In this document: positions 1-64,000 of the stretch, in pieces
Layout: the number at the start of each line of letters is the position of its first letter
Position numbering within the stretch: position 1 is the first letter of the stretch
Assembly: GCA_020054095.1 (NCBI GenBank)
Contig: JAGVMA010000044.1
Coordinates: 19,722 to 83,721 of the forward strand
Length of the DNA stretch: 64,000 nucleotides
Direction: 5' to 3'
Source of the DNA: Bacteroidia bacterium
Lineage (GTDB): Bacteria; Bacteroidota; Bacteroidia; JADZBD01
The notes under the pieces: model-generated
What the model saw: only the letters and a program-made list of their open reading frames with translations
The model's database searches: none
Told to the model about the DNA's origin: nothing
Translations under genes and position numbers: made by a program

Positions 1-749
1 GCGGCAGCGGTTGTGGTTCCGCTAATTACAATTTTGCGGACACTGCATCGCAAAATACAGGAGCAAGTTATTTTTGGAATTTTGGCGATGGCAACACATC
101 TGCATTGCCACAGGCAAATCATAATTATTCGCAAAGCGGAAATTATACCATTACGCTTGTGATAACATCATCACAAGGTTGCAGCAACACATTTAGCACA
201 ACCTATAACGCCATTGTGTATCCTATACCATTAGCCAGTTTCACAAGTACGCCCACACAGGTTACTAATGTATATCCACTTGTAAGTTTTTTAAACACAA
301 CCATTAATGCAAGTAGTTACAGTTGGGATTTTGGCGATGGGAATAATTCGCTGCAACAAAATCCAACTCACACTTATGCCGACAAGGGCATATATGTTGT
401 AACGCTTTATACTTCAAATAATTTCGGTTGCCGCGATACTGTTTCCGAAACACTTGAAATTAATCCTGAGTTTGCATACTATATTCCCAATGCATTTACG
501 CCTAATGATGATGGCGATAACGATGTGTTTAACGGAGTGGGGCAGGAGGTAACAGATTTTAAGATGATGATATACAACCGCTGGGGCGAGTTAATTTATC
601 AAACCGAAAACGTAAACAAAGGTTGGGACGGCAGAGCAAAAGGCGGTGATGAAGTAGCCCAAGACGGAGTGTATGTTTACAAAATAATAATTAAAGATTT
701 TGAATTACGCTACCACGAATTTACCGGAAGCGTTACTTTATTAAAGTAA
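1..749 (+). CDS. PKD-domain surface protein with gliding-motility-associated (type B) T9SS C-terminal sorting domain; 5' end lies outside the window
   Basis: The frame is open from nt 1 (FGDGNTSALPQANHNY... PKD-like repeats). The C-terminal EINPEFAYYIPNAFTPNDDGDNDVF...WGELIYQT...GWDG motif is typical of type B T9SS C-terminal domains. Confidence 0.7.
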   Translation, partial: GSGCGSANYNFADTASQNTGASYFWNFGDGNTSALPQANHNYSQSGNYTITLVITSSQGCSNTFSTTYNAIVYPIPLASFTSTPTQVTNVYPLVSFLNTTINASSYSWDFGDGNNSLQQNPTHTYADKGIYVVTLYTSNNFGCRDTVSETLEINPEFAYYIPNAFTPNDDGDNDVFNGVGQEVTDFKMMIYNRWGELIYQTENVNKGWDGRAKGGDEVAQDGVYVYKIIIKDFELRYHEFTGSVTLLK

Positions 750-818
750 GAGTTTTTGGTTCTCCCTTCTGTTTGCTCTTACTTTTTAATCACCACCTGC
801 GCAAATCGGGTGGTGATT

Positions 819-1763
819 TTATTCCATACCAATATGTATTAACGCATCGCCTTCGTTCACCACCGGCTGGTTGTTAATGCCAATGATATAACCCGTTTCG
901 GGAGCTTTTAATTGTTCTTCAATTTCGCCATAAGGATCGGATAAAGTTCCTATCACCTCATTTTTTTTGATGAGTGAACCATATTTTTTTGTGGTACGGA
1001 ACAAGCCGCTCATATCTGCTCGCACCCAAGTGGTGTCGTTTAAAACTTTGGTTTCGCATTCGGGTACTTCCACATCTATCATCCCTAAATTTTTCATCAT
1101 GCGCAAGCAGCCATTAATGCCCTCGGTAATAGCGGTTTTATTAAATCGCATCGATTCGCCCGCTTCGTAAACCAAAATTTCTTTTCCTTTTTTTGCTGCT
1201 TCGTGCCGCAAAGTTTTTTCGCGGTAAGGAGCATCTAAAATAAATGGCGAACCAAAAAGTTTTGCCAATTCTAAATTTTTATTGTCGCTAAAAACACAAC
1301 GCAACTGTGGGTAGTTATTAATTTTTGCACCACCGGTATGAAAGTCAACCCCAAAATCTATTTGCGGAATAATTTCTTTCATCATATCATAAGCAATGCG
1401 CGAGCCCAGCGAACCGCTTTGTGAGCCCGGGAAACAGCGGTTTAAATCTTTTCCATCAGGCAAATCGCGCGAGTGATTTAAAAACGAAATGATATTTATA
1501 ATTGGCATTGCAAGCACGCTGCCTTTTTTAAGTTTAGAAAAATAACCGCCACGCAAAAGTTGGCGTACTATTTCTATTCCGTTGGTTTCATCGCCATGCA
1601 GGCCGGCTGTTAGCAAAAGCACCGGACCATCTTCCATTGAGCGAAAAACGTGTACCGGAATTTCCATGATGGTGCGCGTGGGCAATCGGTATAAGTTTAA
1701 ATTTACTTCTGCTTCTTTTCCTGGTTTTATAACCTGATTATTTATTACAATTTCTTTTGGCAT
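819..1763 (-). CDS. succinylglutamate desuccinylase/aspartoacylase (AstE/AspA) family zinc deacylase
   Basis: GLHGDETNGIEIV and HTGG motifs. It is adjacent to and co-oriented with a RimK ligase. Confidence 0.7.
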   Translation of the reverse strand: MPKEIVINNQVIKPGKEAEVNLNLYRLPTRTIMEIPVHVFRSMEDGPVLLLTAGLHGDETNGIEIVRQLLRGGYFSKLKKGSVLAMPIINIISFLNHSRDLPDGKDLNRCFPGSQSGSLGSRIAYDMMKEIIPQIDFGVDFHTGGAKINNYPQLRCVFSDNKNLELAKLFGSPFILDAPYREKTLRHEAAKKGKEILVYEAGESMRFNKTAITEGINGCLRMMKNLGMIDVEVPECETKVLNDTTWVRADMSGLFRTTKKYGSLIKKNEVIGTLSDPYGEIEEQLKAPETGYIIGINNQPVVNEGDALIHIGME

Positions 1764-1769
1764 AATTAA

Positions 1770-2660
1770 TTAGTGTAAAACATGATGAAATTCGTTTCGC
1801 TCAACGTACTCAATAATTTTTCCGGCAATATCCACACCGGTAGCACCTTCAATGCCTTCTAAACCGGGCGATGAGTTTACTTCCATCACCAACGGACCTC
1901 TTTTAGACTGCAACATATCTACACCGGCAATGGCGAGCCCGAGTTTTTTTACTGCTTTTATTGCGGTAGATTTTTCTTCGGCACTCAATTCAATTACCGA
2001 TGCATGACCACCACGATGTAAGTTGGAGCGAAAGTCTCCTTTTGCCCCCTGTCTTTTCATCGCGCCTACTATTTGACCATCTACCACAAATGTGCGTATA
2101 TCTGCGCCTTTTGCTTCTTCAATAAATTCCTGAACTAAAATGTTTACTTCTACTCCCAAAAATGCTTCAATTACTGATTTTGCAGAGTTACGTGTTTCCG
2201 CCAATATTACGCCAATGCCTTGTGTGCCTTCCAATAATTTTATTACCACAGGCGCACCACCTACTTGGTTTAGTACGCTATCAATATCTTTCGGACTCGA
2301 TGCAAAAGCGGTTTTTGGCATTCCTACTCCTGCTTTTGCAAGCAATTGTAAACTCCGCAGTTTATCTCGCGAACGAACCAATGCCTGCGATTCAACCGAT
2401 GAAAAAACTTTCATTTGCTCAAACTGACGCACCACTGCTGCTCCATAAAAAGTAACCGAAGCACCAATGCGTGGAATTATGGCATTGATGTTTTTTAACT
2501 CCTCGTTTTTATAAAAAATATGCGGCTTATTTTTTTCAATTACAAGTACACATTTTTGGTGGTCAATCACTTGAATTTTGTGGCCACGCTTTAAACCGGC
2601 TTCCACCAACCGATTGGTAGAATATAATTTTGCGCTGCGCGATAAAATGGCAATGTTCAT
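1770..2660 (-). CDS. rimK: RimK-family alpha-L-glutamate ligase (ATP-grasp)
   Basis: ATP-grasp motifs (GSxGx[33 protein letters not shown]) over its 296 aa. Confidence 0.8.
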
Positions 2661-3121
2661 TTGTTGGTTTTTTTCTTTTTTAGTTTTTTATTTAACTGTG
2701 CAATAAATTCTTTTGATACATCTACAATAAAACGATTTTTTAAAAGTCGCCTGCCTACCAAAACCGGATAACGCATGGTGCCTCTGTTGGTGAGCGAAAT
2801 TACTGATTTAATGGTTCGTCTGCCCACACGCACTTTTGTTTTTATAATGTAACGTAGCTCCGATTCGCCAAACGAATTTTTAATTTCTTTTTGGCTGAAT
2901 GATTTAAAAACCTGCTGCTGCTCGTTATATTCCGGATGTGTTGGATCGAGCAATTTGAAATACAGCAATCCGTTTTGCTCATGAATATCGTGGCAATGCA
3001 AGGCGGTGCTAAAAGCGCCCGTATCAATTTTTGCCGCTATGTTCATCAGGCCTAATTCCGGAAAATCAATGTATTCTTTGCTTCCTATTATGTTTTTTGC
3101 CCGCTTATTTTTGGTAGCCAT
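2657..3121 (-). CDS. RimK-associated ATP-dependent zinc protease-like (retropepsin-like) protein
   Basis: The MATKNKRAK...[16 protein letters not shown] motif (aspartic D-T/S-G fold). It overlaps the rimK start by 4 nt. The start was chosen at an internal Met so it does not overlap the divergent gene at 3170. Confidence 0.55.
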
Positions 3122-3169
3122 AAATAGCTTTCTGCTCCATGCAAGGTAGCATTTTTTATATTTACGGAA

Positions 3170-4213
3170 TTGAAAAAAGTAGATTATATAATTGTGGGTA
3201 AAGGCATAGCGGGTACTGTTATGGCGCTCCAACTTGTGCAGCAAAATAAAACTGTTTTGGTGATTGATGAAAATGCCCAAAGCAGCGCATCAAAAATTGC
3301 TGCCGGATTAGTAAATCCTATTGTGTTTAAGCGAATGGTAAAATCGTGGATGATGGACGAAACGCTACCTGCCATGATGGAATTTTATACCAACTGCGAA
3401 AAATTATTTGCGGCTAAATTTTTTTCCGAGCGAAGAATAGTAAAAATTTTTGCCGAAGAACAAGAAGTAAATTTTTGGAATAAAAAACGTGCCGATTATC
3501 ATTTTTTATCCGAACCGCTGCCGGGTAAAAATTACATCAACACAATTGAAACGCCTTTCGGTTATGCTTTTGTAAACAATGCAGCGCATTTAGAAGTAGT
3601 ATCGTTTTTAAATCATTCGCACAATTACTTACAAGATAAATGCGAATTAGTAAACGAGAAATTTGATTACAACCAAATTAAATTTTTGGATGATGAAGTA
3701 ACATATAAAAACTACAGAGCCAAAAAAATTATTTTTTGTGAAGGGCATAAAGCCATGGGCAACCCATTTTTTAACTATGCACAATTCAAATTAACCAAAG
3801 GAGAATTGCTCGAGTTAAGTATAAAACAAATGCCAGCTACAAATGATGTACTGAACAAAAATGTTTTTTTATTGCCGCACACAACAAATAATTTTACGCT
3901 TGGCGCCACTTACAACTGGACAGATTTAACAGAAGAAATAACTACCGATGCAAAAAACGATTTACTAAACAAACTTGGTAAAATAATTAGTTTGCCGATA
4001 GAAGTTATTTCGCAGCGAGCAGGAATACGACCTGCCGTTGCCGATAGAAGACCATTGCTTGGCTTACATCGTGAGCATAAGCAATTAGTAATTTTTAACG
4101 GACTTGGCACAAAAGGAGTTTTATATGCGCCCTATTTTGCGCAGCAACTCGTAAGTTTTTTGGAAAATAAAAAACCGCTGCCACCCGAAGTGGATGTAAA
4201 CAGATTTGCTTAA
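3170..4213 (+). CDS. FAD-dependent oxidoreductase (DAO family, MnmC C-terminal-domain-like)
   Basis: N-terminal dinucleotide-binding motif IIVGKGIAGTVMA..VLVIDE. It converges on tadA. Confidence 0.55.
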   Translation: MKKVDYIIVGKGIAGTVMALQLVQQNKTVLVIDENAQSSASKIAAGLVNPIVFKRMVKSWMMDETLPAMMEFYTNCEKLFAAKFFSERRIVKIFAEEQEVNFWNKKRADYHFLSEPLPGKNYINTIETPFGYAFVNNAAHLEVVSFLNHSHNYLQDKCELVNEKFDYNQIKFLDDEVTYKNYRAKKIIFCEGHKAMGNPFFNYAQFKLTKGELLELSIKQMPATNDVLNKNVFLLPHTTNNFTLGATYNWTDLTEEITTDAKNDLLNKLGKIISLPIEVISQRAGIRPAVADRRPLLGLHREHKQLVIFNGLGTKGVLYAPYFAQQLVSFLENKKPLPPEVDVNRFA

Positions 4214-4650
4214 CGCTTTTTCCTGAAAAATTCTTTTAGCAATTCGGCGCAATCGTGCTGCAGCACACCGCTGATGACGGTGGTTTTAGGATGTAACAAA
4301 TTTGTCTCTGTTTTTTTATAGCCGCGTTTTTCATCGGCAGCACCATACACTACCGTTTTAACTTGCGACCAAAATAGCGCTCCGGCACACATCACACATG
4401 GCTCAAGTGTAACATAAAGTGTACACTCGTTTAAATATTTTCCGCCCAAATGATTGGCTGCTGCGGTTATTGCCTGCATCTCGGCATGAGCGGTTACATC
4501 GTTTAATCGCTCGGTTAAATTATGTGCGCGTGCAATTATGGTATTGTTGCAAACCACCACTGTGCCCACAGGCACTTCATCGGCATCAAAAGCTTTTTGT
4601 GCTTCCTTTAGCGCTTCGCGCATGTATTTTTCGTGTGATGTGTCGAGCAT
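4210..4650 (-). CDS. tadA: tRNA-specific adenosine deaminase
   Basis: CDA-fold zinc motifs HAEMQAI and PCVMCAGAL. The size is 146 aa. Confidence 0.85.
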   Translation of the reverse strand: MLDTSHEKYMREALKEAQKAFDADEVPVGTVVVCNNTIIARAHNLTERLNDVTAHAEMQAITAAANHLGGKYLNECTLYVTLEPCVMCAGALFWSQVKTVVYGAADEKRGYKKTETNLLHPKTTVISGVLQHDCAELLKEFFRKKR

Positions 4651-4671
4651 GATTACACTTTTTTATTTTGT

Positions 4672-4825
4672 GCGTGAGATTGCTTCGCTATGCTCGCAAT
4701 GACGATGAAAAGAAGCAAGCGGCAAGAAAGAAAAAATATACGAGATTGCCTGCCTGCGAAAGGCGGGCTTGCAATGACGAGTGCAAATGGCGTCATTGCG
4801 AAGGAGCGAAGCAACTGCGGCAATC
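4672..4825. repeat. composite GC-rich palindromic element (terminal inverted repeats plus an internal hairpin), the founding copy of a dispersed repeat family
   Basis: ttgcttcgctatgctcgcaatgacg (4681-4705) is the inverted complement of cgtcattgcgaaggagcgaagcaa (4789-4812). There is an internal hairpin gcctgcctgcgaaaggcgggc. Half or related copies lie at 6239-6280, 12893-12960 and 30565-30655. Confidence 0.6.
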
Positions 4826-4834
4826 TAAGTTTCA

Positions 4835-6323
4835 TTATTTAAATTTCAGTTTTTTGATATTTTTTTCAATGTACTTATCCGTTGGCAACAAACTTGTTTG
4901 TATGCGCTTAGCGTAGCGTATTGAATCTAAAATTTCTTTTTGATTCTCTTCTACCAAGTGTTTTTGATTTTCCACTACCTGCTTTTGTTGTTCAATAATT
5001 AATTTTTGTTTTTGTGTTACACGCAAATTACGGAAAACAAAAAATGCAAATGCAACTACTAAAAGCAAAACTCCACTCACCGAAAACAAAATAATTTGCT
5101 GTTGCTTTTTATCGGCAACTGCTTTTTGGTCTTTTACTTCTTGCTCGGCTTTGGCAGCGGTTTCTTTTTTATCAAACTCGTATTGCATTTGTTGTTGCAC
5201 AGTTTTTTTGGTGTTTTCTTCGTTCACTAAACTATCGCGGTATAAAACATATAGTTTGTAGTTTTCTAATGCGCCTTTATAATTGCCTAATGCGCTATCG
5301 GATTTAGACAGACCATAAAAAGTGTTTTTTTATTGATTCTTTTTCGGCTAATTCAAGTGATAGTTTTAACGCTTTTTCAAGCCATTGTCTGCCAGTTTTA
5401 GCTTCATTGATAAATGGATAAAGATTCCCAATGTTGATATATGAAAGGCACACAAAGCTTTTATCACCAATTATTTCTCCCATTTTTAAAGCCAAAAAAT
5501 AATTATTTTTTGCCTCGGCATAGTTGCCTTGTTCGAAGTACAATGCGCCAAGATTGCCAAGGGAAATGGCCAGCCCTCGTTTGTCACCAATTTCTTCTTT
5601 TATTTTTAGTGACAAAGTGTGATATTTTACTACCATAGTGTAATTTCTTTGTTTAAAATAAATGCCGGCAATATTATTATAGGTAGAAGCCATTCCCTTT
5701 TTATCACCAATATCTTCCTTTATTTTCAATGAGGAGAAATAGGATTTAAGTGCTTCCGAGTAATTATTTTGGTTAGAATAGAGGTTTCCTATATTATTGT
5801 AGCAGTTGGCCACCCCTTTTTTATCACTTATTTCCTCAAAAATAGTTAAAGAAAAATAATAGCATTTCAGCGCTTCGGTATAATTCCCCATTTCAAGATA
5901 ACTCATCCCGCAGCCATTGCTGGAACGCGCCATCCCATCTTTATTGCCTAACTCCGTGTGTAACTTTAAACTTGCTAAATTATTTTTTATCGCTTCGGGG
6001 TGATTCCCCTGTAAATGATATATATTGCCAATGTTATTGTGATAATGCGCCATCCCTTTTTTAAAATTCAATTTTTCGGTAAGCGCTTTAGCTGTGTTGG
6101 CATAGTAAATCGCAGTGTCGTAATTCCCTGCTTGCCACCCCGCCCATTTGCTTAGAGCGTTTAACACATTCACCTTATTTGTATCCTCCTTAGCCGTTTT
6201 TAAAATGGCGAGTAGTGAGTCTATTTTTTTGTTTCCTTGCGCGTGAGATTGCTTCGCTACGCTCGCAATGACGAGGGCAATAAAAAACGGGAGTTTACTA
6301 TTTAACGCGAGTGGGTTTTTCAT
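4835..6323 (-). pseudogene. TPR-repeat / TM / coiled-coil sensor paralog, frameshifted at a homopolymer and lacking the SpoIIE phosphatase domain
   Basis: ORF 5304..6323 (signal peptide plus TPRs) and ORF 4835..5227 (TPR continuation, TM helix, coiled coil, ILDSIRYAKRIQTSLLP) are in different frames. The second frame stays open up to 5329 and reads TPR-like sequence (...KSDSALGNYKGALENYKLY...). The switch must occur within 5307-5329, next to the A7/T7 run at 5325-5331. The architecture matches the paralog at 24459..26435 up to the start of its phosphatase domain. Confidence 0.5.
6239..6280. repeat. solo half-copy of the palindromic repeat family
   Basis: gcgcgtgagattgcttcgctacgctcgcaatgacgag is nearly identical to 4672-4706. 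On the minus strand it encodes ...LVIASVAKQSHAQ of the TPR protein's predicted signal peptide. Confidence 0.55.
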
Positions 6324-6367
6324 GCGAGAGGTAAATTTAAAATAATATTCGCAATCACAATTCTCAG

Positions 6368-9300
6368 CTAAAAATACGCCCGTACTTGTGCGCTGCCTGT
6401 GTGTATTACTTTAATGCCTTCGGGTTTGCGGCCATCGTAAATAAATGATAGCTGCATATTGTTGTTTAAATTTCGCTGATAGGATAATTGCCAGGTAAAA
6501 TTATTTCCGGGTTTTAACGATTCGAGCATTTCAAATGCGAGCGGAGAATTTTCGGCATCGTTATAAGTAATTTTTAAATAGTTTGCTTTTGCAAGCAAGC
6601 TGCCTTTTGATAGTATGTTGTATTTTATTTCTGCACCCGCACTTTGTATCGTAGTTTTTTGTCCGCCCAGTTCCACGCTGTTTTTCTTTTCGCTGTAGCG
6701 CAAAATTATTGCTGCTCTAAACGATGTGTTGGGCTGATAAGAAATGCGCGGCTCGGCATCGCTATATGCAATTTTATAATTGCGCGTGGAAAAAAACTGC
6801 GATGTGTTTGATTTTAAACCGCTGCGTACCGAAGATGTTACACTCCATTTGCTGCTGAGGTTAATACGCAATTTTAATTCGTTAAAAGTATTTCCGCGCG
6901 CATCAAACCCGTTTGCCAAAAGTGTTTTATTGCGGTTATCACTATAAGTGTAATCCATCCCGAAAATCATTCCGGCTTGGTTAAAAAACAACGTGTTTCG
7001 CACCGATGAGTTAAGCGCCAGCAAAGTGCTGTCGGCCACATTTTTTAAAAACGGATTATACGATTTTGTTAAATTTTCATCAGTTGATTTTCTATCTACA
7101 CGGTAAGCAGTTTGGTTTGCAAAGCGCGACAAAAATTTTCGCACACCTTTTTTTGTGTTCCATATTGCGGCAGGTTTCAGTAAAAATGTTTGGCTAAACT
7201 GATTGGTATATGTTTTTACATAATCATTAGTAGGCACAAATACTTTTATGTAAGTAGCTTGATCAGGAAAAGCTGCAATTTCAAATTCGTTTAACTCTTT
7301 CACTTCGTTTCCGTTGTAATCCACCCAAGTGTAAACGCCTTGTCCGGCAGGCACTTCAATAAAAGTAAACTCACGTTTTAGCTCAAGTCCGCTTCCTATT
7401 TCATAAAAAGTAGAAGAGTTTATTAATCCTTTGTAAAGTATAAAATCATATTCGGTGCGGCCCACAAGTGAGTTATCGGGCTTGTTAAGTATGAGCGTGG
7501 AATCAACAATTTTTAAATTACGATAAGTGGTTGTAAATCTAAAACGCTGTTTTTGGTTTTTTAGCAACTGCAAATCGAACATCACATTATCGGCAATGGC
7601 AGTAGTGTTTAGGTAATTTTGTTTCACCGCTTTATCTTCTCTTCGCTTGTAGCTAAGTGTAAATTTATTTTTAAATGTATCCGGAGCCGATATAAAAGCT
7701 TCGGCTTCATAAAACTGGTAGCTGGCAGCAGTAAGCGAATCGGAAGCAATGGTGCGGAACTCGTTTTTTTCTGTTTGCGATTTTGCACCCAGTTTTATGT
7801 ATTTAAGATTATAAGCAAACGAACTTATTTGCCGTAAAAATTTTGTGCTCACCGTTTGCGTTTCGGAATTTAGTAGCGATCCGGTGGCGTTAAACGTAAT
7901 TTTTTTATTACTGATGTTGCTGAATAACCCGTGTTTAAATCCCTTGTAATTATCATCTTCCACAAAGCTGCTGAAATTATAACCCAGCACCGAGTTTTTG
8001 TTTACACGATACTCGGCAGTAGATGAAATTAAATGCTGGTTATTATTAAACGTGCCCGTGAGCGGCCGGTTCCAATCTCTATCAAACTCAATGGAACGAT
8101 AGCGCTCAATAAACGTAAATGTTTTTTGCACATACTCGTAGTTAGAGCTAAATTTTAACCATGTTGCCGAACCTTTACCGTCAGCCGATTTTGTTTTCCA
8201 TAATGGCAACGTAGATTCAAAACCTCCGCGTGCGGCAAAGCCCCTGTCGTTAAGTTTATTAAAACGCGAGTAAAGATTAATATCGTATTCGCTCATGGCG
8301 CCTTCGGCAAAAATTTTTGTGTTTTTTGTTTTGCCAAGTTTGTATTCTATTGATGAAGTGAGTAATTGTTTTTTCTTTGGAGAAATTAAAAGTATAACCG
8401 GCTCGAAACTTCCGCGCGGCAAGCCGGTAATGGTATCGGGCATTATCCATTGGTAAACTTTTCCGTTAGCCGATGAGTTTATTTGCACATAGTTTCCTTT
8501 GTTATTTCCTACAAATGAAAAACCAAGTCGCCAATTTGCAAGCGAGTCATCGGTTGAATAAACGTAAACATTGTTATAAGTAAACGAGCCAATGACAGAA
8601 TCAAGTTTTTGGTAAAACACTTCGCTGTTATTATAAGCAGCGCTATCTGCCGATGGCGCAATGGCATTTTGCAAACTATCGCCAACGGACGATAGCAGCA
8701 GTTTTTGCTCTTCGCTAAGCTGCTGCTGCAAAGGGCGGTTTTTGTTATCCTGCTCGTTAAAGTAATTTACTTTAAAAGCAAAATCGCCTTTAGTAAATTC
8801 ACTACCGACATGAAAAAGTGAGCGACCATAATTTTTATCGGAGTACTGAAACTCAACCGTAATCCGCTTGTCTTTTGTGATTTGAATTTTAGGAGTAAAA
8901 ATTATTTCGGCCGTGTTATAGTCAATCACATAATCGTTATCGGCACCGCGTTGCAAAAGCTCACCGTCTATGTAAACTTTTTCAGTACCTGAAAGAATAA
9001 TGATGAATAATTCGTTTTCGGCACCGCGCAAGCGATAAGGCCCTTGATTACTTTCAATGCCCATAAAAATTTGTCGGAAAAATTTTCCTTTGCTTACCGC
9101 ACCGCTTGCTGTTAAAAATAATTTTGCCGTTTTGTTGGGCAGCGGGTTGCTATCTAAATTAAATTTTGTGCTAAAACTTAAACCTTGCGCTCGTTTATAA
9201 AAATTCATGAAATGGCTGTTGGGTCGTTTCATCACAAAATCTCCGGCAATTAGTTTTGTATTTAGTTTTGATACTTGTATAAACACACGGTCGAACTCTT

Positions 9301-9910
9301 GTATTTGCTGCGTGTTTCCATCGGGCTGTATGGGAATATTTTCGTCTGTTGCCGAAAGCAATAAATCAACATCGTTATTCAGTTTGCCCGAAAGCTCCAA
9401 ATGCAAATTAGAGTTTACCGATAAATCTTGATTATTACCAAACTGAATGCCGCGCGATATGTTTCCATTTTTGTTTAATCCGCCAAAAGCAAAAATATCG
9501 TTGTTGGTTTTATTATCGGGCGTATAAATAAATGGATTGGTGATTTTTTTCTTTTCCGGATTTATCAGGTCGCTGTTTTTGCGCTGATATTTTTTACCGA
9601 AGTTAACCGGCAGCGCCCTGAACGAGATTTTACAGCTATCGCCTTTTATTTGCTTTTTATTAAGCTCGGTTCGGTTCCAAATTAACTTACTTTCGGCATG
9701 GTTTATTTTGTAAAAGTTGCTATCGGCAGCGGTTCCATCAGGTAAAATAATTTTTACAGTTCCGTAAACAACGCTCACCGTATCAAGTGTAATGGTATCC
9801 GCTTTAAGCGATATGTATTTTTGCCTGTTATTATTTTGCTGCTGGGCATAGCCATAGTTGCTCGCCACAAGCGCACCCGTAAAAACGATAAAAAGCAACT
9901 GTTTCACCAA
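6368..9910 (-). CDS. large secreted protein, probably an outer-membrane beta-barrel (function unknown)
   Basis: N-terminal signal peptide (…ASNYGYAQQQ), 1180 aa, Asn/Ser/Thr/Tyr-rich composition, and a C-terminal ...VRAYF aromatic terminus typical of OM barrels. Confidence 0.35.
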   Translation of the reverse strand: MVKQLLFIVFTGALVASNYGYAQQQNNNRQKYISLKADTITLDTVSVVYGTVKIILPDGTAADSNFYKINHAESKLIWNRTELNKKQIKGDSCKISFRALPVNFGKKYQRKNSDLINPEKKKITNPFIYTPDNKTNNDIFAFGGLNKNGNISRGIQFGNNQDLSVNSNLHLELSGKLNNDVDLLLSATDENIPIQPDGNTQQIQEFDRVFIQVSKLNTKLIAGDFVMKRPNSHFMNFYKRAQGLSFSTKFNLDSNPLPNKTAKLFLTASGAVSKGKFFRQIFMGIESNQGPYRLRGAENELFIIILSGTEKVYIDGELLQRGADNDYVIDYNTAEIIFTPKIQITKDKRITVEFQYSDKNYGRSLFHVGSEFTKGDFAFKVNYFNEQDNKNRPLQQQLSEEQKLLLSSVGDSLQNAIAPSADSAAYNNSEVFYQKLDSVIGSFTYNNVYVYSTDDSLANWRLGFSFVGNNKGNYVQINSSANGKVYQWIMPDTITGLPRGSFEPVILLISPKKKQLLTSSIEYKLGKTKNTKIFAEGAMSEYDINLYSRFNKLNDRGFAARGGFESTLPLWKTKSADGKGSATWLKFSSNYEYVQKTFTFIERYRSIEFDRDWNRPLTGTFNNNQHLISSTAEYRVNKNSVLGYNFSSFVEDDNYKGFKHGLFSNISNKKITFNATGSLLNSETQTVSTKFLRQISSFAYNLKYIKLGAKSQTEKNEFRTIASDSLTAASYQFYEAEAFISAPDTFKNKFTLSYKRREDKAVKQNYLNTTAIADNVMFDLQLLKNQKQRFRFTTTYRNLKIVDSTLILNKPDNSLVGRTEYDFILYKGLINSSTFYEIGSGLELKREFTFIEVPAGQGVYTWVDYNGNEVKELNEFEIAAFPDQATYIKVFVPTNDYVKTYTNQFSQTFLLKPAAIWNTKKGVRKFLSRFANQTAYRVDRKSTDENLTKSYNPFLKNVADSTLLALNSSVRNTLFFNQAGMIFGMDYTYSDNRNKTLLANGFDARGNTFNELKLRINLSSKWSVTSSVRSGLKSNTSQFFSTRNYKIAYSDAEPRISYQPNTSFRAAIILRYSEKKNSVELGGQKTTIQSAGAEIKYNILSKGSLLAKANYLKITYNDAENSPLAFEMLESLKPGNNFTWQLSYQRNLNNNMQLSFIYDGRKPEGIKVIHTGSAQVRAYF

Positions 9911-9966
9911 CTAACTAATTTACTAATTTGCAACACTAAATAACGTAATAATTAACAGTTTGTTGT

Positions 9967-10734
9967 ATGGCAAAAATAATTTCGTATAACCTCAATGGCA
10001 TACGTGCTTCATTAAAAAAAGGATTGGCAGATTGGGTATTGGCATCAAAAGCCGATGTTATTTGTTTTCAGGAAATAAAAGCAACCCCCGAGCAATTTGA
10101 TGTTGGCGTTTTTGAGCAAATGGGTTACCACCACTATTGGTATCCGGCCGAAAAAAAGGGTTACAGCGGTGTGGCCATTTTATCAAAACAAAAACCCGAT
10201 AATGTGGAAATAGGTTGTGGCATTAAGCAATACGATGCCGAAGGCCGCTGGTTACGTGCCGATTTTGGCGATGTATCAGTGGTTAGCGCTTATTTTCCAT
10301 CGGGAACATCGGGCGATGAGCGTCAAAATTTCAAGTACCGATTTTTAGATGATACACACATTTATGTAAACAAACTAAAGAAAAAACGCCCAAAACTCAT
10401 TATTTCGGGCGATTACAATATTTGCCACAAGGCCATTGATATTCATAATCCGGTTAGCAATGCAAAATCATCGGGCTTTTTGCCCGAAGAACGCGAATGG
10501 CTGAGTAGGTTTATTGACAGCGGCTTTATTGATAGTTTTAGGCATTTTAATGCCGAGCCGCACCAGTATAGCTGGTGGAGCCAGCGATTTAATTCAAGAG
10601 CCAAAAACTTGGGCTGGCGCATAGATTACCACATGGTGAGCCAAAATTTAGAAAAGCAACTTAAGCGAGCCGCTATTTTACCCGAAGCCAAGCACAGCGA
10701 CCATTGCCCTATATTGGTGGAGGTAGATTTTTAG
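9967..10734 (+). CDS. xth: exodeoxyribonuclease III (AP endonuclease)
   Basis: ExoIII/APE1 family motifs NLNGIR, ICFQE and SDHCPI over its 255 aa. Confidence 0.85.
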   Translation: MAKIISYNLNGIRASLKKGLADWVLASKADVICFQEIKATPEQFDVGVFEQMGYHHYWYPAEKKGYSGVAILSKQKPDNVEIGCGIKQYDAEGRWLRADFGDVSVVSAYFPSGTSGDERQNFKYRFLDDTHIYVNKLKKKRPKLIISGDYNICHKAIDIHNPVSNAKSSGFLPEEREWLSRFIDSGFIDSFRHFNAEPHQYSWWSQRFNSRAKNLGWRIDYHMVSQNLEKQLKRAAILPEAKHSDHCPILVEVDF

Positions 10735-10889
10735 CTCATTTTTGCTTTTTTTATAGTGCATATTTCTTTTTGCACATTTGCCACACATTGTTACTTTTGC
10801 TTGTTCAGATTTTCCCATGAAACAGCAAAACACAATTTGCCGTTTTTGAATCTGAACACAACAAAACCGAAACAAGACAGAATAAGCGT

Positions 10890-12656
10890 ATGAAAAAATT
10901 ACTGGTTATTTTATTTGCCGCCTCAGCATCGTTATTTATAACATCGTGCGGTGGTGGCGCTGATGATGAAAATCAATCAACACAAGGCAAAGGCGGAGTT
11001 TATTACGGAGGAGTTTTCCGAATGAACGAAACCGAAAACTTTCGCGATTTATATCCGCTCAATGTTACCGAGGTGGTTTCGCAGCGTATCACTAACCAAA
11101 TTTACGAGGGCTTGGTAAAATTAGATCAGGCCGATTTAAAAATTATTCCTTCGATAGCCGAAAAGTGGGAGAAAAACGAAGATGCCACCGTGTGGACTTT
11201 TTACATGCGCAAAGGCGTTATGTTTCATGATGATTCTTGTTTCGCGGCTGGCAAAGGCCGCGAGGTAAAAGCGCAAGATTTTAAATGGTGTTTCGATAAA
11301 TTGTGCGAAGCATCGGTAAACAACCAGCAATACTATGTTACATTTAAAGATCGTGTGGTGGGTGCCGATGAATATTTTAAATCTACCGAAGAAAAAAAAC
11401 CATTAGCAGGTGGAGTTTCAGGAGTAAAAGTGATAGACGATTACACATTACAAGTTACTTTAAAATTTCCGTTTGCCGGATTTGAAAACATATTGGCAAT
11501 GCCCGGCTGCTGGGTTTATCCGCACGAAGCATTTGAATCTTATGGCGAAGCAATGCGCGCACACTGCGTGGGCACAGGTCCGTTTAAAGTGAATACAATT
11601 GTGGAAGGCGATGTGGTGCTGCTTGAGAAAAACACTAACTACTGGCAAATAGACGAATATGGCAACAAATTACCTTACTTGCAAGGCGTTAAATTCTTTT
11701 TCAAAAAAGAAAAGAAACAGGAATTTTTAATGTTCCGCAACGGAGAGTTGGATATGATTTTCCGTATCCCTAACGAAATGTTTGGCGAAATATTAGCCGA
11801 GCAAAAAGAAGCAAAAGATAATAATCGCCCATTTGAATTACAAAACTGTGCTGCTATGGCAACCTACTATTATGGTTTCCTTAACCCAAGTGCACCATTC
11901 GATAAAAAAGAAATTCGCATGGCATTTAACTTGGCCATTGACAGAGAAAAAATTGTGAAGTTTACTTTAAAAGGCGATGGATTACCTGCCACACATGGTG
12001 CTGTGCCCGAATTAGATGCCTTTAAATCAAAAGGATTTAATTACGATAACGTGAAAGGTTATGCTTATGACCCCGATAAAGCACGCAAATTATTAGCCGA
12101 TGCGGGTTTTGCAGGCGGAAAAGGGTTCCCGAAAATTGTATTGCAAATTAATAGTGGCGGTGGCGATCGTAACGTACTTATTGCACAAGCCATAAAAGGT
12201 ATGTTGCAAGAAAACTTAGGTGTGGAGGCAGAAATAGATCAAATACCATTTGCCGAACATTTACAAAAACTAGAAACTGGCAAAACACTTTTCTGGCGCC
12301 AGGGCTGGATAGCCGATTACCCGGATCCGGAAACATTCCTTACTCTTTTCTTAAGTACACACGTGCCGGCTAAAATGGACGACCGCTCAACTACCAATCC
12401 GTTCCGTTTTAAAAGCGCAAAATTCGATTCGTTGTTTTTAGCCGCCATGAAAGAAACCGATGAGAAAAAACGCTTTGAGCTTTACTCGATGGCCGATGCA
12501 ATTGTTACTGACGAAGCTCCTTTTATGCCATTAGTGTATGACGAAAGCTATCGCCTGATACAAACCAATGTGAAAAATTTTCCGGTTAACGCAATGGAGT
12601 ACCGCGATTTAACCAAAACGTATTTTGTTCCTAAAAAAGAGAATAAGAAAAAATAG
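10890..12656 (+). CDS. ABC transporter substrate-binding lipoprotein (SBP family 5, oligopeptide/nickel type)
   Basis: Lipoprotein signal (LFITSCGG), 588 aa, and family-5 SBP-like sequence features. Confidence 0.7.
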   Translation: MKKLLVILFAASASLFITSCGGGADDENQSTQGKGGVYYGGVFRMNETENFRDLYPLNVTEVVSQRITNQIYEGLVKLDQADLKIIPSIAEKWEKNEDATVWTFYMRKGVMFHDDSCFAAGKGREVKAQDFKWCFDKLCEASVNNQQYYVTFKDRVVGADEYFKSTEEKKPLAGGVSGVKVIDDYTLQVTLKFPFAGFENILAMPGCWVYPHEAFESYGEAMRAHCVGTGPFKVNTIVEGDVVLLEKNTNYWQIDEYGNKLPYLQGVKFFFKKEKKQEFLMFRNGELDMIFRIPNEMFGEILAEQKEAKDNNRPFELQNCAAMATYYYGFLNPSAPFDKKEIRMAFNLAIDREKIVKFTLKGDGLPATHGAVPELDAFKSKGFNYDNVKGYAYDPDKARKLLADAGFAGGKGFPKIVLQINSGGGDRNVLIAQAIKGMLQENLGVEAEIDQIPFAEHLQKLETGKTLFWRQGWIADYPDPETFLTLFLSTHVPAKMDDRSTTNPFRFKSAKFDSLFLAAMKETDEKKRFELYSMADAIVTDEAPFMPLVYDESYRLIQTNVKNFPVNAMEYRDLTKTYFVPKKENKKK

Positions 12657-12680
12657 TTTTTTTCTTATTTATAATTTGTA

Positions 12681-12718
12681 AAAATCCCTTGCTGTGTGGC
12701 CAGGGATTTTTATTTTTT
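12681..12718 (+). terminator. rho-independent terminator after the SBP gene
   Basis: aaaatccct...agggatttt stem followed by a T-run. Confidence 0.6.
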
Positions 12719-12892
12719 ACTAAGCCGCACAATTTCCTGAAGTAGGGCATTTTCTTTTTTTAGCTGGGCGAAAAAATTAAATCATGCAGTTTTTATAGTT
12801 TATATAAAATGCGGATGCAGCAAACTAACGGCAGTATTTAATTTTTATTGTGTGCAGTTTTGTTAACGAATGTTAAAATAAGGTTGATAGGG

Positions 12893-12960
12893 AAGGGTTA
12901 TTGCGAGCAATAGGTCGTGCTTAGACAAGCCCGCCTGCGGCAGGCAGGTTCAGGATGACT
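12893..12960. repeat. palindromic repeat family copy at the left edge of the AT-rich island
   Basis: ttattgcgagcaata palindrome plus gcccgcctgcggcaggcagg, the inverted match of gcctgcctgcgaaaggcgggc in the copy at 4745-4767. Confidence 0.5.
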
Positions 12961-13071
12961 TACGCATTGTTACACAGAGACTATCTAAGCGGAGAAGAAA
13001 CCTTGTTTTATGCAGATTGTGAAGAACTTAATTTGCGCTACCATGCAATGCTAATAACTGAGCACAAAAAA

Positions 13072-13500
13072 TTATTTATTTCTGAAAGTCAATATTTTTT
13101 CAAAATCAAGAAGTTTAAGCATCTTAAAATCATTTGCATAGTGTTTTATGTATTCGCTTACTGGTAATGCAACCACATTTAAGAAATGATTTTCTTTTTG
13201 CTCCAATATGTAATTATCTAACCACATATAATCTTTCTTTAATTGCAATCCAGCTTCATCGCCCTCGATGAGCATTGAAAGCTTCTTGGCTTCTGCAAAG
13301 TTTGTGCAAATAAATCCTTGCCTTAGGTTTTCGGCCGAATGTAGTCTTAACTTATAAATATCTTTTCCGTCAATTATTAAATGATGTTGCTGCCATTTAT
13401 AGCAAGCCTCCTTATTTGAATAGATGAAATCAATGTAGGGTTCGCCCGCTTTAACTATTTTTTTATCATACTCCTTTAAATTTTCAAATGCAAAAATCAT
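13072..13500 (-). CDS. hypothetical 142-aa protein translationally coupled to the RM enzyme gene
   Basis: Its ATG overlaps the TGA of the upstream gene (ATGA at 13497-13500). It shares the island's AT-rich composition. No motif was recognised. Confidence 0.5.
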   Translation of the reverse strand: MIFAFENLKEYDKKIVKAGEPYIDFIYSNKEACYKWQQHHLIIDGKDIYKLRLHSAENLRQGFICTNFAEAKKLSMLIEGDEAGLQLKKDYMWLDNYILEQKENHFLNVVALPVSEYIKHYANDFKMLKLLDFEKILTFRNK

Positions 13501-16500
13501 TTTCTTTCAATTATTTTTATTTCTTCTTTGGTAAGGTCGTAAAGTTTATAAACCAATTCGTCAATTTTCCTTTCCTGTTCGCTACTGTCTTTGCTTTGTT
13601 GTTTGAGTGAAATTATCTTGTCAACCAGTTTTGCTATTTCGTTAGCGTCTTTGTCAGCCGGTTTGTAAATAGGAATTTCAAGTAATGGTTCTTTGTCTAA
13701 TTGATAAGCGTTGCCTTGCATTTTACCTTTTTTGCGAAGCCAAAAAGCAACAAGTTTTGAGTTGAGCAAACCTGTCAAATATTTTAAGTTTATTCTTTTT
13801 GAACGAATAACATTAAAAGACATCATTACATATGCTTCTTCTTCCGTGAATGCAAATGTTGGAACAGCACATTTTCTAACACTTAAAATTTTCTCACCTT
13901 TTTCAAAGAAATATTCATCTCTTGGCCAATGCAAATTATTAAAACCGAGTTTGCCCTGTTGGTTTTCTCTGCGGTCTTCCATAATCTCCTTGAATTTCTC
14001 TAAATGAGAAATAAGTTTTGGTGCATCGTTTTTGAAATTCTTCTTTGTGATGTAGATAATCTCTTTGTCAAAATCATTTATTGAATACTTGTCAATTAGA
14101 TAAGGCTCGTAAACAGGTTTAATGTATCTGCTTTCTTTCACAGATAATTTTCCGAAAAAACCTTTATCAATAATGAAAACACCATCGCCAACTTTTATAT
14201 TTTCTTTTTTTACTCTTGCCGCTGGTAATTTTAGAATGTTATTATTGTTTACAACATCAGGATTAGGAACAATTCCCTGAGCAATTTCTTTCTTTGGGTC
14301 AATTATGAAATTGTGTTTTGTTTTTATCTTCTCAAGCAATCCTGAGTTTTCGTCTGTGTTAAAAGTCAATGGCTTATCAATTAAATTGCCTTTCAATATT
14401 GTTGGTGAAAGTAAATTTGATTTTTCGGTTTCTGTTCCATCAAGTAAGTTTAACACATCCTGCAAAACAAGTTTATCACCTTCTAACCGTCTGTAATCAA
14501 AACTATAATTGTCTGCTGTTTTGGTGTTTTTGAAAAGCATTATCATAGTTTGAATAGAGGCGTTTTCAAAAATCATATATGCACCAAAGTCAGTAAGATT
14601 TACGATTTGGCTATTTTGAATTACAATGTTTCTGAAATTTGATGCCCCTGCATTTGTACCCCAGTTGTTTGTTGCGATGTAACACAAATAATTATCTCGT
14701 TTCAAAATCTTTAAACCTAAATCGCCAAACAAATACCAAATGTCCATTTTACCCTGATAACATTCAAGGTTTCGCAAGCCATTAAAAGCATCACGGTTTG
14801 TATCTTCTTTGATGTATGGCGGATTTCCAATGATTAAATCAAAACCTTCAAACTCACCTTTGTTGTTAAGCACTTCGGGAAATTCAAAACGCCATTCAAA
14901 AGCGTTTTTGTATAAAGCATTAGATTTTATCTCCTCAATTTCTTTTGAAAGTTTATTTATATCATCCTCAAGTTTTTTCTGCCTTTCCTTTAAATCTTTT
15001 TTATAGTTTTTATTTCCATAGTTTGGTTCATCCTCTTTCACCATTCCTTTAAACAAATTGGGAGAAACAATAAGATAAAGTTCTTCGCTTAATTTTTGTA
15101 GCCGCTTAACTTTCGGGTCGTTTTTATAAATCTCGGTTCTGAAATCGCCTTTAATGGTGTCAATAATTTTCTGCAATCCCCTTTTTACATCACGATTTTT
15201 TTCGTTTTTATATTCGTTTACAAAACCCCTGTATGCTTTTATGTCGTGCTTTATGCTTTTCAGAGCTTTACTCAAATCAGCATCTAATGGAAAACGGCTT
15301 AATAAACTGTTTGCGCATTTTATATTGATGTCAATGTTTGGAAGCGTTTCAAGCTCTGTGTATTCTGTTTCTTTGTAGTAAGCATTTTTCAACAATTCTA
15401 TCCATAAACGCAATCGGCATATAAGAACAGATTTTGGGTTAATGTCAACGCCAAACAAACAGTTTTCAATGATGGTTTGCTTTTGATGAAAAAGCGTTTT
15501 TTGGATTTTCTGTTTCGAAGAGTTTGTTATTCGCTCATATGCTGCTTTATCACCCCCAAAGCTATAAGAGATGCTTTTGTTTTGAATTTGAGGTGCTACA
15601 TAAGAAAAACGCTCGTATGTATCTTTGTCGTAAACATATAGTTCGTCATCTAAAACCTCAACTACTACATTATGCAACACATTGCCTTTTTCATCAGCCA
15701 AAATGCCTAACTCAGATTTGATAGCAATCATTTCATTGAGTGCAGAAACTAAAAAGTGTCCTGAACCTACTGCTGGGTCGCAGATGTGTAATGAATTGAT
15801 GATTTCATTTGCTTTTAAAATTTCTCCGGTTTTGAAAAGGCGCGAAGTGTAGTTCTTAATATCATCAAATTTGTCAAAAAGTTTTTTGCTTTTGTCTGCT
15901 AATGCTTCGTTGAACTTTTCTACAACCGCCAAACGGATTGATTGACGGCACATATACATTGTGATAAATGCAGGTGTGAAAATTGAACCGTCACGGTAGC
16001 CGTTTATTTTTTCAAATACTTTTCCAAGAACGGAAGCATTTATCAGTTGCTTGTTGTCTTTTTGCCAATCTTCTGACCCTTCGCTTGCAAAATCGTAAGC
16101 ATCTAAAAATTGAAACAAGTAATCCAAAGAGGGCAGCGAAGCTGTCTTCTTTTTGATTTCTTTTAAGATGGTTGTATTTATTATTTCAAGCTGTCCGTCA
16201 TTTTCAAGCGAATTGATTTTGATCGTTTGGTCTTCCAGTTCGCTGATTTCAAATAGAGAACTGTTTAAGTATGGAACACGGTTGTATTTTGATTTGATTA
16301 GCCCTGTTCTGTCAGCAATGTTTACCGCTAAAACTTTGTGAAACAGTTTAAACAGTTCATCATAGTCGTGAATGGTTTCTGAATTAAGGAAACGATAATC
16401 TTTATTTCCTTGATGATAGGCAATGAGTTGACCTTCCAATAATTTCAAAAACAAAATCCTGTTTATCCAAGTAATACAGAGTTCTAAAGCAATATTGAAA

Positions 16501-17450
16501 GTTTGTTCTTCTTTGTTTTCGCCATAAACTTTGATGTCGGGAATACGGTGAAATGTATCTTCTGTTTTTAATGCTTCAATTGTTAGTTCAATAAGTGAAG
16601 CGGCATTTTTGTTTTCCTTCTTTCGTCTAATTACATTTTTTGTTCCTTCTCTTGCTTCTTCCAGTCCGATGATATGAAGCAACTCTTTGTAAAATCTTTC
16701 ATTTAGTGTGTTGCTGTCGTTTGGCGAAACAATTTTCAAAAGATGCTGTGGCGAAAGAATTTTGTAAAGTGCAACAAGTTCTTTGTCGTCATCCGTTTTA
16801 GTGTTACGGAGAATTTTCTCGTAATCCCTAATGTCAAAATAAACGCAAGGAATTTCAACCTCTATTTTAGAAACAATTTTTGCAATCTCTTCATAAAACC
16901 AAGGATTATCTTTCTTGTCGTTTACTTTGGTTTCGTATAGTTTTCGGATTTGTGTGTTTCGGTAAATATGTTTGTCAAAGTAGTTTGCATCAATGATAAA
17001 CCATTGGTTGATGTCAGTAACAACCAGATGTTTTAGCTGCACATTTTCCTTTGCGTTTCTTTCTGTCAGGTAATAAAGAATGAGTTCGTGTAATGCTTTT
17101 TTGTTGGCATTGTGAGCCGTAATCATTTCTTTAGCATTGGAAGGTCGTTTTGCTTCAATAATTACCGCAACATCCGTGTCTGTTGATTTGCCAATGTGAA
17201 TTACCAAATCTTTTTTGTCTTTGGTGTTTATGGCGTTGCTATCAATGTAGAAAGTGTCACGAAGGAAGTCGCGGAGATTGTTTTTTAAGTGTTCTTCGCT
17301 TTCGTCTTTGGGTTGCTTTTCAATAACACTAATCTTGTCAAACAAAGCAATCAAGTTGTTTTTAAACTTGTCTCTTTCGCTTTCTGAAGGTCGTTGCTTC
17401 AAAAATGCTTTAATTGCTTTTTTGGGTGATTGTGTTACTAATTTCATCAA
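13497..17450 (-). CDS. type IIG (MmeI/Eco57I-like) restriction-modification enzyme: N-terminal PD-(D/E)xK nuclease, gamma-class N6-adenine MTase, C-terminal TRD
   Basis: The 1317-aa protein has DTDVAVIIEAKRP (D...ExK), then VPYLNSSLFE and GSIFTP (motif X), DPAVGSGHFLVSAL (motif I), CANSLLS, EWRFEFPEV and FDLIIGNPPY (motif IV). It ends in a TaqI/Eco57I-type C-terminal specificity domain (...ELVYKLYDLTKEEIKIIE). These align with MmeI landmarks. Confidence 0.8.
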   Translation of the reverse strand: MMKLVTQSPKKAIKAFLKQRPSESERDKFKNNLIALFDKISVIEKQPKDESEEHLKNNLRDFLRDTFYIDSNAINTKDKKDLVIHIGKSTDTDVAVIIEAKRPSNAKEMITAHNANKKALHELILYYLTERNAKENVQLKHLVVTDINQWFIIDANYFDKHIYRNTQIRKLYETKVNDKKDNPWFYEEIAKIVSKIEVEIPCVYFDIRDYEKILRNTKTDDDKELVALYKILSPQHLLKIVSPNDSNTLNERFYKELLHIIGLEEAREGTKNVIRRKKENKNAASLIELTIEALKTEDTFHRIPDIKVYGENKEEQTFNIALELCITWINRILFLKLLEGQLIAYHQGNKDYRFLNSETIHDYDELFKLFHKVLAVNIADRTGLIKSKYNRVPYLNSSLFEISELEDQTIKINSLENDGQLEIINTTILKEIKKKTASLPSLDYLFQFLDAYDFASEGSEDWQKDNKQLINASVLGKVFEKINGYRDGSIFTPAFITMYMCRQSIRLAVVEKFNEALADKSKKLFDKFDDIKNYTSRLFKTGEILKANEIINSLHICDPAVGSGHFLVSALNEMIAIKSELGILADEKGNVLHNVVVEVLDDELYVYDKDTYERFSYVAPQIQNKSISYSFGGDKAAYERITNSSKQKIQKTLFHQKQTIIENCLFGVDINPKSVLICRLRLWIELLKNAYYKETEYTELETLPNIDINIKCANSLLSRFPLDADLSKALKSIKHDIKAYRGFVNEYKNEKNRDVKRGLQKIIDTIKGDFRTEIYKNDPKVKRLQKLSEELYLIVSPNLFKGMVKEDEPNYGNKNYKKDLKERQKKLEDDINKLSKEIEEIKSNALYKNAFEWRFEFPEVLNNKGEFEGFDLIIGNPPYIKEDTNRDAFNGLRNLECYQGKMDIWYLFGDLGLKILKRDNYLCYIATNNWGTNAGASNFRNIVIQNSQIVNLTDFGAYMIFENASIQTMIMLFKNTKTADNYSFDYRRLEGDKLVLQDVLNLLDGTETEKSNLLSPTILKGNLIDKPLTFNTDENSGLLEKIKTKHNFIIDPKKEIAQGIVPNPDVVNNNNILKLPAARVKKENIKVGDGVFIIDKGFFGKLSVKESRYIKPVYEPYLIDKYSINDFDKEIIYITKKNFKNDAPKLISHLEKFKEIMEDRRENQQGKLGFNNLHWPRDEYFFEKGEKILSVRKCAVPTFAFTEEEAYVMMSFNVIRSKRINLKYLTGLLNSKLVAFWLRKKGKMQGNAYQLDKEPLLEIPIYKPADKDANEIAKLVDKIISLKQQSKDSSEQERKIDELVYKLYDLTKEEIKIIERK

Positions 17451-17471
17451 ATATTCCTGTCAATAATTAAA

Positions 17472-17492
17472 AGACCTAAATTAGGTTTTTTG
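17472..17492. terminator. hairpin plus T-run between the hflX end and the RM gene start
   Basis: agacctaaattaggt palindrome followed by tttttt. Confidence 0.35.
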
Positions 17493-17563
17493 TCAGCAGA
17501 ATACATTAAAACTTTTTATTTGTTAAAAAATAAAGTAATTACTTGCAATTGGTGCGGTAGCCC

Positions 17564-18766
17564 TCAATACAAAAACGAATTATACGGATAACGGATGCTA
17601 TGCATTTTTTTAACCATATCGTAAAGGGTACTGCGCATTTCATCAATATTTTGTTTTTTAACGGCAGCAATAAAAACACATTTTATATTTTGGTTTCCCA
17701 TCCACGATTTTTTCCAATCATCGAGCGAATAGTTTCGCTTTGTTACAGGCGATAAATCAATAGGGTCTTTTTCTTCGTAAGTAAATGCATCAATTTTATT
17801 AAATACCAAAAGCGTAGGTTTATCGTGTGCTTTAATATCGGCAAGGGTTTGGTTCACCACATTTATTTGGTCTTCAAAATGGGGGTTAGAAATATCTACC
17901 ACGTGTACTAAAATATCTTCCTCGCGCACTTCGTCAAGTGTAGATTTAAATGATTCTACCAACTGTGTGGGCAGCTTGCGAATAAACCCAACTGTATCGC
18001 TCAGTAAAAAAGGTACATTGTCAATCACCACTTTTCGTACAGTAGTATCAAGCGTGGCAAATAATTTATTTTCAGCAAATACTTCTGATTTACTAAGCAT
18101 ATTCATAATAGTAGATTTTCCCACATTGGTATATCCCACCAAAGCAACTCGTATTAATTCGCCCCTGTTTTTTCGCTGGGTTGCCATTTGTTTATCTATG
18201 TCTACTAATTTTTGTTTTAACAGTGCAATGCGGTCGCGCAAAATTCTGCGGTCGCTTTCAATTTGCAATTCGCCCGAACCGCCACGAGTTCCGGTGCCAC
18301 CGCGCTGGCGCTCTAAGTGGGTCCACATACCGGTGAGGCGTGGCAGCATGTATTGGTAGTAAGCTAATTCTACTTGTGTTTTAGCATAAGCAGTTTGTGC
18401 CCGCTGCGAAAATATTTGCAGTATAAGCGAATTGCGGTCATGAATTTTTATGTTCAATTCTTTTTCCACATTTCGCATCTGCGATGGCGAAAGTTCATCA
18501 TCGAAAATTGCGATTTGTATTTTATGCTCATCTACATATTTTTTTATTTCCTGTAATTTTCCGCTGCCTACAAATGTTCGCACATCGGGCTTTTCGAGTT
18601 TTTGAGTAAAGCGTTTTTTTGCATCGGCACCATAAGTGAGTGCTAAGAATGCTAACTCATCTAAATACTCGTTTAATTTATTTTCATCTTGCTCACGATT
18701 AATTAAGCCAATGAGCAGTGCAGGAATTAAATCGGCAGGTTTTGTATGTTTAATTTTTTCGAGCAA
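17564..18766 (-). CDS. hflX: GTPase HflX
   Basis: HflX N-domain followed by a G domain (GYTNVGKST, DTVGF, NKID). Confidence 0.85.
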   Translation of the reverse strand: MLEKIKHTKPADLIPALLIGLINREQDENKLNEYLDELAFLALTYGADAKKRFTQKLEKPDVRTFVGSGKLQEIKKYVDEHKIQIAIFDDELSPSQMRNVEKELNIKIHDRNSLILQIFSQRAQTAYAKTQVELAYYQYMLPRLTGMWTHLERQRGGTGTRGGSGELQIESDRRILRDRIALLKQKLVDIDKQMATQRKNRGELIRVALVGYTNVGKSTIMNMLSKSEVFAENKLFATLDTTVRKVVIDNVPFLLSDTVGFIRKLPTQLVESFKSTLDEVREEDILVHVVDISNPHFEDQINVVNQTLADIKAHDKPTLLVFNKIDAFTYEEKDPIDLSPVTKRNYSLDDWKKSWMGNQNIKCVFIAAVKKQNIDEMRSTLYDMVKKMHSIRYPYNSFLY

Positions 18767-18787
18767 GTGATTAGAAGTTGTAAGAAA

Positions 18788-19102
18788 TTATTTTTTTAGC
18801 GTTTCGAGAAATTCGATAACGGCATAAATTTCTTGGTCGGCCATAACAGCTTTCATAGGAGCCATTGCGCCTTTTCCATCTTTAATGGTTACAAATTGTG
18901 TTTTTTTGTCCATCATGCTTTTTGATAAATCGGCAGCACCGAGAGTTCCCTTTTTACCATCATCGCCATGGCATGTTACGCAATTGGCATTGTAAATATC
19001 TTTTCCTGATATAGGCCCGGTAGGTTCGGGTTTGCGGCTGGTGTTGCCTCCACATGAAAAAAATAATGCAGGTAAAAAAAATAGAAAATAATAAACACGC
19101 AT
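18788..19102 (-). CDS. class I c-type cytochrome (lipoprotein-like)
   Basis: CVTCHGDDG heme-binding motif in a 104-aa protein with a signal peptide. Confidence 0.75.
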   Translation of the reverse strand: MRVYYFLFFLPALFFSCGGNTSRKPEPTGPISGKDIYNANCVTCHGDDGKKGTLGAADLSKSMMDKKTQFVTIKDGKGAMAPMKAVMADQEIYAVIEFLETLKK

Positions 19103-19114
19103 CGTGAAAAAAAA

Positions 19115-19573
19115 TTAAAACCAACTTCTACCTGCACCCACAGTCATGAACGGCCAGGGAATGGAAACAAAAATGATGATTAATGCAAGGATGAAAAAGA
19201 TGGCCACTTTTTTATGTTTTGCTAAATCGGTTTTTGCACGTTTGCTTAACGCACTGCCGAGTGTTATTAAAACTATTGCAATCATCATCATCGCGATGTG
19301 CTCAACAGTATAGAAGCGTAACAGTTTGTCTTTCATTGCGGCTACCATATCGGCCATGCCCGCTTTTACAACAGGGCTCATAAAATACAAAGCCAAGCCG
19401 ATGAGCAGTTGTGTGTGCACGGCTATCACCGAAAAGGTTACCATTTTTTTGTCAGTGGCTAAAAATGGTTTGTTGCCCATCCATCCGCTCACCGATTTAA
19501 TGATTGCAAAAACGATGAACAGCAGTGCAACATAGCGCAGTGTGGAGTGTATAATTAGTAGTGAATCGTACAT
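19115..19573 (-). CDS. small integral membrane protein (4 predicted TM helices)
   Basis: Hydrophobic segments throughout. It lies 12 nt upstream of the cytochrome c gene. Confidence 0.45.
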   Translation of the reverse strand: MYDSLLIIHSTLRYVALLFIVFAIIKSVSGWMGNKPFLATDKKMVTFSVIAVHTQLLIGLALYFMSPVVKAGMADMVAAMKDKLLRFYTVEHIAMMMIAIVLITLGSALSKRAKTDLAKHKKVAIFFILALIIIFVSIPWPFMTVGAGRSWF

Positions 19574-19593
19574 GATTTTATTTTTTTACAAAC

Positions 19594-20580
19594 CTACATA
19601 AATTTTTTCACCGCACTTATTATTTCATTTTCATCAATATTGTTCATGCAGTTAAAATGCCCTTTCGGACATTGCTTGTAACCAATTTTAGAACACGGGC
19701 GGCAAGCTAAGTTTTTTACTTCCACACATCTATTTTCTCCCTCTGGATTAGCTAATGAAAAATAAGGACTCATGCCAAATGCCGGAATGGTATTGCCCCA
19801 AACAGAAATAATTTTTTTTTGGAATGCAGCCGCAATGTGCATCATGCCGGTATCGTGTGTAATAACTGTTGCTGCTTGCTTTACTACCGATGCCGATTGG
19901 TTTAAATTTAATTTACCACAGGCGCTTATAATTTTTGTCGCTGAGTTTTTAATTATTTCGCCAGCAGTGGCTGCATCTTCTTTGCCGCCAATTAAAATAA
20001 TGGGTTCGTTTATTTTATTGCATATACTTATTATTTTTTTTGTGGGTAAGCGCTTGGTTGCAAATTGCGCACCTATTGCTATAGCAATAAATGGTTGAGC
20101 GATACCGAATTGCGAGGCAATATGCACCTCATCGCTTTTTGCGATAAAAAAATCTAAACCCTTGCCATCGTTTTTTAAATTTAATTCAGCGGCAGCATTA
20201 AAATACCTATCAACAATATGATTGTGCGGCATACTACGCTTAAAATTTACAGTAAGCCACTTTGCCAAATTTAGCTTGCTAAACGATTTTGATTTTTTGC
20301 CTAACAAAATTTTAGTTTGCAAGCTACGTGCGTTATTGTGCAAATCAATGATGTAATCAAAATTTTCTTTTTTTAACTCGGCAGCAATTTCGGTTACAGT
20401 TTTTTCAATGGTCCATAGTTTGCTGATGTATGGATTGTTTTCGAGCGTAGCCTTAAATTTTTTCTTAGTAATAAAATGAATTTCGGATCCGTTTAATTGC
20501 TCGCTTGCGCAGCGAATAACAGGTGTTGTTAAAACAATATCGCCAATGGAGCTGAAGCGTATGATTAATATTTTTTTCAA
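19594..20580 (-). CDS. glycosyltransferase family 9 (LPS heptosyltransferase-like)
   Basis: MKKILIIRFSSIGDIVLTTPVIR N-terminus and GT9 C-terminal region (ITHDTGMMHIAAA). Confidence 0.75.
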   Translation of the reverse strand: MKKILIIRFSSIGDIVLTTPVIRCASEQLNGSEIHFITKKKFKATLENNPYISKLWTIEKTVTEIAAELKKENFDYIIDLHNNARSLQTKILLGKKSKSFSKLNLAKWLTVNFKRSMPHNHIVDRYFNAAAELNLKNDGKGLDFFIAKSDEVHIASQFGIAQPFIAIAIGAQFATKRLPTKKIISICNKINEPIILIGGKEDAATAGEIIKNSATKIISACGKLNLNQSASVVKQAATVITHDTGMMHIAAAFQKKIISVWGNTIPAFGMSPYFSLANPEGENRCVEVKNLACRPCSKIGYKQCPKGHFNCMNNIDENEIISAVKKFM

Positions 20581-20585
20581 AAAAA

Positions 20586-21017
20586 TCAGCGTGCAATAAA
20601 TTGGTGTAACCGGAGCAAATTATTTACAGTATCGTTTTCTTCCACCCAAAGTTCGCGTCTTTTCAATCGTTTTATTTTCCACTCAAATGGATTGCCGGCC
20701 GGAAATTGGCGAGTAAAAATTATTTTTTCTTTTTCATCATCAAATTCCCAGATGCCGACTTCGTTAAATGGAACTTGGCCGTAAGCAATATAATCAACGG
20801 AATAGCTGCCATCTTTACCAAGTCCTATAATATAGTTTTGGTAAAATGAAGCTTGCGTTGCTGTTTTATCTACACCGTTCTCAAAATAGGTTTGGTACTG
20901 CCAAGTGCGGCTTAGGCGCTGCTTTTTAGTGCGGAGCGAAAATGCCGGACCTTCATCGTATTTTTTACAAGTAATAATACTTGTTAAAATAATAATTATG
21001 CAAATTATTTTTCTCAA
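20586..21017 (-). CDS. hypothetical lipoprotein
   Basis: Signal peptide with a lipobox Cys (IITCKK). ATGA overlap with gmk. Confidence 0.4.
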   Translation of the reverse strand: MRKIICIIIILTSIITCKKYDEGPAFSLRTKKQRLSRTWQYQTYFENGVDKTATQASFYQNYIIGLGKDGSYSVDYIAYGQVPFNEVGIWEFDDEKEKIIFTRQFPAGNPFEWKIKRLKRRELWVEENDTVNNLLRLHQFIAR

Positions 21018-21589
21018 AATATATTTAAAAACTGTTTTGTTATTTTTTCGGCATCGGCAAATGCCGATTCAAGTTTATCGTTATGTATCACCACATCAAA
21101 TTGTGCGGCAGATTTTATTTCTTCTTCTGCTTTTCCAATTCTGCGTGCAATGCTTTTTTCTGTTTCAGTTTCTCGTTTTCGTAATCGCTCTTCCAGCGAT
21201 TTTATTGACGGAGGCATTACAAAAACCGCCCTAGCTTTTTCGCCAAATTTCTTTTTTAAGCTTATTCCGCCTTTTACGTCCACATCAAAGATTACATGCT
21301 TCCCTTTTCTCCATATTCGCTCCACTTCTTTTTTAAGTGTGCCGTAAAAATTATCTTTATACACCTCTTCCCATTCCACAAATTCATCGGCTTCAATTTT
21401 GTTTTTAAAATCTTTTACTGATATAAAATAATAATCAACTCCCTCGGTTTCGTCCTTTCTTATTTTTCTGCTCGTTGCCGAAACAGAAAATTCTAAATAC
21501 TCGTCAAATGTATTGAGTAAATGGTGAACAATAGTGGTTTTGCCTGCTCCGCTGGGTGCCGAAAATATGATAAGTTTACCTTCTTTCAC
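21014..21589 (-). CDS. gmk: guanylate kinase
   Basis: SAPSGAGKTT P-loop and SVSATSR motif. Confidence 0.9.
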   Translation of the reverse strand: MKEGKLIIFSAPSGAGKTTIVHHLLNTFDEYLEFSVSATSRKIRKDETEGVDYYFISVKDFKNKIEADEFVEWEEVYKDNFYGTLKKEVERIWRKGKHVIFDVDVKGGISLKKKFGEKARAVFVMPPSIKSLEERLRKRETETEKSIARRIGKAEEEIKSAAQFDVVIHNDKLESAFADAEKITKQFLNIF

Positions 21590-22452
21590 TACAACACATT
21601 ATTTAATTGTTCTTTTATTTTTTCCAATTCGTCTTTCATCTGCACTACTATTTTCTGCATAACTGCATCATTGGCTTTGCTGCCAATTGTATTTATTTCT
21701 CTGCCTATTTCTTGTGATATAAAAGCAAGTTTTCGGCCGCTGCTCTGTTCTTGCATAGTTTTTAAAAAATAATCGCAGTGAGTTTTTAAACGAACTTTTT
21801 CTTCGGTAATGTCCAATTTTTCGAGGTAGTAAATTAGCTCCTGCTCAAATCGCGACTGGTCAATTTTTTCAATTAGTTCGGCCACTGCTTTATTTAATCG
21901 TTCACGCACGTTTTTTAGTCGTTGCACATCGTGCGCTTCCACTTCGGTTAAATAGTTTAAAATTAAATGTACTCGTTTTTCTAAATCCCTTTTTAGTGTT
22001 TTTCCTTCGGCAGACCTAAACTTATCAAGTTCGGCAATAGCTTTTATTGCGGCCGATTTTATTTTGCTCCATTCTTTTTCATCCAAATCTTGCTTATCGG
22101 TTTGTATAACATCGGGCATTTTTAATATTTGAGTAAGTAAATTGTCTGTCTTTATTTTTAAATCATTAGCAAGTGAGTTGAATTCTCTAAAGTATTGTTT
22201 TGCAATTTTTTTATTGATACTTATTTGTTTTTCCGATTCGCTGGCATCGGAGTATAAGTTAAAATCAATTTTACCGCGTTCTAATTTTTGCGAAACCTCA
22301 TTACGCAACTCTTGTTCTTTCTCGCGATAGATTGATGATATGCGCATGTTTAAGTCTAATTGCTTGCTGTTTACCGAGCGCAGCTCCACTACAATTAATT
22401 TATTTTTTAGTTGTACACTTGCTTTGCCAAAGCCGGTCATAGATTTTAACAT
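21589..22452 (-). CDS. yicC: YicC/YloC family stress-induced protein
   Basis: MLKSMTGFGKA N-terminus, 287 aa. Confidence 0.8.
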   Translation of the reverse strand: MLKSMTGFGKASVQLKNKLIVVELRSVNSKQLDLNMRISSIYREKEQELRNEVSQKLERGKIDFNLYSDASESEKQISINKKIAKQYFREFNSLANDLKIKTDNLLTQILKMPDVIQTDKQDLDEKEWSKIKSAAIKAIAELDKFRSAEGKTLKRDLEKRVHLILNYLTEVEAHDVQRLKNVRERLNKAVAELIEKIDQSRFEQELIYYLEKLDITEEKVRLKTHCDYFLKTMQEQSSGRKLAFISQEIGREINTIGSKANDAVMQKIVVQMKDELEKIKEQLNNVL

Positions 22453-22477
22453 AAATTATAATTTCTGTAAAAATAGT

Positions 22478-22981
22478 TTATTTGCTTTTACGCAAGTGCT
22501 TCTTAACCTCATTTATATTTATTGGCCTGTTCACCGTTTCTTCGAGCGACAATATGGTTTCGGTTCTTTCTATTCCTTCTATTTGCTGAATGTGGTCGTT
22601 TAATACATTTCGCAAATGATGAGTGTTGCGACAAACTACTTTTAAAAAAATACTGTAGTTGCCCGTGGTGTAATGCGCTTCTAAAATTTCAGGTATTTGT
22701 TTCAGTTTAGTAATTACTTTTTTGTAAGCGCTTCCCTTTTGTAAGTAAACGCCAATATAGGCCGTTAGGTCGTAACCCATTTTAGTATAATCAATCAAAA
22801 GGGTTCGCGATTTTATTACTCCCATTTTCTCCAGCTTGGTCATTCGTACATGTATGGTGCCTCCTGATACAATTAATTTTTTCGCTATTTCCGTATAAGG
22901 CGTAAATGCATTTTCGGTTAGGATAGAAATTATTTCTAAATCTAATTTATCAATCTCTAAATTTTCGAGTTCTTTTTCCAT
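22478..22981 (-). CDS. Lrp/AsnC family transcriptional regulator
   Basis: HTH N-terminus (DLEIISILTENAFTPYTEIAKKL) plus a RAM domain. Confidence 0.8.
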   Translation of the reverse strand: MEKELENLEIDKLDLEIISILTENAFTPYTEIAKKLIVSGGTIHVRMTKLEKMGVIKSRTLLIDYTKMGYDLTAYIGVYLQKGSAYKKVITKLKQIPEILEAHYTTGNYSIFLKVVCRNTHHLRNVLNDHIQQIEGIERTETILSLEETVNRPININEVKKHLRKSK

Positions 22982-23092
22982 TATTAGATATGAATATTGT
23001 ATAATTTATGTCGTTAATTTTCAATATTACTAAAAATATTTAAAATATATTATTATATTAATAATGAACATATTTTTGCTTCGTTAATTTAA

Positions 23093-23214
23093 ATGTGGGG
23101 TGATGAAACAAGGCAGACATGCCAGCTTGTCGCGCTGGTAGAGAAACCGGGAAAACCTTTTGGGAAACCGAAACCAATAACCGCTCTATGAAGGTTCGAA
23201 TCCTTCCCCTACAG
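23093..23214 (+). ncRNA. tRNA-like structured RNA candidate (acceptor-like closing helix plus canonical T-arm), not a canonical tRNA
   Basis: The 3' end gaagg-TTCGAAT-ccttc-ccctaca-g is a textbook T-arm and acceptor 3' strand. A complementary tgtgggg lies 107 nt upstream at 23093-23099. The element is GC-rich within an AT-rich intergenic region and convergent with the downstream gene. No cloverleaf can be fitted. Confidence 0.3.
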
Positions 23215-23220
23215 CAAAAT

Positions 23221-24105
23221 TTAGTTTTTACTTTTTGTGTTTGACACAATGTAAACTCCGGCAAAAATAAATGCACCTGCAATAATTTTTTGCCAGGTGA
23301 TGCTGCTGTTAAAAAACCAAATAGCGATTAACGCTGACAGAAGTGGTTGCAAATAAATATAGGCACTCACCACTGATGTGCTTAGCTGACGAAGCGCAAG
23401 CGTATTTAGCAGATAGGCGACAAAGGTTGTAAATACAATCACAAAAATCATAAAGAAAAGTATGTTGCTCGGAATTATTTGCCAGTTGGTGCTTGCTAAA
23501 TCTGAAATTCCAAGGGGAGTTACCAATGGCAGCCCGAACAGAAAAGTCCATTTTAATATGGTAACTGTATGGTATTTTTGCATCAGTGGTTTCACAAGCA
23601 CTAAATATGTTCCCCAGCTGATCGCATTAATAAGCACATATAAATTTCCAATTAATGATGATTCGTTTCCATTAGCGTTATTGCCTTGGTAAACTAAAAA
23701 TGCAGCACCAAAGAAACCTATAATTATGCCAAGCATTTTTATTACCGTAATTTTTTCTTTTATAGAAATTGCAGCAATAATAGTTACCAAAATTGGAGTT
23801 GTTACCATCATAAGTGCAGCATCTATTGAGCTTGTGAGGTGAAGCCCTTTAAGAAAAAGCGATTGGTTAATTGCTACACCAAATACGCCTAACAAAACTA
23901 GTCTTGGAAAATCAGCTTTATCTGTTTTTTCTTTAACGAACAACAAAGCCGTTAGCCAAAATAAAAGTGTGGCACCTATAACCCGCATCAGCACAAATTG
24001 ACCATCGCTGATAAATTCCATTGCATTTTTTGCAATAGGAAAACTTGCAGCATATATAATGTTAGCAGCAAGTAATGCTAAATGCGCTTTGGTAGTTTTA
24101 GTCAC
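23221..24105 (-). CDS. EamA/DMT family transporter
   Basis: Ten TM segments and the two-EamA-domain pattern. Confidence 0.7.
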   Translation of the reverse strand: MTKTTKAHLALLAANIIYAASFPIAKNAMEFISDGQFVLMRVIGATLLFWLTALLFVKEKTDKADFPRLVLLGVFGVAINQSLFLKGLHLTSSIDAALMMVTTPILVTIIAAISIKEKITVIKMLGIIIGFFGAAFLVYQGNNANGNESSLIGNLYVLINAISWGTYLVLVKPLMQKYHTVTILKWTFLFGLPLVTPLGISDLASTNWQIIPSNILFFMIFVIVFTTFVAYLLNTLALRQLSTSVVSAYIYLQPLLSALIAIWFFNSSITWQKIIAGAFIFAGVYIVSNTKSKN

Positions 24106-24455
24106 AGTAATTTGGCTGCTTCGGTAATAACCGATTTGGAATTGCCTATAAATATTTTATCGGAAACAACTATTACCGGGCGCTTCAGAAAAGTATATTC
24201 TTCTAAAATATATTTTCGGTAATCTTTTTCGGCTAGCTTTTTGTTGTTTAAGCCAAGCGCACGATACTTAAGTGCAATGCGACTGAAAAGAGACTCGTAG
24301 CTCCCCGATAAATTTTTCAGTTCATCAATTTGAGCTGGAGTAATTTTTTCGGTTTTTATATCCTGCATTGTCATTTTTGGGGTGGTTATACCAAGCTCTT
24401 TAATTATGCGCGCACAAGTGCTGCAAGAGGACAGGTAGTAAATTTTGTTTTTCAT
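24102..24455 (-). CDS. ArsC/Spx/YffB family protein (glutaredoxin-like)
   Basis: IYYLSSCSTCAR N-terminal motif, 117 aa. Confidence 0.7.
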   Translation of the reverse strand: MKNKIYYLSSCSTCARIIKELGITTPKMTMQDIKTEKITPAQIDELKNLSGSYESLFSRIALKYRALGLNNKKLAEKDYRKYILEEYTFLKRPVIVVSDKIFIGNSKSVITEAAKLL

Positions 24456-24458
24456 TTT

Positions 24459-26435
24459 CTAAATTTTTATTCCAATTAATAATACATCATCTACTTGTTC
24501 CAGTTCGCCTTTCCATGTGGTAAAAGACTGGTCAATGTTTTTTCGCTGAATATGCATGGGCTGTTCCGAATACGAAATGAGTGTTTCTTTCAAGCGACTG
24601 TATTTATATTTTTTTCCATCCGGACCACCAAATTGGTCGGCATAGCCATCGCTAAATAAATAGAAACAATCTCCTTTTTCTAAAACAAATTCATGAATAG
24701 TAAATGAGTGCGTGGCATTTTCGTTTTTTGCGCTTATGGCAATTTTATCAGCTTTGTATTCAGTAAGTATTTTGTTGCGAATATGATAAATAGGATTGTT
24801 TGCACCGGAAAATTGCAGAGCTTTATTTTTTCTGTCGAGTCGTATTATTGATAAATCCATCCCATCGCGCACATTCGCACTTCGGTAACTATGGCCAAAT
24901 AATTCCGCTACTTCATCTTGTAAAAATGAAAGGACTTGAGCTGTGCTCGGATTGCTTAGTCTTTTAACAGCATTGTTAAGTGCATTGTGTCCAACCATGC
25001 TCATAAATGCGCCCGGAACACCATGCCCTGTGCAATCTACTGCAGCGATATAGGTGTATGCCCCTGATGACACAATCCAATAAAAATCACCACTCACAAT
25101 ATCTTTTGGCTTAAAATAAATAAATGATTCGCCAAGTAACTGATATGACATATCATCATCAGGCAATATTGATTCTTGAATGTATTGAGCATAACGAATA
25201 CTATCAGTGATACTTTTGTTTTTTTCTTCTATGATGGTTTTTTGAACAGACATTCGATGATTGTCTTTTATTTTTTGTTTGTATTGCCGGTAGAGGAAAA
25301 ATCCAAGAACACAAAAAACAATTGACACTAATGCGAAAAAAATTAAAAACCTGCTTTTCGTTTTAATTTCGTTTGTTGATTTTTCGAGTTCTAAATTTTT
25401 TTCAACCAATTCCTTTTCTTTTTTTGCTGTCTGAAATTTTGTTTCAGTTTCCAATAATTGTTTGCGGCTGGTTTCGTTAAAAATACTGTCTTTGTAGGTG
25501 GTGTATTTTACATGAAACTCGTAAGCGTTTTCAAAATCGCCCAAGTCTTTATATATATCCGAAATGCTTACACAGACCTCTTGTAAATTATGATAGGCGT
25601 TACGTTTTAAATGTATATTATAAGCTAACAAATAAAATTCAAGTGCATTTTTCTTATCACCTTTATTGTAATGTATTTCGCCCATTGAACCATAAGTTGC
25701 CGCTAAGCCGTATTGCTGATTTAGTTCAATTAAAATTTTAAGTGCATCGTTCATGCTTTCAAGTGCTAAATCGTATTTTTTTTCGGTATTTAAGAACTGC
25801 CCTTTTAACGTATGGCATACCGATACATGGTAGCGCATACCTTCACTTTTTAACAATCGCATAGCTTCATCTATATAGAGATAAGCACTATCAAGAATTT
25901 TTTTTTCGCCATAGATATTGGCTATGCCAAATGATGCCACCCCAATACCGGCAGGGTTTTTAACTTCTACTGAAAGCTTGCGGCAAAGTTTATACGATTG
26001 AAGTGCTTTGTCATAATCTTTATTCCCGATGTATGAGTTTGCAATAGAGTTCATCACATTAATCATCGCTTCTTTGTATTCTAATTTTTCAAACAAGGCA
26101 TACGATTCGTAAAAATATTTGAACGATAAATTATAACTGCCCTTTGCATTGTGAGCCGCACCAATTTCCATAAGCGCTTTAGCTTCGCCAAATTGATAGT
26201 TTATTTTTCTCGAAATTTTTAAAGCTGTTTCGGCAAAATACAAGCATGTGTCAGGGTAATCGTAAAGCAAATAGGCAATGTCGTTCAGGCGGTTTACCCG
26301 AATGCTATCTTCTGCCAATTCTTTTTTTAATAACGCACGTATACTGTCAATCTTCTGCTTGTCTTCGGCATAGGCGAATAATGTGCAAAAGCAAAAAGCA
26401 ATTAAGCAAAATAGTTGTTTCGTGGCACAGCGCAT
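24459..26435 (-). CDS. TPR-repeat sensor with TM helix, coiled coil and SpoIIE/PP2C-type serine phosphatase domain
   Basis: Signal peptide, TPR array, TM (FLIFFALVSIVFCVLGFFLY), coiled coil, DSIRYAQYIQESILP, and a PP2C-like domain (SGDFYW..., DGMDLS..., SDGYADQFGG). Confidence 0.75.
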   Translation of the reverse strand: MRCATKQLFCLIAFCFCTLFAYAEDKQKIDSIRALLKKELAEDSIRVNRLNDIAYLLYDYPDTCLYFAETALKISRKINYQFGEAKALMEIGAAHNAKGSYNLSFKYFYESYALFEKLEYKEAMINVMNSIANSYIGNKDYDKALQSYKLCRKLSVEVKNPAGIGVASFGIANIYGEKKILDSAYLYIDEAMRLLKSEGMRYHVSVCHTLKGQFLNTEKKYDLALESMNDALKILIELNQQYGLAATYGSMGEIHYNKGDKKNALEFYLLAYNIHLKRNAYHNLQEVCVSISDIYKDLGDFENAYEFHVKYTTYKDSIFNETSRKQLLETETKFQTAKKEKELVEKNLELEKSTNEIKTKSRFLIFFALVSIVFCVLGFFLYRQYKQKIKDNHRMSVQKTIIEEKNKSITDSIRYAQYIQESILPDDDMSYQLLGESFIYFKPKDIVSGDFYWIVSSGAYTYIAAVDCTGHGVPGAFMSMVGHNALNNAVKRLSNPSTAQVLSFLQDEVAELFGHSYRSANVRDGMDLSIIRLDRKNKALQFSGANNPIYHIRNKILTEYKADKIAISAKNENATHSFTIHEFVLEKGDCFYLFSDGYADQFGGPDGKKYKYSRLKETLISYSEQPMHIQRKNIDQSFTTWKGELEQVDDVLLIGIKI

Positions 26436-26482
26436 ATTGCACGAAAGTAACGCTCAAAAACTAAAAGTACAACTAATAGAAA

Positions 26483-29152
26483 TTATTTATTTTTTAATTT
26501 GTTTATTGATTTCTCAATGTATTTTTGAGTTGGGAGTAAGCTGTTTTGGATACGCTTGGCGTATCGGATGGAGTCCAATATTTCCTTTTGCTTTTCCTCT
26601 ACCAATTCTTTTTCTTTTTTTAATTCATCGGTACGCTGTTCAACTGCGGCTTCTAAAATTATTTTTTCTTCGATTAATTTTTTCTCGCGCCACTTTATGT
26701 AACAGTATGCCCCCACAAATAATGCTATTGCGCATAACGTGTAAAACCAATACGTACGCCAAAACGGAGGGGTTACAATCAGCTTTACCACAGTGGGCGC
26801 CTCGTTCCACACGCCATCATTATTGGCCGCTTTTATTTTAAAATAATAAGTCCCCGGATTCAGATTGGTGAATGTAACAAAGCGCCTGTTGTCTAAATCT
26901 ATCCAATCGTTGTCAAATCCCTCCATCATGTATTTGAATTTATTTTTTGCCGGATTGGTAAATTCAAGTGCCGAAAACTCAAACGAAAAAAAATATTCTT
27001 TATAGCTCAATTCTATTTCGGATAAATAAGAGAAGTCGGCATTCAGCTCATAGTTTTTGTTCAGCGCTGTAAACCCTGTTATTACCGATTTGGGCAGAAC
27101 GATATTTGGCCTTATTTCATCAGCGTTAAAATAGCTAACGCCATTTACACCACCCATGTAAAAAAACCCTTTTTCATCAACTGCCGCTGCTCTATTAAAC
27201 TCATTACTCTGTACGCCATCGGCTTGTGTGTAGTTCTTTATTTCTTTTGTTTCGGTATTAAATTTTGAGAGGCCGGAATTAGTTGCCACCCATAAATTTG
27301 ATTTTGCATCTGATAAAAGTGCCACCACAGTATTTCCCGCCAATCCATCCTTTATGGTGAAACTTACGGCTTCGTTTTTTTCAGGATTAAAAAAATTTAA
27401 TCCACCACCAATGGTGCCTACCCACATCAGGTCGTTTTTATCAATATGAATTTCGCAAATTAAATTACTGCTAAGCGATTTCTTGTCGGAATCGCTGTGC
27501 TGATAGGTTTTAAATTTTTTTGTGGTTGGATTGTAAACGCTTAATCCTTTACTGCTTGCAATCCAAATATTTCCTTTTTTATCTTCGGCAAAAGCGCTAA
27601 TTGTTCCGTTTTGTAATGAATCTGCAGATAAATTATTGGGCCGATGGTAAATGTATTTTTTATTTTCATAATCAATTATGTTTATGCCCCAGCCCGACAT
27701 GCCAATCCAGATGTTTTTTTTGCTGTCAACAAAAAGCACATTTATGTTATTGCTTGTTACACATGTTTTACAATAATTTATATCTATTGGTTCAAATATT
27801 TTTTTGTCGGGATAATATTTTACCAATCCACCACCGTTCACCACCATCCAAATAAATCCATCGGCATCTTCCACAATTGATGTAACAATTCCATTTTCAG
27901 GCATTCCCTTTTTTCGGTCTTTTGAATTAGGGAATGCAGTAAATTTTTTTGTGACCGGATTATATTCATCCACTCCATTGGTATGCCCGAATAACACATT
28001 GCCATTTTTTAATACACACGCACTAAGCACACTGCTGCGCGATAAAGAATTGGAAGATGAGCTGGAGGAATAAAAGTGTTTGAAGCGTGCAGCGAATGGG
28101 CTGTAAATGTTTACTCCTGCGCCCCAAGTACCCGCCCATATTTGCCCGCTTTTATCACAAAGCAAACTAAAAACATTATTATCGCTCAGCGAGAAAAAAT
28201 TATTTTTATCGTTCAGACATTTTTCCGATTCGGCTGTTTTCGGATTATAAATTATCAATCCATCTTCGGCAGTAGCTATCCACACCCGTTCTTGTTTGTC
28301 AATATACATATCCCAAACCATGGCACATTCAATACTTTTTATTTTACTATTCCCCATGCGATTATTGATAAAACTATTATCAGCCGGATTGAACAAAATT
28401 ACGCCCATGTTCCAAGTCCCAATCCAAACTTTGCCATCGGTTGCAATTTCTAAAGTGCGGATAACATTGTGTTGCAGGCCACTGTTTGATGTGTTATAGG
28501 TTTTATACTTTTTTGTTTTAGGATAAAAAACACTTATCCCGGCATCCCAATGGCCTATCCACATAGTTCCATCGGGCGCACATGCAATTGCCCGTACATC
28601 GTTAGATGCTATTGAATTGGCATTCGTTTTATTATAAATGTGATGTGCAATAATTTTTTTTGTTTTTGTATCAATCACATAAGCCCCCTTATCAACCGTT
28701 GCCACCCACAAGTTATTGTCGGCATCAAAACAAAGTGTAACAATAAAACTCGATGAAATGCCCAAACTGTCATTCATTGGGTATCTGTGAAAAACTCCCG
28801 AATTAAAATCATAGTAATTTAAACCGCCACCGCGCGTGCCAATCCACAGCGTGTTTTTATCAGCGCACAGCGATTTAATATTATTAGCCGCCAGCGAATT
28901 AGTGTCATCTGCATCGGTCCTGAATTGCTTTATACTATAGCCATCGTATCGGTTAAGCCCTTCTCCGGAGCCAATCCAAATAAAACCAAGCGAGTCTTGC
29001 GCCATACAGAAAACACTGTTTTGCGAAAGCCCTTCGTTAACTGTTATGTGCTTATACTTATAGCCCTGGCAAAATGCTGCAAAATAAAACCCGCAGGTAA
29101 TTACTATTAAAGTGATTTGCTTTTTAAGCATAAACAATATTAGTAAAACCAC
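26483..29152 (-). CDS. two-component-regulator beta-propeller + Y_Y_Y domain sensor protein lacking an output domain
   Basis: Repeated propeller blades (…GTWGAGVNIY…, WIGT…), a Y_Y_Y immunoglobulin-like region, a TM helix and a coiled coil. It ends ...KQKEILDSIRYAKRIQNSLLPTQKYIEKSINKLKNK with no kinase or phosphatase domain. Confidence 0.7.
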   Translation of the reverse strand: MVLLILFMLKKQITLIVITCGFYFAAFCQGYKYKHITVNEGLSQNSVFCMAQDSLGFIWIGSGEGLNRYDGYSIKQFRTDADDTNSLAANNIKSLCADKNTLWIGTRGGGLNYYDFNSGVFHRYPMNDSLGISSSFIVTLCFDADNNLWVATVDKGAYVIDTKTKKIIAHHIYNKTNANSIASNDVRAIACAPDGTMWIGHWDAGISVFYPKTKKYKTYNTSNSGLQHNVIRTLEIATDGKVWIGTWNMGVILFNPADNSFINNRMGNSKIKSIECAMVWDMYIDKQERVWIATAEDGLIIYNPKTAESEKCLNDKNNFFSLSDNNVFSLLCDKSGQIWAGTWGAGVNIYSPFAARFKHFYSSSSSSNSLSRSSVLSACVLKNGNVLFGHTNGVDEYNPVTKKFTAFPNSKDRKKGMPENGIVTSIVEDADGFIWMVVNGGGLVKYYPDKKIFEPIDINYCKTCVTSNNINVLFVDSKKNIWIGMSGWGINIIDYENKKYIYHRPNNLSADSLQNGTISAFAEDKKGNIWIASSKGLSVYNPTTKKFKTYQHSDSDKKSLSSNLICEIHIDKNDLMWVGTIGGGLNFFNPEKNEAVSFTIKDGLAGNTVVALLSDAKSNLWVATNSGLSKFNTETKEIKNYTQADGVQSNEFNRAAAVDEKGFFYMGGVNGVSYFNADEIRPNIVLPKSVITGFTALNKNYELNADFSYLSEIELSYKEYFFSFEFSALEFTNPAKNKFKYMMEGFDNDWIDLDNRRFVTFTNLNPGTYYFKIKAANNDGVWNEAPTVVKLIVTPPFWRTYWFYTLCAIALFVGAYCYIKWREKKLIEEKIILEAAVEQRTDELKKEKELVEEKQKEILDSIRYAKRIQNSLLPTQKYIEKSINKLKNK

Positions 29153-29215
29153 ATTAGATACAAATGCGCTAATTGCATTTATATTTTGGATGAACTAATG
29201 CTTGAGTTAATTTGC

Positions 29216-30556
29216 TTAAGCCGTTAAATCAAATGTTTCTAAAAATTTGGTAGTGTAATCGCCTTTTAAAAACTGTTCGTTTTTCATTAAGCGTTGGTGG
29301 AACGGTATAGTAGTTTTCACGCCTTCAACCACAAACTCGCTTAGTGCGCGGCTCATTTTTGCAATTGATTCTTCGCGCGTTTGAGCCATTGTAATAAGTT
29401 TTGCAATCATGCTGTCGTAGTTGGGTGGAATAACATAGCCGGCATAAATGTGCGAATCTACCCTCACGCCATGTCCGCCCGGGGTGTGCAGCACCGTAAT
29501 TTTTCCGGGAGCAGGTCTAAAGTTATTGAATGGATCTTCAGCATTAATGCGACATTCAATAGCGTGCAACTGGGGGTAATAGTTTTTCCCCGAAATAGGA
29601 ATGCCTGCTGCAATCAATATTTGTTCGCGTATCAAGTCATAATCAATAACTTCTTCGGTAATTGGGTGTTCCACTTGTATGCGTGTATTCATTTCCATGA
29701 AATAAAAATTGCGATGCTTGTCAACCAAAAATTCTACCGTACCCACACCTTCGTAACTAACCGCTAATGCTGCTTTTATAGCAGCTTCTCCCATTCTGTC
29801 GCGCAGTTCCGGAATCATAAATGGCGATGGTGTTTCTTCTACCAATTTTTGGTGTCTGCGTTGTATTGAGCAATCGCGCTCAGATAAATGACATGCTTTG
29901 CCGTATTGGTCGCCTGCAACTTGTATTTCAATATGGCGTGGTTCTTCTATATATTTTTCCATATACATAGCACCGTTACCAAATGCCGCTTCGGCTTCTT
30001 TGCTTGCCGATTCAAAATTAGATAGTAAATCTTCTTCTTTCCAGATGATGCGCATCCCTCGTCCGCCACCGCCTGCAGTTGCTTTTATAATTACCGGATA
30101 ACCAATTTCGGCAGCATCGCGTTTTGCTTGCTCCACATCAGTAATCAATCCTTCAGAACCCGGAACACAAGGCACACCGGCTTTTTTCATGGTGTCTTTT
30201 GCGTTCGATTTATCGCCCATCGCATCTATCTGATCGGGAGTAGCGCCAATAAATTTTATTTTATGCTCGGCACAAATTCTCGAAAACTTTGAGTTCTCGG
30301 ACAAAAAACCATAGCCGGGATGAATGGCATCCGAATTGGTTATTTCGGCTGCAGCGATAATATTCGGGATGTTTAAGTACGATTCTTTACTTGGCGGAGG
30401 GCCTATGCAGACCGCTTCATCGGCAAACTTAACGTGCAACGAATCTTTATCGGCAGTACTGTAAACAGCTACTGTTTTTATTCCCATTTCGCGGCAAGTG
30501 CGGATAATACGCAATGCTATTTCTCCGCGATTGGCTATTAATATTTTTTTAAACAT
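29216..30556 (-). CDS. accC: acetyl-CoA carboxylase biotin carboxylase subunit
   Basis: [20 protein letters not shown]-terminus and ATP-grasp biotin carboxylase motifs over its 446 aa. Confidence 0.9.
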
Positions 30557-30564
30557 ATTTTTTA

Positions 30565-30655
30565 TTTATCAATTGTTATTGCGAAAGAGTGAAACGACTG
30601 AAGCAGTCGTGTTTATAACGAAGATATTGCTTCCCCTCGCTCGCAATAAACGATT
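30565..30655. repeat. palindromic repeat family copy inside the accB-accC intergenic spacer
   Basis: ttattgcgaaagag...gaaacgactgaagcagtcgtgttt...ttgcttcccctcgctcgcaataa has terminal IRs sharing the ATTGCGA / TCGCAAT core, plus a central hairpin. Confidence 0.55.
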
Positions 30656-30659
30656 CGGT

Positions 30660-31157
30660 TTAATTAGGTTCAACTAAAAACAAAGGTTGGTCGTATTCAA
30701 CAGGGCTGGCATCATCTACCAGTATTTTCACAATCCTGCCCGATACTTCCGATTCTATTTCATTAAATAGTTTCATTGCCTCGATGATGCAAATTGTTTT
30801 TCCGGCTTTTATTTCATCGCCCACGTTTACAAACAAAGGTTTATCGGGCCCCGGTGAACGATAAAAGGTGCCAATCATGGGCGATTTAATGGTAATGTAT
30901 TTCGATTCATCTGCAACGGGTGGAGTTGTAGATTTTTTTTCAGGAGTTTTTTGCTCGGCCACCGCTTGCTGTGTAACCGGAGGCGCTTGTATAACTTGAG
31001 TAACCGGTGGTGCTGCTTGCATAACTACTTGCTGTGCCACCGCTTTGCCATTGTTCGTTTTAATAACAATTTTAAAATCTTTGTTTTGAAGTTCAACTTC
31101 GCTAACGCCCGATTTAGCTACAAACTTTATCAGGTCTTGAATTTCGTTTATTTTCAT
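30660..31157 (-). CDS. accB: biotin carboxyl carrier protein
   Basis: EAMKLFNEIE biotinyl-lysine motif and a Pro/Ala/Val-rich linker. Confidence 0.85.
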   Translation of the reverse strand: MKINEIQDLIKFVAKSGVSEVELQNKDFKIVIKTNNGKAVAQQVVMQAAPPVTQVIQAPPVTQQAVAEQKTPEKKSTTPPVADESKYITIKSPMIGTFYRSPGPDKPLFVNVGDEIKAGKTICIIEAMKLFNEIESEVSGRIVKILVDDASPVEYDQPLFLVEPN

Positions 31158-31630
31158 GCGTTTTGTTTTAGTGCGTTAGATTTTTTTATTTCAGACGCCA
31201 AACTTACTACTTTGAATGAATTATGCAAGAAAATTTATATCGCAAAAAATGGCGCTTTTATCTACTTTTCGGCAAATTTTCACCCAAAAACGATTGTTTT
31301 TGGCAGTTTTTCACATTTTTAATTAAAAAACACTTTTTGTTTTTGTGTTAAAAACACTTTTTACCATAGTAATTTTTTTGGCAGCATAATAAATCTCGAA
31401 TTTACCAGTTATGCCAAAAATATAACCACTTGTTAGAAAAATACGACCACTTATTAGAAAACAATTTTTTATTGACAATACATAAATAATATTTGCACAT
31501 AAAATTTAATACAGCGGTAAAGCCGATTATTTTTTTCAATTAAAATAGTTTTGCTATGTTTGATGCCCTGTAAAAAAAGAGAAAAAATAACTCAGCTAAT
31601 CAATAAAATAAATAACCAAAAACTCAAATT

Positions 31631-32446
31631 ATGAGCAACGAAAAACAACAAAGCAAATTACAATCAATGTTTGCTGCAATCGTAATCCCTATTCTAATCG
31701 TTATTTCAGTACTATTCTACATGTTTGTATTGGGAAGCCCGGCAAACTTCGAGGAAATGAATCCTGAAAACCACCCGATTAAAGATGGAATTGGCGGATG
31801 GTTTGGCACCATTTACAAAGGCGGAATAATTGTGCCTATTTTAATTTCGGTGCTATTAATTATTATCACTTTTTGTATCGAGCGTTTTATTACCATTAAT
31901 AAAGCAAAAGGAAAAGGCAATGTTGATACATTCATTCGTTCGGTGCGATCAATGTTAGCTAATAACGAAATTGACGCAGCCATTGCCGAGTGTGATAAAC
32001 AAAAAGGATCAACAGCCGCTGTAATTCGTGCCGGCTTAGGCAAATACAAATTAGTTTTAGAAGATAACTCATTAGATAAAGAGAGCAAAATAGCAGCTAT
32101 TCAAAAAGAATTAGAAGAAGCTACTGCATTAGAACTGCCTATGTTATCTAAAAACTTGGTTATCATTTCTACTTGCGCTTCCATCTCTACGTTAATTGGT
32201 CTTATCGGAACAGTAATAGGGATGATACGCTCGTTTAAAGCGCTTGCACAAGCAGGTTCGCCCGATACAGTTGCACTTTCAACGGGTATCTCTGAAGCAC
32301 TAATCAATACGTTTATTGGTATTACAGGTTCCACAATTGCAATTATTATGTACAATTTCTTTAGCAGTAAAATTGATGCCTTAACTTATGGTATAGATGA
32401 GGCAGGCTTTACAGTTGTACAAACCTTTGCATCAAAAAACAAATAA
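31631..32446 (+). CDS. exbB: MotA/TolQ/ExbB proton-channel protein
   Basis: 271 aa with 3 TM helices and a C-terminal ExbB signature (LSTGISEALINTFIGI). Confidence 0.8.
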   Translation: MSNEKQQSKLQSMFAAIVIPILIVISVLFYMFVLGSPANFEEMNPENHPIKDGIGGWFGTIYKGGIIVPILISVLLIIITFCIERFITINKAKGKGNVDTFIRSVRSMLANNEIDAAIAECDKQKGSTAAVIRAGLGKYKLVLEDNSLDKESKIAAIQKELEEATALELPMLSKNLVIISTCASISTLIGLIGTVIGMIRSFKALAQAGSPDTVALSTGISEALINTFIGITGSTIAIIMYNFFSSKIDALTYGIDEAGFTVVQTFASKNK

Positions 32447-32510
32447 TTTTTTAAAATTATTTGTGGAATAAATAATTCAATTGCGTCTTACACACTAAAA
32501 GGTAAAAGAT

Positions 32511-33170
32511 ATGCCCAAATTAAAAATGCCCAGAAGCAGCCCATCATTGGATATGACCCCAATGGTTGACCTTGCTTTCCTTCTGGTTACCTTTTTTATG
32601 CTTACCGCCCAGTTTAGGGCCGAAGAATCGGTGATAGTGGACACGCCATCATCGCAAGCACAAAATATATTAAAGGATAAAGACATTATGCTCCTCACTA
32701 TTGATAGTGCCGGCCGCATTTTCTTTAACATAGATGGAAAAGAAATACGCGAGAATACACTTAACGAAATGGCGAAGCGCTATAACCTTACTTTTAATCC
32801 AAAACAAATTGAAGAATACGGTTTGGGGCAAGGAATAGGCGTGCCTGTTAATTTATTAGGCAAATATTTAGATGCCGATGAGTCTGACAGAAAAAAAATG
32901 GACGACTTATCGAAAGGGATTCCGTTTGATACTACACTTGACTATAAAAGCAACGAGTTATACTCATGGGTAGATTTGGCAAGACGTATGTCTTTTGATA
33001 AATCACAATCAATAGGTGCAAAAAACGGATTACGCTATGCTATAAAAGCAGATGGAAAATCGAATTACAGAGTAGTAAAAGCAGTAATAAAAATGTTCCA
33101 GAGCGAACAAGTAAACGTGAACAGATTTAATTTAATAACCGACCTGGAAACAGGTCAAGAAGAAAAATAG
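32511..33170 (+). CDS. exbD: ExbD/TolR biopolymer transport protein
   Basis: DMTPMVDLAFLLVTFFML motif. Confidence 0.8.
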   Translation: MPKLKMPRSSPSLDMTPMVDLAFLLVTFFMLTAQFRAEESVIVDTPSSQAQNILKDKDIMLLTIDSAGRIFFNIDGKEIRENTLNEMAKRYNLTFNPKQIEEYGLGQGIGVPVNLLGKYLDADESDRKKMDDLSKGIPFDTTLDYKSNELYSWVDLARRMSFDKSQSIGAKNGLRYAIKADGKSNYRVVKAVIKMFQSEQVNVNRFNLITDLETGQEEK

Positions 33171-33174
33171 AACT

Positions 33175-33822
33175 ATGGCAGACGTACAAACAGGCGGTGA
33201 TGACCATGGCGGTGGTAAAAGCAAAGGTAAGAAGCGCGCAAAAAAGGCATCTACACATATAGATATGACACCAATGGTTGACTTGGCGTTTTTGTTACTT
33301 ACGTTTTTCGTATTAACATCTACTTTTAGTAAACCAAGTGCAATGGAAATTACTATGCCGGTGGATGATAAAACCACTAAGCCAACAAAGGTTAAAAACA
33401 TTGTTACAATTCTTCTTACAAAATCTGAAAAAGAGGCCTATTGTTATTTTGGAGAGTTAGATACCGCATCAACTAATCCATTTCAGAAGTTTAAATTAAG
33501 CGCAGAAGGAATGAGAGCATATTTGTTCGATAAAAACAAAGATGCGATAGCGACAATAAAAAAATTAAAAACAGAGATATTGGGCAATAAATCTTTAGAT
33601 ATAAACAAAGCGCAAGAAATGTTTAAGGATACAGCCAACGCAATAATGGGCAAAAAAGAAGCATTAACGGTGGTGATAAAAACCACCGATGATACTAAGT
33701 ATGGAACGGTGGTTAATATGGTTGATGAAATGAGTATCGTGAACGTAGGTAAATACGCATTGGTAGATATATCTGAAACTGAACAGAAATTTTTAGACAC
33801 TTATTTAGGTAAAACAGAATAA
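33175..33822 (+). CDS. exbD: ExbD/TolR biopolymer transport protein (second paralog)
   Basis: IDMTPMVDLAFLLLTFFVL motif. Confidence 0.8.
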   Translation: MADVQTGGDDHGGGKSKGKKRAKKASTHIDMTPMVDLAFLLLTFFVLTSTFSKPSAMEITMPVDDKTTKPTKVKNIVTILLTKSEKEAYCYFGELDTASTNPFQKFKLSAEGMRAYLFDKNKDAIATIKKLKTEILGNKSLDINKAQEMFKDTANAIMGKKEALTVVIKTTDDTKYGTVVNMVDEMSIVNVGKYALVDISETEQKFLDTYLGKTE

Positions 33823-33824
33823 AT

Positions 33825-34682
33825 ATGGTAATCGCAATCATTGTCATCCTCGCCTTATTGCTCGTTACGGCCGTAGCAGTTGACCTTAGCTGGTTCAATG
33901 TTACGCTCACCAATCGCAACGCATTGGTGTTCGAGCAAAAAAATAAAGAATACGGAGCTTTTGTAATACGCAGAGGTTATACCCGTAACGTAATTATGGC
34001 ATCGCTTTTTGCGGGCTTGTTTTTGGGTTCGGTGTGGGCTGTGCCTAATATCATAGCACTTTTATCGGCCGATGATGCAACCGAAGAAACTAAGAATGTG
34101 GTTTTTGATCCTAAATTGATGGAACCACCACCAATGGATGATAAACTGCCACCACCACCACCACCACCACCACCACCACCGCCAATGATAAAAACGGTGA
34201 AATTTGTTCCGCCTGAGCCGGCTCCCGAAGATGACGAAGAACCACCACCGGTGCAAGAAGAAATTAAAAACGAAAACATATCAACTCAAACACAAGAAGG
34301 TCAAGAAGGTGACCCGCCACCACCACCGGTGAATACTGTTGTTGAAGATAACAATGTGTATGAAACTACCGCATTAGAAGAGCAGCCTGAATTTCCGGGT
34401 GGTGCAGCACAAATGATGAAATTCTTGAAAGACAATATTAAATATCCGCAAGTAGAAAAAGAGAATGGCATACAAGGCAAAGCATTCATAAAATTTGTGG
34501 TAGAAAAAGATGGAAGCATAACCGGAGTGGAGATAGTGAAAGGAATTCCGGGAGGAACCGGCTGCGATAAAGAAGCATTACGCGTAGTTAAACTAATGCC
34601 TAAATGGGCACCGGGCAAACAAAACGGAAAATCGGTTAGAGTAAATTATGTAATACCTGTAAACTTTAAACTACAGGGATAG
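33825..34682 (+). CDS. tonB: energy transducer TonB
   Basis: N-terminal TM helix, a Pro run (PPPPPPPPPPPP) and a C-terminal TonB domain (EQPEFPGG...). Confidence 0.8.
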   Translation: MVIAIIVILALLLVTAVAVDLSWFNVTLTNRNALVFEQKNKEYGAFVIRRGYTRNVIMASLFAGLFLGSVWAVPNIIALLSADDATEETKNVVFDPKLMEPPPMDDKLPPPPPPPPPPPPMIKTVKFVPPEPAPEDDEEPPPVQEEIKNENISTQTQEGQEGDPPPPPVNTVVEDNNVYETTALEEQPEFPGGAAQMMKFLKDNIKYPQVEKENGIQGKAFIKFVVEKDGSITGVEIVKGIPGGTGCDKEALRVVKLMPKWAPGKQNGKSVRVNYVIPVNFKLQG

Positions 34683-34696
34683 TATAAATAAGAAAC

Positions 34697-34915
34697 TTGT
34701 CGGGCAGCAACACTAATTTGCACAAATACCTTTATTGGTTTAAAGCTGTAATGGTAATAATGTATGTGTCAATTGGGTTGCTGCTTGTGTTTTCAAAATC
34801 TGACAATATTCCGCAGCCCGTACTTATTGGATTGATATTAATTTTATATGGTATTATGCGCGGTGTAAACTTATATTTGAAGCGCGAAACACACACACAA
34901 TCAGATGAAGAATAA
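34697..34915 (+). CDS. small two-TM membrane protein (hypothetical)
   Basis: 72 aa with two hydrophobic helices. It sits in-operon between tonB and the PBP gene. Confidence 0.35.
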   Translation: MSGSNTNLHKYLYWFKAVMVIMYVSIGLLLVFSKSDNIPQPVLIGLILILYGIMRGVNLYLKRETHTQSDEE

Positions 34916-35864
34916 ATTCAATCAGTTTTTTTCACTGTTTTTTATTGCAACAGTATCGCTATTTATTGTGCAATGTGGCGGAGGCGGCAGCTCTTATAAA
35001 AAGTATAGCGACACTGCTACTTATGGCAGCGCCATGGTGTGTGCCGATGAATCATACAAGATAATTATTGAACAGGAAGCAGATGCATTTATGGCAACTT
35101 ATACCGATGCTAATGTAATTGTAAACTATCTACCCGAAGGCGAACTGTTGAAAATGCTTATGGCTAGCGACTCGTGCAGGTTTGCTGTTATGAGTCGCAA
35201 ACTCACCGCAGAAGAATTAAAGTACTTTAAAGAAACACTCAAGCTCACACCACAAGAACTTAAAATTGCTTACGATGCAGTAGCAATAATTATTAATAAA
35301 GAAAACGCAGCCGATTCGGCTACCATAAGCCAACTTAAAGATATATTATCAGGGCAAATAAATACCTGGAACCAATTGGGCGGCAAACCCGATTCAGTAG
35401 TAGTGGTTTTTGATAACAAGCAATCGGGCAACGCGCGTTTTATAAAAGAACAGTTGCTTAATAATTCAGATAAATTTCCGGCAAATTGCTATGCCGTAAA
35501 CTCTAATGAGGATGTGATAAATTACGTTTATAATCACCCTAACTCTATGGGCATTATTGGCGTAAATTGGGTAAGCGATAAAGACGACAGCACATCGCAA
35601 CAAATAATGACAAAAATTAAGATGATGGCAGTTGCAGCCGACTCAATGCCAGGTAATTACGTAAAACCTTATCAGGCATACATTGCGCAAAAGACCTATC
35701 CACTGGTGCGCGAAGTTTATATAATAAAACGCGAAGCCCGAACAGGACTTGGCACAGGATTTGCCTCTTACATAGCAGGCGACAAAGGTCAGCGTATAAT
35801 ATTAAAAGCCGGCTTAGTACCTGCCACCATGCCTGTGAGGATAATACAGGTGAATAACGAATAA
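34905..35864 (+). CDS. PstS-like periplasmic phosphate-binding (PBP superfamily) protein
   Basis: Signal peptide ending in a lipobox (VQCGGG), 319 aa. This is the typical Bacteroidota exbBD-tonB-PBP arrangement. Confidence 0.6.
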   Translation: MKNKFNQFFSLFFIATVSLFIVQCGGGGSSYKKYSDTATYGSAMVCADESYKIIIEQEADAFMATYTDANVIVNYLPEGELLKMLMASDSCRFAVMSRKLTAEELKYFKETLKLTPQELKIAYDAVAIIINKENAADSATISQLKDILSGQINTWNQLGGKPDSVVVVFDNKQSGNARFIKEQLLNNSDKFPANCYAVNSNEDVINYVYNHPNSMGIIGVNWVSDKDDSTSQQIMTKIKMMAVAADSMPGNYVKPYQAYIAQKTYPLVREVYIIKREARTGLGTGFASYIAGDKGQRIILKAGLVPATMPVRIIQVNNE

Positions 35865-35982
35865 AATAACCGAACAAAATAGGCGTATGAAATAGCCATG
35901 TTTGCGAAAAGCAAACACCAACAAAAAAAATATAAAAGATGGCGTATTCCATCTGACAATAAAAAACTTAAAAAAAATACAG

Positions 35983-37626
35983 ATGAAAAATTTAATTTCA
36001 AGTTTAGTTTTCTCAATCACAGTTCTATCATCGCAAGCCCAAACCTTAACCGATGTGCGAAAATACATTGACAACGAACAGTACGAAAAAGCCGCAACAG
36101 CGTTAAGAAAATTAAAGACCGGAGACCCTAACAATGGCGATAACTACTTTTGGCATGGCGAAGTTTTTTATTTAACCGAACAAAACGATTCGGCTAAGAT
36201 GATGTATGATGAAGGGCTGAAGAAAAATCCAAGTAGTGCATTGTGCATGGTTGGTACAGGAAAAATATTGTGGATACAAGGGAAATCTGCCGAAGCCAAA
36301 AAACAATTTTACAGCGCTACAGTGGTGGTAAATGATAAAACCAATAAAATGACACCTCAGCAAAAATCGCTGGTGCTTTTAAAAATTGCCGAAACATACA
36401 TTACCTCGCCCGATAAAGATTTGAACGAAGCAATTACTCAAATAAACAAAGCTGCAACCATTGACCCTACCAATGCTGATGTGAATATTATGATGGGCGA
36501 TGCATTGTTTGAACAAAATCCGGCAAACGGCAGCAATGCCATTGCAGAATATAAAAAAGCGGCTGACAAAAATAAATCATCAGCTACCGCATTTTTTAAA
36601 ATTGGCGAATTGTATTTACGTGCAAAAAATCCGGAGGCTGCTCACACCGAGTTAGACAAAGCAATCACCATTGACCCACAATTTGCTCCTGCCTATCGCG
36701 TAAAAGCGGAAGCATACTATTATCGCCAAAAATTTGAAGACGCAATTAATATGTATAAAAAATACTTGGATCTTAATAGTGGTAACGTAAGTGCACGCAT
36801 ACGCTATGTGAAATTTTTATTTGTGGCAAAAAAATATACCGATGTTTTAACTGAAGGAAAATCGGTTTTACAAGATGCGCCAAAAGAGAATGTGATAAAC
36901 CGATTGATGGGTTACGCATCGTACGAAAATAACGACTGCCAAAACGGCTTGTCATACATGGAAACTTTTTTTGCAAAACAACCTGAAATGAATGTACTGG
37001 CAAGTGATTACGAATATTACGGAAAGTTATATACAAAATGTGGCAAAGATTCATTGGGCGTTATATACTTACTAAAAGCAATAACTAAAGACAGCGCAAA
37101 GTGTGAGCTATACACCGAAATTGCAAATGTTTATAAAAAAGCAAAACGCTATAGCGATGCTGCTAATTATTATTTTATGCGCACTAAATCTTGTAAAAAT
37201 CCGCTGGTTAACGATTATTATAATTTGGGTTACGCTTATTATTACAGCAAACAATATGGCAAAGCCGACACCGCATTTATTAAATATGTGGAAGGGCAAA
37301 AAGAAATTGCTTTCGGATATTTTTGGAGAGCAAAATGTAATGCCAACTTAGATCCCGAAAATAAAACATGGCAAGCAAAACCTTTTTACGAAACTGCTAT
37401 TTTAAAGTCAACCGATAAAGACAACAAAAAAGATTTGGAAGATGCTTATTGGTATATGGGTTACTATTATTTCGTGCAAAAAGATTTTGCAAGTGCAAAA
37501 TGTTGCTACCAAAAATTGGTTGCACTAAATGTTCCTAACTCGGATAAAAACAAAAAAGCTACCGATGCTTTAAATGGTAAAGAGCTAAGCGGAGTTACGG
37601 CCTCAGAACAGTGCATAAGGCAATAG
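35983..37626 (+). CDS. secreted TPR-repeat protein
   Basis: The start was chosen at the internal Met that gives a signal peptide (MKNLISSLVFSITVLSSQAQ). Multiple TPR-like repeats. Confidence 0.6.
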   Translation: MKNLISSLVFSITVLSSQAQTLTDVRKYIDNEQYEKAATALRKLKTGDPNNGDNYFWHGEVFYLTEQNDSAKMMYDEGLKKNPSSALCMVGTGKILWIQGKSAEAKKQFYSATVVVNDKTNKMTPQQKSLVLLKIAETYITSPDKDLNEAITQINKAATIDPTNADVNIMMGDALFEQNPANGSNAIAEYKKAADKNKSSATAFFKIGELYLRAKNPEAAHTELDKAITIDPQFAPAYRVKAEAYYYRQKFEDAINMYKKYLDLNSGNVSARIRYVKFLFVAKKYTDVLTEGKSVLQDAPKENVINRLMGYASYENNDCQNGLSYMETFFAKQPEMNVLASDYEYYGKLYTKCGKDSLGVIYLLKAITKDSAKCELYTEIANVYKKAKRYSDAANYYFMRTKSCKNPLVNDYYNLGYAYYYSKQYGKADTAFIKYVEGQKEIAFGYFWRAKCNANLDPENKTWQAKPFYETAILKSTDKDNKKDLEDAYWYMGYYYFVQKDFASAKCCYQKLVALNVPNSDKNKKATDALNGKELSGVTASEQCIRQ

Positions 37627-37640
37627 CACAAATTCAGTAA

Positions 37641-37670
37641 AAAAATCCGCCAACAGGTGGATTTTTTTTG
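37641..37670 (+). terminator. rho-independent terminator
   Basis: atccgcc-aaca-ggtggat stem (one G-U pair) followed by T8. Confidence 0.55.
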
Positions 37671-37671
37671 A

Positions 37672-38079
37672 TTAGAACCTTCTATTTGCTTTCACATAAT
37701 CGGTGATGTATGCTACAATCGTATTAGTGTCGGTACCGGGCGGAAATAATTTGCCCACACCCATTTCGTTTAGTTTTTGCATATCGCCATCCGGAATAAT
37801 TCCGCCACCGGTTAATAGCACATCGTTAAGTCCTTTCGCTTTCATGAGCGAAAGTATTTTAGGAAAAACAGTCATGTGTGCGCCCGATAAAATACTTACA
37901 CCAATAGCATCCACATCTTCTTGCAATGCAGCAGCGACTACCATTTCGGGTGTTTGGCGCAAGCCGGTATAAATTACTTCCATGCCTGCATCGCGTAAAA
38001 ATGATGCTATAACCTTTGCGCCACGATCGTGCCCGTCTAAACCAACTTTTGCAACTAAAACTCTTATCGGCCTGTTCAT
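37672..38079 (-). CDS. stand-alone cobalamin (B12)-binding domain protein (methylmalonyl-CoA mutase C-terminal-domain-like)
   Basis: [19 protein letters not shown] contains the DxHxxG B12-binding motif. It lies 27 nt downstream of the sensor kinase on the same strand. Confidence 0.75.
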
Positions 38080-38106
38080 TTCGGGTGTGAAAATACAAGT
38101 TTTAAA

Positions 38107-41100
38107 TTAATTGCTGTCATTGTGCTCGGGTAGCGAAACGTAAAAAGTGGTGCCTTCGTCTATTTTAGTTTCAAACCAAATTTTACCATTAGCGCTTTCA
38201 ATAATATTTTTAACCATGGCAAGGCCCAGCCCCATTCCGGTAGATTTTGTAGTGAAATTCGGCACAAATATTTTTTCCATCACACCATCACTAATTCCGC
38301 TCCCGTTATCTTTTACGGTAATTAAAATTTGATTTTCGGTTTTCCTCAGCGCAACATTAATCAGTCCTTTTCTGTTTTCGGGAATTGCCTGTGTTGCATT
38401 TTTTATTAAGTTATTTAACACACGCACAAGCTGGTCTTTATCGGCAAATAATTTTGTTTCTTCACTAATAACTGAAGTGAAAATAATTTCGCAATCGGAA
38501 GTGTTGCGATGTAACTGAACGCTGTTATAAATTATATCGTGAATAAGCACCACCTCGTTGTTCGCTTTCGGCATCTTGGCAAAATTGCTGAACTCGGTGG
38601 CAATATTTGATAGCGTTTCTATTTGCTCGATAAGTGTTTTAGCTAATTTTTTAATTTTAGTTTCAATATCAGGCGATTTGTCGTTTATCAAACGCTGCAT
38701 GTGCTGTATGCTCAGCTTCATAGGCGTAAGCGGATTTTTTATTTCGTGCGCCACCTGTTTTGCCATTTCGCGCCAAGCACTTTCGCGTTCTGATCGGCCT
38801 AACATTTCGGCACTCTTGCTCAGCTCGGCAATCATGCGGTTATATTCGCCCACCAATTGACCAATTTCATCGTGTTGTTTCCAGTAAATAGGCTCGTTTG
38901 CTTTTCCTAGTTTTATTTGACTTAATTTTTCGCGAACTAATTTTAAAGGTTTGGTTAAGTAATTTGAAATAAAAATGGCGACTACTATGGATAAGCCAAA
39001 AAGCAAAACATAAATATTAATTAGCGCAACCAAAAACGTAGAAATTTCTTTTTCTAATTCGCTTTGCTTGGCAAAGTAGGGCAGATTGAGATAAGCAATT
39101 AAATTACCATCGCGGTTATAAAACGGCAGGTATGCCGAAATGTAATTAAGCTTTCCTATGTTTTCATCGTGTATGTATTCCGAGCGCTTGTGTTCGGCAA
39201 TATTTAAAAATGCTATCGGATTCATTTTGGTTGAAATTAATCCTTCGTCAAATATTTTTGGTCGCGATGATGCGAATAAATTTCCGTTCAAATCATATAA
39301 ATTAATATCGGTAAAAAATACATTTGAAAATTTGTTGAGCAAGTAGGATGTGTATTCCCTGAAATTTTGTGTTTGTGTAAAATCGTTTCCTATTTTTCCT
39401 TCTAATTCAATTAAAACGGAGTGTATTTTTTCGCTGATGTGTTCGCTGTTTTTTGTTTCGTATTGCTGTTTTATATAGTAAATAGTGCCACTGCCAAATA
39501 ATACAAGCGATAGCAAAACAATCAGCACCAATAAAAGTTGTATTCTGTACTTGAAACTCATTTGCGAAAAAACAAAACCCCGAGATGCTTGTCGTAAACT
39601 TAAAGCAACTAAAAGTATAATGCTGAAAAATGTAAACAAATACGAAAAGCCGGTAACAAATCCCCGCCATCCTTCGTTTTGTTTTGATAGCACTACAAGT
39701 GTGTTGCCTTCGGTATTGTGAATTACGTGATTGTAATTTTCAAAGTTTTTTATCAGCGTATCAGCAGATTGTGAATGAAACGATTGATCTGAAACAGAAT
39801 AATTAAATTTTCCGAAACGGTTTATTAATCTCTCGTTTTTGTATTTTGCATACGAGTAGCCATTTAACAAATGGTTTAATCCTATTTCTCTGTCGAGTAA
39901 TAATTCAGGAAAACCAATTTCTTCCGATACAAATTTCGATTCCAACTCAATGTAGATGTGGCCATAAAGCTGAACTTGCTCCCTGTCTTTATAAAGCGGA
40001 ATTTTAGCAATGTAATTTAATTTCCCGCTGCTGTTTTCTATTGCAAAATAATTTTGGCTTTCGGCTGATAAGCCCACATCGCGGATTGACTGCTCATAAT
40101 ATTCGTGGTTATCGCGATTAGGGTTGGAGCCAATAAATATTGGAAAACACATTGTATCGAACACGCAAACTTTTACATCGTATTTTTCCCAGTAGCCGGT
40201 AAAATATTTTTCGGTAAACAGTTTGCCAAATTCACTGCCCGAAAGCTGAATGGTATTAATTAGGTTGGTATCGGCAGCAATCTTTTTTTCTATATCAATA
40301 AAAAAATATTCAGCAAAAGGGTCTTGCTCATCGGCTAATTTTTGCACGTATATTTTCCGGCTTTCAATATCTTTTAAATCGCGATGCTTTATTAAAACAT
40401 GCACAGCGTAAAACGTGAGCAACGATAACATGGTAACCGAGCCAAAAAAAACATAACCATTTGTTTTCTTGTGTTTAAAAGTAATTGCCATCAGGAATAA
40501 AACGGGTGCCCAAAGTATTAATATTAAATCGCGCAAGCCTAATAGGTGGCAAATAATAACATGAATGGCAATGGTTAAAACAAAAATTGTTTTTAATATA
40601 CTATTGCTTGCCAACGAGTGGGCAAGTAGCATTATGGTTTTGTTGAGAACCAGGAAATAAGAAAACAAAACCAGTCCCATAATAAAAAACGAACAGTAGC
40701 TGTAAAACGACAAACTAAAAACATCGTTTATGTTAAACGATATACTTGAATTTTGAAACAAGCCAACAAACACATCGCTAATTTTTTTTGATACAAACCA
40801 AAGCGTTAAAAAGAGCAGTGCCAAGATAATGTGCTTGTAATTTTTGTTTTTTATTGCCAGCAGTTGTTCTGCACCTGTGTTTTTACAAGCGTACCAAGTG
40901 GCATAAAAAATTAAAAAAACATTTATTAAAAAATCGCCAAGTGATTGCAACCAAAACGAAGAGGCATCGCCATAATACTGCGGACCAAATAAATCCGATT
41001 CGTAAAACGAATGTGGAAAGTGAATGAAAATACTAAGCAACCGGAATGAAAAAATAAAAACGATGAAAGAAAAGATGCCAATCAGTGCTCCTCGTTTTCT

Positions 41101-41808
41101 GATTATATAATTACACTCTGCACGCAAATAAATGATGAGCAAAAGCCAGCCAATAATATTTAAGAAGTGAATAAATGTTAGCGATTGCTTGTCACTGCCG
41201 CGTGCGGTTGTAAAATCAAATGTGCAAAGGTATTTGCCATCGTTTGTTTTTATGGTGTTAGCGGCATTGCTATCGGCATATATAATTTGTATGTTTTTGT
41301 TTAAATCAAATTCGGGCTGATAGTTGTTTACTAAATAGTGGTTTTGGTAAGCGTATTCGTTTTTTAAAAGTATTAGCCCCACAACTTTAAAGCCGCCCAT
41401 GTTTTTTGACGATTGTAAAATTTCGAACCAACCGTTTTTTAATTGCACCACTCGCTCATCGTTACACAAATCGGAATAGGTGTTGCTAATCGGCATGAAA
41501 TTACTGCTCCAGTAAGCCAGCGAATCGTTATAAAATGCGAGAATGATAAAACCATCTTGCTCAAATAAGTTTTCGTGAGCCAATGCATAGTTGCTAAATA
41601 AATCAGCTGCGCTTTTGTCTTTTAACGCAAAGGCAAACAAGTCTATTTTTGTTTGCAGTAATTTTTCTTTTTCGTGCAGCTTTTTTTCAAATTTCCTGAT
41701 AACCGAATCGCGGGTTTCAAAATCGCTCATGCTTAAAAAATAAGCCGCCACAAAAAATACTACCGCAGTAAAAGCAATAATAAATCGGTTATAAAAAATA
41801 GATTTCAC
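38107..41808 (-). CDS. large multi-domain membrane sensor histidine kinase
   Basis: 1233 aa with many TM helices in three blocks separated by non-membrane (presumably extracytoplasmic) segments. HisKA (VAHEIKNPLTPM) and HATPase_c (DNGSGISDGVMEKIF...GMGLGL) domains. Confidence 0.8.
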   Translation of the reverse strand: MKSIFYNRFIIAFTAVVFFVAAYFLSMSDFETRDSVIRKFEKKLHEKEKLLQTKIDLFAFALKDKSAADLFSNYALAHENLFEQDGFIILAFYNDSLAYWSSNFMPISNTYSDLCNDERVVQLKNGWFEILQSSKNMGGFKVVGLILLKNEYAYQNHYLVNNYQPEFDLNKNIQIIYADSNAANTIKTNDGKYLCTFDFTTARGSDKQSLTFIHFLNIIGWLLLIIYLRAECNYIIRKRGALIGIFSFIVFIFSFRLLSIFIHFPHSFYESDLFGPQYYGDASSFWLQSLGDFLINVFLIFYATWYACKNTGAEQLLAIKNKNYKHIILALLFLTLWFVSKKISDVFVGLFQNSSISFNINDVFSLSFYSYCSFFIMGLVLFSYFLVLNKTIMLLAHSLASNSILKTIFVLTIAIHVIICHLLGLRDLILILWAPVLFLMAITFKHKKTNGYVFFGSVTMLSLLTFYAVHVLIKHRDLKDIESRKIYVQKLADEQDPFAEYFFIDIEKKIAADTNLINTIQLSGSEFGKLFTEKYFTGYWEKYDVKVCVFDTMCFPIFIGSNPNRDNHEYYEQSIRDVGLSAESQNYFAIENSSGKLNYIAKIPLYKDREQVQLYGHIYIELESKFVSEEIGFPELLLDREIGLNHLLNGYSYAKYKNERLINRFGKFNYSVSDQSFHSQSADTLIKNFENYNHVIHNTEGNTLVVLSKQNEGWRGFVTGFSYLFTFFSIILLVALSLRQASRGFVFSQMSFKYRIQLLLVLIVLLSLVLFGSGTIYYIKQQYETKNSEHISEKIHSVLIELEGKIGNDFTQTQNFREYTSYLLNKFSNVFFTDINLYDLNGNLFASSRPKIFDEGLISTKMNPIAFLNIAEHKRSEYIHDENIGKLNYISAYLPFYNRDGNLIAYLNLPYFAKQSELEKEISTFLVALINIYVLLFGLSIVVAIFISNYLTKPLKLVREKLSQIKLGKANEPIYWKQHDEIGQLVGEYNRMIAELSKSAEMLGRSERESAWREMAKQVAHEIKNPLTPMKLSIQHMQRLINDKSPDIETKIKKLAKTLIEQIETLSNIATEFSNFAKMPKANNEVVLIHDIIYNSVQLHRNTSDCEIIFTSVISEETKLFADKDQLVRVLNNLIKNATQAIPENRKGLINVALRKTENQILITVKDNGSGISDGVMEKIFVPNFTTKSTGMGLGLAMVKNIIESANGKIWFETKIDEGTTFYVSLPEHNDSN

Positions 41809-41937
41809 TAGGATGGCAAAGTTACTAATTATGGTGCTTGTTTATTTTTTGGATTAATACCGCCTATAATTATTTTACAGCACAGTACACAATTATTTTT
41901 AGCGGTATTTACCAATTGCCCCACACTTTCTCCACAC

Positions 41938-41973
41938 ATAAATAAAAATTAGCTTGCACTAATTTTTATTTAT
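41938..41973. promoter_or_regulatory. perfect 15-bp inverted repeat with 6-bp spacer (candidate operator) in a divergent promoter region
   Basis: ataaataaaaattag-cttgca-ctaatttttatttat, about 25-60 bp upstream of the 41996 start codon. Confidence 0.4.
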
Positions 41974-41995
41974 AATTGGTATAAATTTGCAACGT

Positions 41996-43915
41996 ATGTC
42001 TAAAAAGAAAAATAAACTAACAAATACTGCACCACAACAAAAATTGCAGCCGGAAATTAAACCCCATTTTTTTTCTTTTCTCGATACATTTAAAAAACAA
42101 GCTATTGCGCTAATCATAATTGGTTTTGTTTTAAATATAAACACGATTTACAATCAATATGCGTTGGACGATGGCATTGTGCTGGTAAAAAACAAATCGG
42201 TGCAAAATGGTTTTGCGGGCATAAAAGATATTTTAACCACCGATGCTTACTATGGTTTTTATAAAGAGATGAATGCCGAAAACCAATTGCAGGGCGGAAG
42301 ATACAGGCCGCTTTCAATTGTAACATTTGCCATTGAGCAGCAATTGTTTGGCGATAATACTTTTGTGCGCCATTTTTTTAATGTAGTTTTTTACCTGTTA
42401 TCGGTGGTGCTTTTGCTCAAATTACTTTCGAAGTATTTACTAAAACACTTGCCCGACATTGCATTTTTAACCTGCCTGCTTTTTTTAATACACCCATTGC
42501 ACACCGAAGTGGTAGCAAACATTAAAAGCCGCGATGAAATTTTTTCTTTCCTCTTCATCATGCTCACATTTATTTATTTGTTTCGTTATACGGAAAGCAA
42601 AACGCAGAAAGATTTAGTGTTTGCTGCGGGCAGTTATTTTTTGGCACTGCTATCAAAAGAGTGGGGCATAACGCTGGTGGCGCTTGTGCCGCTTTCGTTA
42701 ATTGTATTTAAAAAAGAAAACATCAGCAATGCCATTTATAAATGCATTCCGTTTTTTATTGTAGCATTTGTTTACCTATTAATGCGTGTAAAATTTGTGG
42801 GCTTAGGCAGTAATCAAGAAAACACCGAAATATTAAACAATCCGTTTTACTTGGCTACTGCATCCGAAAAAATGGCAACACAAATTTTTGTACTACTTAA
42901 GTATTTGCTGCTCCTTTTGTTTCCGCACCCACTTTCTGCAGATTATTCTTACAATACCATTTACTATCGCAACTTTGCAAGCCCCGATGTTTTAATGAGC
43001 ATAGCCGTTTACATTGGCATAATTGTTTGGGGAATTTATTTGTACAATAAAAAACATCCGCTTGCATTTGCACTTGCGTTTTTTTTGGCGCACTTGGCGC
43101 TGGTTTCTAATTTTATTTTTGATATAGGCGCCAGCATGGGCGAGCGCTTGGTTTATCATTCTTCGCTGGGCATAGTACTTATTGTAGCTTGGGGCATAGT
43201 GCAGTTGTGCGAAAAATATTTTATGCAACAAAAAAACATACTACTCCTAATTATAACGCCCATTGTTTTACTAAGCGGTTACAAAACTATAACGCGCAAT
43301 GCCGAATGGAAAAACGATAAAACACTTTTTATTACCGATGCCAAAACAGTACCGCACAGCATTATGGCAAATGGCAATGCCGGCAAATCGTTTATTGAAA
43401 TGGCCGAAGAAGCAAAAAAAGAAAACGATACCATTTTGCAATACCAATTGTTAGACAGTGCCGATTTTTATTTAAGGCGCTCCATTAAAAATCATCCGAA
43501 AAACGGTTATTATTTGGGCTACTTAAATTTGGGTTACATCTATTTTATAAAAACCAATTACGATAGCTGCGAATATTTTTGGAACATGGCAGCTAAAACA
43601 TTTCCGCGTGAGCGCCACCGCGATTTTTGGAAAACTTACGATGTGCCGCTTGCCAATGTATATCACGTAAAAGGCAACCAGGCGGGTGTAAAAAAAGATT
43701 TTATAGCAGCAGCCGCACATTTAGAAAAAGCAGTTTTTTATCAGCCCAATAATTCACTTTACTGGACAGACCTGGGCGGAGCCAACTACGAAAACAAAAA
43801 CTACCAGCGTGCTTACGAGTGCTGGACCCGAGCCGTGCAGTTAGACCCTGCTAACAAGCAAGCCCAAGGCGGATTAAATGCGCTGCAATATTTTAATCAG
43901 GAGCAGAAAAAATAG
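41996..43915 (+). CDS. polytopic membrane protein with C-terminal TPR repeats (PMT/ArnT-like glycosyltransferase-fold candidate)
   Basis: About 11 TM helices over 420 aa, followed by TPR-like repeats (YLGYLNLGYIYF..., YQRAYECWTRAVQLDP). Confidence 0.45.
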   Translation: MSKKKNKLTNTAPQQKLQPEIKPHFFSFLDTFKKQAIALIIIGFVLNINTIYNQYALDDGIVLVKNKSVQNGFAGIKDILTTDAYYGFYKEMNAENQLQGGRYRPLSIVTFAIEQQLFGDNTFVRHFFNVVFYLLSVVLLLKLLSKYLLKHLPDIAFLTCLLFLIHPLHTEVVANIKSRDEIFSFLFIMLTFIYLFRYTESKTQKDLVFAAGSYFLALLSKEWGITLVALVPLSLIVFKKENISNAIYKCIPFFIVAFVYLLMRVKFVGLGSNQENTEILNNPFYLATASEKMATQIFVLLKYLLLLLFPHPLSADYSYNTIYYRNFASPDVLMSIAVYIGIIVWGIYLYNKKHPLAFALAFFLAHLALVSNFIFDIGASMGERLVYHSSLGIVLIVAWGIVQLCEKYFMQQKNILLLIITPIVLLSGYKTITRNAEWKNDKTLFITDAKTVPHSIMANGNAGKSFIEMAEEAKKENDTILQYQLLDSADFYLRRSIKNHPKNGYYLGYLNLGYIYFIKTNYDSCEYFWNMAAKTFPRERHRDFWKTYDVPLANVYHVKGNQAGVKKDFIAAAAHLEKAVFYQPNNSLYWTDLGGANYENKNYQRAYECWTRAVQLDPANKQAQGGLNALQYFNQEQKK

Positions 43916-43928
43916 AGCATGATTTGCC

Positions 43929-43957
43929 TGCAATACATCATGCAGACAGTTTTTTTA
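43929..43957 (+). terminator. rho-independent terminator
   Basis: ctgca-atacatca-tgcag hairpin followed by T7. Confidence 0.5.
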
Positions 43958-44445
43958 TTTATGCGCTGCCTGCATTAATTTATCCAAGTTTTTTTGTAAG
44001 AGAGAGGTGAGGCAGATTGATAACTGTGGCTCACCGATGCTCAACTGTGTTAGGCTGATAGCTGATAAGGTTGGGTTGGCGCTCAACTTGGTTCCCCGAT
44101 GCATAAGAGTTATGTAAACCGATAACGAACATGGTTAAACCGATGCGCGATTAGGGCAGACGGATTGTAAGGATATGTGAACTTAGATGTGTGCGAACTA
44201 GAAGCAAGCATTATCTTCCCTCGCTCTCCGGAGGAGAGTGAGATTAAGCAGACAACAAGGCAAAAGCAAAACTAAATAGCCCCTCCTTCGGCAGGCTCAG
44301 TGTGACAGCGCGCAACTTATAGTGTGAAGCGGGAGCAAAGTTTACTACAATGCACTGCACTTGCGTTTCAAAATAAAATATCCTCACCGCCCTTCCGTTC
44401 ATATATAACAGAACCATTGCTAAATGCTATCTTAGCGGGCAGAAA

Positions 44446-46293
44446 ATGAAAAGCATAATAAGGATACTCGCTTTTGCTAAAAATTACAAACGCTATGCGG
44501 TGTTAAACGTGGTGTTTAATGTGCTGTCGGTTATATTCTCTATGTTTTCGGTGGCTATGCTTTACCCGTTTTTGCAAGTATTATTTAGTGATGATGATGC
44601 CAAGCTGCAACAATATGTGGCTAATGGTGTACCATCAATTGGTTTTTCGGCCGAAGGTATTTTAAATTATGCCAATTATTATTTGGCAAAAATATCGCTT
44701 GAGCGTGGGCGCATGGATGCGCTGGTTTATATCTGCCTGTTTGTAATCATCAGCATTTTCTTTAAAAACCTTTTCAGGTATTTGGCCATGTATTTTTTGG
44801 CGCCCATTCGCAATGGTATTGTAATGGATTTACGCAATTCATTGTTTGATAAAACCATGAAACTATCGCTATCGTTTTACTCTAACGAGCGCAAAGGCGA
44901 TATAATGGCACGCATGACGGCCGATGTAAAAGAAGTGGAATTTAGTGTAATGAACTCGCTCGAAATGATGTTCAGAGACCCTATAAACATATTGGTGTTT
45001 TTGGTGATGATGATTACATTGAGTTTTAAATTATCGCTATTTGTATTTGTAATGCTGCCGCTAACGGGTTTAATAGTGGGCCGCATTGCCAAGAGCTTGC
45101 GTAAAACATCGGTTAGGGAAAAAGAAGAAATGGGTTTTTTGCTTTCCATCATTGACGAAACATTATCGGGCATGCGCATCATCACGGCATTTAATGCGCA
45201 GCAAAGCATGCGAGCAAAATTCAGGAAATCTAATTCATCGTACACCAAGTACATGGTTTCGGTTTATCGCAAAACCGATTTATCATCGCCTTTGAGCGAA
45301 TTTTTGGGCGTTAGCGTTTTGGTATCGGTCATGTATTTTGGTGGTTTGCTGGTGCTGGGCAATAACCCAAGCATGACGGGCGCTATTTTTATAACCTATA
45401 TTGGCTTGTTTGCACAATTGATACAACCTGCCAAATCGTTCACCACGGCTTATTACAATATTCAAAAAGGCATTGCATCGCTCGAGCGGATAAATACCAT
45501 TTTAGATGCCGATGAAACGATAAAAGAAAACGCAACTGCAAAAAGCACAAGCACATTTGAACGCGAAATATTGTTTAACAACGTATCGTTTGAATATCAG
45601 CGGGGCGATAACGGCTATGTGCTAAAAGATGTAAACCTTAAAATAGAAAAAGGAAAATGTATAGCACTGGTGGGACAATCGGGCTCGGGTAAATCTACAT
45701 TGGCTGATATGTTGCCGCGCTTTTATGATGTGAACAAAGGCGAAGTGCTGATAGATGGAACCAATGTGAAAGATTTAAAGCTAAACGATTTGCGCTCGCT
45801 GATGGGCATTGTTTCGCAAGAATCAATTTTATTTAACGATACCGTGTTTAACAACATAGCATTTGGCATAGATAACGCCACCGAAGCCGATGTAATAGCT
45901 GCCGCCAAGGTGGCTAATGCCGATGAGTTTATTACTAAAATGCCGAATGGTTATTACACCAATATAGGTGATAGAGGCAATAAAATGTCGGGTGGGCAGC
46001 GGCAGCGCTTAAGCATAGCACGAGCGGTCTTAAAAAATCCCCCTGTATTAATATTAGATGAGGCCACATCGGCATTAGATACCGAATCGGAACGATTAGT
46101 ACAAGATGCACTTAACAAGCTGATGAAAAACCGAACTTCAATAATCATAGCACACAGGTTATCTACCATCATCCATGCCGATGAAATAATAGTGCTGCAA
46201 AAAGGTGAAATAACAGAGCGTGGTAATCACCAGCAGCTATTGGCAAAAAACGGGACTTATAAAAAGCTACACGATTTGCAGACTTTTGTCTGA
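44446..46293 (+). CDS. ABC transporter permease/ATP-binding fusion (MsbA-like exporter)
   Basis: Six-TM domain followed by an NBD with Walker A (GQSGSGKST), signature (LSGGQRQRL) and Walker B (ILILDEATSALD). Confidence 0.85.
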   Translation: MKSIIRILAFAKNYKRYAVLNVVFNVLSVIFSMFSVAMLYPFLQVLFSDDDAKLQQYVANGVPSIGFSAEGILNYANYYLAKISLERGRMDALVYICLFVIISIFFKNLFRYLAMYFLAPIRNGIVMDLRNSLFDKTMKLSLSFYSNERKGDIMARMTADVKEVEFSVMNSLEMMFRDPINILVFLVMMITLSFKLSLFVFVMLPLTGLIVGRIAKSLRKTSVREKEEMGFLLSIIDETLSGMRIITAFNAQQSMRAKFRKSNSSYTKYMVSVYRKTDLSSPLSEFLGVSVLVSVMYFGGLLVLGNNPSMTGAIFITYIGLFAQLIQPAKSFTTAYYNIQKGIASLERINTILDADETIKENATAKSTSTFEREILFNNVSFEYQRGDNGYVLKDVNLKIEKGKCIALVGQSGSGKSTLADMLPRFYDVNKGEVLIDGTNVKDLKLNDLRSLMGIVSQESILFNDTVFNNIAFGIDNATEADVIAAAKVANADEFITKMPNGYYTNIGDRGNKMSGGQRQRLSIARAVLKNPPVLILDEATSALDTESERLVQDALNKLMKNRTSIIIAHRLSTIIHADEIIVLQKGEITERGNHQQLLAKNGTYKKLHDLQTFV

Positions 46294-46390
46294 TTTTATT
46301 GCTGCCATCAGCGTAACTATTGTATGCCGCTGTTCGTTTTAGTTTTTGTAAATTTGCACATCAATAAAAAACAACCCTAAAACATAAATC

Positions 46391-47428
46391 ATGAAAAAAC
46401 AACTACTTTTTGCATCACTTGCATTTGCATTTACTGCAAAGGCACAAATTACATTAGTGGAGTGGGACGTAGCTCCGGTAGGCACACAGCTTGTGCAAGA
46501 CCAAGATACAATTCCTAACGTGCAGCCCGGCTCATCAGGTGCTAATGCCGTTTGGAATTTTATTAATGTGGTTCCACACACAACTAGCAATATAAGTGTT
46601 ACCAACCCTAACTGGACACCATACAGTTCGGAAATGCAGGGCTCAAACTTGGCATTTGACTTAGGCCAGCAAACCTATTTTTACCTTAATAACACTTCTA
46701 ATGGGCTTTTTGCAATTGGGCAAGCAGGCGATTTTGGTCTTGGGCCAATGGCAATTAGACTTGACGACCAAGAGCAACTATTAAAATTCCCGATGACTTA
46801 TAATACAAGCTTTAATGATACTTCGCTTGTAGATTTTACTACATTTTTCGGACAACAAGGAATAGATTCTGTTCGCATAGTTCAATACAAAACCAAAACA
46901 GTGAATGTAGATGGCTGGGGAAACATCACCACTCCGCTTGGCACATTTACGTGCTTGCGACAAAAAAACTATAGCATCACCACTACCGATATTTACGGCT
47001 ATGTAATGTTTGTTGGCTGGCAACCGCTACAAAGCCAAGTGGATACTAACTACCAATTTGAGTGGTGGACACAAAACAAAGGTTATGCAGTAATGAGCAT
47101 GGATAGTGCGGTGGATGGAACCATTTCAAATGTTAATTGGTTATCGGCCAATCCGGCACCTAATGCTGTGGAAGAAAACAATGCAGCTGTAAGCATCGGG
47201 GTTTATCCTAATCCGGCTAACAGCGTAATTAGTTTTGATGTAACCAATGTCAATGCCGAGCAATTATCTATTACTGATATTACCGGCCGCGCAGTGCAAA
47301 CCATAAATGTGCAGCAAAACTTAATTAATATGAATGTTACCGATTTTGCCGCAGGCACTTATATCTATACCGTGCGCGATGCAAATGGCGCCATCGTTAC
47401 ATCGGGTAAGTTTAATGTAACCAAGTAA
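46391..47428 (+). CDS. secreted protein with type A T9SS C-terminal sorting domain
   Basis: Signal peptide. The C-terminus VYPNPANSVISFDV...GTYIYTV...FNVTK is a Por_Secre_tail pattern. Confidence 0.7.
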   Translation: MKKQLLFASLAFAFTAKAQITLVEWDVAPVGTQLVQDQDTIPNVQPGSSGANAVWNFINVVPHTTSNISVTNPNWTPYSSEMQGSNLAFDLGQQTYFYLNNTSNGLFAIGQAGDFGLGPMAIRLDDQEQLLKFPMTYNTSFNDTSLVDFTTFFGQQGIDSVRIVQYKTKTVNVDGWGNITTPLGTFTCLRQKNYSITTTDIYGYVMFVGWQPLQSQVDTNYQFEWWTQNKGYAVMSMDSAVDGTISNVNWLSANPAPNAVEENNAAVSIGVYPNPANSVISFDVTNVNAEQLSITDITGRAVQTINVQQNLINMNVTDFAAGTYIYTVRDANGAIVTSGKFNVTK

Positions 47429-47541
47429 TACTATTTTTTTAGCAAAAGCCTCGCTTCCATTCTGAACATATTTAATGGAGCCGGGCTTTTGCAATTTTAA
47501 AAAAGATTACTTACTTTTATTGACCTTTAAATAACAGAAAC

Positions 47542-48471
47542 ATGAAAAAACAATTACTATTAATAGCTACTGTTGCCTCATCACTAGCACTATTTGCACA
47601 ACAAAATGCAAGTTTTGAAACTTGGTCGTCAATATTTAATGCCCCCACACAACCCAATAACTGGGTTAGTGCAAATTTATTTGCATCACCACTTATTGAT
47701 GCTAACAACCCTACATCGGTATTTAAAGATTCGTTAGCGAATAAAACCAACGGACAGTATTCCATGAAAATTACCACAATAAAACTAACCACCAATCCCG
47801 ACCCGGCAGCAATCCCGGATACATTAGGATACGCTGCACAAGGAGTAGTGATCGTTCAGTTACCTACATTTAATATTTTAGATAGGTTACCATTCACTGG
47901 CCGTCCGGCAAATTTTAATTTCATGTACAAATACACACCAAGCGGTACCGACAGTGCATTTGCATACATAGAGCTAACAAAATGGAACACTACATTAATG
48001 CGCAGAGACACAATAGGCGCAATGGGATTTTTTATGTTAGCCTCAACTAATTTCGCTACCGGTGGAGGTTCGCTTATTTATAATCCATTGTATCCAAATA
48101 CATTCCCCGATAGTTTGCACATTTCTTTTTCATCAAGCAGCTACCTTACACCGCGCTTAGGCAGCACCATGTGGGTTGATGAAATTTCGCTTACAGGTTG
48201 GACAGGAATAAGCCAAATAGATGCCAATGCTTCTTATGTAAAAGCATTTCCTAACCCATCAAATAGTGCTGTAACCATTTCAGTTGATTTGCCTAATGCT
48301 AAACACATTACTATTTACAATCAACTTGGGCAAACAATGGGCACCAAGCAAATTAATGCCAAACAAATTATAATTGAAGCAAATACATTTGCTCCGGGCA
48401 ATTATTACTATTCCGTTACCGATGAAAACGGAACAGTAGTTGCCGGAAATACATTTACCATCACACATTAG
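47542..48471 (+). CDS. secreted protein with type A T9SS C-terminal sorting domain
   Basis: Signal peptide. C-terminus AFPNPSNSAVTISV...YYYSVTDENG...FTITH. Confidence 0.7.
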   Translation: MKKQLLLIATVASSLALFAQQNASFETWSSIFNAPTQPNNWVSANLFASPLIDANNPTSVFKDSLANKTNGQYSMKITTIKLTTNPDPAAIPDTLGYAAQGVVIVQLPTFNILDRLPFTGRPANFNFMYKYTPSGTDSAFAYIELTKWNTTLMRRDTIGAMGFFMLASTNFATGGGSLIYNPLYPNTFPDSLHISFSSSSYLTPRLGSTMWVDEISLTGWTGISQIDANASYVKAFPNPSNSAVTISVDLPNAKHITIYNQLGQTMGTKQINAKQIIIEANTFAPGNYYYSVTDENGTVVAGNTFTITH

Positions 48472-48480
48472 TTTTCACTA

Positions 48481-48512
48481 AAAAATACTCCGCCTTGGCG
48501 GAGTATTTTTTC
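48481..48512 (+). terminator. rho-independent terminator
   Basis: aaaaatactccgcc-tt-ggcggagtattttt. Confidence 0.65.
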
Positions 48513-48530
48513 ACCACTTAGGTTAAAAAA

Positions 48531-50621
48531 ATGTTAAGCAAAAAAAATTGGTTAGTTGTAGTTGTGCTTTGCAGCATTAATGCAGTAGCGCAAACTTATA
48601 CCAATACCATCGGTGGAACCATTGCAGATAACAATACTTATACATCTTATCCTATTTCAGTAAGCGGGTTAAATCCGGCAAACCTGAATACTAGCAGTTT
48701 TGGTTTAGAAAGTGTAACTATAAATATTGCGCACACAGCTGTGGGCGATTTGCGTATTAAATTAGAATCGCCCGATGGCAGCGAGTATGTACTCACTTCT
48801 TTTTTGGGCGGCACCGGCAATGATTATACAAATACAAATTTTACTGATACAGCAGCAAATTCTATTTCAGCAGGCACGGTTCCGTTTACCGGATATTTTA
48901 AACCCATAGATGCGCTCAGTAATTTTAACAATGGTCAAAACGGTAACGGCACTTGGAACTTAAATATTCGCGATCAAACAACAGGCAACACAGGCAGTGT
49001 AACATCGTGGAGTATAAAATTTAGTAACACCCCTGCGGGTTTTGTAAATTTCACATCATCTAATTTGCCCATCATAATCATTAATACTAATAACCAAGCT
49101 ATAGTTGATGACCCTAAAATATATTGCAACATGGGCATCATCTATAATGGTGTAGGCAACAGAAATTACATCACCGACCCACTTAACCATTACAACGGCC
49201 GCATAGGAATTGAGTTGAGAGGTTCAAGTTCGCAATGGTTTGATAAAAAGCCGTATGGATTTGAAACAGTGGATAACAATAATTTAGAATTAGACACCGC
49301 CTTACTTGGAATGCCGAGCGAACACGATTGGATTTTAAGTGCAAGCTACAGCGATAAAACATTTTTACATAATCCGCTCAGTTACAAATTAGCAAACGAC
49401 ATGAACCGCTATGCACCACGCACACAATTTGTGGAGTTGGTAGTAAACGGAGATTACAAAGGCGTGTATACTTTGATGGAAAAAATAAAACGAGACGATG
49501 GCAGAGTGGATATTGCCAAGCTCGATTTGGATGATAATGCAGGCGATTCACTAACCGGTGGATACATTATTAAAGTAGATAAAACAACAGGCAGCGGTGG
49601 TGCAGGCTGGTACTCTAATTATGCTCCGGCAGTTAGCACAGGCGGTCAGCAAATTTATTTTCAATACGATTATCCGAGCGATGTAAACATTACGCCACAA
49701 CAGATAAATTATATTCAGCAGTATATAGATAGTTTTGAAACTGCACTTAACGGCCCTAATTTTGCTGATACTGCAATCGGGTACAAAAAGTACCTCAGCA
49801 CCTATTCATTCATTGATTATTTTTTGATTAACGAATTATCGCGCAATGTGGACGGTTACCGAATAAGCACATATTTACACAAAGAAAAAAACGGAAAAAT
49901 TAAAATGGGACCTGTATGGGATTATGATATTGCCTGGCACAATGCTGATTATTGCAATGGATCACTTACAACAGGATGGGCACATGAATTTGGTAACGAT
50001 TGTCCGGCCGATTCTTGGCAAGTCCCGTTTTGGTGGAGGCGTTTACTGCAAGACACTAACTATGCAAATAAACTCCGCTGCCAGTGGGACTATTTAAAAA
50101 CAAATATTTTAAGTTTGAGCGCAATTAATCAATACATAGATACCAATGCGGCATTGCTAAATGAATCGCAACAACGCAATTTTACTCGTTGGCCCATTTT
50201 GGGAGTTTATGTTTGGCCTAATCCATCGCCAATACCTACTTCTTATCAGGGAGAAATAACTCAGCTAAAACAATGGATTACCCAGCGCTGGAATTGGCTG
50301 GATGCAAATATCCCCGGCAATTGCTACACGCTTAGTACTCCAGAAACTATATTGCCCCAAAATAGCGTAAGTGTTTTCCCCAATCCATTCAATGCTAATT
50401 TTACTGTTGAATTTTACATGCTGCAAAACTCTGCTGTACAATTTGCGCTTTACAATATGCTGGGAGAAAAAATTTATACATCCACCAATAGGAATTACAA
50501 TGCAGGTGGTAACCAATTTTTGGTAAACACTGCCAGCTTAAACCTTAATAGTGGTATGTATTTATTGAAAATTACTTGCGGTAACACTGTTATTACCAAG
50601 CCACTGGTAAAAACCAATTAG
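48531..50621 (+). CDS. CotH-like (atypical kinase fold) secreted protein with N-terminal proprotein-convertase P-domain and T9SS C-terminal domain
   Basis: P-domain-like LESVTINIAHTAVGDLRIKLESPDGSEY. CotH-like core (GIELRGSSS..., ...VNGDYKGVYTL...). C-terminal VFPNPFNANFTVEF...GMYLLKI tail. Confidence 0.6.
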   Translation: MLSKKNWLVVVVLCSINAVAQTYTNTIGGTIADNNTYTSYPISVSGLNPANLNTSSFGLESVTINIAHTAVGDLRIKLESPDGSEYVLTSFLGGTGNDYTNTNFTDTAANSISAGTVPFTGYFKPIDALSNFNNGQNGNGTWNLNIRDQTTGNTGSVTSWSIKFSNTPAGFVNFTSSNLPIIIINTNNQAIVDDPKIYCNMGIIYNGVGNRNYITDPLNHYNGRIGIELRGSSSQWFDKKPYGFETVDNNNLELDTALLGMPSEHDWILSASYSDKTFLHNPLSYKLANDMNRYAPRTQFVELVVNGDYKGVYTLMEKIKRDDGRVDIAKLDLDDNAGDSLTGGYIIKVDKTTGSGGAGWYSNYAPAVSTGGQQIYFQYDYPSDVNITPQQINYIQQYIDSFETALNGPNFADTAIGYKKYLSTYSFIDYFLINELSRNVDGYRISTYLHKEKNGKIKMGPVWDYDIAWHNADYCNGSLTTGWAHEFGNDCPADSWQVPFWWRRLLQDTNYANKLRCQWDYLKTNILSLSAINQYIDTNAALLNESQQRNFTRWPILGVYVWPNPSPIPTSYQGEITQLKQWITQRWNWLDANIPGNCYTLSTPETILPQNSVSVFPNPFNANFTVEFYMLQNSAVQFALYNMLGEKIYTSTNRNYNAGGNQFLVNTASLNLNSGMYLLKITCGNTVITKPLVKTN

Positions 50622-50716
50622 TAGTAGTATCTGATTTGAGCCATTAATTCGAGTTAAATTTTCTTGCAATTAATCTACTTTAAGTGTAAATTAGCGCCAC
50701 TAAAAACTTATGTACC

Positions 50717-52771
50717 ATGAAAAAAATATTTACTTCGACCTTTATAATTGGAATTTTAATTTCAGGTAACGCACAACATTTTTGCGGAACCACTGAAGTT
50801 TACAACCAAGTAGTGCACGATCATCCGGAGGTTTTACAAGAGCAAGAGCAGCTTGAAAATTTCACACAGCAGTATCAGCTTAACTTTAAAGGAAACAATA
50901 CCACATCGGCACCTATTTATACAATACCGGTGGTGTTTCACATACTACACCAATACGGCACCGAAAATATTTCTGAGCAGCAGATAAACGACCAAATGCG
51001 AATTTTGAATGAAGATTTTCAAAAGCTTAATGCAGATGTAAATACTGTGGCCGCCAGTTTTCAGGGCATATCTGCCGATGCACAAATACAATTTATGTTA
51101 GCACGCAAAGACCCAAATGGTAATTGCCACACGGGAATAGACAGAATAGTTTCGCCTGAAACAAACATTGGTGATGATGGCTCAAAACTTAACTCATGGC
51201 CGCGCAATAAATATTTGAACGTGTGGGTAGTGAAAACAATTTCTAGTGGCGCAGCTGGTTACGCTTACTTGCCAGGTACTGCACCAAGCGCAGCGGTAGA
51301 TGGTCTGATGATGCTTTCTACATATATAGGAAGTATTGGAACGGGCAATCCATCTACATCGCACACACTCACACACGAAGTAGGGCATTTTTTTAACCTA
51401 CAACACACATGGGGCAATACCAATCAGCCGGGCGTTTCTTGTGGTAATGATGGCGTTTCAGATACACCTGTAACAAAAGGGTGGACGACCTGCAACCTAA
51501 CAAACAATGATGTGTGCACTAGTGGTGTGGATGAAAATGTAGAAAACTTCATGGAATATTCTTTTTGCTTTAAAATGTTTACTGCCCAGCAAGCAACACG
51601 TATGCAAGCTTGCTTAAATAACACTGCCGGGCAGCGCAATCAGTTGCCAACAACATCAAACCTTGCAGCTACCGGAGTAGATGGAAGCATGAATAATGTT
51701 ACATGTGCCCCTATAGCAGATTACATTGCAACATTTAATTACGCGTGCACAGGTACAACATTTACATATAAAAATTATAATTGGGGTGGCCGAGCTACTT
51801 CATACAATTGGTCGTTTACGGGCGGCACTCCTTCATCATCTACTGATTCAATTCCATTAGTTGTTTACAATACACCTGGCACCTATTCTTCGTCAATGAC
51901 TGTTTCTAACGGAAGTGGCTCAAACACCCAAACAAGAACAAATTATGTAACTGCGTTTTCGCCAACAGCACAGTATAATTCATTTCAGTACTACGAAGGG
52001 TTTGAAAGCGGCAGTATTCCTAATAACGACTGGACGGTAATTAATCCGCAAAGTAATGCTTGGACGGTATCAAACACAGCATTTTTCACTGGTGCAAATT
52101 CTGTTAGACTAACTAACACAACTGCTAATTCAAGTCAAATAGATGAATTTTTTGGACCCTCTATTAATTTAGTTTCCATCCCCTCTCCGATATTTACATT
52201 TAAAGTTGCATTTGCACAGCGTACCACTAGCAATGCAGATAGATTACGAGTGCTCGTTTCCACAGATTGTGGTAGAACATGGGTTCCGAGATTAGCAAAA
52301 TCGGGTACTAATTTGAAAACCGTAAACCCAACCAATGTATCGTTTGTTCCAAATTCGCAATCGCAATGGAGAACGGAAACAATTAATCTTGCATCGTATG
52401 TAAATAGCACTAACGTGAGAATTAAATTTGAGTTTACCAGCGATGGAGGAAACAATATTTATATTGATGACATAAATATTCTTGGCGCATCATCTATTAA
52501 TGATGAATTTGAAAACGCTGTTGCGATGACATTGTTTCCTAATCCAACGGATGCCAACAGTACCGTTAGTTTCAATGTGCTACAGACAGGGAAAATATCA
52601 TTACAAATTACGGATATGATTGGTAGAATGGTTGACGAAATTTACAATGGCGAGATGATTGCGGGCGAACAACAATTATTTATCCCAACTGAAAATATGA
52701 GCAAAGGTATTTATACAGTTATGCTAAATATTGATGGGCGAATAGTTGCTAAAAAGCTGATAGTTAATTAA
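50717..52771 (+). CDS. M43 (pappalysin/cytophagalysin-like) zinc metalloprotease with T9SS C-terminal domain
   Basis: HTLTHEVGHFFNLQHTWG (HExxHxxGxxH). C-terminal LFPNPTDANSTVSFNV...GIYTVML tail. Confidence 0.7.
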   Translation: MKKIFTSTFIIGILISGNAQHFCGTTEVYNQVVHDHPEVLQEQEQLENFTQQYQLNFKGNNTTSAPIYTIPVVFHILHQYGTENISEQQINDQMRILNEDFQKLNADVNTVAASFQGISADAQIQFMLARKDPNGNCHTGIDRIVSPETNIGDDGSKLNSWPRNKYLNVWVVKTISSGAAGYAYLPGTAPSAAVDGLMMLSTYIGSIGTGNPSTSHTLTHEVGHFFNLQHTWGNTNQPGVSCGNDGVSDTPVTKGWTTCNLTNNDVCTSGVDENVENFMEYSFCFKMFTAQQATRMQACLNNTAGQRNQLPTTSNLAATGVDGSMNNVTCAPIADYIATFNYACTGTTFTYKNYNWGGRATSYNWSFTGGTPSSSTDSIPLVVYNTPGTYSSSMTVSNGSGSNTQTRTNYVTAFSPTAQYNSFQYYEGFESGSIPNNDWTVINPQSNAWTVSNTAFFTGANSVRLTNTTANSSQIDEFFGPSINLVSIPSPIFTFKVAFAQRTTSNADRLRVLVSTDCGRTWVPRLAKSGTNLKTVNPTNVSFVPNSQSQWRTETINLASYVNSTNVRIKFEFTSDGGNNIYIDDINILGASSINDEFENAVAMTLFPNPTDANSTVSFNVLQTGKISLQITDMIGRMVDEIYNGEMIAGEQQLFIPTENMSKGIYTVMLNIDGRIVAKKLIVN

Positions 52772-52795
52772 CACCTAAAAGTAAATCATCACAAA

Positions 52796-52833
52796 AAAGC
52801 AGGGCGGCCAAAGGCCGCCCTGCTTTTTTGTGA
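52796..52833. terminator. bidirectional rho-independent terminator between convergent genes
   Basis: aaaaaagcagggcggcc-aaa-ggccgccctgctttttt. Confidence 0.75.
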
Positions 52834-52855
52834 TATAGTGTGACACAGTTATAAG

Positions 52856-55800
52856 TTAATTCTCTCCCCGCAATGGCAAATCAGCCAAGTAATCGTCCAA
52901 TAATTTTTTAGAATTTTTGGTTTTAAAGAAACTCATTGGTTGATAGTTGATGTCTTTGTCTTTTCCGCGAACAAGCATGTGTAAAAACCAGCTGTCTTCG
53001 GAGTAGGTTCCAAATGGTTTTGGAGTCATAGTCATTAGCTGGTAGCCGAACTGCTGTGCAATCATTGGGAACAACCCAAAGTTGGTATCATCAATGTTTG
53101 ATAACTCCTCGATGATGATGAAGCGAACACCCGGGCGATTTTTATCGCGCTGAATAACCGATAAACGACCGATACATAATAAAGCAAGCGCAGTGTAAGC
53201 TTGCCCGCCCGAACCCGAGTAACGATTATTTTTATCATCGTACAAACCCACACGCAATTCAAAATAAAATTTAGGATTCAATAGATCCTCTAATTCACAA
53301 TTTTTTACCATGCTGAATTGCTGAGCAATGCTGATGATAAATTTATCGGGAGAATTATCTCCATGATGCATGCCGGGTTGCTCGGTAAATAAATCGGCAC
53401 CAAAGCGTTGCACTTTAGCGCGTTCGCGCATTTTAGCAATCCAGTCAATGGTTATGTCTTTGCGGTCGTTAAAATCAATGCGGAAATTATATCCATAACT
53501 GATTTTATTTTCGCTGAAGAAAAAGTTAAGTTCAGTAACTAATCGTTTTAAGGCATGGTATTGTTTTTCTACTTGCGAAAACACATTGACGATAATTGCT
53601 AACTGTAAATCACCAAATTTTTTCAACTCCTCATTCAATTTTCCAAGTTCAGGCGAAATGCCTTCTAAGCCGAGCTTACCACACAACACCCTCACAAGCG
53701 TAAAAAAATTAAACTTATCGTTTTCCACATCCGGGCTTTTGTGATCTTTTGTTTCGTCAAACGATTGCACAATGCGCGTGTATTCCTCTTCATAATCTCT
53801 GCGAGCAGCATTGTATTCAATTTCCATCTTTTTAATTTGCCTATCAGTTAAATCTCCGGTTTGCAAAATATCTTCAAACTTAAAACTTGTTTCGCTCTCT
53901 AACGCTTTGCGTTTTTCTTCAAATGCCGTGCGCGATTTGTTTAAATCTGCGGCTAATTGCTTGTCGCGTTCTTTACATGAGTTAATAGTTCCTTCGGCCG
54001 AAATAATGTTGCGCTCGGTCTCTTCGCGCTGCTCTTCTAATGAGTGTAATTGCTCCTCAACATCCTTTAACTGATCACGAACAATATCAATTTTCTGATT
54101 TTTTAAAGCTTTCAATTGGTCGGCAGTTAATTTTTTACCGCTTTGTCGGTCTAATTCGGTTTCGTATCTCAGCATATCGCGCACCATGTTTTCGTTTTCG
54201 ATATGCCCTTCGGTTTGTCGTTTAGCAATTAAAATTGCCTCTTCGTTTACTCGCCTGTAATCATCCCTCAGCTCATCATACTGCGATAAATTATCAATAT
54301 TGTTTTGAATAATTTCTATAACAGATTCGGTTAAGTCTTCGTCAATTTCAAAAGATTCAATGTCTTTCCGCTTTTTATATGCTTCAAACATTTCGGCATT
54401 GTAACCAATATTACTTAGCTCGCGGTTAAGTTTAGAAATTTTGTCAAACTCTTCTTTCGCCTCTGCCAAATTCTTGGCCGCTTCTTCTTTGTCTTTCGCC
54501 AAAGATGTTTTAAGGTTTTTTGCGTTACCAAACTTTTGCTCGCTTATATAAGGAACATATTCGCGCAACTCCCCAAGCACCAACCAAATTCCGTTTTTGT
54601 CTTCTTCAACTGCATCTAACAATGATTTAGGGTCGTCAGTATAACGTATTCCGGCTTCGGCAGTTTTTGGTTTTTTTAGCAATACATCTTTAAAATGCAT
54701 TAAAGCAGTTTCTTGTGCAACGGTCAAACTTTTCTTTTGTGCCGCAGCCCATACCAAAAGCGAATCGGCAGCCCCGCTTTCATAGACATCAAGCAAATTC
54801 TCAAGCTCGGCAATAGTTTGTGGCAGGTCTATTAATTTTTGCTGATAGTGCTCATAAGCATTGTCGTAATCCTTAGCCCATTCTGATTTTTCAAACTCGG
54901 CAAAGCTGTTTATTGATTTCAATAATGATAAACGCTTTTTAACATCACCAAAGTTTGCTTGCTTGTTCAGTTGCTCGCGTATGGCTTTTACCGATTTATA
55001 TTTTTTAAATATCGGGTCTATTTTTTCCAATTCGTTTAAAACGATGAGCAACTTATTCGCTTGCACACGCAATTCTTCAATTTTAATATCACTCAACTCA
55101 GGCAGTACGTTATCGTAATGCTCTTTCATAATAGTAGTTATCGCAAAAGCTTCGGCATATAGTTTTAATATATTGCTTTGCAATACTTTTATTTCTTCTG
55201 AGTTTTTTTTGAAACTTTTTTGTGCATTTTCTAACCTATAAGCATTTTCCTCGTGTATCTTGTGTATATCAATATAAGTGAGTGATGCTAAAATAGCATC
55301 GCTTTTCAGATAGTCTATTTTTTTCTCGGCATATTTATCGTGCTTTTCTTTTAAGGCGGTTAGCTTAGTTTGCTTCACCTCCAATTCATTAATTACGGTC
55401 CGGTTTAAATTATATTGCCTGATGTAACTCACAAGCATATCTTTTTGCTCGCCAAATAGTGTTTTAATATCTTCGTTTTCCTCGAACAAGAAATTCTGTA
55501 AACTTTTTGAGTTATTGATGTCAAGCGTTTTGGCGCGTGCAAACGATTGAATAACTTTTGCATACGCTTTTAAGTTATTCTCTTTTGTTAAATCAATTGG
55601 AATTAGTTGATTTTTATAAAGTATATCGTAATACAGTTGTATTTCTTCGGATTGAAAAAAGTCTTTCAAGAACAAGCCATGCTTCTTATGTAACTGCTCT
55701 TTCAGTTCTCTCAAGTCAAGTACCTTTTTATCATCACCTAAAAAATCCCACGATTTTATTGGTCGCTCGAAAGAAATGAGCGTTTTGTTTTCAAAGTCAT

Positions 55801-56164
55801 CGCTCTTTTGAATAATGAAAGGCCTAACCGGCATTCTAGAATTTTTTGGTATAAATGCCCCGATGCAAATAAATCGGTTTTGGTAGCGCTCAATATTAAT
55901 AAAGGTGTAGCCGTGCTCCACATAATCTTTATTGAGCGGAATGCCTTCAATTTTTCTGTCGTTTTTACCCACGCCTTCGGTGCCCGGTTTCCACATATCG
56001 CGCTTCGGAATAAAAATAAGTTGCATTAAGTCGGCAATTACTGATTTGCCTAATCCGTTATCTCCCGTAAAATCGGTGCGGATAGGATGCAAAAGGTAAT
56101 CGGCATTATTGTGCTGCCTTATGCCAGCAGTAGATAGAGAGTAAATTCTAGGATAGTTGCTCAT
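52856..56164 (-). CDS. SMC/MukB-like ATPase (Wadjet JetC / MksB-type)
   Basis: 1102 aa. N-terminal P-loop FTGDNGLGKSV, long coiled-coil middle, C-terminal signature GSGGQ and Walker B FIIIEE. Confidence 0.7.
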   Translation of the reverse strand: MSNYPRIYSLSTAGIRQHNNADYLLHPIRTDFTGDNGLGKSVIADLMQLIFIPKRDMWKPGTEGVGKNDRKIEGIPLNKDYVEHGYTFINIERYQNRFICIGAFIPKNSRMPVRPFIIQKSDDFENKTLISFERPIKSWDFLGDDKKVLDLRELKEQLHKKHGLFLKDFFQSEEIQLYYDILYKNQLIPIDLTKENNLKAYAKVIQSFARAKTLDINNSKSLQNFLFEENEDIKTLFGEQKDMLVSYIRQYNLNRTVINELEVKQTKLTALKEKHDKYAEKKIDYLKSDAILASLTYIDIHKIHEENAYRLENAQKSFKKNSEEIKVLQSNILKLYAEAFAITTIMKEHYDNVLPELSDIKIEELRVQANKLLIVLNELEKIDPIFKKYKSVKAIREQLNKQANFGDVKKRLSLLKSINSFAEFEKSEWAKDYDNAYEHYQQKLIDLPQTIAELENLLDVYESGAADSLLVWAAAQKKSLTVAQETALMHFKDVLLKKPKTAEAGIRYTDDPKSLLDAVEEDKNGIWLVLGELREYVPYISEQKFGNAKNLKTSLAKDKEEAAKNLAEAKEEFDKISKLNRELSNIGYNAEMFEAYKKRKDIESFEIDEDLTESVIEIIQNNIDNLSQYDELRDDYRRVNEEAILIAKRQTEGHIENENMVRDMLRYETELDRQSGKKLTADQLKALKNQKIDIVRDQLKDVEEQLHSLEEQREETERNIISAEGTINSCKERDKQLAADLNKSRTAFEEKRKALESETSFKFEDILQTGDLTDRQIKKMEIEYNAARRDYEEEYTRIVQSFDETKDHKSPDVENDKFNFFTLVRVLCGKLGLEGISPELGKLNEELKKFGDLQLAIIVNVFSQVEKQYHALKRLVTELNFFFSENKISYGYNFRIDFNDRKDITIDWIAKMRERAKVQRFGADLFTEQPGMHHGDNSPDKFIISIAQQFSMVKNCELEDLLNPKFYFELRVGLYDDKNNRYSGSGGQAYTALALLCIGRLSVIQRDKNRPGVRFIIIEELSNIDDTNFGLFPMIAQQFGYQLMTMTPKPFGTYSEDSWFLHMLVRGKDKDINYQPMSFFKTKNSKKLLDDYLADLPLRGEN

Positions 56165-56804
56165 TTATATATTCGCTCATTAGTTCAACATTTGCAATTT
56201 CATTGGCGTATAATCGTGCTATGCGATCAATACTTGGCATAATTTCAAATTGTGTGGCTTCGTAATCAACCCAGTGTATCCAGCCAAAGCGCTCGAATAA
56301 AGACAGCGAGCGCTCAAACCTGCGTTTCATTTCTTCTTTTTCGTTAGGAGTATAATTGCGTTTTATTTCTCCGTACAAAACTTTTTGCCATAGTTCTTTG
56401 TGTTCACTTTCATCAATCACTTGTTCTATTTGTTGCCACTTTACTTCTTTGCTTTCAAAAAAACGCTCCTTATATATATTAAGTAACAGCACGGCAATAA
56501 TCACATGACGGTCGTCCATGATTCGGTGGCGGTCGCCCACAAATTTTCCGCTGCCATCTTGTGGTAGTTCAATAAAAAAATAAATATCGCGTTCGTTGCT
56601 TTCTCTGCGAAGGTAAACGGCAAATAGGTGTTCGTAATACAAGCACAGTTGCTCGTAGTGATCGTTAATGTAATCCCACAGTTTTGCATCCGAAGCATAG
56701 TTTTGTATGTGTCGTCCGGCACGGAGCGCAAAGTCGCAATCGGCAAAATATTTGCCCGATGCTTCGTTTGCTAAGAATTGGAGCGAGTAATTTTCATTTT
56801 CCAT
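56148..56804 (-). CDS. MukE-like (Wadjet JetB / MksE-type, DUF4194-like) protein
   Basis: 218 aa, acidic. Its position and overlaps (17 nt with the ATPase gene, 34 nt with the upstream gene) match jetB/mksE in JetABC/MksFEB operons. Confidence 0.55.
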   Translation of the reverse strand: MENENYSLQFLANEASGKYFADCDFALRAGRHIQNYASDAKLWDYINDHYEQLCLYYEHLFAVYLRRESNERDIYFFIELPQDGSGKFVGDRHRIMDDRHVIIAVLLLNIYKERFFESKEVKWQQIEQVIDESEHKELWQKVLYGEIKRNYTPNEKEEMKRRFERSLSLFERFGWIHWVDYEATQFEIMPSIDRIARLYANEIANVELMSEYINEQLS

Positions 56805-58102
56805 AGTGCTAAATCGTCTTTTGCTTTAAATGGTTTTTGTTGATCAATAACAATATCCATTTCTTTATTACGGTTATATTTTTGAATTAAATTAAAACAC
56901 ACATCAATAGGCACTTCCAAATTTTTCTCTTTGGCGTACATGTCCTTAAACCATTTTTCATAAATAAAATCTTCGCCCTTTGCTAATGATGCGTTAATGC
57001 TTTCGAGCCACTGCGTAACACTTTCTTGCCTGTTTAGTACACGCATGTTCTCGGCTTCTTTTTTCTTTTTGTACTCGGCATCTTCTTCCATCTCGGGCAC
57101 ATCGCGTGGCGTAACTTCTGTAAAATTGAGCGATGGTATTTTGGTGTATTTTTCTCTGAAATATGGAATTTTACGATTGGCAATATTTTCGGGTAGCACC
57201 ACCACAGCATCATTTGTCCACTTGCTGTTTTTTAAAAGATAGTGCAAAAACTTTTCAATTTTTAATTTAAAAAGCTGCTTGTATTGTAGTGTTTCATAAA
57301 GCGCACGCAACCTCGAAGTTGATAATTGTATCCGGTCATTTATGGAAAGTACGCGACTATCTATGTTATCAAAAAATTTTTCTACCTCGTGTCGTATTTT
57401 GGTATATGATTCCCAATCTTCTTTTTTATCCAGAAAATTCTTCTCGGCATCTTTTATATTGTCAATTATCTCGAGTTTAAAATTTAATGTTTCAGTAAGG
57501 CCATCGGTTTGTTTTCCCAGGCCTTCAAAAATTTCGATAAAGCGAGTAATTAATTCTTTCGTGCTTGTAATTTCGCTTTTTAAAAGAGTGCGCAATGCCA
57601 TTGTTTTAGCATCCACTAATCTTTGCAAGTTTTCGGAGTGAGCTAAAATAATTCGTTTTGATGGTTCATAATGCTGCCGAAACCAATATTCAAAATTTTT
57701 AATCGAAGTTAAATCCTCTCGCTCCATTTTCAGCGTTCGTCTAAAAGTGTGGATTAGTTCCGTCTCTTCAAACTGGGGTTCCATCTCATTTATGATGATG
57801 CGAACCAAATCGCGCGCAAAAACAGTTAACTGGTAACGATATTCGTTACCTTTTTTAAGAGTAGTATAATAAAACTGGCTAAGTTTACGGGAGATGCTTT
57901 CTTTTTGGATAGTTTGCCCACGATGCAAAATGTTCGACACTTCGTCAATTGCATCCTCAAAATCGCGTTGCGTGAATGGATCTTCAATTTCTTGTTTGTC
58001 AATTTTATTTTGGAGTGTTATCAGGAGCAGAACCACTTCTTTATTTTGTGGGAGAAGTGTATCGTAATTTCCTAAAACCGATTGCAAAAGCTCTTTTTGC
58101 AT
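56771..58102 (-). CDS. MukF-like kleisin (Wadjet JetA / MksF-type, DUF3375-like) protein
   Basis: 443 aa, first gene of the three-gene overlapping operon. Size and order fit jetA/mksF. Confidence 0.5.
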   Translation of the reverse strand: MQKELLQSVLGNYDTLLPQNKEVVLLLITLQNKIDKQEIEDPFTQRDFEDAIDEVSNILHRGQTIQKESISRKLSQFYYTTLKKGNEYRYQLTVFARDLVRIIINEMEPQFEETELIHTFRRTLKMEREDLTSIKNFEYWFRQHYEPSKRIILAHSENLQRLVDAKTMALRTLLKSEITSTKELITRFIEIFEGLGKQTDGLTETLNFKLEIIDNIKDAEKNFLDKKEDWESYTKIRHEVEKFFDNIDSRVLSINDRIQLSTSRLRALYETLQYKQLFKLKIEKFLHYLLKNSKWTNDAVVVLPENIANRKIPYFREKYTKIPSLNFTEVTPRDVPEMEEDAEYKKKKEAENMRVLNRQESVTQWLESINASLAKGEDFIYEKWFKDMYAKEKNLEVPIDVCFNLIQKYNRNKEMDIVIDQQKPFKAKDDLALWKMKITRSNS

Positions 58103-58284
58103 GAAGAGTGGTGTTTTTTTAGCGCATCTAAAATATAGTAAATAAGCGCGGCAGTAGTTAAAAGTTATTAACGCTCGCCCTCATTTTGTTGATACTCAAA
58201 AGAAGAAAAACAAATTAAAATTAGTGCGGTAAAAAGATTTTGAATTTATTTTGCCGAAGTAAAAATTAAAACACACAAACTACG

Positions 58285-58629
58285 ATGACCAAAAATATTC
58301 GAGTCCTTGAAAATTTTCATATTCCGTTGTGGCTGATAAAAGATGCTTGCTGGATGTTCCACTGGAAATTAATTGGTGTAACTATGATTGCTCCAACATT
58401 AGCAGTATCGCTGCTTATTGTTTTCATTACTCGAAAATCGAATGATGTTTTTATTAACGCAGCAATTTCTTTTTGGATTTCGGCAAATGCTTTTTGGATG
58501 TGTGCCGAGTTTTTTGCATTTGAGCAATACAAAGAACTGGCCGCAATTCCTTTTTCGTGCGGATTTTTATTCGTTATTATTTTTTACTTGAGAGCGAAAA
58601 AAACTAAAAACGAAGAAAAAAATACCTGA
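58285..58629 (+). CDS. small integral membrane protein (hypothetical)
   Basis: 114 aa with 3-4 hydrophobic helices. Confidence 0.35.
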   Translation: MTKNIRVLENFHIPLWLIKDACWMFHWKLIGVTMIAPTLAVSLLIVFITRKSNDVFINAAISFWISANAFWMCAEFFAFEQYKELAAIPFSCGFLFVIIFYLRAKKTKNEEKNT

Positions 58630-58953
58630 AACAAAAAAATTTCACTCATCGAAAAAATATTTTTTGATGCAAAAATCAAATTTTGTTGTCAGAAAAATTA
58701 ATCACAGTTCATCTGAAAAAAAATATTTCAATAAAAAATCAATCTCTTACATCCCTTTGTTATCAACGAAAACTGAGCATCACAAAATATTTTTTAAACA
58801 AAAATATTTCTTCATCACAAAAAATATTTTTTTCAGTTCAGAGTTATTAACTTTTTTAACAGTAGTGTGTTGAAAAAAAAGATGTGTTAAAAATTAGTTA
58901 GTAATTAAAATTTCACTTACTTCGTATCAATAATAATTTCAAAAACCAAAAAC

Positions 58954-59035
58954 CATGGCTAAAAAAGCAGCAAAAAAGAAAGCAGCTCCTAAAAAGAAAG
59001 CAGCTAAGAAAAAAGCTTCTAAGAAAAAGAAGTAA
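58954..59035 (+). CDS. K/A-rich micro-protein (histone H1-tail-like), reading frame broken by a +1 shift at an A-run
   Basis: The ATG frame gives MAKKAAKKKSSS*. The +1 frame continues AAPKKKAAKKKASKKKK* to 59035. The junction lies in gcaaaaaagaaaagc (A_AAA_AAG). A strong terminator follows immediately. Confidence 0.35.
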
Positions 59036-59040
59036 AGTAA

Positions 59041-59068
59041 AAGGCACCGAAAGGTGCCTTTCTTTTTT
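59041..59068 (+). terminator. rho-independent terminator
   Basis: aaggcacc-gaa-aggtgcctt followed by tcttttttaa. Confidence 0.75.
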
Positions 59069-59104
59069 AAACACATTTTGTCCCGAAAATATTTTTCGGG
59101 ATTT

Positions 59105-60139
59105 TTATTTAAATACATTAGTGATTGGTTCTGTACCAATTCCCGGCAGATGGCTAAGCACAATTTTTCCGTTCACGAATTTTATTCCAGTAAAAAAATC
59201 ATTCTTTATTAATAGTGGGCCATCTAAATCAGCCCAATCAGCTAATGGTGCGAGTTGAGACGCTGCAGAAACTCCGCACGATGTTTCGCTCATGCAACCG
59301 ATGCAGATTTTCATTTTTAATTCATTTGCTCGCTCTATCATTTTTCGTGCTTCGTTAAGTCCGGTTGATTTCATGAGCTTAATATTTATTCCACTAAATG
59401 CACCGTTTGTTTTTTCAATATCAACTAATCGTTTACAAGATTCATCGGCAATGATTGGTAAATTACTTCGTTCGGTTAACCATGCAGTTTCATCAATCAT
59501 ATTTATTGGTAATGGCTGTTCCACAAGCAGAGTGTTTTTTTCTGACAGCCACGCAATCATTTCATCAGCAAAATATTTATCCTTCCATCCTTGATTTACG
59601 TCAACAATTATTGGCTTATCTGTTAGTGCGCGAATGACGTTGATCATTTTTTTATCGTCTTCCGAGCCAAGCTTCACCTTTAAAATTTTATAATCAGTGG
59701 CATCAATTATTTTTTGTTGTATTTCATTTTCGTTAGATATGCCAATAGTATAAGTTGTGAACGAAGTTTTATTGGCATTGATATTCCAGAGTTTATGCAG
59801 CGGAGCATTCTTGAATTTCCCTAATAAATCATGTAGCGCAATATCAACCGATGCTTTTGCTGCATTATTGCCCGCTTCTATTTCATCTATTTTTTCTAAT
59901 ATTTGCTCAATATCATTAATCGAACTAAACCGACTTAAAACACGAATTACTTTTTCTAAAAAAGCTGTTGCACTTTCGTGCGTTTCGCCCAGGTATGGAG
60001 GCATTGATGCTTCGCCATATCCACTTACATCGGCTAACGAAATTTTAGTGAACACAACAGGTGTGTGTGTGCGCATACCGTGAGCAATTTTAAATGGCGT
60101 TTTAAATTCAAGAAAATGTGTTCGATATTCTAATAACAT
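59105..60139 (-). CDS. dipeptide epimerase (enolase superfamily; L-Ala-D/L-Glu epimerase-like)
   Basis: MLLEYRTHFLEFKTPFKIAHG N-terminus and KVKLG...DVNQGW...DES enolase-superfamily catalytic pattern over its 344 aa. Confidence 0.75.
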   Translation of the reverse strand: MLLEYRTHFLEFKTPFKIAHGMRTHTPVVFTKISLADVSGYGEASMPPYLGETHESATAFLEKVIRVLSRFSSINDIEQILEKIDEIEAGNNAAKASVDIALHDLLGKFKNAPLHKLWNINANKTSFTTYTIGISNENEIQQKIIDATDYKILKVKLGSEDDKKMINVIRALTDKPIIVDVNQGWKDKYFADEMIAWLSEKNTLLVEQPLPINMIDETAWLTERSNLPIIADESCKRLVDIEKTNGAFSGINIKLMKSTGLNEARKMIERANELKMKICIGCMSETSCGVSAASQLAPLADWADLDGPLLIKNDFFTGIKFVNGKIVLSHLPGIGTEPITNVFK

Positions 60140-60579
60140 AACATTTCAAATGTATGATTATGGCGCAATAAATTTAATATGTTTGTTTTATGAGCAGTAA
60201 AGTTGTTTTTTAACGGACGGAAGACGACTAAGTAAAATTGAATAGCTATAGGATAGAATTTATCGGAATAAACGATTGCATAGAAAAAATGATTTAGTGA
60301 TTGCCGCTGTTATATTGCCCTTAAAAACAAACAATGCAGTGAAGAAAATAATGAGTTTTATAAAAACGAAACAAAGCAGCATATCAATTCAGGATATAAA
60401 TGCAGGCGCTAAATAGCCACATTGCGGCCTCGTTGCTTGAATGCATGATGCCTGCTTTTGCAGATGATTTCCGGTAAATAAAAGTTTTAGAATTGAAAAA
60501 TCCCGATTAATTGAAATGTATATGAATGCTTGTTTTAATCTAAATTTCTATATTTGCTCATTACATTAAAAATTAAAAC

Positions 60580-61107
60580 ATGAAAAAATTATTTTTATCT
60601 CTCTTAACAATTGCTGCTCTTGCTTTTTATGGCTGTGGTGGCGATAAGCCCGTAATGGAAGAAAACAATGTGCCGGCCGGATGGATGGCACTTGATTTAA
60701 CTCCACATGGTAAAAACATTACTATTAATGTTCCCGATACTTCTAATGGCCCATTGCTGATTGAAGAAATGGGCGGTGCAATCAGAATATCGGTGGGAAA
60801 AAAATTTATGATTGAAGTGGGCGAGGGTGAAGGCAACATCCAAATGAAAAAAGATGTGGATATTAAAGCAAATGATATTTACAAATTTGATGCTTATATA
60901 GTAGAAGAGCCAACTGCTTTAATCTGGAAATGGCATTTAGAAGGTAGCGAGGCGGAGTGCAAAATGTTTTGCATTGTGAAAGTGGGCGAAGTAAACTATG
61001 AAGTGAAAGATGTGGATGGCGAAATTTTTTCGGAGGAAGCCTGTAAAAAAATGTTAGAAGCTGCTAAATCAATTAAAGTAAAAGAAGTTAAGAAAACGGA
61101 AGCGTAA
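60580..61107 (+). CDS. hypothetical lipoprotein
   Basis: Lipobox FYGCGG, 175 aa, no recognised domain. Confidence 0.45.
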   Translation: MKKLFLSLLTIAALAFYGCGGDKPVMEENNVPAGWMALDLTPHGKNITINVPDTSNGPLLIEEMGGAIRISVGKKFMIEVGEGEGNIQMKKDVDIKANDIYKFDAYIVEEPTALIWKWHLEGSEAECKMFCIVKVGEVNYEVKDVDGEIFSEEACKKMLEAAKSIKVKEVKKTEA

Positions 61108-61126
61108 TTATAACTTATGCTTTAAC

Positions 61127-61160
61127 AAAAAAAACCCGCCTAACAAGGCGGGTTTTTTTT
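61127..61160. terminator. bidirectional terminator between convergent genes
   Basis: aaaaaaaacccgcc-taacaa-ggcgggtttttttt. Confidence 0.75.
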
Positions 61161-61175
61161 GTTAGGATTGATTTT

Positions 61176-62987
61176 TTAAACTTCTTCTACTTTTTTCTCG
61201 TGTCGCTTGCGCTCATTCTCATCCAAGTAAATTTTACGCATACGTATTGCTTTTGGCGTTATTTCCACGTACTCATCAGCTTGGATATATTCCATTGCCT
61301 CTTCTAATGAAAAATTAACTTTTGGTGCAATTCGCATTTTCTCATCCGAACCGGATGCTCGCATGTTGGTTAATTTTTTCTCCGTACAAATATTAATTAC
61401 CAAATCATCAGGGCGAATGTGCTCGCCAATAATTTGCCCTGTGTAAATATCTTCGCCCGGCTCAATAAAATATTTGCCGCGGTCTTGCAATTTATCAATG
61501 GAGTAAGCCACAGCAGTTCCTTTTTCTTTTGATAAAAGTACGCCAGAAATTCTGCGAGGAATAGGGCCCTTCCATGGTTCAAAACTTTTAAAGCGATGCG
61601 CCATTATTGCTTCCCCCGCAGTTACGTTAAGTATTGCAGTGCGTAGGCCAATTAATCCACGCGATGGAATTTCAAATTCCAAGTGAATTAAATCGCCTTT
61701 TGGTTCCATAATTTTCATATCGCCTTTACGCTGGCTTACTAATTCAATTACTTTACCTGATGTTTCTTGCGGTGTGTCAACGGTAAGCGATTCTATTGGC
61801 TCGTGCTTCATGCCGTTAATTTCTTTTATGATTACTTGTGGTTGTCCCACCTGTAACTCATAACCTTCTCTGCGCATGGTTTCAATTAAAATAGAAAGGT
61901 GAAGAATACCGCGACCGAAAACCGAGTAAGCATCGGGCGAACCGGTTTCTTCCACGCGCAGTGCTAAATTTTTTTCTAACTCTTTAAATAGTCTGTCTCT
62001 TAGGTGGCGCGATGTAACAAACTTGCCATCTTTACCAAAGAATGGAGAATTGTTAATTGTAAACAACATACTCATTGTAGGTTCATCAATTGCAATAGGA
62101 GTTAAACCTTCCGGGTTTTCAAAGTCGGCAACTGTGTCGCCAATTTCAAATCCCTCTATTCCTGTGAACGCACAAATATCTCCCGATTGCACTTCGGTAG
62201 TTTTTACTTTTCCTAATCCGTCAAAAACATAAAGCTCTTTAACGCGCGATTTAAAAATTCTGCCATCGCGTTTTACTAATGATACCGGCATATTTTCTTT
62301 TATCACACCTCGGTAAACTCGTCCCACAGCAATACGACCTATGAACGATGAAAAATCGAGCGATGTAATTTGCGTTTGCAAGCTGCCTTCGCGAACCGGT
62401 GCTGCCGGAATTTTTTCAATAATTGTATCAAGCAAAGAAGTTATATCCGTTGTTTGGTTTTTCCAATCGGTTGACATCCATCCGTGTTTTGATGAGCCAT
62501 AGATAGTTGGGAAATTTAATTGGTCTTCGGTAGCTTCGAGGTTAAAAAATAAATCAAAAACATTATCGTGTACCTCATCTGGTCGGCAATTGGGTTTATC
62601 TACTTTATTGATAACCAATATCGCTTTTAATCCTTGTTGCAGTGCTTTTTGTAAAACGAAACGAGTTTGAGGCATGGGACCTTCAAATGCATCAACCAAA
62701 AGTAAAACGCCATCTGCCATATTTAAAACGCGCTCTACTTCGCCTCCAAAATCAGCGTGCCCCGGAGTGTCAATGATATTAATCTTTACTCCTTTATAGG
62801 TAACCGATACGTTTTTTGCAAGGATTGTAATTCCGCGTTCGCGCTCTAAATCATTGTTATCAAGAATTAGTTCGCCTGTTTCTTGGTTCTCGCGAAAAAG
62901 TTTGCACTGGTGTAAAATTTTATCAACCAAGGTTGTTTTTCCGTGGTCAACGTGGGCAATGATTGCAATGTTTCTAATTTGCTGCAT
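61176..62987 (-). CDS. typA: translational GTPase TypA/BipA
   Basis: [25 protein letters not shown] and NKVD G-domain motifs over its 603 aa. Confidence 0.9.
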
Positions 62988-63049
62988 GATATTAAATTAA
63001 GGTCGCGAAAGTACGGTTTTTTTATCTTAATTAACAGATGCTGCTTTGC

Positions 63050-63568
63050 TTACTTATCTTTAAACCAACCCGAGTACATTAAATAATTATTCGCAATGCG
63101 ATTGATTTCGCCATGTATTAATTCTTGATTAATATCTTTCACCTTTTTAGCCGGCACACCGGCATATATTGAGCCCGCTTCTACTTTTGTGTTTTCTAAA
63201 ACCACAGCGCCTGCAGCAATTATAGTGTTGCTTCCTATTTCGCAGTTATCCATTACAATTGCGCCCATGCCTATAAGCACGTTATCGCGCACGGTGCAGC
63301 CGTGTACAATTGCATTGTGGCCTATAGAAACATTGTTGCCAATTATGGTTTTCGTTTTCTGATAAGTACAATGTATCACTGCGCCATCTTGCACATTCAC
63401 TTTATTGCCCATGCTGATTGAGTTTACATCGCCACGCACCACGGCATTAAACCATATACTGCAATCATCGCCCATTACTACATCGCCTACCACTGTTGCG
63501 TTTTCTGCCAAATAACAATTGGCCCCCATTTTAGGTGATACGCCATTTACCGATTTTATTAATGCCAT
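63050..63568 (-). CDS. gamma-class carbonic anhydrase / hexapeptide-repeat family protein
   Basis: Left-handed beta-helix hexapeptide repeats and the ...VHGCTV... pattern. The start was chosen at the internal Met (MALIKS) to avoid overlap with the upstream gene. Confidence 0.7.
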   Translation of the reverse strand: MALIKSVNGVSPKMGANCYLAENATVVGDVVMGDDCSIWFNAVVRGDVNSISMGNKVNVQDGAVIHCTYQKTKTIIGNNVSIGHNAIVHGCTVRDNVLIGMGAIVMDNCEIGSNTIIAAGAVVLENTKVEAGSIYAGVPAKKVKDINQELIHGEINRIANNYLMYSGWFKDK

Positions 63569-63578
63569 AAATATTGTT

Positions 63579-63938
63579 TTATTTTCCGTTGCAATTTGAA
63601 TCTTTTTTACAACATGCGGGTAGTTTTTTATATTTTTTTTCGTTAGCCGGCAAATCATCGGCATCGTAACCAGTGTTATTTATTGTTTTCTTAATTGCGT
63701 CAACCGTAGTTTTATCCGAGTTATAAACCACTGTTACAATTTTTGTTTCCACATTTAAATCAGCTTTTTTAACTCCTTTGCTGAATACCAATGAGTTTTC
63801 AATTGCTGTTTTGCACATATCGCAAACGGCCGATGTTTTAATTTTCACTTCAATATACTTTTCTGTTTTCTGCGCCACACCTGTTTTAGCTATTATAAAT
63901 AGTAATGATAAAAGTGCGATGATTGTTTTTGTTTTCAT
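63579..63938 (-). CDS. secreted heavy-metal-associated (HMA) domain protein
   Basis: Signal peptide, CDMC metal-binding CxxC in a ferredoxin-like HMA fold, and a Cys-rich C-terminus. Confidence 0.6.
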   Translation of the reverse strand: MKTKTIIALLSLLFIIAKTGVAQKTEKYIEVKIKTSAVCDMCKTAIENSLVFSKGVKKADLNVETKIVTVVYNSDKTTVDAIKKTINNTGYDADDLPANEKKYKKLPACCKKDSNCNGK

Positions 63939-64000
63939 GTTGTTTTTGTTTTTTTAAAATTAATTTAAACTGTAACGGATTCCTAAGTAAAACATTCGGT

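What the first reader, a model, noticed from the sequence alone, without database searches (positions are those of the whole stretch)
12960..17560. AT-rich island carrying a single-chain MmeI/Eco57I-type (type IIG) RM enzyme between housekeeping genes
The segment is visibly more AT-rich than its flanks (SBP gene on the left, hflX on the right). It is bounded on the left by a palindromic repeat copy and on the right by a terminator hairpin. It contains only the 1317-aa nuclease-methyltransferase-TRD fusion and a coupled small ORF. The nuclease and methyltransferase motifs are intact (D..ExK, DPAVGSGHFL, NPPY), so it looks like an active, horizontally acquired defence locus with no integrase or transposase.
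Basis: partly seen in the sequence, partly recalled or inferred. Interest (0 to 1): 0.6.

Follow-up and report, generated by a model that had tools for sequence, protein, structure and literature searches.

The report
Lone restriction-modification enzyme with unknown partner
The AT-rich segment carries an ordinary single-protein (type IIG) restriction-modification enzyme; the more interesting part is the small unknown gene fused to its end, whose relatives also sit directly behind two unrelated kinds of such enzymes in other bacteria.

Summary
An intact 1316-aa gene (13497-17447, minus strand) lies between an SBP_bac_5 gene and hflX. A 142-aa ORF (13072-13500) overlaps its stop codon by 4 nt (ATGA). 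The segment has the lowest GC in the window (33.3% vs 37.3%) and the most deviant di- and tetranucleotide composition.

The large protein matches a curated type IIG model end to end (E 5e-239). Its domains are DUF7149, DUF7814, an Eco57I-type methylase and a TaqI_C recognition domain. D80-x17-E98xK100, DPAVGSGHFL and NPPY are present and conserved. It is not an MmeI-family member, and no second methylase lies in the 64 kb. It is a new member of a very large known family.

The small ORF is the unexpected part.
- It belongs to a rare family: 33 clusters among 1.84 billion representatives.
- It has no Pfam, PADLOC or PDB match. Its confident model (pLDDT 94) has no Foldseek match in the PDB or BFVD.
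- In four of seven 50%-identity groups with readable context it directly follows a type IIG gene, and those genes have three different architectures.

Its function is unknown. My best guess is a non-enzymatic partner of the methylase core. Horizontal acquisition is supported by composition and mosaicism, but no empty site was found.

The parts
13497..17447 (-). Type IIG restriction-modification enzyme gene (1316 aa from the ATG at 17447; stop codon 13497-13499)
   Evidence: PADLOC PDLC03612 matches residues 9-1316 to model positions 9-1246 of 1247, E 5e-239. Pfam finds DUF7149, DUF7814, Eco57I and TaqI_C. More than 8000 homologues exist, the best 89% identical.
16716..17429 (-). N-terminal domain (Pfam DUF7149, residues 7-244), the presumed PD-(D/E)xK nuclease. 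The catalytic-type motif D80-x17-E98-x-K100 is encoded at 17148-17210.
   Evidence: Pfam 261 bits. D80, E98 and K100 are at least 90% conserved in 11 diverse homologues. The fold itself was not verified.
16041..16715 (-). Linker domain between nuclease and methylase (Pfam DUF7814, residues 245-469)
   Evidence: Pfam 292 bits. Many columns in this region are invariant.
14568..15821 (-). Gamma-class N6-adenine methyltransferase domain (residues 543-960). Motif I DPAVGSGHFL is at 15750-15779 and motif IV NPPY at 14814-14825. A lineage-specific variable insert (residues 596-650) is at 15498-15662.
   Evidence: Pfam Eco57I 115 bits and MmeI_Mtase 30.9 bits. A family profile hits M.BseCI (E 4e-36), CamA, BrxX and M.TaqI in the PDB. 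Motifs I and IV are invariant. The insert is described.
13668..14447 (-). Target-recognition region (residues about 1001-1260, with the TaqI_C match at 1163-1260). In some otherwise 90-100% identical homologues this region has been replaced.
   Evidence: Pfam TaqI_C 38.4 bits. The identity profile shows P0040, P0091 and P0116 dropping to 30-40% only in blocks 1050-1200.
13072..13500 (-). 142-aa ORF translationally coupled to the RM gene (ATGA overlap). It belongs to a rare uncharacterised family.
   Evidence: It has 13 close homologues and 33 clusters at 50% identity among 1.84 billion representatives. dN/dS is 0.13 against the L003 copy. The AF2 model has pLDDT 94.3. No Pfam, NCBIfam, PADLOC, PHROG or PDB match was found. 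Relatives sit directly behind type IIG genes of three architectures.
12895..12962 (.). REP-like palindromic intergenic repeat at the left edge (core 12929-12948)
   Evidence: A second copy lies at 4749-4768 (-), where 0 are expected by chance. Related repeats lie at 4659-4714 and 6228-6283. The fold is not better than shuffled sequence (z -0.87).
12678..12713 (+). Intrinsic-terminator-like hairpin of the SBP gene, marking the true left limit of host sequence
   Evidence: -17.5 kcal/mol, z -4.44, followed by a T run ([I25], 81).
17451..17563 (-). 113-bp, 27% GC spacer between the hflX stop and the RM start. It contains the palindrome at about 17468-17492.
   Evidence: Sequence, GC, folds on both strands.

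Best explanation
The segment is a two-gene defence cassette in a Bacteroidota chromosome.

Gene 1 is a solitary single-chain type IIG restriction-modification enzyme.
- A C-terminal TaqI-like recognition domain should read a short asymmetric DNA site.
- The gamma-class methylase (motif I DPAVGSGHFL, motif IV NPPY) should methylate an adenine in that site on host DNA.
- The N-terminal PD-(D/E)xK-type domain (D80, E98, K100) should cut unmethylated incoming DNA at a distance.
- No second methylase lies in the 64 kb, so protection would have to work as in MmeI (one-strand methylation by the same polypeptide). By sequence, however, the protein belongs to a different family (DUF7149-DUF7814-Eco57I-TaqI_C).

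Shown here: gene integrity, domain order, conserved motifs, family membership, absence of a partner methylase and of mobility genes. Inferred: activity, specificity and cleavage geometry.

Gene 2 is a 142-aa protein translated by stop-start coupling from the same mRNA. It belongs to a rare family under purifying selection with a confident predicted fold. Its most likely role is a non-enzymatic binding partner of the methylase/TRD core of such fused enzymes. I rate this about 0.35 on its own; it is an inference from gene linkage only.

The cassette was most likely acquired horizontally. This rests on composition, mosaic structure and exchangeable TRD, not on an empty site.
For: RM identity:
- End-to-end PADLOC type IIG match, E 5e-239.
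- Pfam domain order.
- The methylase-TRD half aligns to M.BseCI, CamA, BrxX and M.TaqI.
- Catalytic motifs are conserved across homologues of 45-90% identity.
- The protein is full length relative to more than 100 homologues.
- The gene contains no frameshift, homopolymer tract or simple repeat.

Solitary:
- It is the only ORF in the window with a [DNS]PP[YFW] motif or a hit to the family profile.
- The flanks are SBP, HflX, cytochrome c, a glycosyltransferase and similar genes.

Acquisition:
- Lowest GC in the window and rank 1 of 130 in oligonucleotide deviation.
- Homologues 83-89% identical occur in other metagenome assemblies, some of them MAGs labelled Bacteroidales, while the best HflX relative is 77%.
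- TRD replacement and mosaic segments.
- Family members lie on plasmids of several phyla.
- None of 160 hflX loci carries it.

Small protein:
- Relatives are coupled (ATGA or TTGA overlap, or a 7-nt gap) to type IIG genes of three PADLOC families: PDLC03612, PDLC03598 (MmeI family) and PDLC03610 (GIY-YIG + Type_ISP_C).
- dN/dS is 0.13.
- The model has pLDDT 94.
- No polar residue is conserved across the family.
Against: - No biochemical or methylome evidence for activity exists.
- The nuclease fold of DUF7149 was not verified. hhalign against one MmeI N-terminus gave nothing, with Neff about 2.
- No empty site was found. The side of hflX facing the island is not syntenic in any relative, so absence there is weak evidence.
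- The GC3 of the RM gene is within 1 SD of host genes.
- The small protein is absent from most RM relatives (0 of 41 IMG/VR loci).
- It also occurs without any RM gene (L176-178; L172 after TPR proteins).
- Two of its partner genes have lost the nuclease N-terminus (L003, L170).
- A direct functional link is therefore not proven.
Confidence: 0.8

Rival explanations
1. The 142-aa gene is an unrelated hitchhiker or defence-island cargo. It tends to land at, or be retained behind, the 3' ends of defence genes and has no direct role in restriction-modification.
For: - It occurs alone in a housekeeping context (L176-178).
- It occurs behind TPR proteins in an integrative element (L172).
- It occurs behind PDC-M64-like genes (L168).
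- It occurs next to GmrSD.
- It is absent from most RM relatives.
- It persists where the partner has lost its nuclease domain.
Against: - Direct stop-start coupling was established with three unrelated type IIG architectures.
- Four of seven 50%-identity groups with readable context are coupled in this way, although type IIG genes are a tiny fraction of all genes.
- In L006 the small ORF has decayed together with its RM gene.
Confidence: 0.35
2. The large gene is no longer a restriction enzyme. It acts only as a methyltransferase (epigenetic or orphan) or is inactive.
For: - Relatives with a truncated nuclease N-terminus exist (L003, L170).
- No activity data are available.
- Solitary type IIG enzymes carry a risk of self-cleavage.
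Against: - The gene is full length, with D80, E98 and K100 and the whole DUF7149 domain conserved at 90-100% identity to its nearest homologues.
- No premature stop and no phase-variable tract is present.
Confidence: 0.1
3. The segment is an ancestral resident of this lineage, not a recent acquisition. Its AT-richness reflects the amino-acid composition of a Lys/Asn/Ile/Glu-rich enzyme.
For: - GC3 (0.32) is within 1 SD of host genes (0.355 +/- 0.037).
- No mobility genes or target duplications are present.
- Another region (46-48 kb, T9SS cargo genes) is almost as deviant.
- No empty site was found.
Against: - The RM protein is 83-89% identical to copies in other metagenome assemblies, some labelled Bacteroidales, while HflX finds nothing above 77%.
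- The gene is a mosaic with an exchanged TRD.
- The family is carried on plasmids in several phyla.
Confidence: 0.2
4. The large protein is the methylase subunit of a BREX (PglX) or DISARM (DrmMI) system, not a stand-alone RM enzyme.
For: There are partial hits to PglX and DrmMI models over the methylase region and to BrxX structures.
Against: - The scores are far below NCBIfam cut-offs (81.5 vs 500 bits).
- The type IIG model scores 795 bits against 82 or less for PglX and DrmMI.
- No PglZ, BrxA/B/C/L or DrmA/B/C genes lie in the neighbourhood.
- An N-terminal nuclease-type domain is present.
Confidence: 0.02

Closest known systems
MmeI family (type IIL/IIG; structure 5HR4; PMC2582602, PMC2731913, PMC4833311)
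   Same: Both are a single polypeptide with an N-terminal PD-ExK-type motif, a central gamma-class N6-adenine methylase and a C-terminal TRD. Neither has a companion methylase nearby. Specificity can change by altering or exchanging the TRD.
   Different: The sequence families differ. MmeI_N, MmeI_hel, MmeI_TRD and MmeI_C do not match, and MmeI_Mtase is barely above its cut-off. This protein is about 400 aa longer, with a long helical insert between motifs I and IV. MmeI is described as a one-protein system, whereas here a coupled small gene follows. A true MmeI-family gene with a relative of that small gene does exist (L174).
Eco57I / AcuI-type type IIG enzymes
   Same: The methylase domain matches Pfam Eco57I (PF07669, 115 bits). 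The layout is a nuclease-methylase-TRD fusion.
   Different: Eco57I needs a separate second methylase (stated in PMC2582602), and none is present in this window. The N-terminal DUF7149/DUF7814 module was not compared with the N-terminus of Eco57I, so whether they differ is untested.
RM.BpuSI (type IIG; PMC3185434)
   Same: BpuSI has an N-terminal nuclease with a PD-x15-ExK motif linked through helical domains to a methylase and TRD. Here the motif is D-x17-ExK.
   Different: No sequence-level match to BpuSI was found in the PDB searches. BpuSI is about 880 aa against 1316 aa here.
M.BseCI, CamA and M.TaqI (stand-alone gamma-class methylases with TaqI-like TRDs)
   Same: Residues about 840-1290 align end to end with these enzymes (profile E 4e-36 to 2e-31). 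The alignment includes NPPY and the TaqI_C recognition domain.
   Different: Those enzymes have no nuclease and no N-terminal 550-aa extension. Motif I lies much further upstream here.
PglX/BrxX (BREX) and DrmMI (DISARM)
   Same: The methylase core is related and has a similar long insert.
   Different: Scores are below the family thresholds, there are no system partners, and this protein has a nuclease-type N-terminus.
Accessory genes embedded in RM loci: C (controller) proteins and PrrC in the EcoprrI locus (from general knowledge, not tested here)
   Same: These are also small or extra genes co-transcribed with an RM system that modulate or back up restriction. They are the nearest conceptual analogues for the 142-aa gene.
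   Different: The 142-aa protein has no helix-turn-helix match, no nuclease or ATPase motifs and no detectable similarity to any of them.

Membership tests
Type IIG restriction-modification enzymes (single-chain REase-MTase-TRD) | End-to-end similarity to a curated type IIG family model | tested here: met
   PADLOC REase_MTase_IIG PDLC03612, E 5e-239, residues 9-1316 against model positions 9-1246 of 1247.
Type IIG restriction-modification enzymes (single-chain REase-MTase-TRD) | Nuclease catalytic motif of the PD-(D/E)xK type in the same polypeptide | tested here: met
   D80-x17-E98-A-K100 is at least 90% conserved in 11 homologues of 45-90% identity. This is motif-level evidence only.
Type IIG restriction-modification enzymes (single-chain REase-MTase-TRD) | The N-terminal domain adopts a restriction-endonuclease fold | tested here: inconclusive
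   hhalign against one MmeI-family N-terminus gave probability 0.3% with Neff about 2. PDB profile searches hit only the methylase-TRD half.
Type IIG restriction-modification enzymes (single-chain REase-MTase-TRD) | Gamma-class N6-adenine methylase: motif I (xPxxGxGxF) upstream of motif IV (NPPY/F/W) | tested here: met
   DPAVGSGHFL at 557-566 and NPPY at 875-878 are both invariant. Pfam Eco57I scores 115 bits.
Type IIG restriction-modification enzymes (single-chain REase-MTase-TRD) | C-terminal target-recognition domain | tested here: met
   TaqI_C at residues 1163-1260. The region aligns to the BseCI and CamA TRDs. TRD replacement is seen among near-identical homologues.
Type IIG restriction-modification enzymes (single-chain REase-MTase-TRD) | AdoMet-dependent cleavage at a fixed distance from an asymmetric site, and methylation of that site | not testable with these tools
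   This needs enzyme assays or a methylome.
MmeI family (type IIL) | MmeI-specific domains (MmeI_N, MmeI_hel, MmeI_TRD, MmeI_C) | tested here: not met
   Only MmeI_Mtase hits, at 30.9 bits against a cut-off of 27. A true member (L174) hits all five domains.
MmeI family (type IIL) | No companion methylase; host protection by the same polypeptide | tested here: met
   For the 64-kb window only: no other ORF has a [DNS]PP[YFW] motif or hits the family profile. The rest of the genome was not seen.
Eco57I-type systems | Separate second methylase gene next to the fused enzyme | tested here: not met
   None in the window. The requirement is stated in PMC2582602.
BREX PglX / DISARM DrmMI | Score above the family threshold, and system partner genes adjacent | tested here: not met
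   NCBIfam PglX scores 81.5 bits against a cut-off of 500. The neighbours are SBP, HflX, cytochrome c and similar genes.
Controller (C) proteins of RM systems (considered for the 142-aa ORF) | Helix-turn-helix DNA-binding domain | tested here: not met
   No HTH or any other Pfam hit in 41 family members. No significant Foldseek match.
DNA-mimic anti-restriction proteins (Ocr/ArdA-like; considered for the 142-aa ORF) | Strongly acidic protein, carried by phages or plasmids | tested here: not met
   pI is 6.96 here and the family median is 5.6. The family is absent from the phage, plasmid and IMG/VR collections.

The most novel reading that the evidence does not exclude
The 142-aa protein defines a previously undescribed family of dedicated partner subunits for single-chain restriction-modification enzymes, with a fold that has no Foldseek match in the PDB or BFVD. 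It has been recruited, each time by stop-start coupling, to three unrelated type IIG architectures: DUF7149/Eco57I-type, MmeI-type and GIY-YIG/Type-ISP-type. The methylase core is the only part these enzymes share, so the protein would bind there and tune the balance between methylation and cleavage, for example by limiting self-restriction on establishment or after replication. That would mean some supposedly 'minimal one-protein' RM systems are in fact two-component.
Probability: 0.35. Interest if true: 0.65.

Novelty: new variant of a known kind. Interest (0 to 1): 0.45.

Why it matters
The enzyme itself adds one more member to a very large family and is of routine interest (REBASE-type annotation, possible new specificity).

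The small partner gene is the part worth following.
- Single-chain type IIG/IIL enzymes are the textbook 'minimal' RM systems.
- How they avoid killing a naive or replicating host, with one-strand methylation and no separate control of nuclease and methylase expression, is still discussed.
- A conserved, co-translated, non-enzymatic protein that recurs behind three unrelated architectures would be a concrete, testable candidate for such control, or for a new accessory defence function.
- Defence-system annotation tools currently ignore it.

Tried and rejected
1. Empty-site test. HflX was used to scan species-representative genomes and metagenome contigs.
   - The best relatives are 73-77% identical.
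   - The cytochrome c-hflX side is conserved, but the island side is not syntenic in any of 160 loci.
   - No locus has the SBP, the RM gene or the small ORF there.
   - The test is therefore uninformative about recent insertion.
2. An exact-sequence look-up of the RM protein found nothing. The small ORF's exact copy is on three contigs, of which only short ones could be read.
3. Transposon-like ends. No flanking direct or inverted repeats beyond chance were found.
4. RNA elements. No Rfam family and no tRNA occurs in the window.
5. The nuclease fold by hhalign against an MmeI N-terminus gave no signal, because the profiles were too shallow.
7. The first AF2 run on the small protein, with 13 close sequences, was poor (pLDDT 65). 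It was superseded by the 41-sequence run.
8. Remnants of the HATPase_c_4 gene that follows the small ORF in L003-5 were sought in 12600-13100. None were found.
9. The small family profile weakly hit an MMPL transporter in L021 (23.6 bits). I judged this spurious.
10. BREX/DISARM, a C-protein and a DNA-mimic reading were rejected (see the membership tests).
11. Literature searches for DUF7149/DUF7814 and for coupled or accessory proteins of type IIG enzymes found nothing relevant.
12. The third large protein-database search was deliberately not used.
Full report
**1. What is there**

Between an SBP_bac_5 solute-binding protein gene (10890..12656, +) and hflX (17564..18766, -; TIGR03156, 405.7 bits) lie two minus-strand ORFs.
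- The first is a 1317-codon ORF, 13497..17450. Homologues begin MKL(I/V)TQSPKK, so the start is the ATG at 17447, giving 1316 aa.
- The second is a 142-aa ORF, 13072..13500, whose ATG overlaps the stop codon of the large gene (…AAATGATT…).
- The SBP gene ends in a strong terminator hairpin at 12678-12713 (-17.5 kcal/mol, z -4.4).
- About 350 bp of spacer follow. It contains a REP-like palindrome with core 12929-12948. A second copy lies at 4749-4768, where 0 are expected by chance. Related repeats lie at 4659 and 6228.
- On the right, a 113-bp, 27% GC spacer separates hflX from the large gene.
- The palindrome in that spacer (about 17468-17492) folds well only on the + strand. It is weak on the strand that is actually transcribed, and the consensus scan did not call it a terminator.
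- No tRNA, Rfam family, integrase, transposase, flanking repeat or simple-sequence tract is present.

**2. Composition**

- The segment is 33.3% GC against 37.3% for the window.
- No non-overlapping 4.6-kb stretch is as low; the minimum elsewhere is 34.0%.
- It ranks first of 130 sliding windows in both dinucleotide signature (delta* 129 against 60 +/- 25) and tetranucleotide distance.
- The signal is real but modest. GC3 of the large gene (0.32) is within one SD of the other genes.
- A cluster of T9SS cargo genes at 46-52 kb is almost as deviant.

**3. The large protein**

- Pfam gives DUF7149 (7-244), DUF7814 (245-469), Eco57I methylase (662-960, 115 bits), a marginal MmeI_Mtase match (30.9 bits) and TaqI_C (1163-1260).
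- PADLOC's type IIG model PDLC03612 matches end to end (E 5e-239).
- PDB sequence and profile searches hit only the methylase-TRD half: M.BseCI (E 4e-36), CamA, BrxX and M.TaqI.
- D80-x17-E98-A-K100, DPAVGSGHFL (557-566) and NPPY (875-878) are invariant or nearly so among homologues of 45-90% identity.
- PglX scores are far below threshold (81.5 against 500 bits), and no BREX or DISARM partner genes are nearby.
- It is the only ORF in the 64 kb with a [DNS]PP[YFW] motif. Within the window it is therefore solitary, like MmeI and unlike Eco57I, which needs a second methylase (PMC2582602).
- It is not an MmeI-family member, because the MmeI N-terminal, helical, TRD and C-terminal models do not match.
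- The nuclease fold of DUF7149 is inferred from the motif only. An hhalign test was uninformative.

**4. Family and history**

- More than 8000 homologues exist. The best are 83-89% identical, and some come from MAGs labelled Bacteroidales.
- Members lie on plasmids of Bacteroides, Enterococcus, Pediococcus, Nostoc and others at 33-43% identity.
- Identity profiles show near-identity (90-100%) to the closest homologues except in residues about 600-650 and 750-850. There the window protein resembles more distant lineages (L003, P0100, P0116), so it is a mosaic.
- In P0040, P0091 and P0116 only the recognition region (1050-1200) drops to 30-40%, which indicates TRD replacement.
- The best HflX relative anywhere is 77% identical.
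- Together with composition, this favours horizontal acquisition.
- The direct test failed. In 160 hflX loci the cytochrome c side is conserved, but the other side is never syntenic. Absence of the cassette there therefore says little.

**5. The small ORF**

It is a real gene.
- It has 13 close homologues of the same length.
- dN/dS is 0.13 against a 74%-identical copy.
- An exhaustive profile search of 1.84 billion representatives finds only 33 clusters, all of them small proteins and none a fusion.
- With the 41-sequence alignment, AlphaFold2 gives pLDDT 94.3 and pTM 0.87: an N-terminal beta-sheet followed by a helical half.

Nothing known matches it.
- No match in Pfam, NCBIfam, PADLOC or PHROGs for any member.
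- No match to PDB sequences.
- No Foldseek match against the PDB (best E about 1, TM 0.15) or against BFVD.
- It is absent from the plasmid, phage and IMG/VR collections.
- Across the family only M1, I2, P21, G62, A71, L74 and Y97 are at least 90% conserved, so there is no catalytic-looking set of residues.
- It is mildly acidic, with a median pI of 5.6.

**6. Its genomic company**

Seven 50%-identity groups have readable context.

Four directly follow a type IIG gene:
- The window's own group follows DUF7149-type partners, in the window and in L003-5.
- P0138 in Balneolales follows a DUF7149-type partner (L170/171).
- P0144 follows a bona fide MmeI-family enzyme (L174/175; PADLOC PDLC03598, 1223 bits).
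- P0158 follows an N6_Mtase + GIY-YIG + Type_ISP_C enzyme (L179; PDLC03610, 843 bits).
- The junction is an ATGA or TTGA overlap in the first three groups and a 7-nt gap in the last.

The other three:
- One group lies three genes downstream of a DUF7149-type enzyme, behind PDC-M64-like genes (L168).
- One follows TPR proteins in an integrative element (L172).
- One is solitary among housekeeping genes (L176-178).

Further observations:
- In L006 a truncated copy sits behind a 60-aa remnant of the RM C-terminus.
- None of 41 IMG/VR loci with DUF7149-type enzymes has the small gene.
- Two partner genes (L003, L170) lack the nuclease N-terminus.

**7. Interpretation**

- The three partner architectures differ in nuclease type and position and in TRD type. 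They share only the gamma-class methylase core.
- The small protein has no enzymatic signature and is co-translated with its partner.
- The best-supported guess is a non-enzymatic partner or modulator acting on the methylase core, or on a step common to all such enzymes (probability about 0.35).
- The main rival is a defence-island hitchhiker with no direct RM role (about 0.35).
- Neither can be decided without experiments or complex prediction.

**8. Verdict**

- The enzyme is a new member of a very large, already catalogued type IIG family. That is ordinary.
- The recurrent coupling of an uncharacterised, apparently novel-fold small protein to three kinds of 'one-protein' RM systems is not described in the literature I could search.
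- This makes the locus a modestly interesting new variant.

Noticed in passing
window 4659-4714, 4745-4800, 6228-6283, 12895-12962: A dispersed family of short GC-rich palindromic intergenic repeats (…GTCATTGCGAGC…GCGAAGCAATC… and …AAGCCCGCCT…GCAGGCAGG…), REP-like. All copies seen are intergenic.
   Followed up: partly
window 13848-14447 (RM residues about 1001-1200) compared with P0040, P0091 and P0116: Homologues that are 90-100% identical elsewhere drop to 30-40% only in the recognition region. This is whole-TRD replacement and implies different specificities in near-identical enzymes.
   Followed up: partly
window 15498-15662 and about 14950-15070 (RM residues 596-650 and about 790-830): Two segments of the window enzyme carry insertions. 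They resemble distant lineages (L003, P0100, P0116) rather than the 89%-identical nearest homologues, so the gene is a recombinant mosaic.
   Followed up: partly
L003 86-1336 (-) and 2013-4781 (+): A group II intron reverse transcriptase (RVT_1 + GIIM) lies just upstream, in opposite orientation, of an RM gene that lacks its whole N-terminal nuclease domain (922 aa). This may be an intron-associated truncation.
   Followed up: no
L170 3714-10783 (Balneolales MAG): An N-terminally short type IIG gene and its coupled small ORF are followed by a 1052-aa SIR2-pAgo-type protein (PADLOC pAgo, 1513 bits). Together they form a compact defence island.
   Followed up: no
L168 5490-6965: Three genes lie between a type IIG gene and the small-family member: one PDC-M64B-like, one HTH_3 and one PDC-M64C-like. 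This is a candidate defence system in the same operon direction.
   Followed up: no
L003 5380-5814, L004 2877-3311, L005 1738-2172: A 144-aa HATPase_c_4 fragment gene consistently follows the small ORF in this lineage. No remnant of it exists in the window.
   Followed up: yes
window 17468-17492: An A/T-rich palindrome with a T run forms a good terminator-like hairpin only on the + strand, where no upstream gene exists. On the - strand (hflX, RM gene) it is weak, so hflX and the RM gene may be co-transcribed.
   Followed up: partly
window 46388-52768: A cluster of four genes carries Por_Secre_tail (T9SS sorting) domains, including a CotH kinase-like protein and an M43 peptidase. Its oligonucleotide composition is nearly as deviant as that of the RM island.
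   Followed up: partly
window 6371-9910 (-) and 52859-56164 (-): Two very large ORFs (1180 and 1102 aa) have no Pfam match at E <= 1e-5 and 1e-6 respectively.
   Followed up: no
L021 2106-4451 (-): The small-family profile weakly hits (23.6 bits) a periplasmic loop of an MMPL-family transporter. I judged this a chance match.
   Followed up: yes

Follow-up and report, generated by a model that had tools for sequence, protein, structure and literature searches.

The operon at 52856-58102 of the window, by which we mean the whole 64-kb stretch of DNA analysed here, encodes the three parts of an SMC motor, namely a kleisin of the MukF/JetA type, an MksE/JetB-like KITE subunit and an ATPase of the MukB/JetC type, and the JetD nuclease gene that accompanies such motors in related genomes is missing from it and from its entire clade. 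Based on these findings, we consider it reasonably likely that the operon is a Wadjet-group motor core without nuclease, which descends from a four-gene JetABCD-like ancestor and acts on the host chromosome rather than in plasmid-cutting defence; its function is most probably a chromosome-directed, condensin-like one. The features of the locus are as follows.

56771-58102, minus strand: mksF/jetA-like kleisin gene, 443 aa, assigned by its kleisin fold.
56148-56804, minus strand: mksE/jetB-like KITE subunit gene, 218 aa, assigned by Pfam PF21980 MksE.
52856-56164, minus strand: mksB/jetC-like SMC ATPase gene, 1102 aa, assigned by motifs, a MukB profile match and fold.
52789-52833, no strand assigned: bidirectional intrinsic terminator shared with the convergent M43 peptidase gene, perfect 20-bp stem and 5-nt loop.
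58103-58284, minus strand: upstream intergenic region with a candidate promoter, read from the sequence.
58130-58137, minus strand: candidate -7 box TATATTTT, 28-35 nt 5′ of the ATG.

An earlier note on this DNA had described three overlapping genes in the order of jetA-jetB-jetC and MksF-E-B, and its description stands: the minus-strand ORFs of 443, 218 and 1102 aa lie at exactly the coordinates it gave, kleisin first, KITE second and SMC ATPase third. The genes are co-directional and tightly coupled, and their overlaps of 34 nt (kleisin/KITE, 56771-56804) and 17 nt (KITE/ATPase, 56148-56164) are kept in the relative L086. All three proteins have full-length homologues in identical gene order at more than 80 loci, and therefore the genes are real. 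Both boundaries that the earlier note had drawn were found as well, a hairpin terminator between the ATPase gene and the M43 peptidase gene, and a small membrane-protein gene on the other side, the divergent ORF 58285-58629 (114 aa) with at least three long hydrophobic stretches. The stops of the ATPase and convergent peptidase genes (52856 and 52771) are separated by 84 nt, and the terminator stem, with 11 G-C pairs, is preceded by AAAAAA and followed by TTTTTT, so that it can work in both directions. The GC content of the operon, 0.36-0.38, is like that of the window. The Bacteroidota -7 box has the consensus TAnnTTTG, to which we liken TATATTTT upstream of the kleisin gene; a sigma-70-like match covers 58161-58132 on the minus strand, in a region where promoter-like sites are no commoner than in shuffled sequence.

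The KITE subunit is identified by profile, as the second protein matches Pfam PF21980 MksE with an E value of 2.6e-17 and 64.1 bits (cut-off 27), while the MukE and DUF4194 profiles match it weakly, under their cut-offs. MukE proper was rejected as its identity, with 18.4 bits for the NCBIfam MukE equivalog against a cut-off of 250. For the kleisin, single-sequence and profile searches for JetA/DUF3375 (Pfam, NCBIfam, PADLOC and PDB sequences) returned nothing significant, and for the ATPase the corresponding searches for JetC/DUF3584-type proteins returned weak partial matches; structure prediction was therefore needed. In the kleisin, winged helices at the N- and C-termini enclose three long helices followed by a disordered linker at about residues 300-340, and the best structural match of the protein is MukF. 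It also has a weak Pfam match to DUF892, under the cut-off of that family, and the JGI source annotation names it 'ferritin-like YciE'.

The ATPase motifs listed in the earlier note, GDNGLGKS (residues 33-40), GSGGQ (984-988) and FIIIEE (ending at E1020), are all present in the translation, and across the family G34, G39, K40, S985, G987 and E1020 are invariant, with Q988, E1019 and H1062 nearly so. The protein has the Walker A, Walker B and signature motifs, long coiled coil and hinge of a MukB/JetC-type SMC ATPase, arranged as an N-head (1-230), coiled coil (231-462), small hinge (about 463-547), second coiled coil (548-885) and C-head (886-1102). The family profile matches the MukB head structures 3euj (E 7.6e-6) and 1qhl (E 3.2e-5), and Foldseek with the AlphaFold2 model (pLDDT 78.5) retrieves MukB 9gm6_B at 2.5e-31, Wadjet-II JetC 9qe0_A at 2e-24 and Wadjet-I JetC 8q72_A at 4e-14. 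Among the PADLOC defence models, JetC2 matches the ATPase partially (E 1.1e-5), and the JetA and JetB models match nothing in the operon. The JGI source annotation calls this protein 'exonuclease SbcC'.

The absence of JetD, the central claim of the earlier note, was borne out. There is no adjacent JetD/MksG Toprim nuclease gene in the operon, no JetD-like ORF or tblastn match was found downstream of the ATPase gene or anywhere in the 64 kb, where 51 JetD-like proteins of relatives gave nothing better than E 0.03, and the window contains no other ORF of at least 250 aa with an N-terminal P-loop. At 49 of 80 related genome loci, a JetD-like gene comes immediately after the ATPase gene or overlaps it. 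This fourth gene encodes a short, divergent JetD/MksG Toprim nuclease with invariant C-E-N, ELW..GG.N and (C)DWD..G motifs (alignment A2); 12 of 21 such proteins match Pfam JetD_C (best E 2.7e-5), and PADLOC JetD1 matches at 4e-4. The Toprim motifs also align to MksG 8b7f in a comparison of profile with PDB sequences, which at E = 2 is not significant alone and is used for motif correspondence only.

Within the window's clade JetD is absent from every locus with enough downstream sequence, and only sister clades at a greater distance carry it. Two loci, L018, the sister of the window's clade, and L079, were rejected as JetD-less after tblastn found in each a JetD gene cut by the contig end. 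The window's JetD-less clade is monophyletic (bootstrap 99/100), with ATPases 48-78% identical to that of the window, and is nested in a group supported at 100/100 whose other members are all JetD-positive. The loss of JetD is therefore ancient and clade-wide, and not the simple local loss that the earlier note had associated with a JetD gene regularly adjacent in orthologues. The other JetD-less clade branches apart from it (joint monophyly 0/100), and the nuclease has been lost at least twice within this small, sequence-isolated Bacteroidota lineage. The hosts of the operon are uncultured MAGs.

The nuclease-free core has been stably maintained. Between the window and L086, its 78%-identical relative, protein identity is 73.5% for the kleisin, 85.8% for the KITE subunit and 78.0% for the ATPase, compared with 87.7% for BipA and 56.1% for a neighbouring racemase. 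Synonymous sites are saturated in this pair, and therefore dN/dS is not computable and protein identities alone are usable. A recent local deletion, or a decaying and functionless remnant of a four-gene Wadjet system, could be imagined from the presence of the fourth gene in sister clades, but it is very improbable and already contradicted: the absence is common to a 99%-supported clade spanning 48-100% ATPase identity, all three reading frames are unbroken, their overlaps are conserved and the catalytic residues invariant, proteins have stayed highly identical to those of L086 despite synonymous saturation, and a clean terminator lies within 23 nt of the ATPase stop, where nothing of a JetD gene is left.

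The genomic neighbourhood differs between loci with and without the nuclease. JetD-less loci lie amid housekeeping genes, as in four loci of the window's clade (JetD-less clade 1) with BipA/DnaJ, gyrB/topo IV, RpoD/DapF/MutS/YceG and CdaA/LptFG neighbours, whereas loci with JetD sit in defence islands (Gabija, Dpd, PARIS, AbiE, MADS). When 107 flank proteins per group, from about 13 loci each and crude ORF calls, were scanned with PADLOC, the JetD-positive flanks matched 372 families, including full-length GajA (9e-287), GajB (2e-220) and DpdF (2e-205) as well as AriA, mad2/3 and AbiEii, the flanks of JetD-less clade 4 matched 6, and those of clade 1 matched 57, of which the best 25 are generic helicase, OmpA and patatin (best 1e-22); among the PADLOC families listed, clade 1 is not located in a defence island. 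The position of the locus is not unusually stable, and positional conservation gives a housekeeping role no support: the fraction of shared flank genes falls to zero under about 70% ATPase identity whether or not the loci carry JetD, and therefore the decay of flank synteny does not discriminate.

We propose that the ancestor was a four-gene JetABCD-like system specific to Bacteroidota, and that its short Toprim nuclease gene was probably lost in a single event at the root of the clade to which the window's genome belongs. By analogy with the known structures of MukBEF and JetABC, the kleisin is expected to connect the two ATPase heads of an SMC dimer and to hold KITE dimers, and the complex may, like other Wadjet-group dimers of pentamers, load onto DNA and extrude loops with ATP. 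Without JetD, the extruded DNA would be left uncleaved, and the target is probably the host chromosome, in its compaction and segregation, as for MukBEF and Pseudomonas aeruginosa MksBEF.

The operon may, alternatively, still serve defence, with a JetABC-like motor that senses small circular DNA and either recruits an unlinked effector or restricts plasmids without cleavage through compaction, silencing or partition interference. Smc5/6 restricts some viruses by silencing their DNA, and a nuclease-free complex could likewise counter foreign DNA by means other than cleavage. Conservation of the motor subunits is full, and beyond the clade the nearest relatives are four-gene systems of the JetABCD type located in defence islands, which agrees with this alternative; nevertheless we regard it as unlikely, since the flanks lack defence genes, JetD-like sequence is absent from the window, and an unlinked JetD would be without parallel in a lineage where all 49 JetD-positive genome loci have the nuclease gene immediately behind the ATPase gene or overlapping it. 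Furthermore, no substitute fourth gene is conserved after the ATPase gene across clade 1, where downstream neighbours are specific to subgroups. The housekeeping flanks and the lack of a conserved substitute gene therefore favour the condensin-like role over a defence variant.

A stronger version of the chromosomal role, which we hold to be doubtful, is that an uncultured Bacteroidia lineage independently domesticated the Wadjet motor as its principal or only condensin, perhaps in place of SMC-ScpAB, with a second, separate domestication, within this Bacteroidota-specific lineage, in the clade of 1162-aa ATPases. The long-lived nuclease-free clade, its strong conservation and its housekeeping neighbours are in line with this, but cultured Bacteroidota, to our knowledge, have SMC-ScpAB. 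MukBEF, which took the place of SMC-ScpAB in gamma-proteobacteria, provides the precedent (PMC10586767), of which such a domestication would be a further replay, but the nuclease-free MksBEF systems known so far occur alongside SMC (P. aeruginosa; mycobacteria, PMC11329512). Finally, a Rad50/SbcC-type repair ATPase beside two unrelated genes, as the JGI names and the sub-cut-off DUF892 match would have it, is hardly credible and is contradicted by fold and operon evidence, since the partners show kleisin and KITE folds or profiles, MukB and JetC are better structural matches than Smc5/6 and Rad50, no SbcD/Mre11 gene is adjacent, and the SMC_prok models give 11 bits where 567-729 would be required.

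Loss of JetD and nuclease-free Mks condensins are already in the literature, and the gain here is incremental. The lineage is useful as one compact group that holds closely related motors with nuclease in defence islands and without nuclease among housekeeping genes, a natural comparison for asking what alters as an SMC machine directed at plasmids is turned to the chromosome. In addition, the kleisin, ATPase and nuclease of this lineage escape the defence-system and Pfam profiles now in use, and the source annotations 'SbcC' and 'YciE' are wrong.

Among known systems, SMC-ScpAB resembles the operon in its head, coiled coil, hinge and kleisin with C-terminal winged helix, but this identity was rejected, because TIGR02168 and TIGR02169, whose cut-offs are 567-729 bits, reach about 11 and the partners are MksE and a MukF-like kleisin; no operon protein matched the ScpA or ScpB families in profile searches. 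Type I Wadjet JetABCD (E. coli GF4-3, P. aeruginosa PA14) and C. glutamicum MksBEFG are alike in kleisin, KITE and SMC folds and in gene order, and the MksG Toprim motifs recur in the relatives' fourth gene, whereas the operon has no JetD, leaves PADLOC JetA and JetB unmatched, matches JetC weakly and partially, and lies outside defence islands. MukBEF of E. coli and relatives, nuclease-free and chromosomal, provides the best structural matches for kleisin (MukF) and ATPase (MukB), but it belongs to another host phylum, the ATPase here has 1102 aa against the roughly 1470-residue MukB chains of the matched structures, and no NCBIfam MukB or MukF model matches, so that the operon is not MukBEF sensu stricto.

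The closest catalogued systems are Bacteroidota four-gene 'FEBG' Wadjet-group operons, listed in Data S1 of Burmann et al. 2025 (PMC7617805), for example in Bacteroidales bacterium DNSQ01000001.1, Odoribacter sp. OF09-27XD and Sphingobacterium siyangense. They have the gene order of the relatives found here and sizes of 441/221/1115/282, 434/217/1117/318 and 453/236/1049/306 aa, compared with 442/217/1116/282 aa in L002 and 434/218/1117/318 aa in L003, and are placed in the window's lineage (ATPases 25-44% identical), a match judged from gene sizes and taxa only. Unlike the window's clade, they possess the short MksG/JetD gene. A search of that table, five further 'Bacteroidetes bacterium' rows aside, for six contigs from the JetD-less clades did not find them, and the window's clade may be listed there already. 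According to the same source, several Wadjet-group members besides MukBEF are without MksG/JetD (PMC7617805). P. aeruginosa MksBEF and mycobacterial MksB likewise have the three-gene F-E-B core without MksG/JetD and are thought to be nuclease-loss derivatives of JetABCD acting on the chromosome (PMC10586767, PMC11329512), the former probably derived by loss of JetD and organising the chromosome (PMC10586767). Compared with these, the window's clade represents an independent loss of the nuclease in a different, sequence-isolated lineage.

The operon consists of three minus-strand genes overlapping by 34 and 17 nt, at the positions and with the sizes that an earlier note had assigned to them, and the ORF listing places it in the following surroundings.

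50717-52771, plus strand: M43 peptidase gene, convergent with the operon, 84-nt gap to the ATPase gene
52789-52833, both directions: hairpin, predicted intrinsic terminator, perfect 20-bp stem, A-run before and T-run after
52856-56164, minus strand: gene of the SMC-like ATPase (MukB/JetC-like), 1102-aa ORF
56148-56804, minus strand: gene of the KITE protein (MksE/JetB-like), 218-aa ORF
56771-58102, minus strand: gene of the kleisin (MukF/JetA-like), 443-aa ORF
58285-58629, plus strand: small hydrophobic protein gene, 114-aa ORF divergent from the operon, several long hydrophobic stretches

The translated ATPase carries the motifs read in it before, GDNGLGKS near the N-terminus and GSGGQ and FIIIEE near the C-terminus. 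The hairpin in the 84-nt gap, flanked by an A-run and a T-run, could terminate in both directions as proposed, and the small membrane-protein gene expected upstream is present with its long hydrophobic stretches. The GC content of the operon is unremarkable against the window (~0.37), and this value together with T9SS-tailed neighbours marks the window as Bacteroidota. A four-gene plus-strand run (46391-52771) with T9SS-sorted (Por_Secre_tail) products, including a CotH-kinase-domain protein and the M43 metallopeptidase with a PKD domain, converges on the operon's terminator. The 114-aa protein found no match in a family search; it recurs at 63% identity only in the closest genome (loci L019/L086), where a racemase-family enzyme, a lipoprotein and BipA are likewise encoded upstream. 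The minus strand of the window also encodes a 1317-aa fused restriction-modification enzyme (13497-17450; DUF7149, DUF7814, Eco57I methylase and TaqI_C specificity domain), 36 kb from the operon and adjoined by an HflX-type GTPase gene (17564-18766), and a 1180-aa ORF (6368-9910) for which Pfam gave nothing at E 1e-5.

Of the operon products, sequence profiles identify the KITE protein alone (MksE of Pfam, PF21980, 64 bits versus a cut-off of 27). As a single sequence, the 1102-aa ATPase matched nothing in Pfam (threshold E 0.01) or in the PDB sequences, and gave only a partial JetC2 match in PADLOC (E 1e-5). Its family profile reached the MukB head structures 3euj (E 7.6e-6) and 1qhl (E 3.2e-5), and a precomputed MukB N-terminal domain match is present in many homologues. 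The structure predicted for it (pLDDT 78.5) follows the SMC layout of head, coiled coil, small hinge, coiled coil and head, and Foldseek ranked MukB (2.5e-31) before Wadjet-II JetC (2e-24) and Wadjet-I JetC (4e-14), with Smc5/6 and Rad50 below them. The MksE profile, the MukB-head profile matches and the MukB/JetC fold matches together uphold the MukF/MukE/MukB-like assignment made from the sequence alone. Since canonical SMC models score ~11 bits against cut-offs >560 and the MukE equivalog 18 bits against 250, the operon belongs neither to SMC-ScpAB nor to MukBEF proper, but is a core of the Wadjet/Mks group in the order kleisin, KITE, ATPase (F-E-B). Public records of homologous proteins (P0001, P0121 and relatives) list the ATPase as "exonuclease SbcC" or "DNA repair protein SbcC/Rad50", and the kleisin as "ferritin-like metal-binding protein YciE". 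Such labels are at odds with the folds and with the operon context, by which an SbcC-type protein is effectively excluded.

The ATPase lineage, as its sequences delimit it, is small and isolated: the family profile retrieved 398 of 1.84 billion representative proteins at E <= 0.001 and 253 at E <= 1e-30, and the named members are nearly all Bacteroidota. Two four-gene members are assigned outside this phylum, to a Candidatus Altiarchaeales archaeon A3 contig (L021) and to a Trueperaceae MAG of the Deinococcota (L039), through either horizontal transfer or binning error. We called ORFs in 80 genome loci, plus eleven more obtained by exact protein look-up, and sorted the loci by what follows the ATPase gene. 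Of the 80, 49 have a gene of 280-320 aa following or overlapping the ATPase stop (for example L002:13320-14168 and L003:13359-14315, with 47 other loci). The products form one homologous family (alignment A2) with invariant C-E-N, ELW..GG.N and (C)DWD..G motifs, which correspond to the glutamate and DxD signatures of the Toprim domain. Pfam JetD_C was matched by 12 of 21 A2 members (best E 2.7e-5) and PADLOC JetD1 by one (E 4e-4), while the A2 profile aligned the same Toprim motifs to MksG (8b7f) at a non-significant E of 2. Judged by these searches, this JetD-like nuclease is barely detected by Pfam and PADLOC; it is short beside the PADLOC JetD profiles of 387-409 positions. The shared family, its motifs and its JetD matches indicate that the ancestral form of the lineage was a four-gene, JetABCD-like operon whose nuclease was short and divergent.

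The other 31 loci form two groups, one including the window (ATPases 48-100% identical to its own) and one with ATPases of 1161-1181 aa, 28-30% identical. No JetD-like ORF or tblastn match was found in either group, among the loci with enough downstream sequence, nor any JetD-like sequence in the 64-kb window, where the terminator-bearing 84-nt gap closes the operon, so that its reported lack of JetD stands. In a neighbour-joining analysis with 100 bootstrap replicates, the window's group (clade 1) was monophyletic in 99/100 and nested in a 100/100 group whose remaining members are all JetD-positive; in its nearest outgroup, L018, the JetD gene is truncated at the contig end. MAGs of the window's clade include GCA_040756415.1 and GCA_016853205.1. 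The second group was monophyletic in 100/100 and joined with the first in 0/100, which implies at least two losses of the nuclease. On the sequence tree, the loss in the window's lineage is placed at the base of a clade since diverged to ~48% ATPase identity. The absence of JetD is thus a real, ancient and clade-wide feature, and not the simple local loss that the earlier note had named as refuting its reading.

Some clade-1 ATPases (L013, L015, L016, L017, L088) bear an acidic, low-complexity C-terminal tail of 70-180 aa, which the window's ATPase lacks, ending near a conserved ERKQEFL-like motif (QRKQKYL in L017). The second clade (L040, L048-L058, L064-L067, L077, L089) lies in non-defence neighbourhoods; GSNGQ replaces GSGGQ in L052, the one member read, and a ~167-aa ORF lying 100-300 nt downstream is conserved among L053, L055, L065, L067 and L077.

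That the operon is a decaying remnant is effectively excluded: between the window and L086, the closest genome, synonymous sites have reached saturation, yet identity is still 73.5% for the kleisin, 85.8% for KITE and 78.0% for the ATPase (neighbouring BipA 87.7%, racemase-family enzyme 56.1%), the gene overlaps are conserved in the relative, and the catalytic residues of the ATPase are invariant or nearly so family-wide. Flank synteny decays with ATPase divergence alike in JetD-less and JetD-positive loci, so we claim no unusual positional stability. By precomputed annotation, four clade-1 loci lie among BipA/DnaJ, gyrB/topoisomerase IV, RpoD/DapF/MutS/YceG and CdaA/LptFG genes, and the two JetD-positive loci first examined adjoin McrBC-, HNH-, ScoMcrA- and STAND-type genes. 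When 107 flank proteins per group were compared with PADLOC (E <= 1e-5), JetD-positive flanks matched 372 families, including full-length GajA, GajB, DpdF, AriA, mad2/3 and AbiEii; clade-1 flanks matched 57, the 25 listed being generic DEAD-box-helicase-, OmpA- and patatin-type families (best 1e-22), each matched by two flank proteins; and flanks of JetD-less clade 4 gave few weak matches to 6.

Because the nuclease is lost clade-wide, the operon is conserved and its neighbourhood is not one of defence genes, we favour, with moderate confidence, a chromosome-directed, condensin-like role as the most likely function. As suggested by reviews and by the experimental MukBEF and JetABC(D) structures to which the models are similar, the kleisin would close the SMC dimer at the heads and carry KITE dimers, and the complex may entrap DNA and carry out ATP-dependent loop extrusion. 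Wadjet cuts DNA once its motor has stalled on a small circle and a JetD dimer has been recruited to the "larynx" of JetC, a surface bound by the aCAP domain of JetD in E. coli JET (10.1101/2023.11.03.565488); this last step is impossible without JetD. The main rival, defence through an unlinked effector or by non-nucleolytic action, fits the Wadjet kinship and is unlikely beside the clade-1 flanks; an effector replaced in place, as the earlier note also envisaged, is not supported, since no downstream gene conserved across clade 1 was found. Replacement of SMC-ScpAB by the operon is an interesting minority reading that we regard as improbable.

Compared with known systems, the condensin-like role has precedents. 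Nuclease loss has been mapped across the Wadjet group (Burmann et al., Figure S1A; PMC7617805), and Bacteroidota FEBG operons, G being the nuclease gene, in the part of its Data S1 covered have gene sizes almost exactly as in the four-gene relatives here, so the JetD-positive part of the lineage appears, by gene sizes and taxa only, to be already catalogued; six contigs from the JetD-less clades did not appear among the rows covered. The main value of the present loci is a compact natural comparison with and without the nuclease, together with the correction of annotations. [quoted passage not shown] The evolutionary path is a known one, repeated in a Bacteroidota lineage that is new and poorly annotated.
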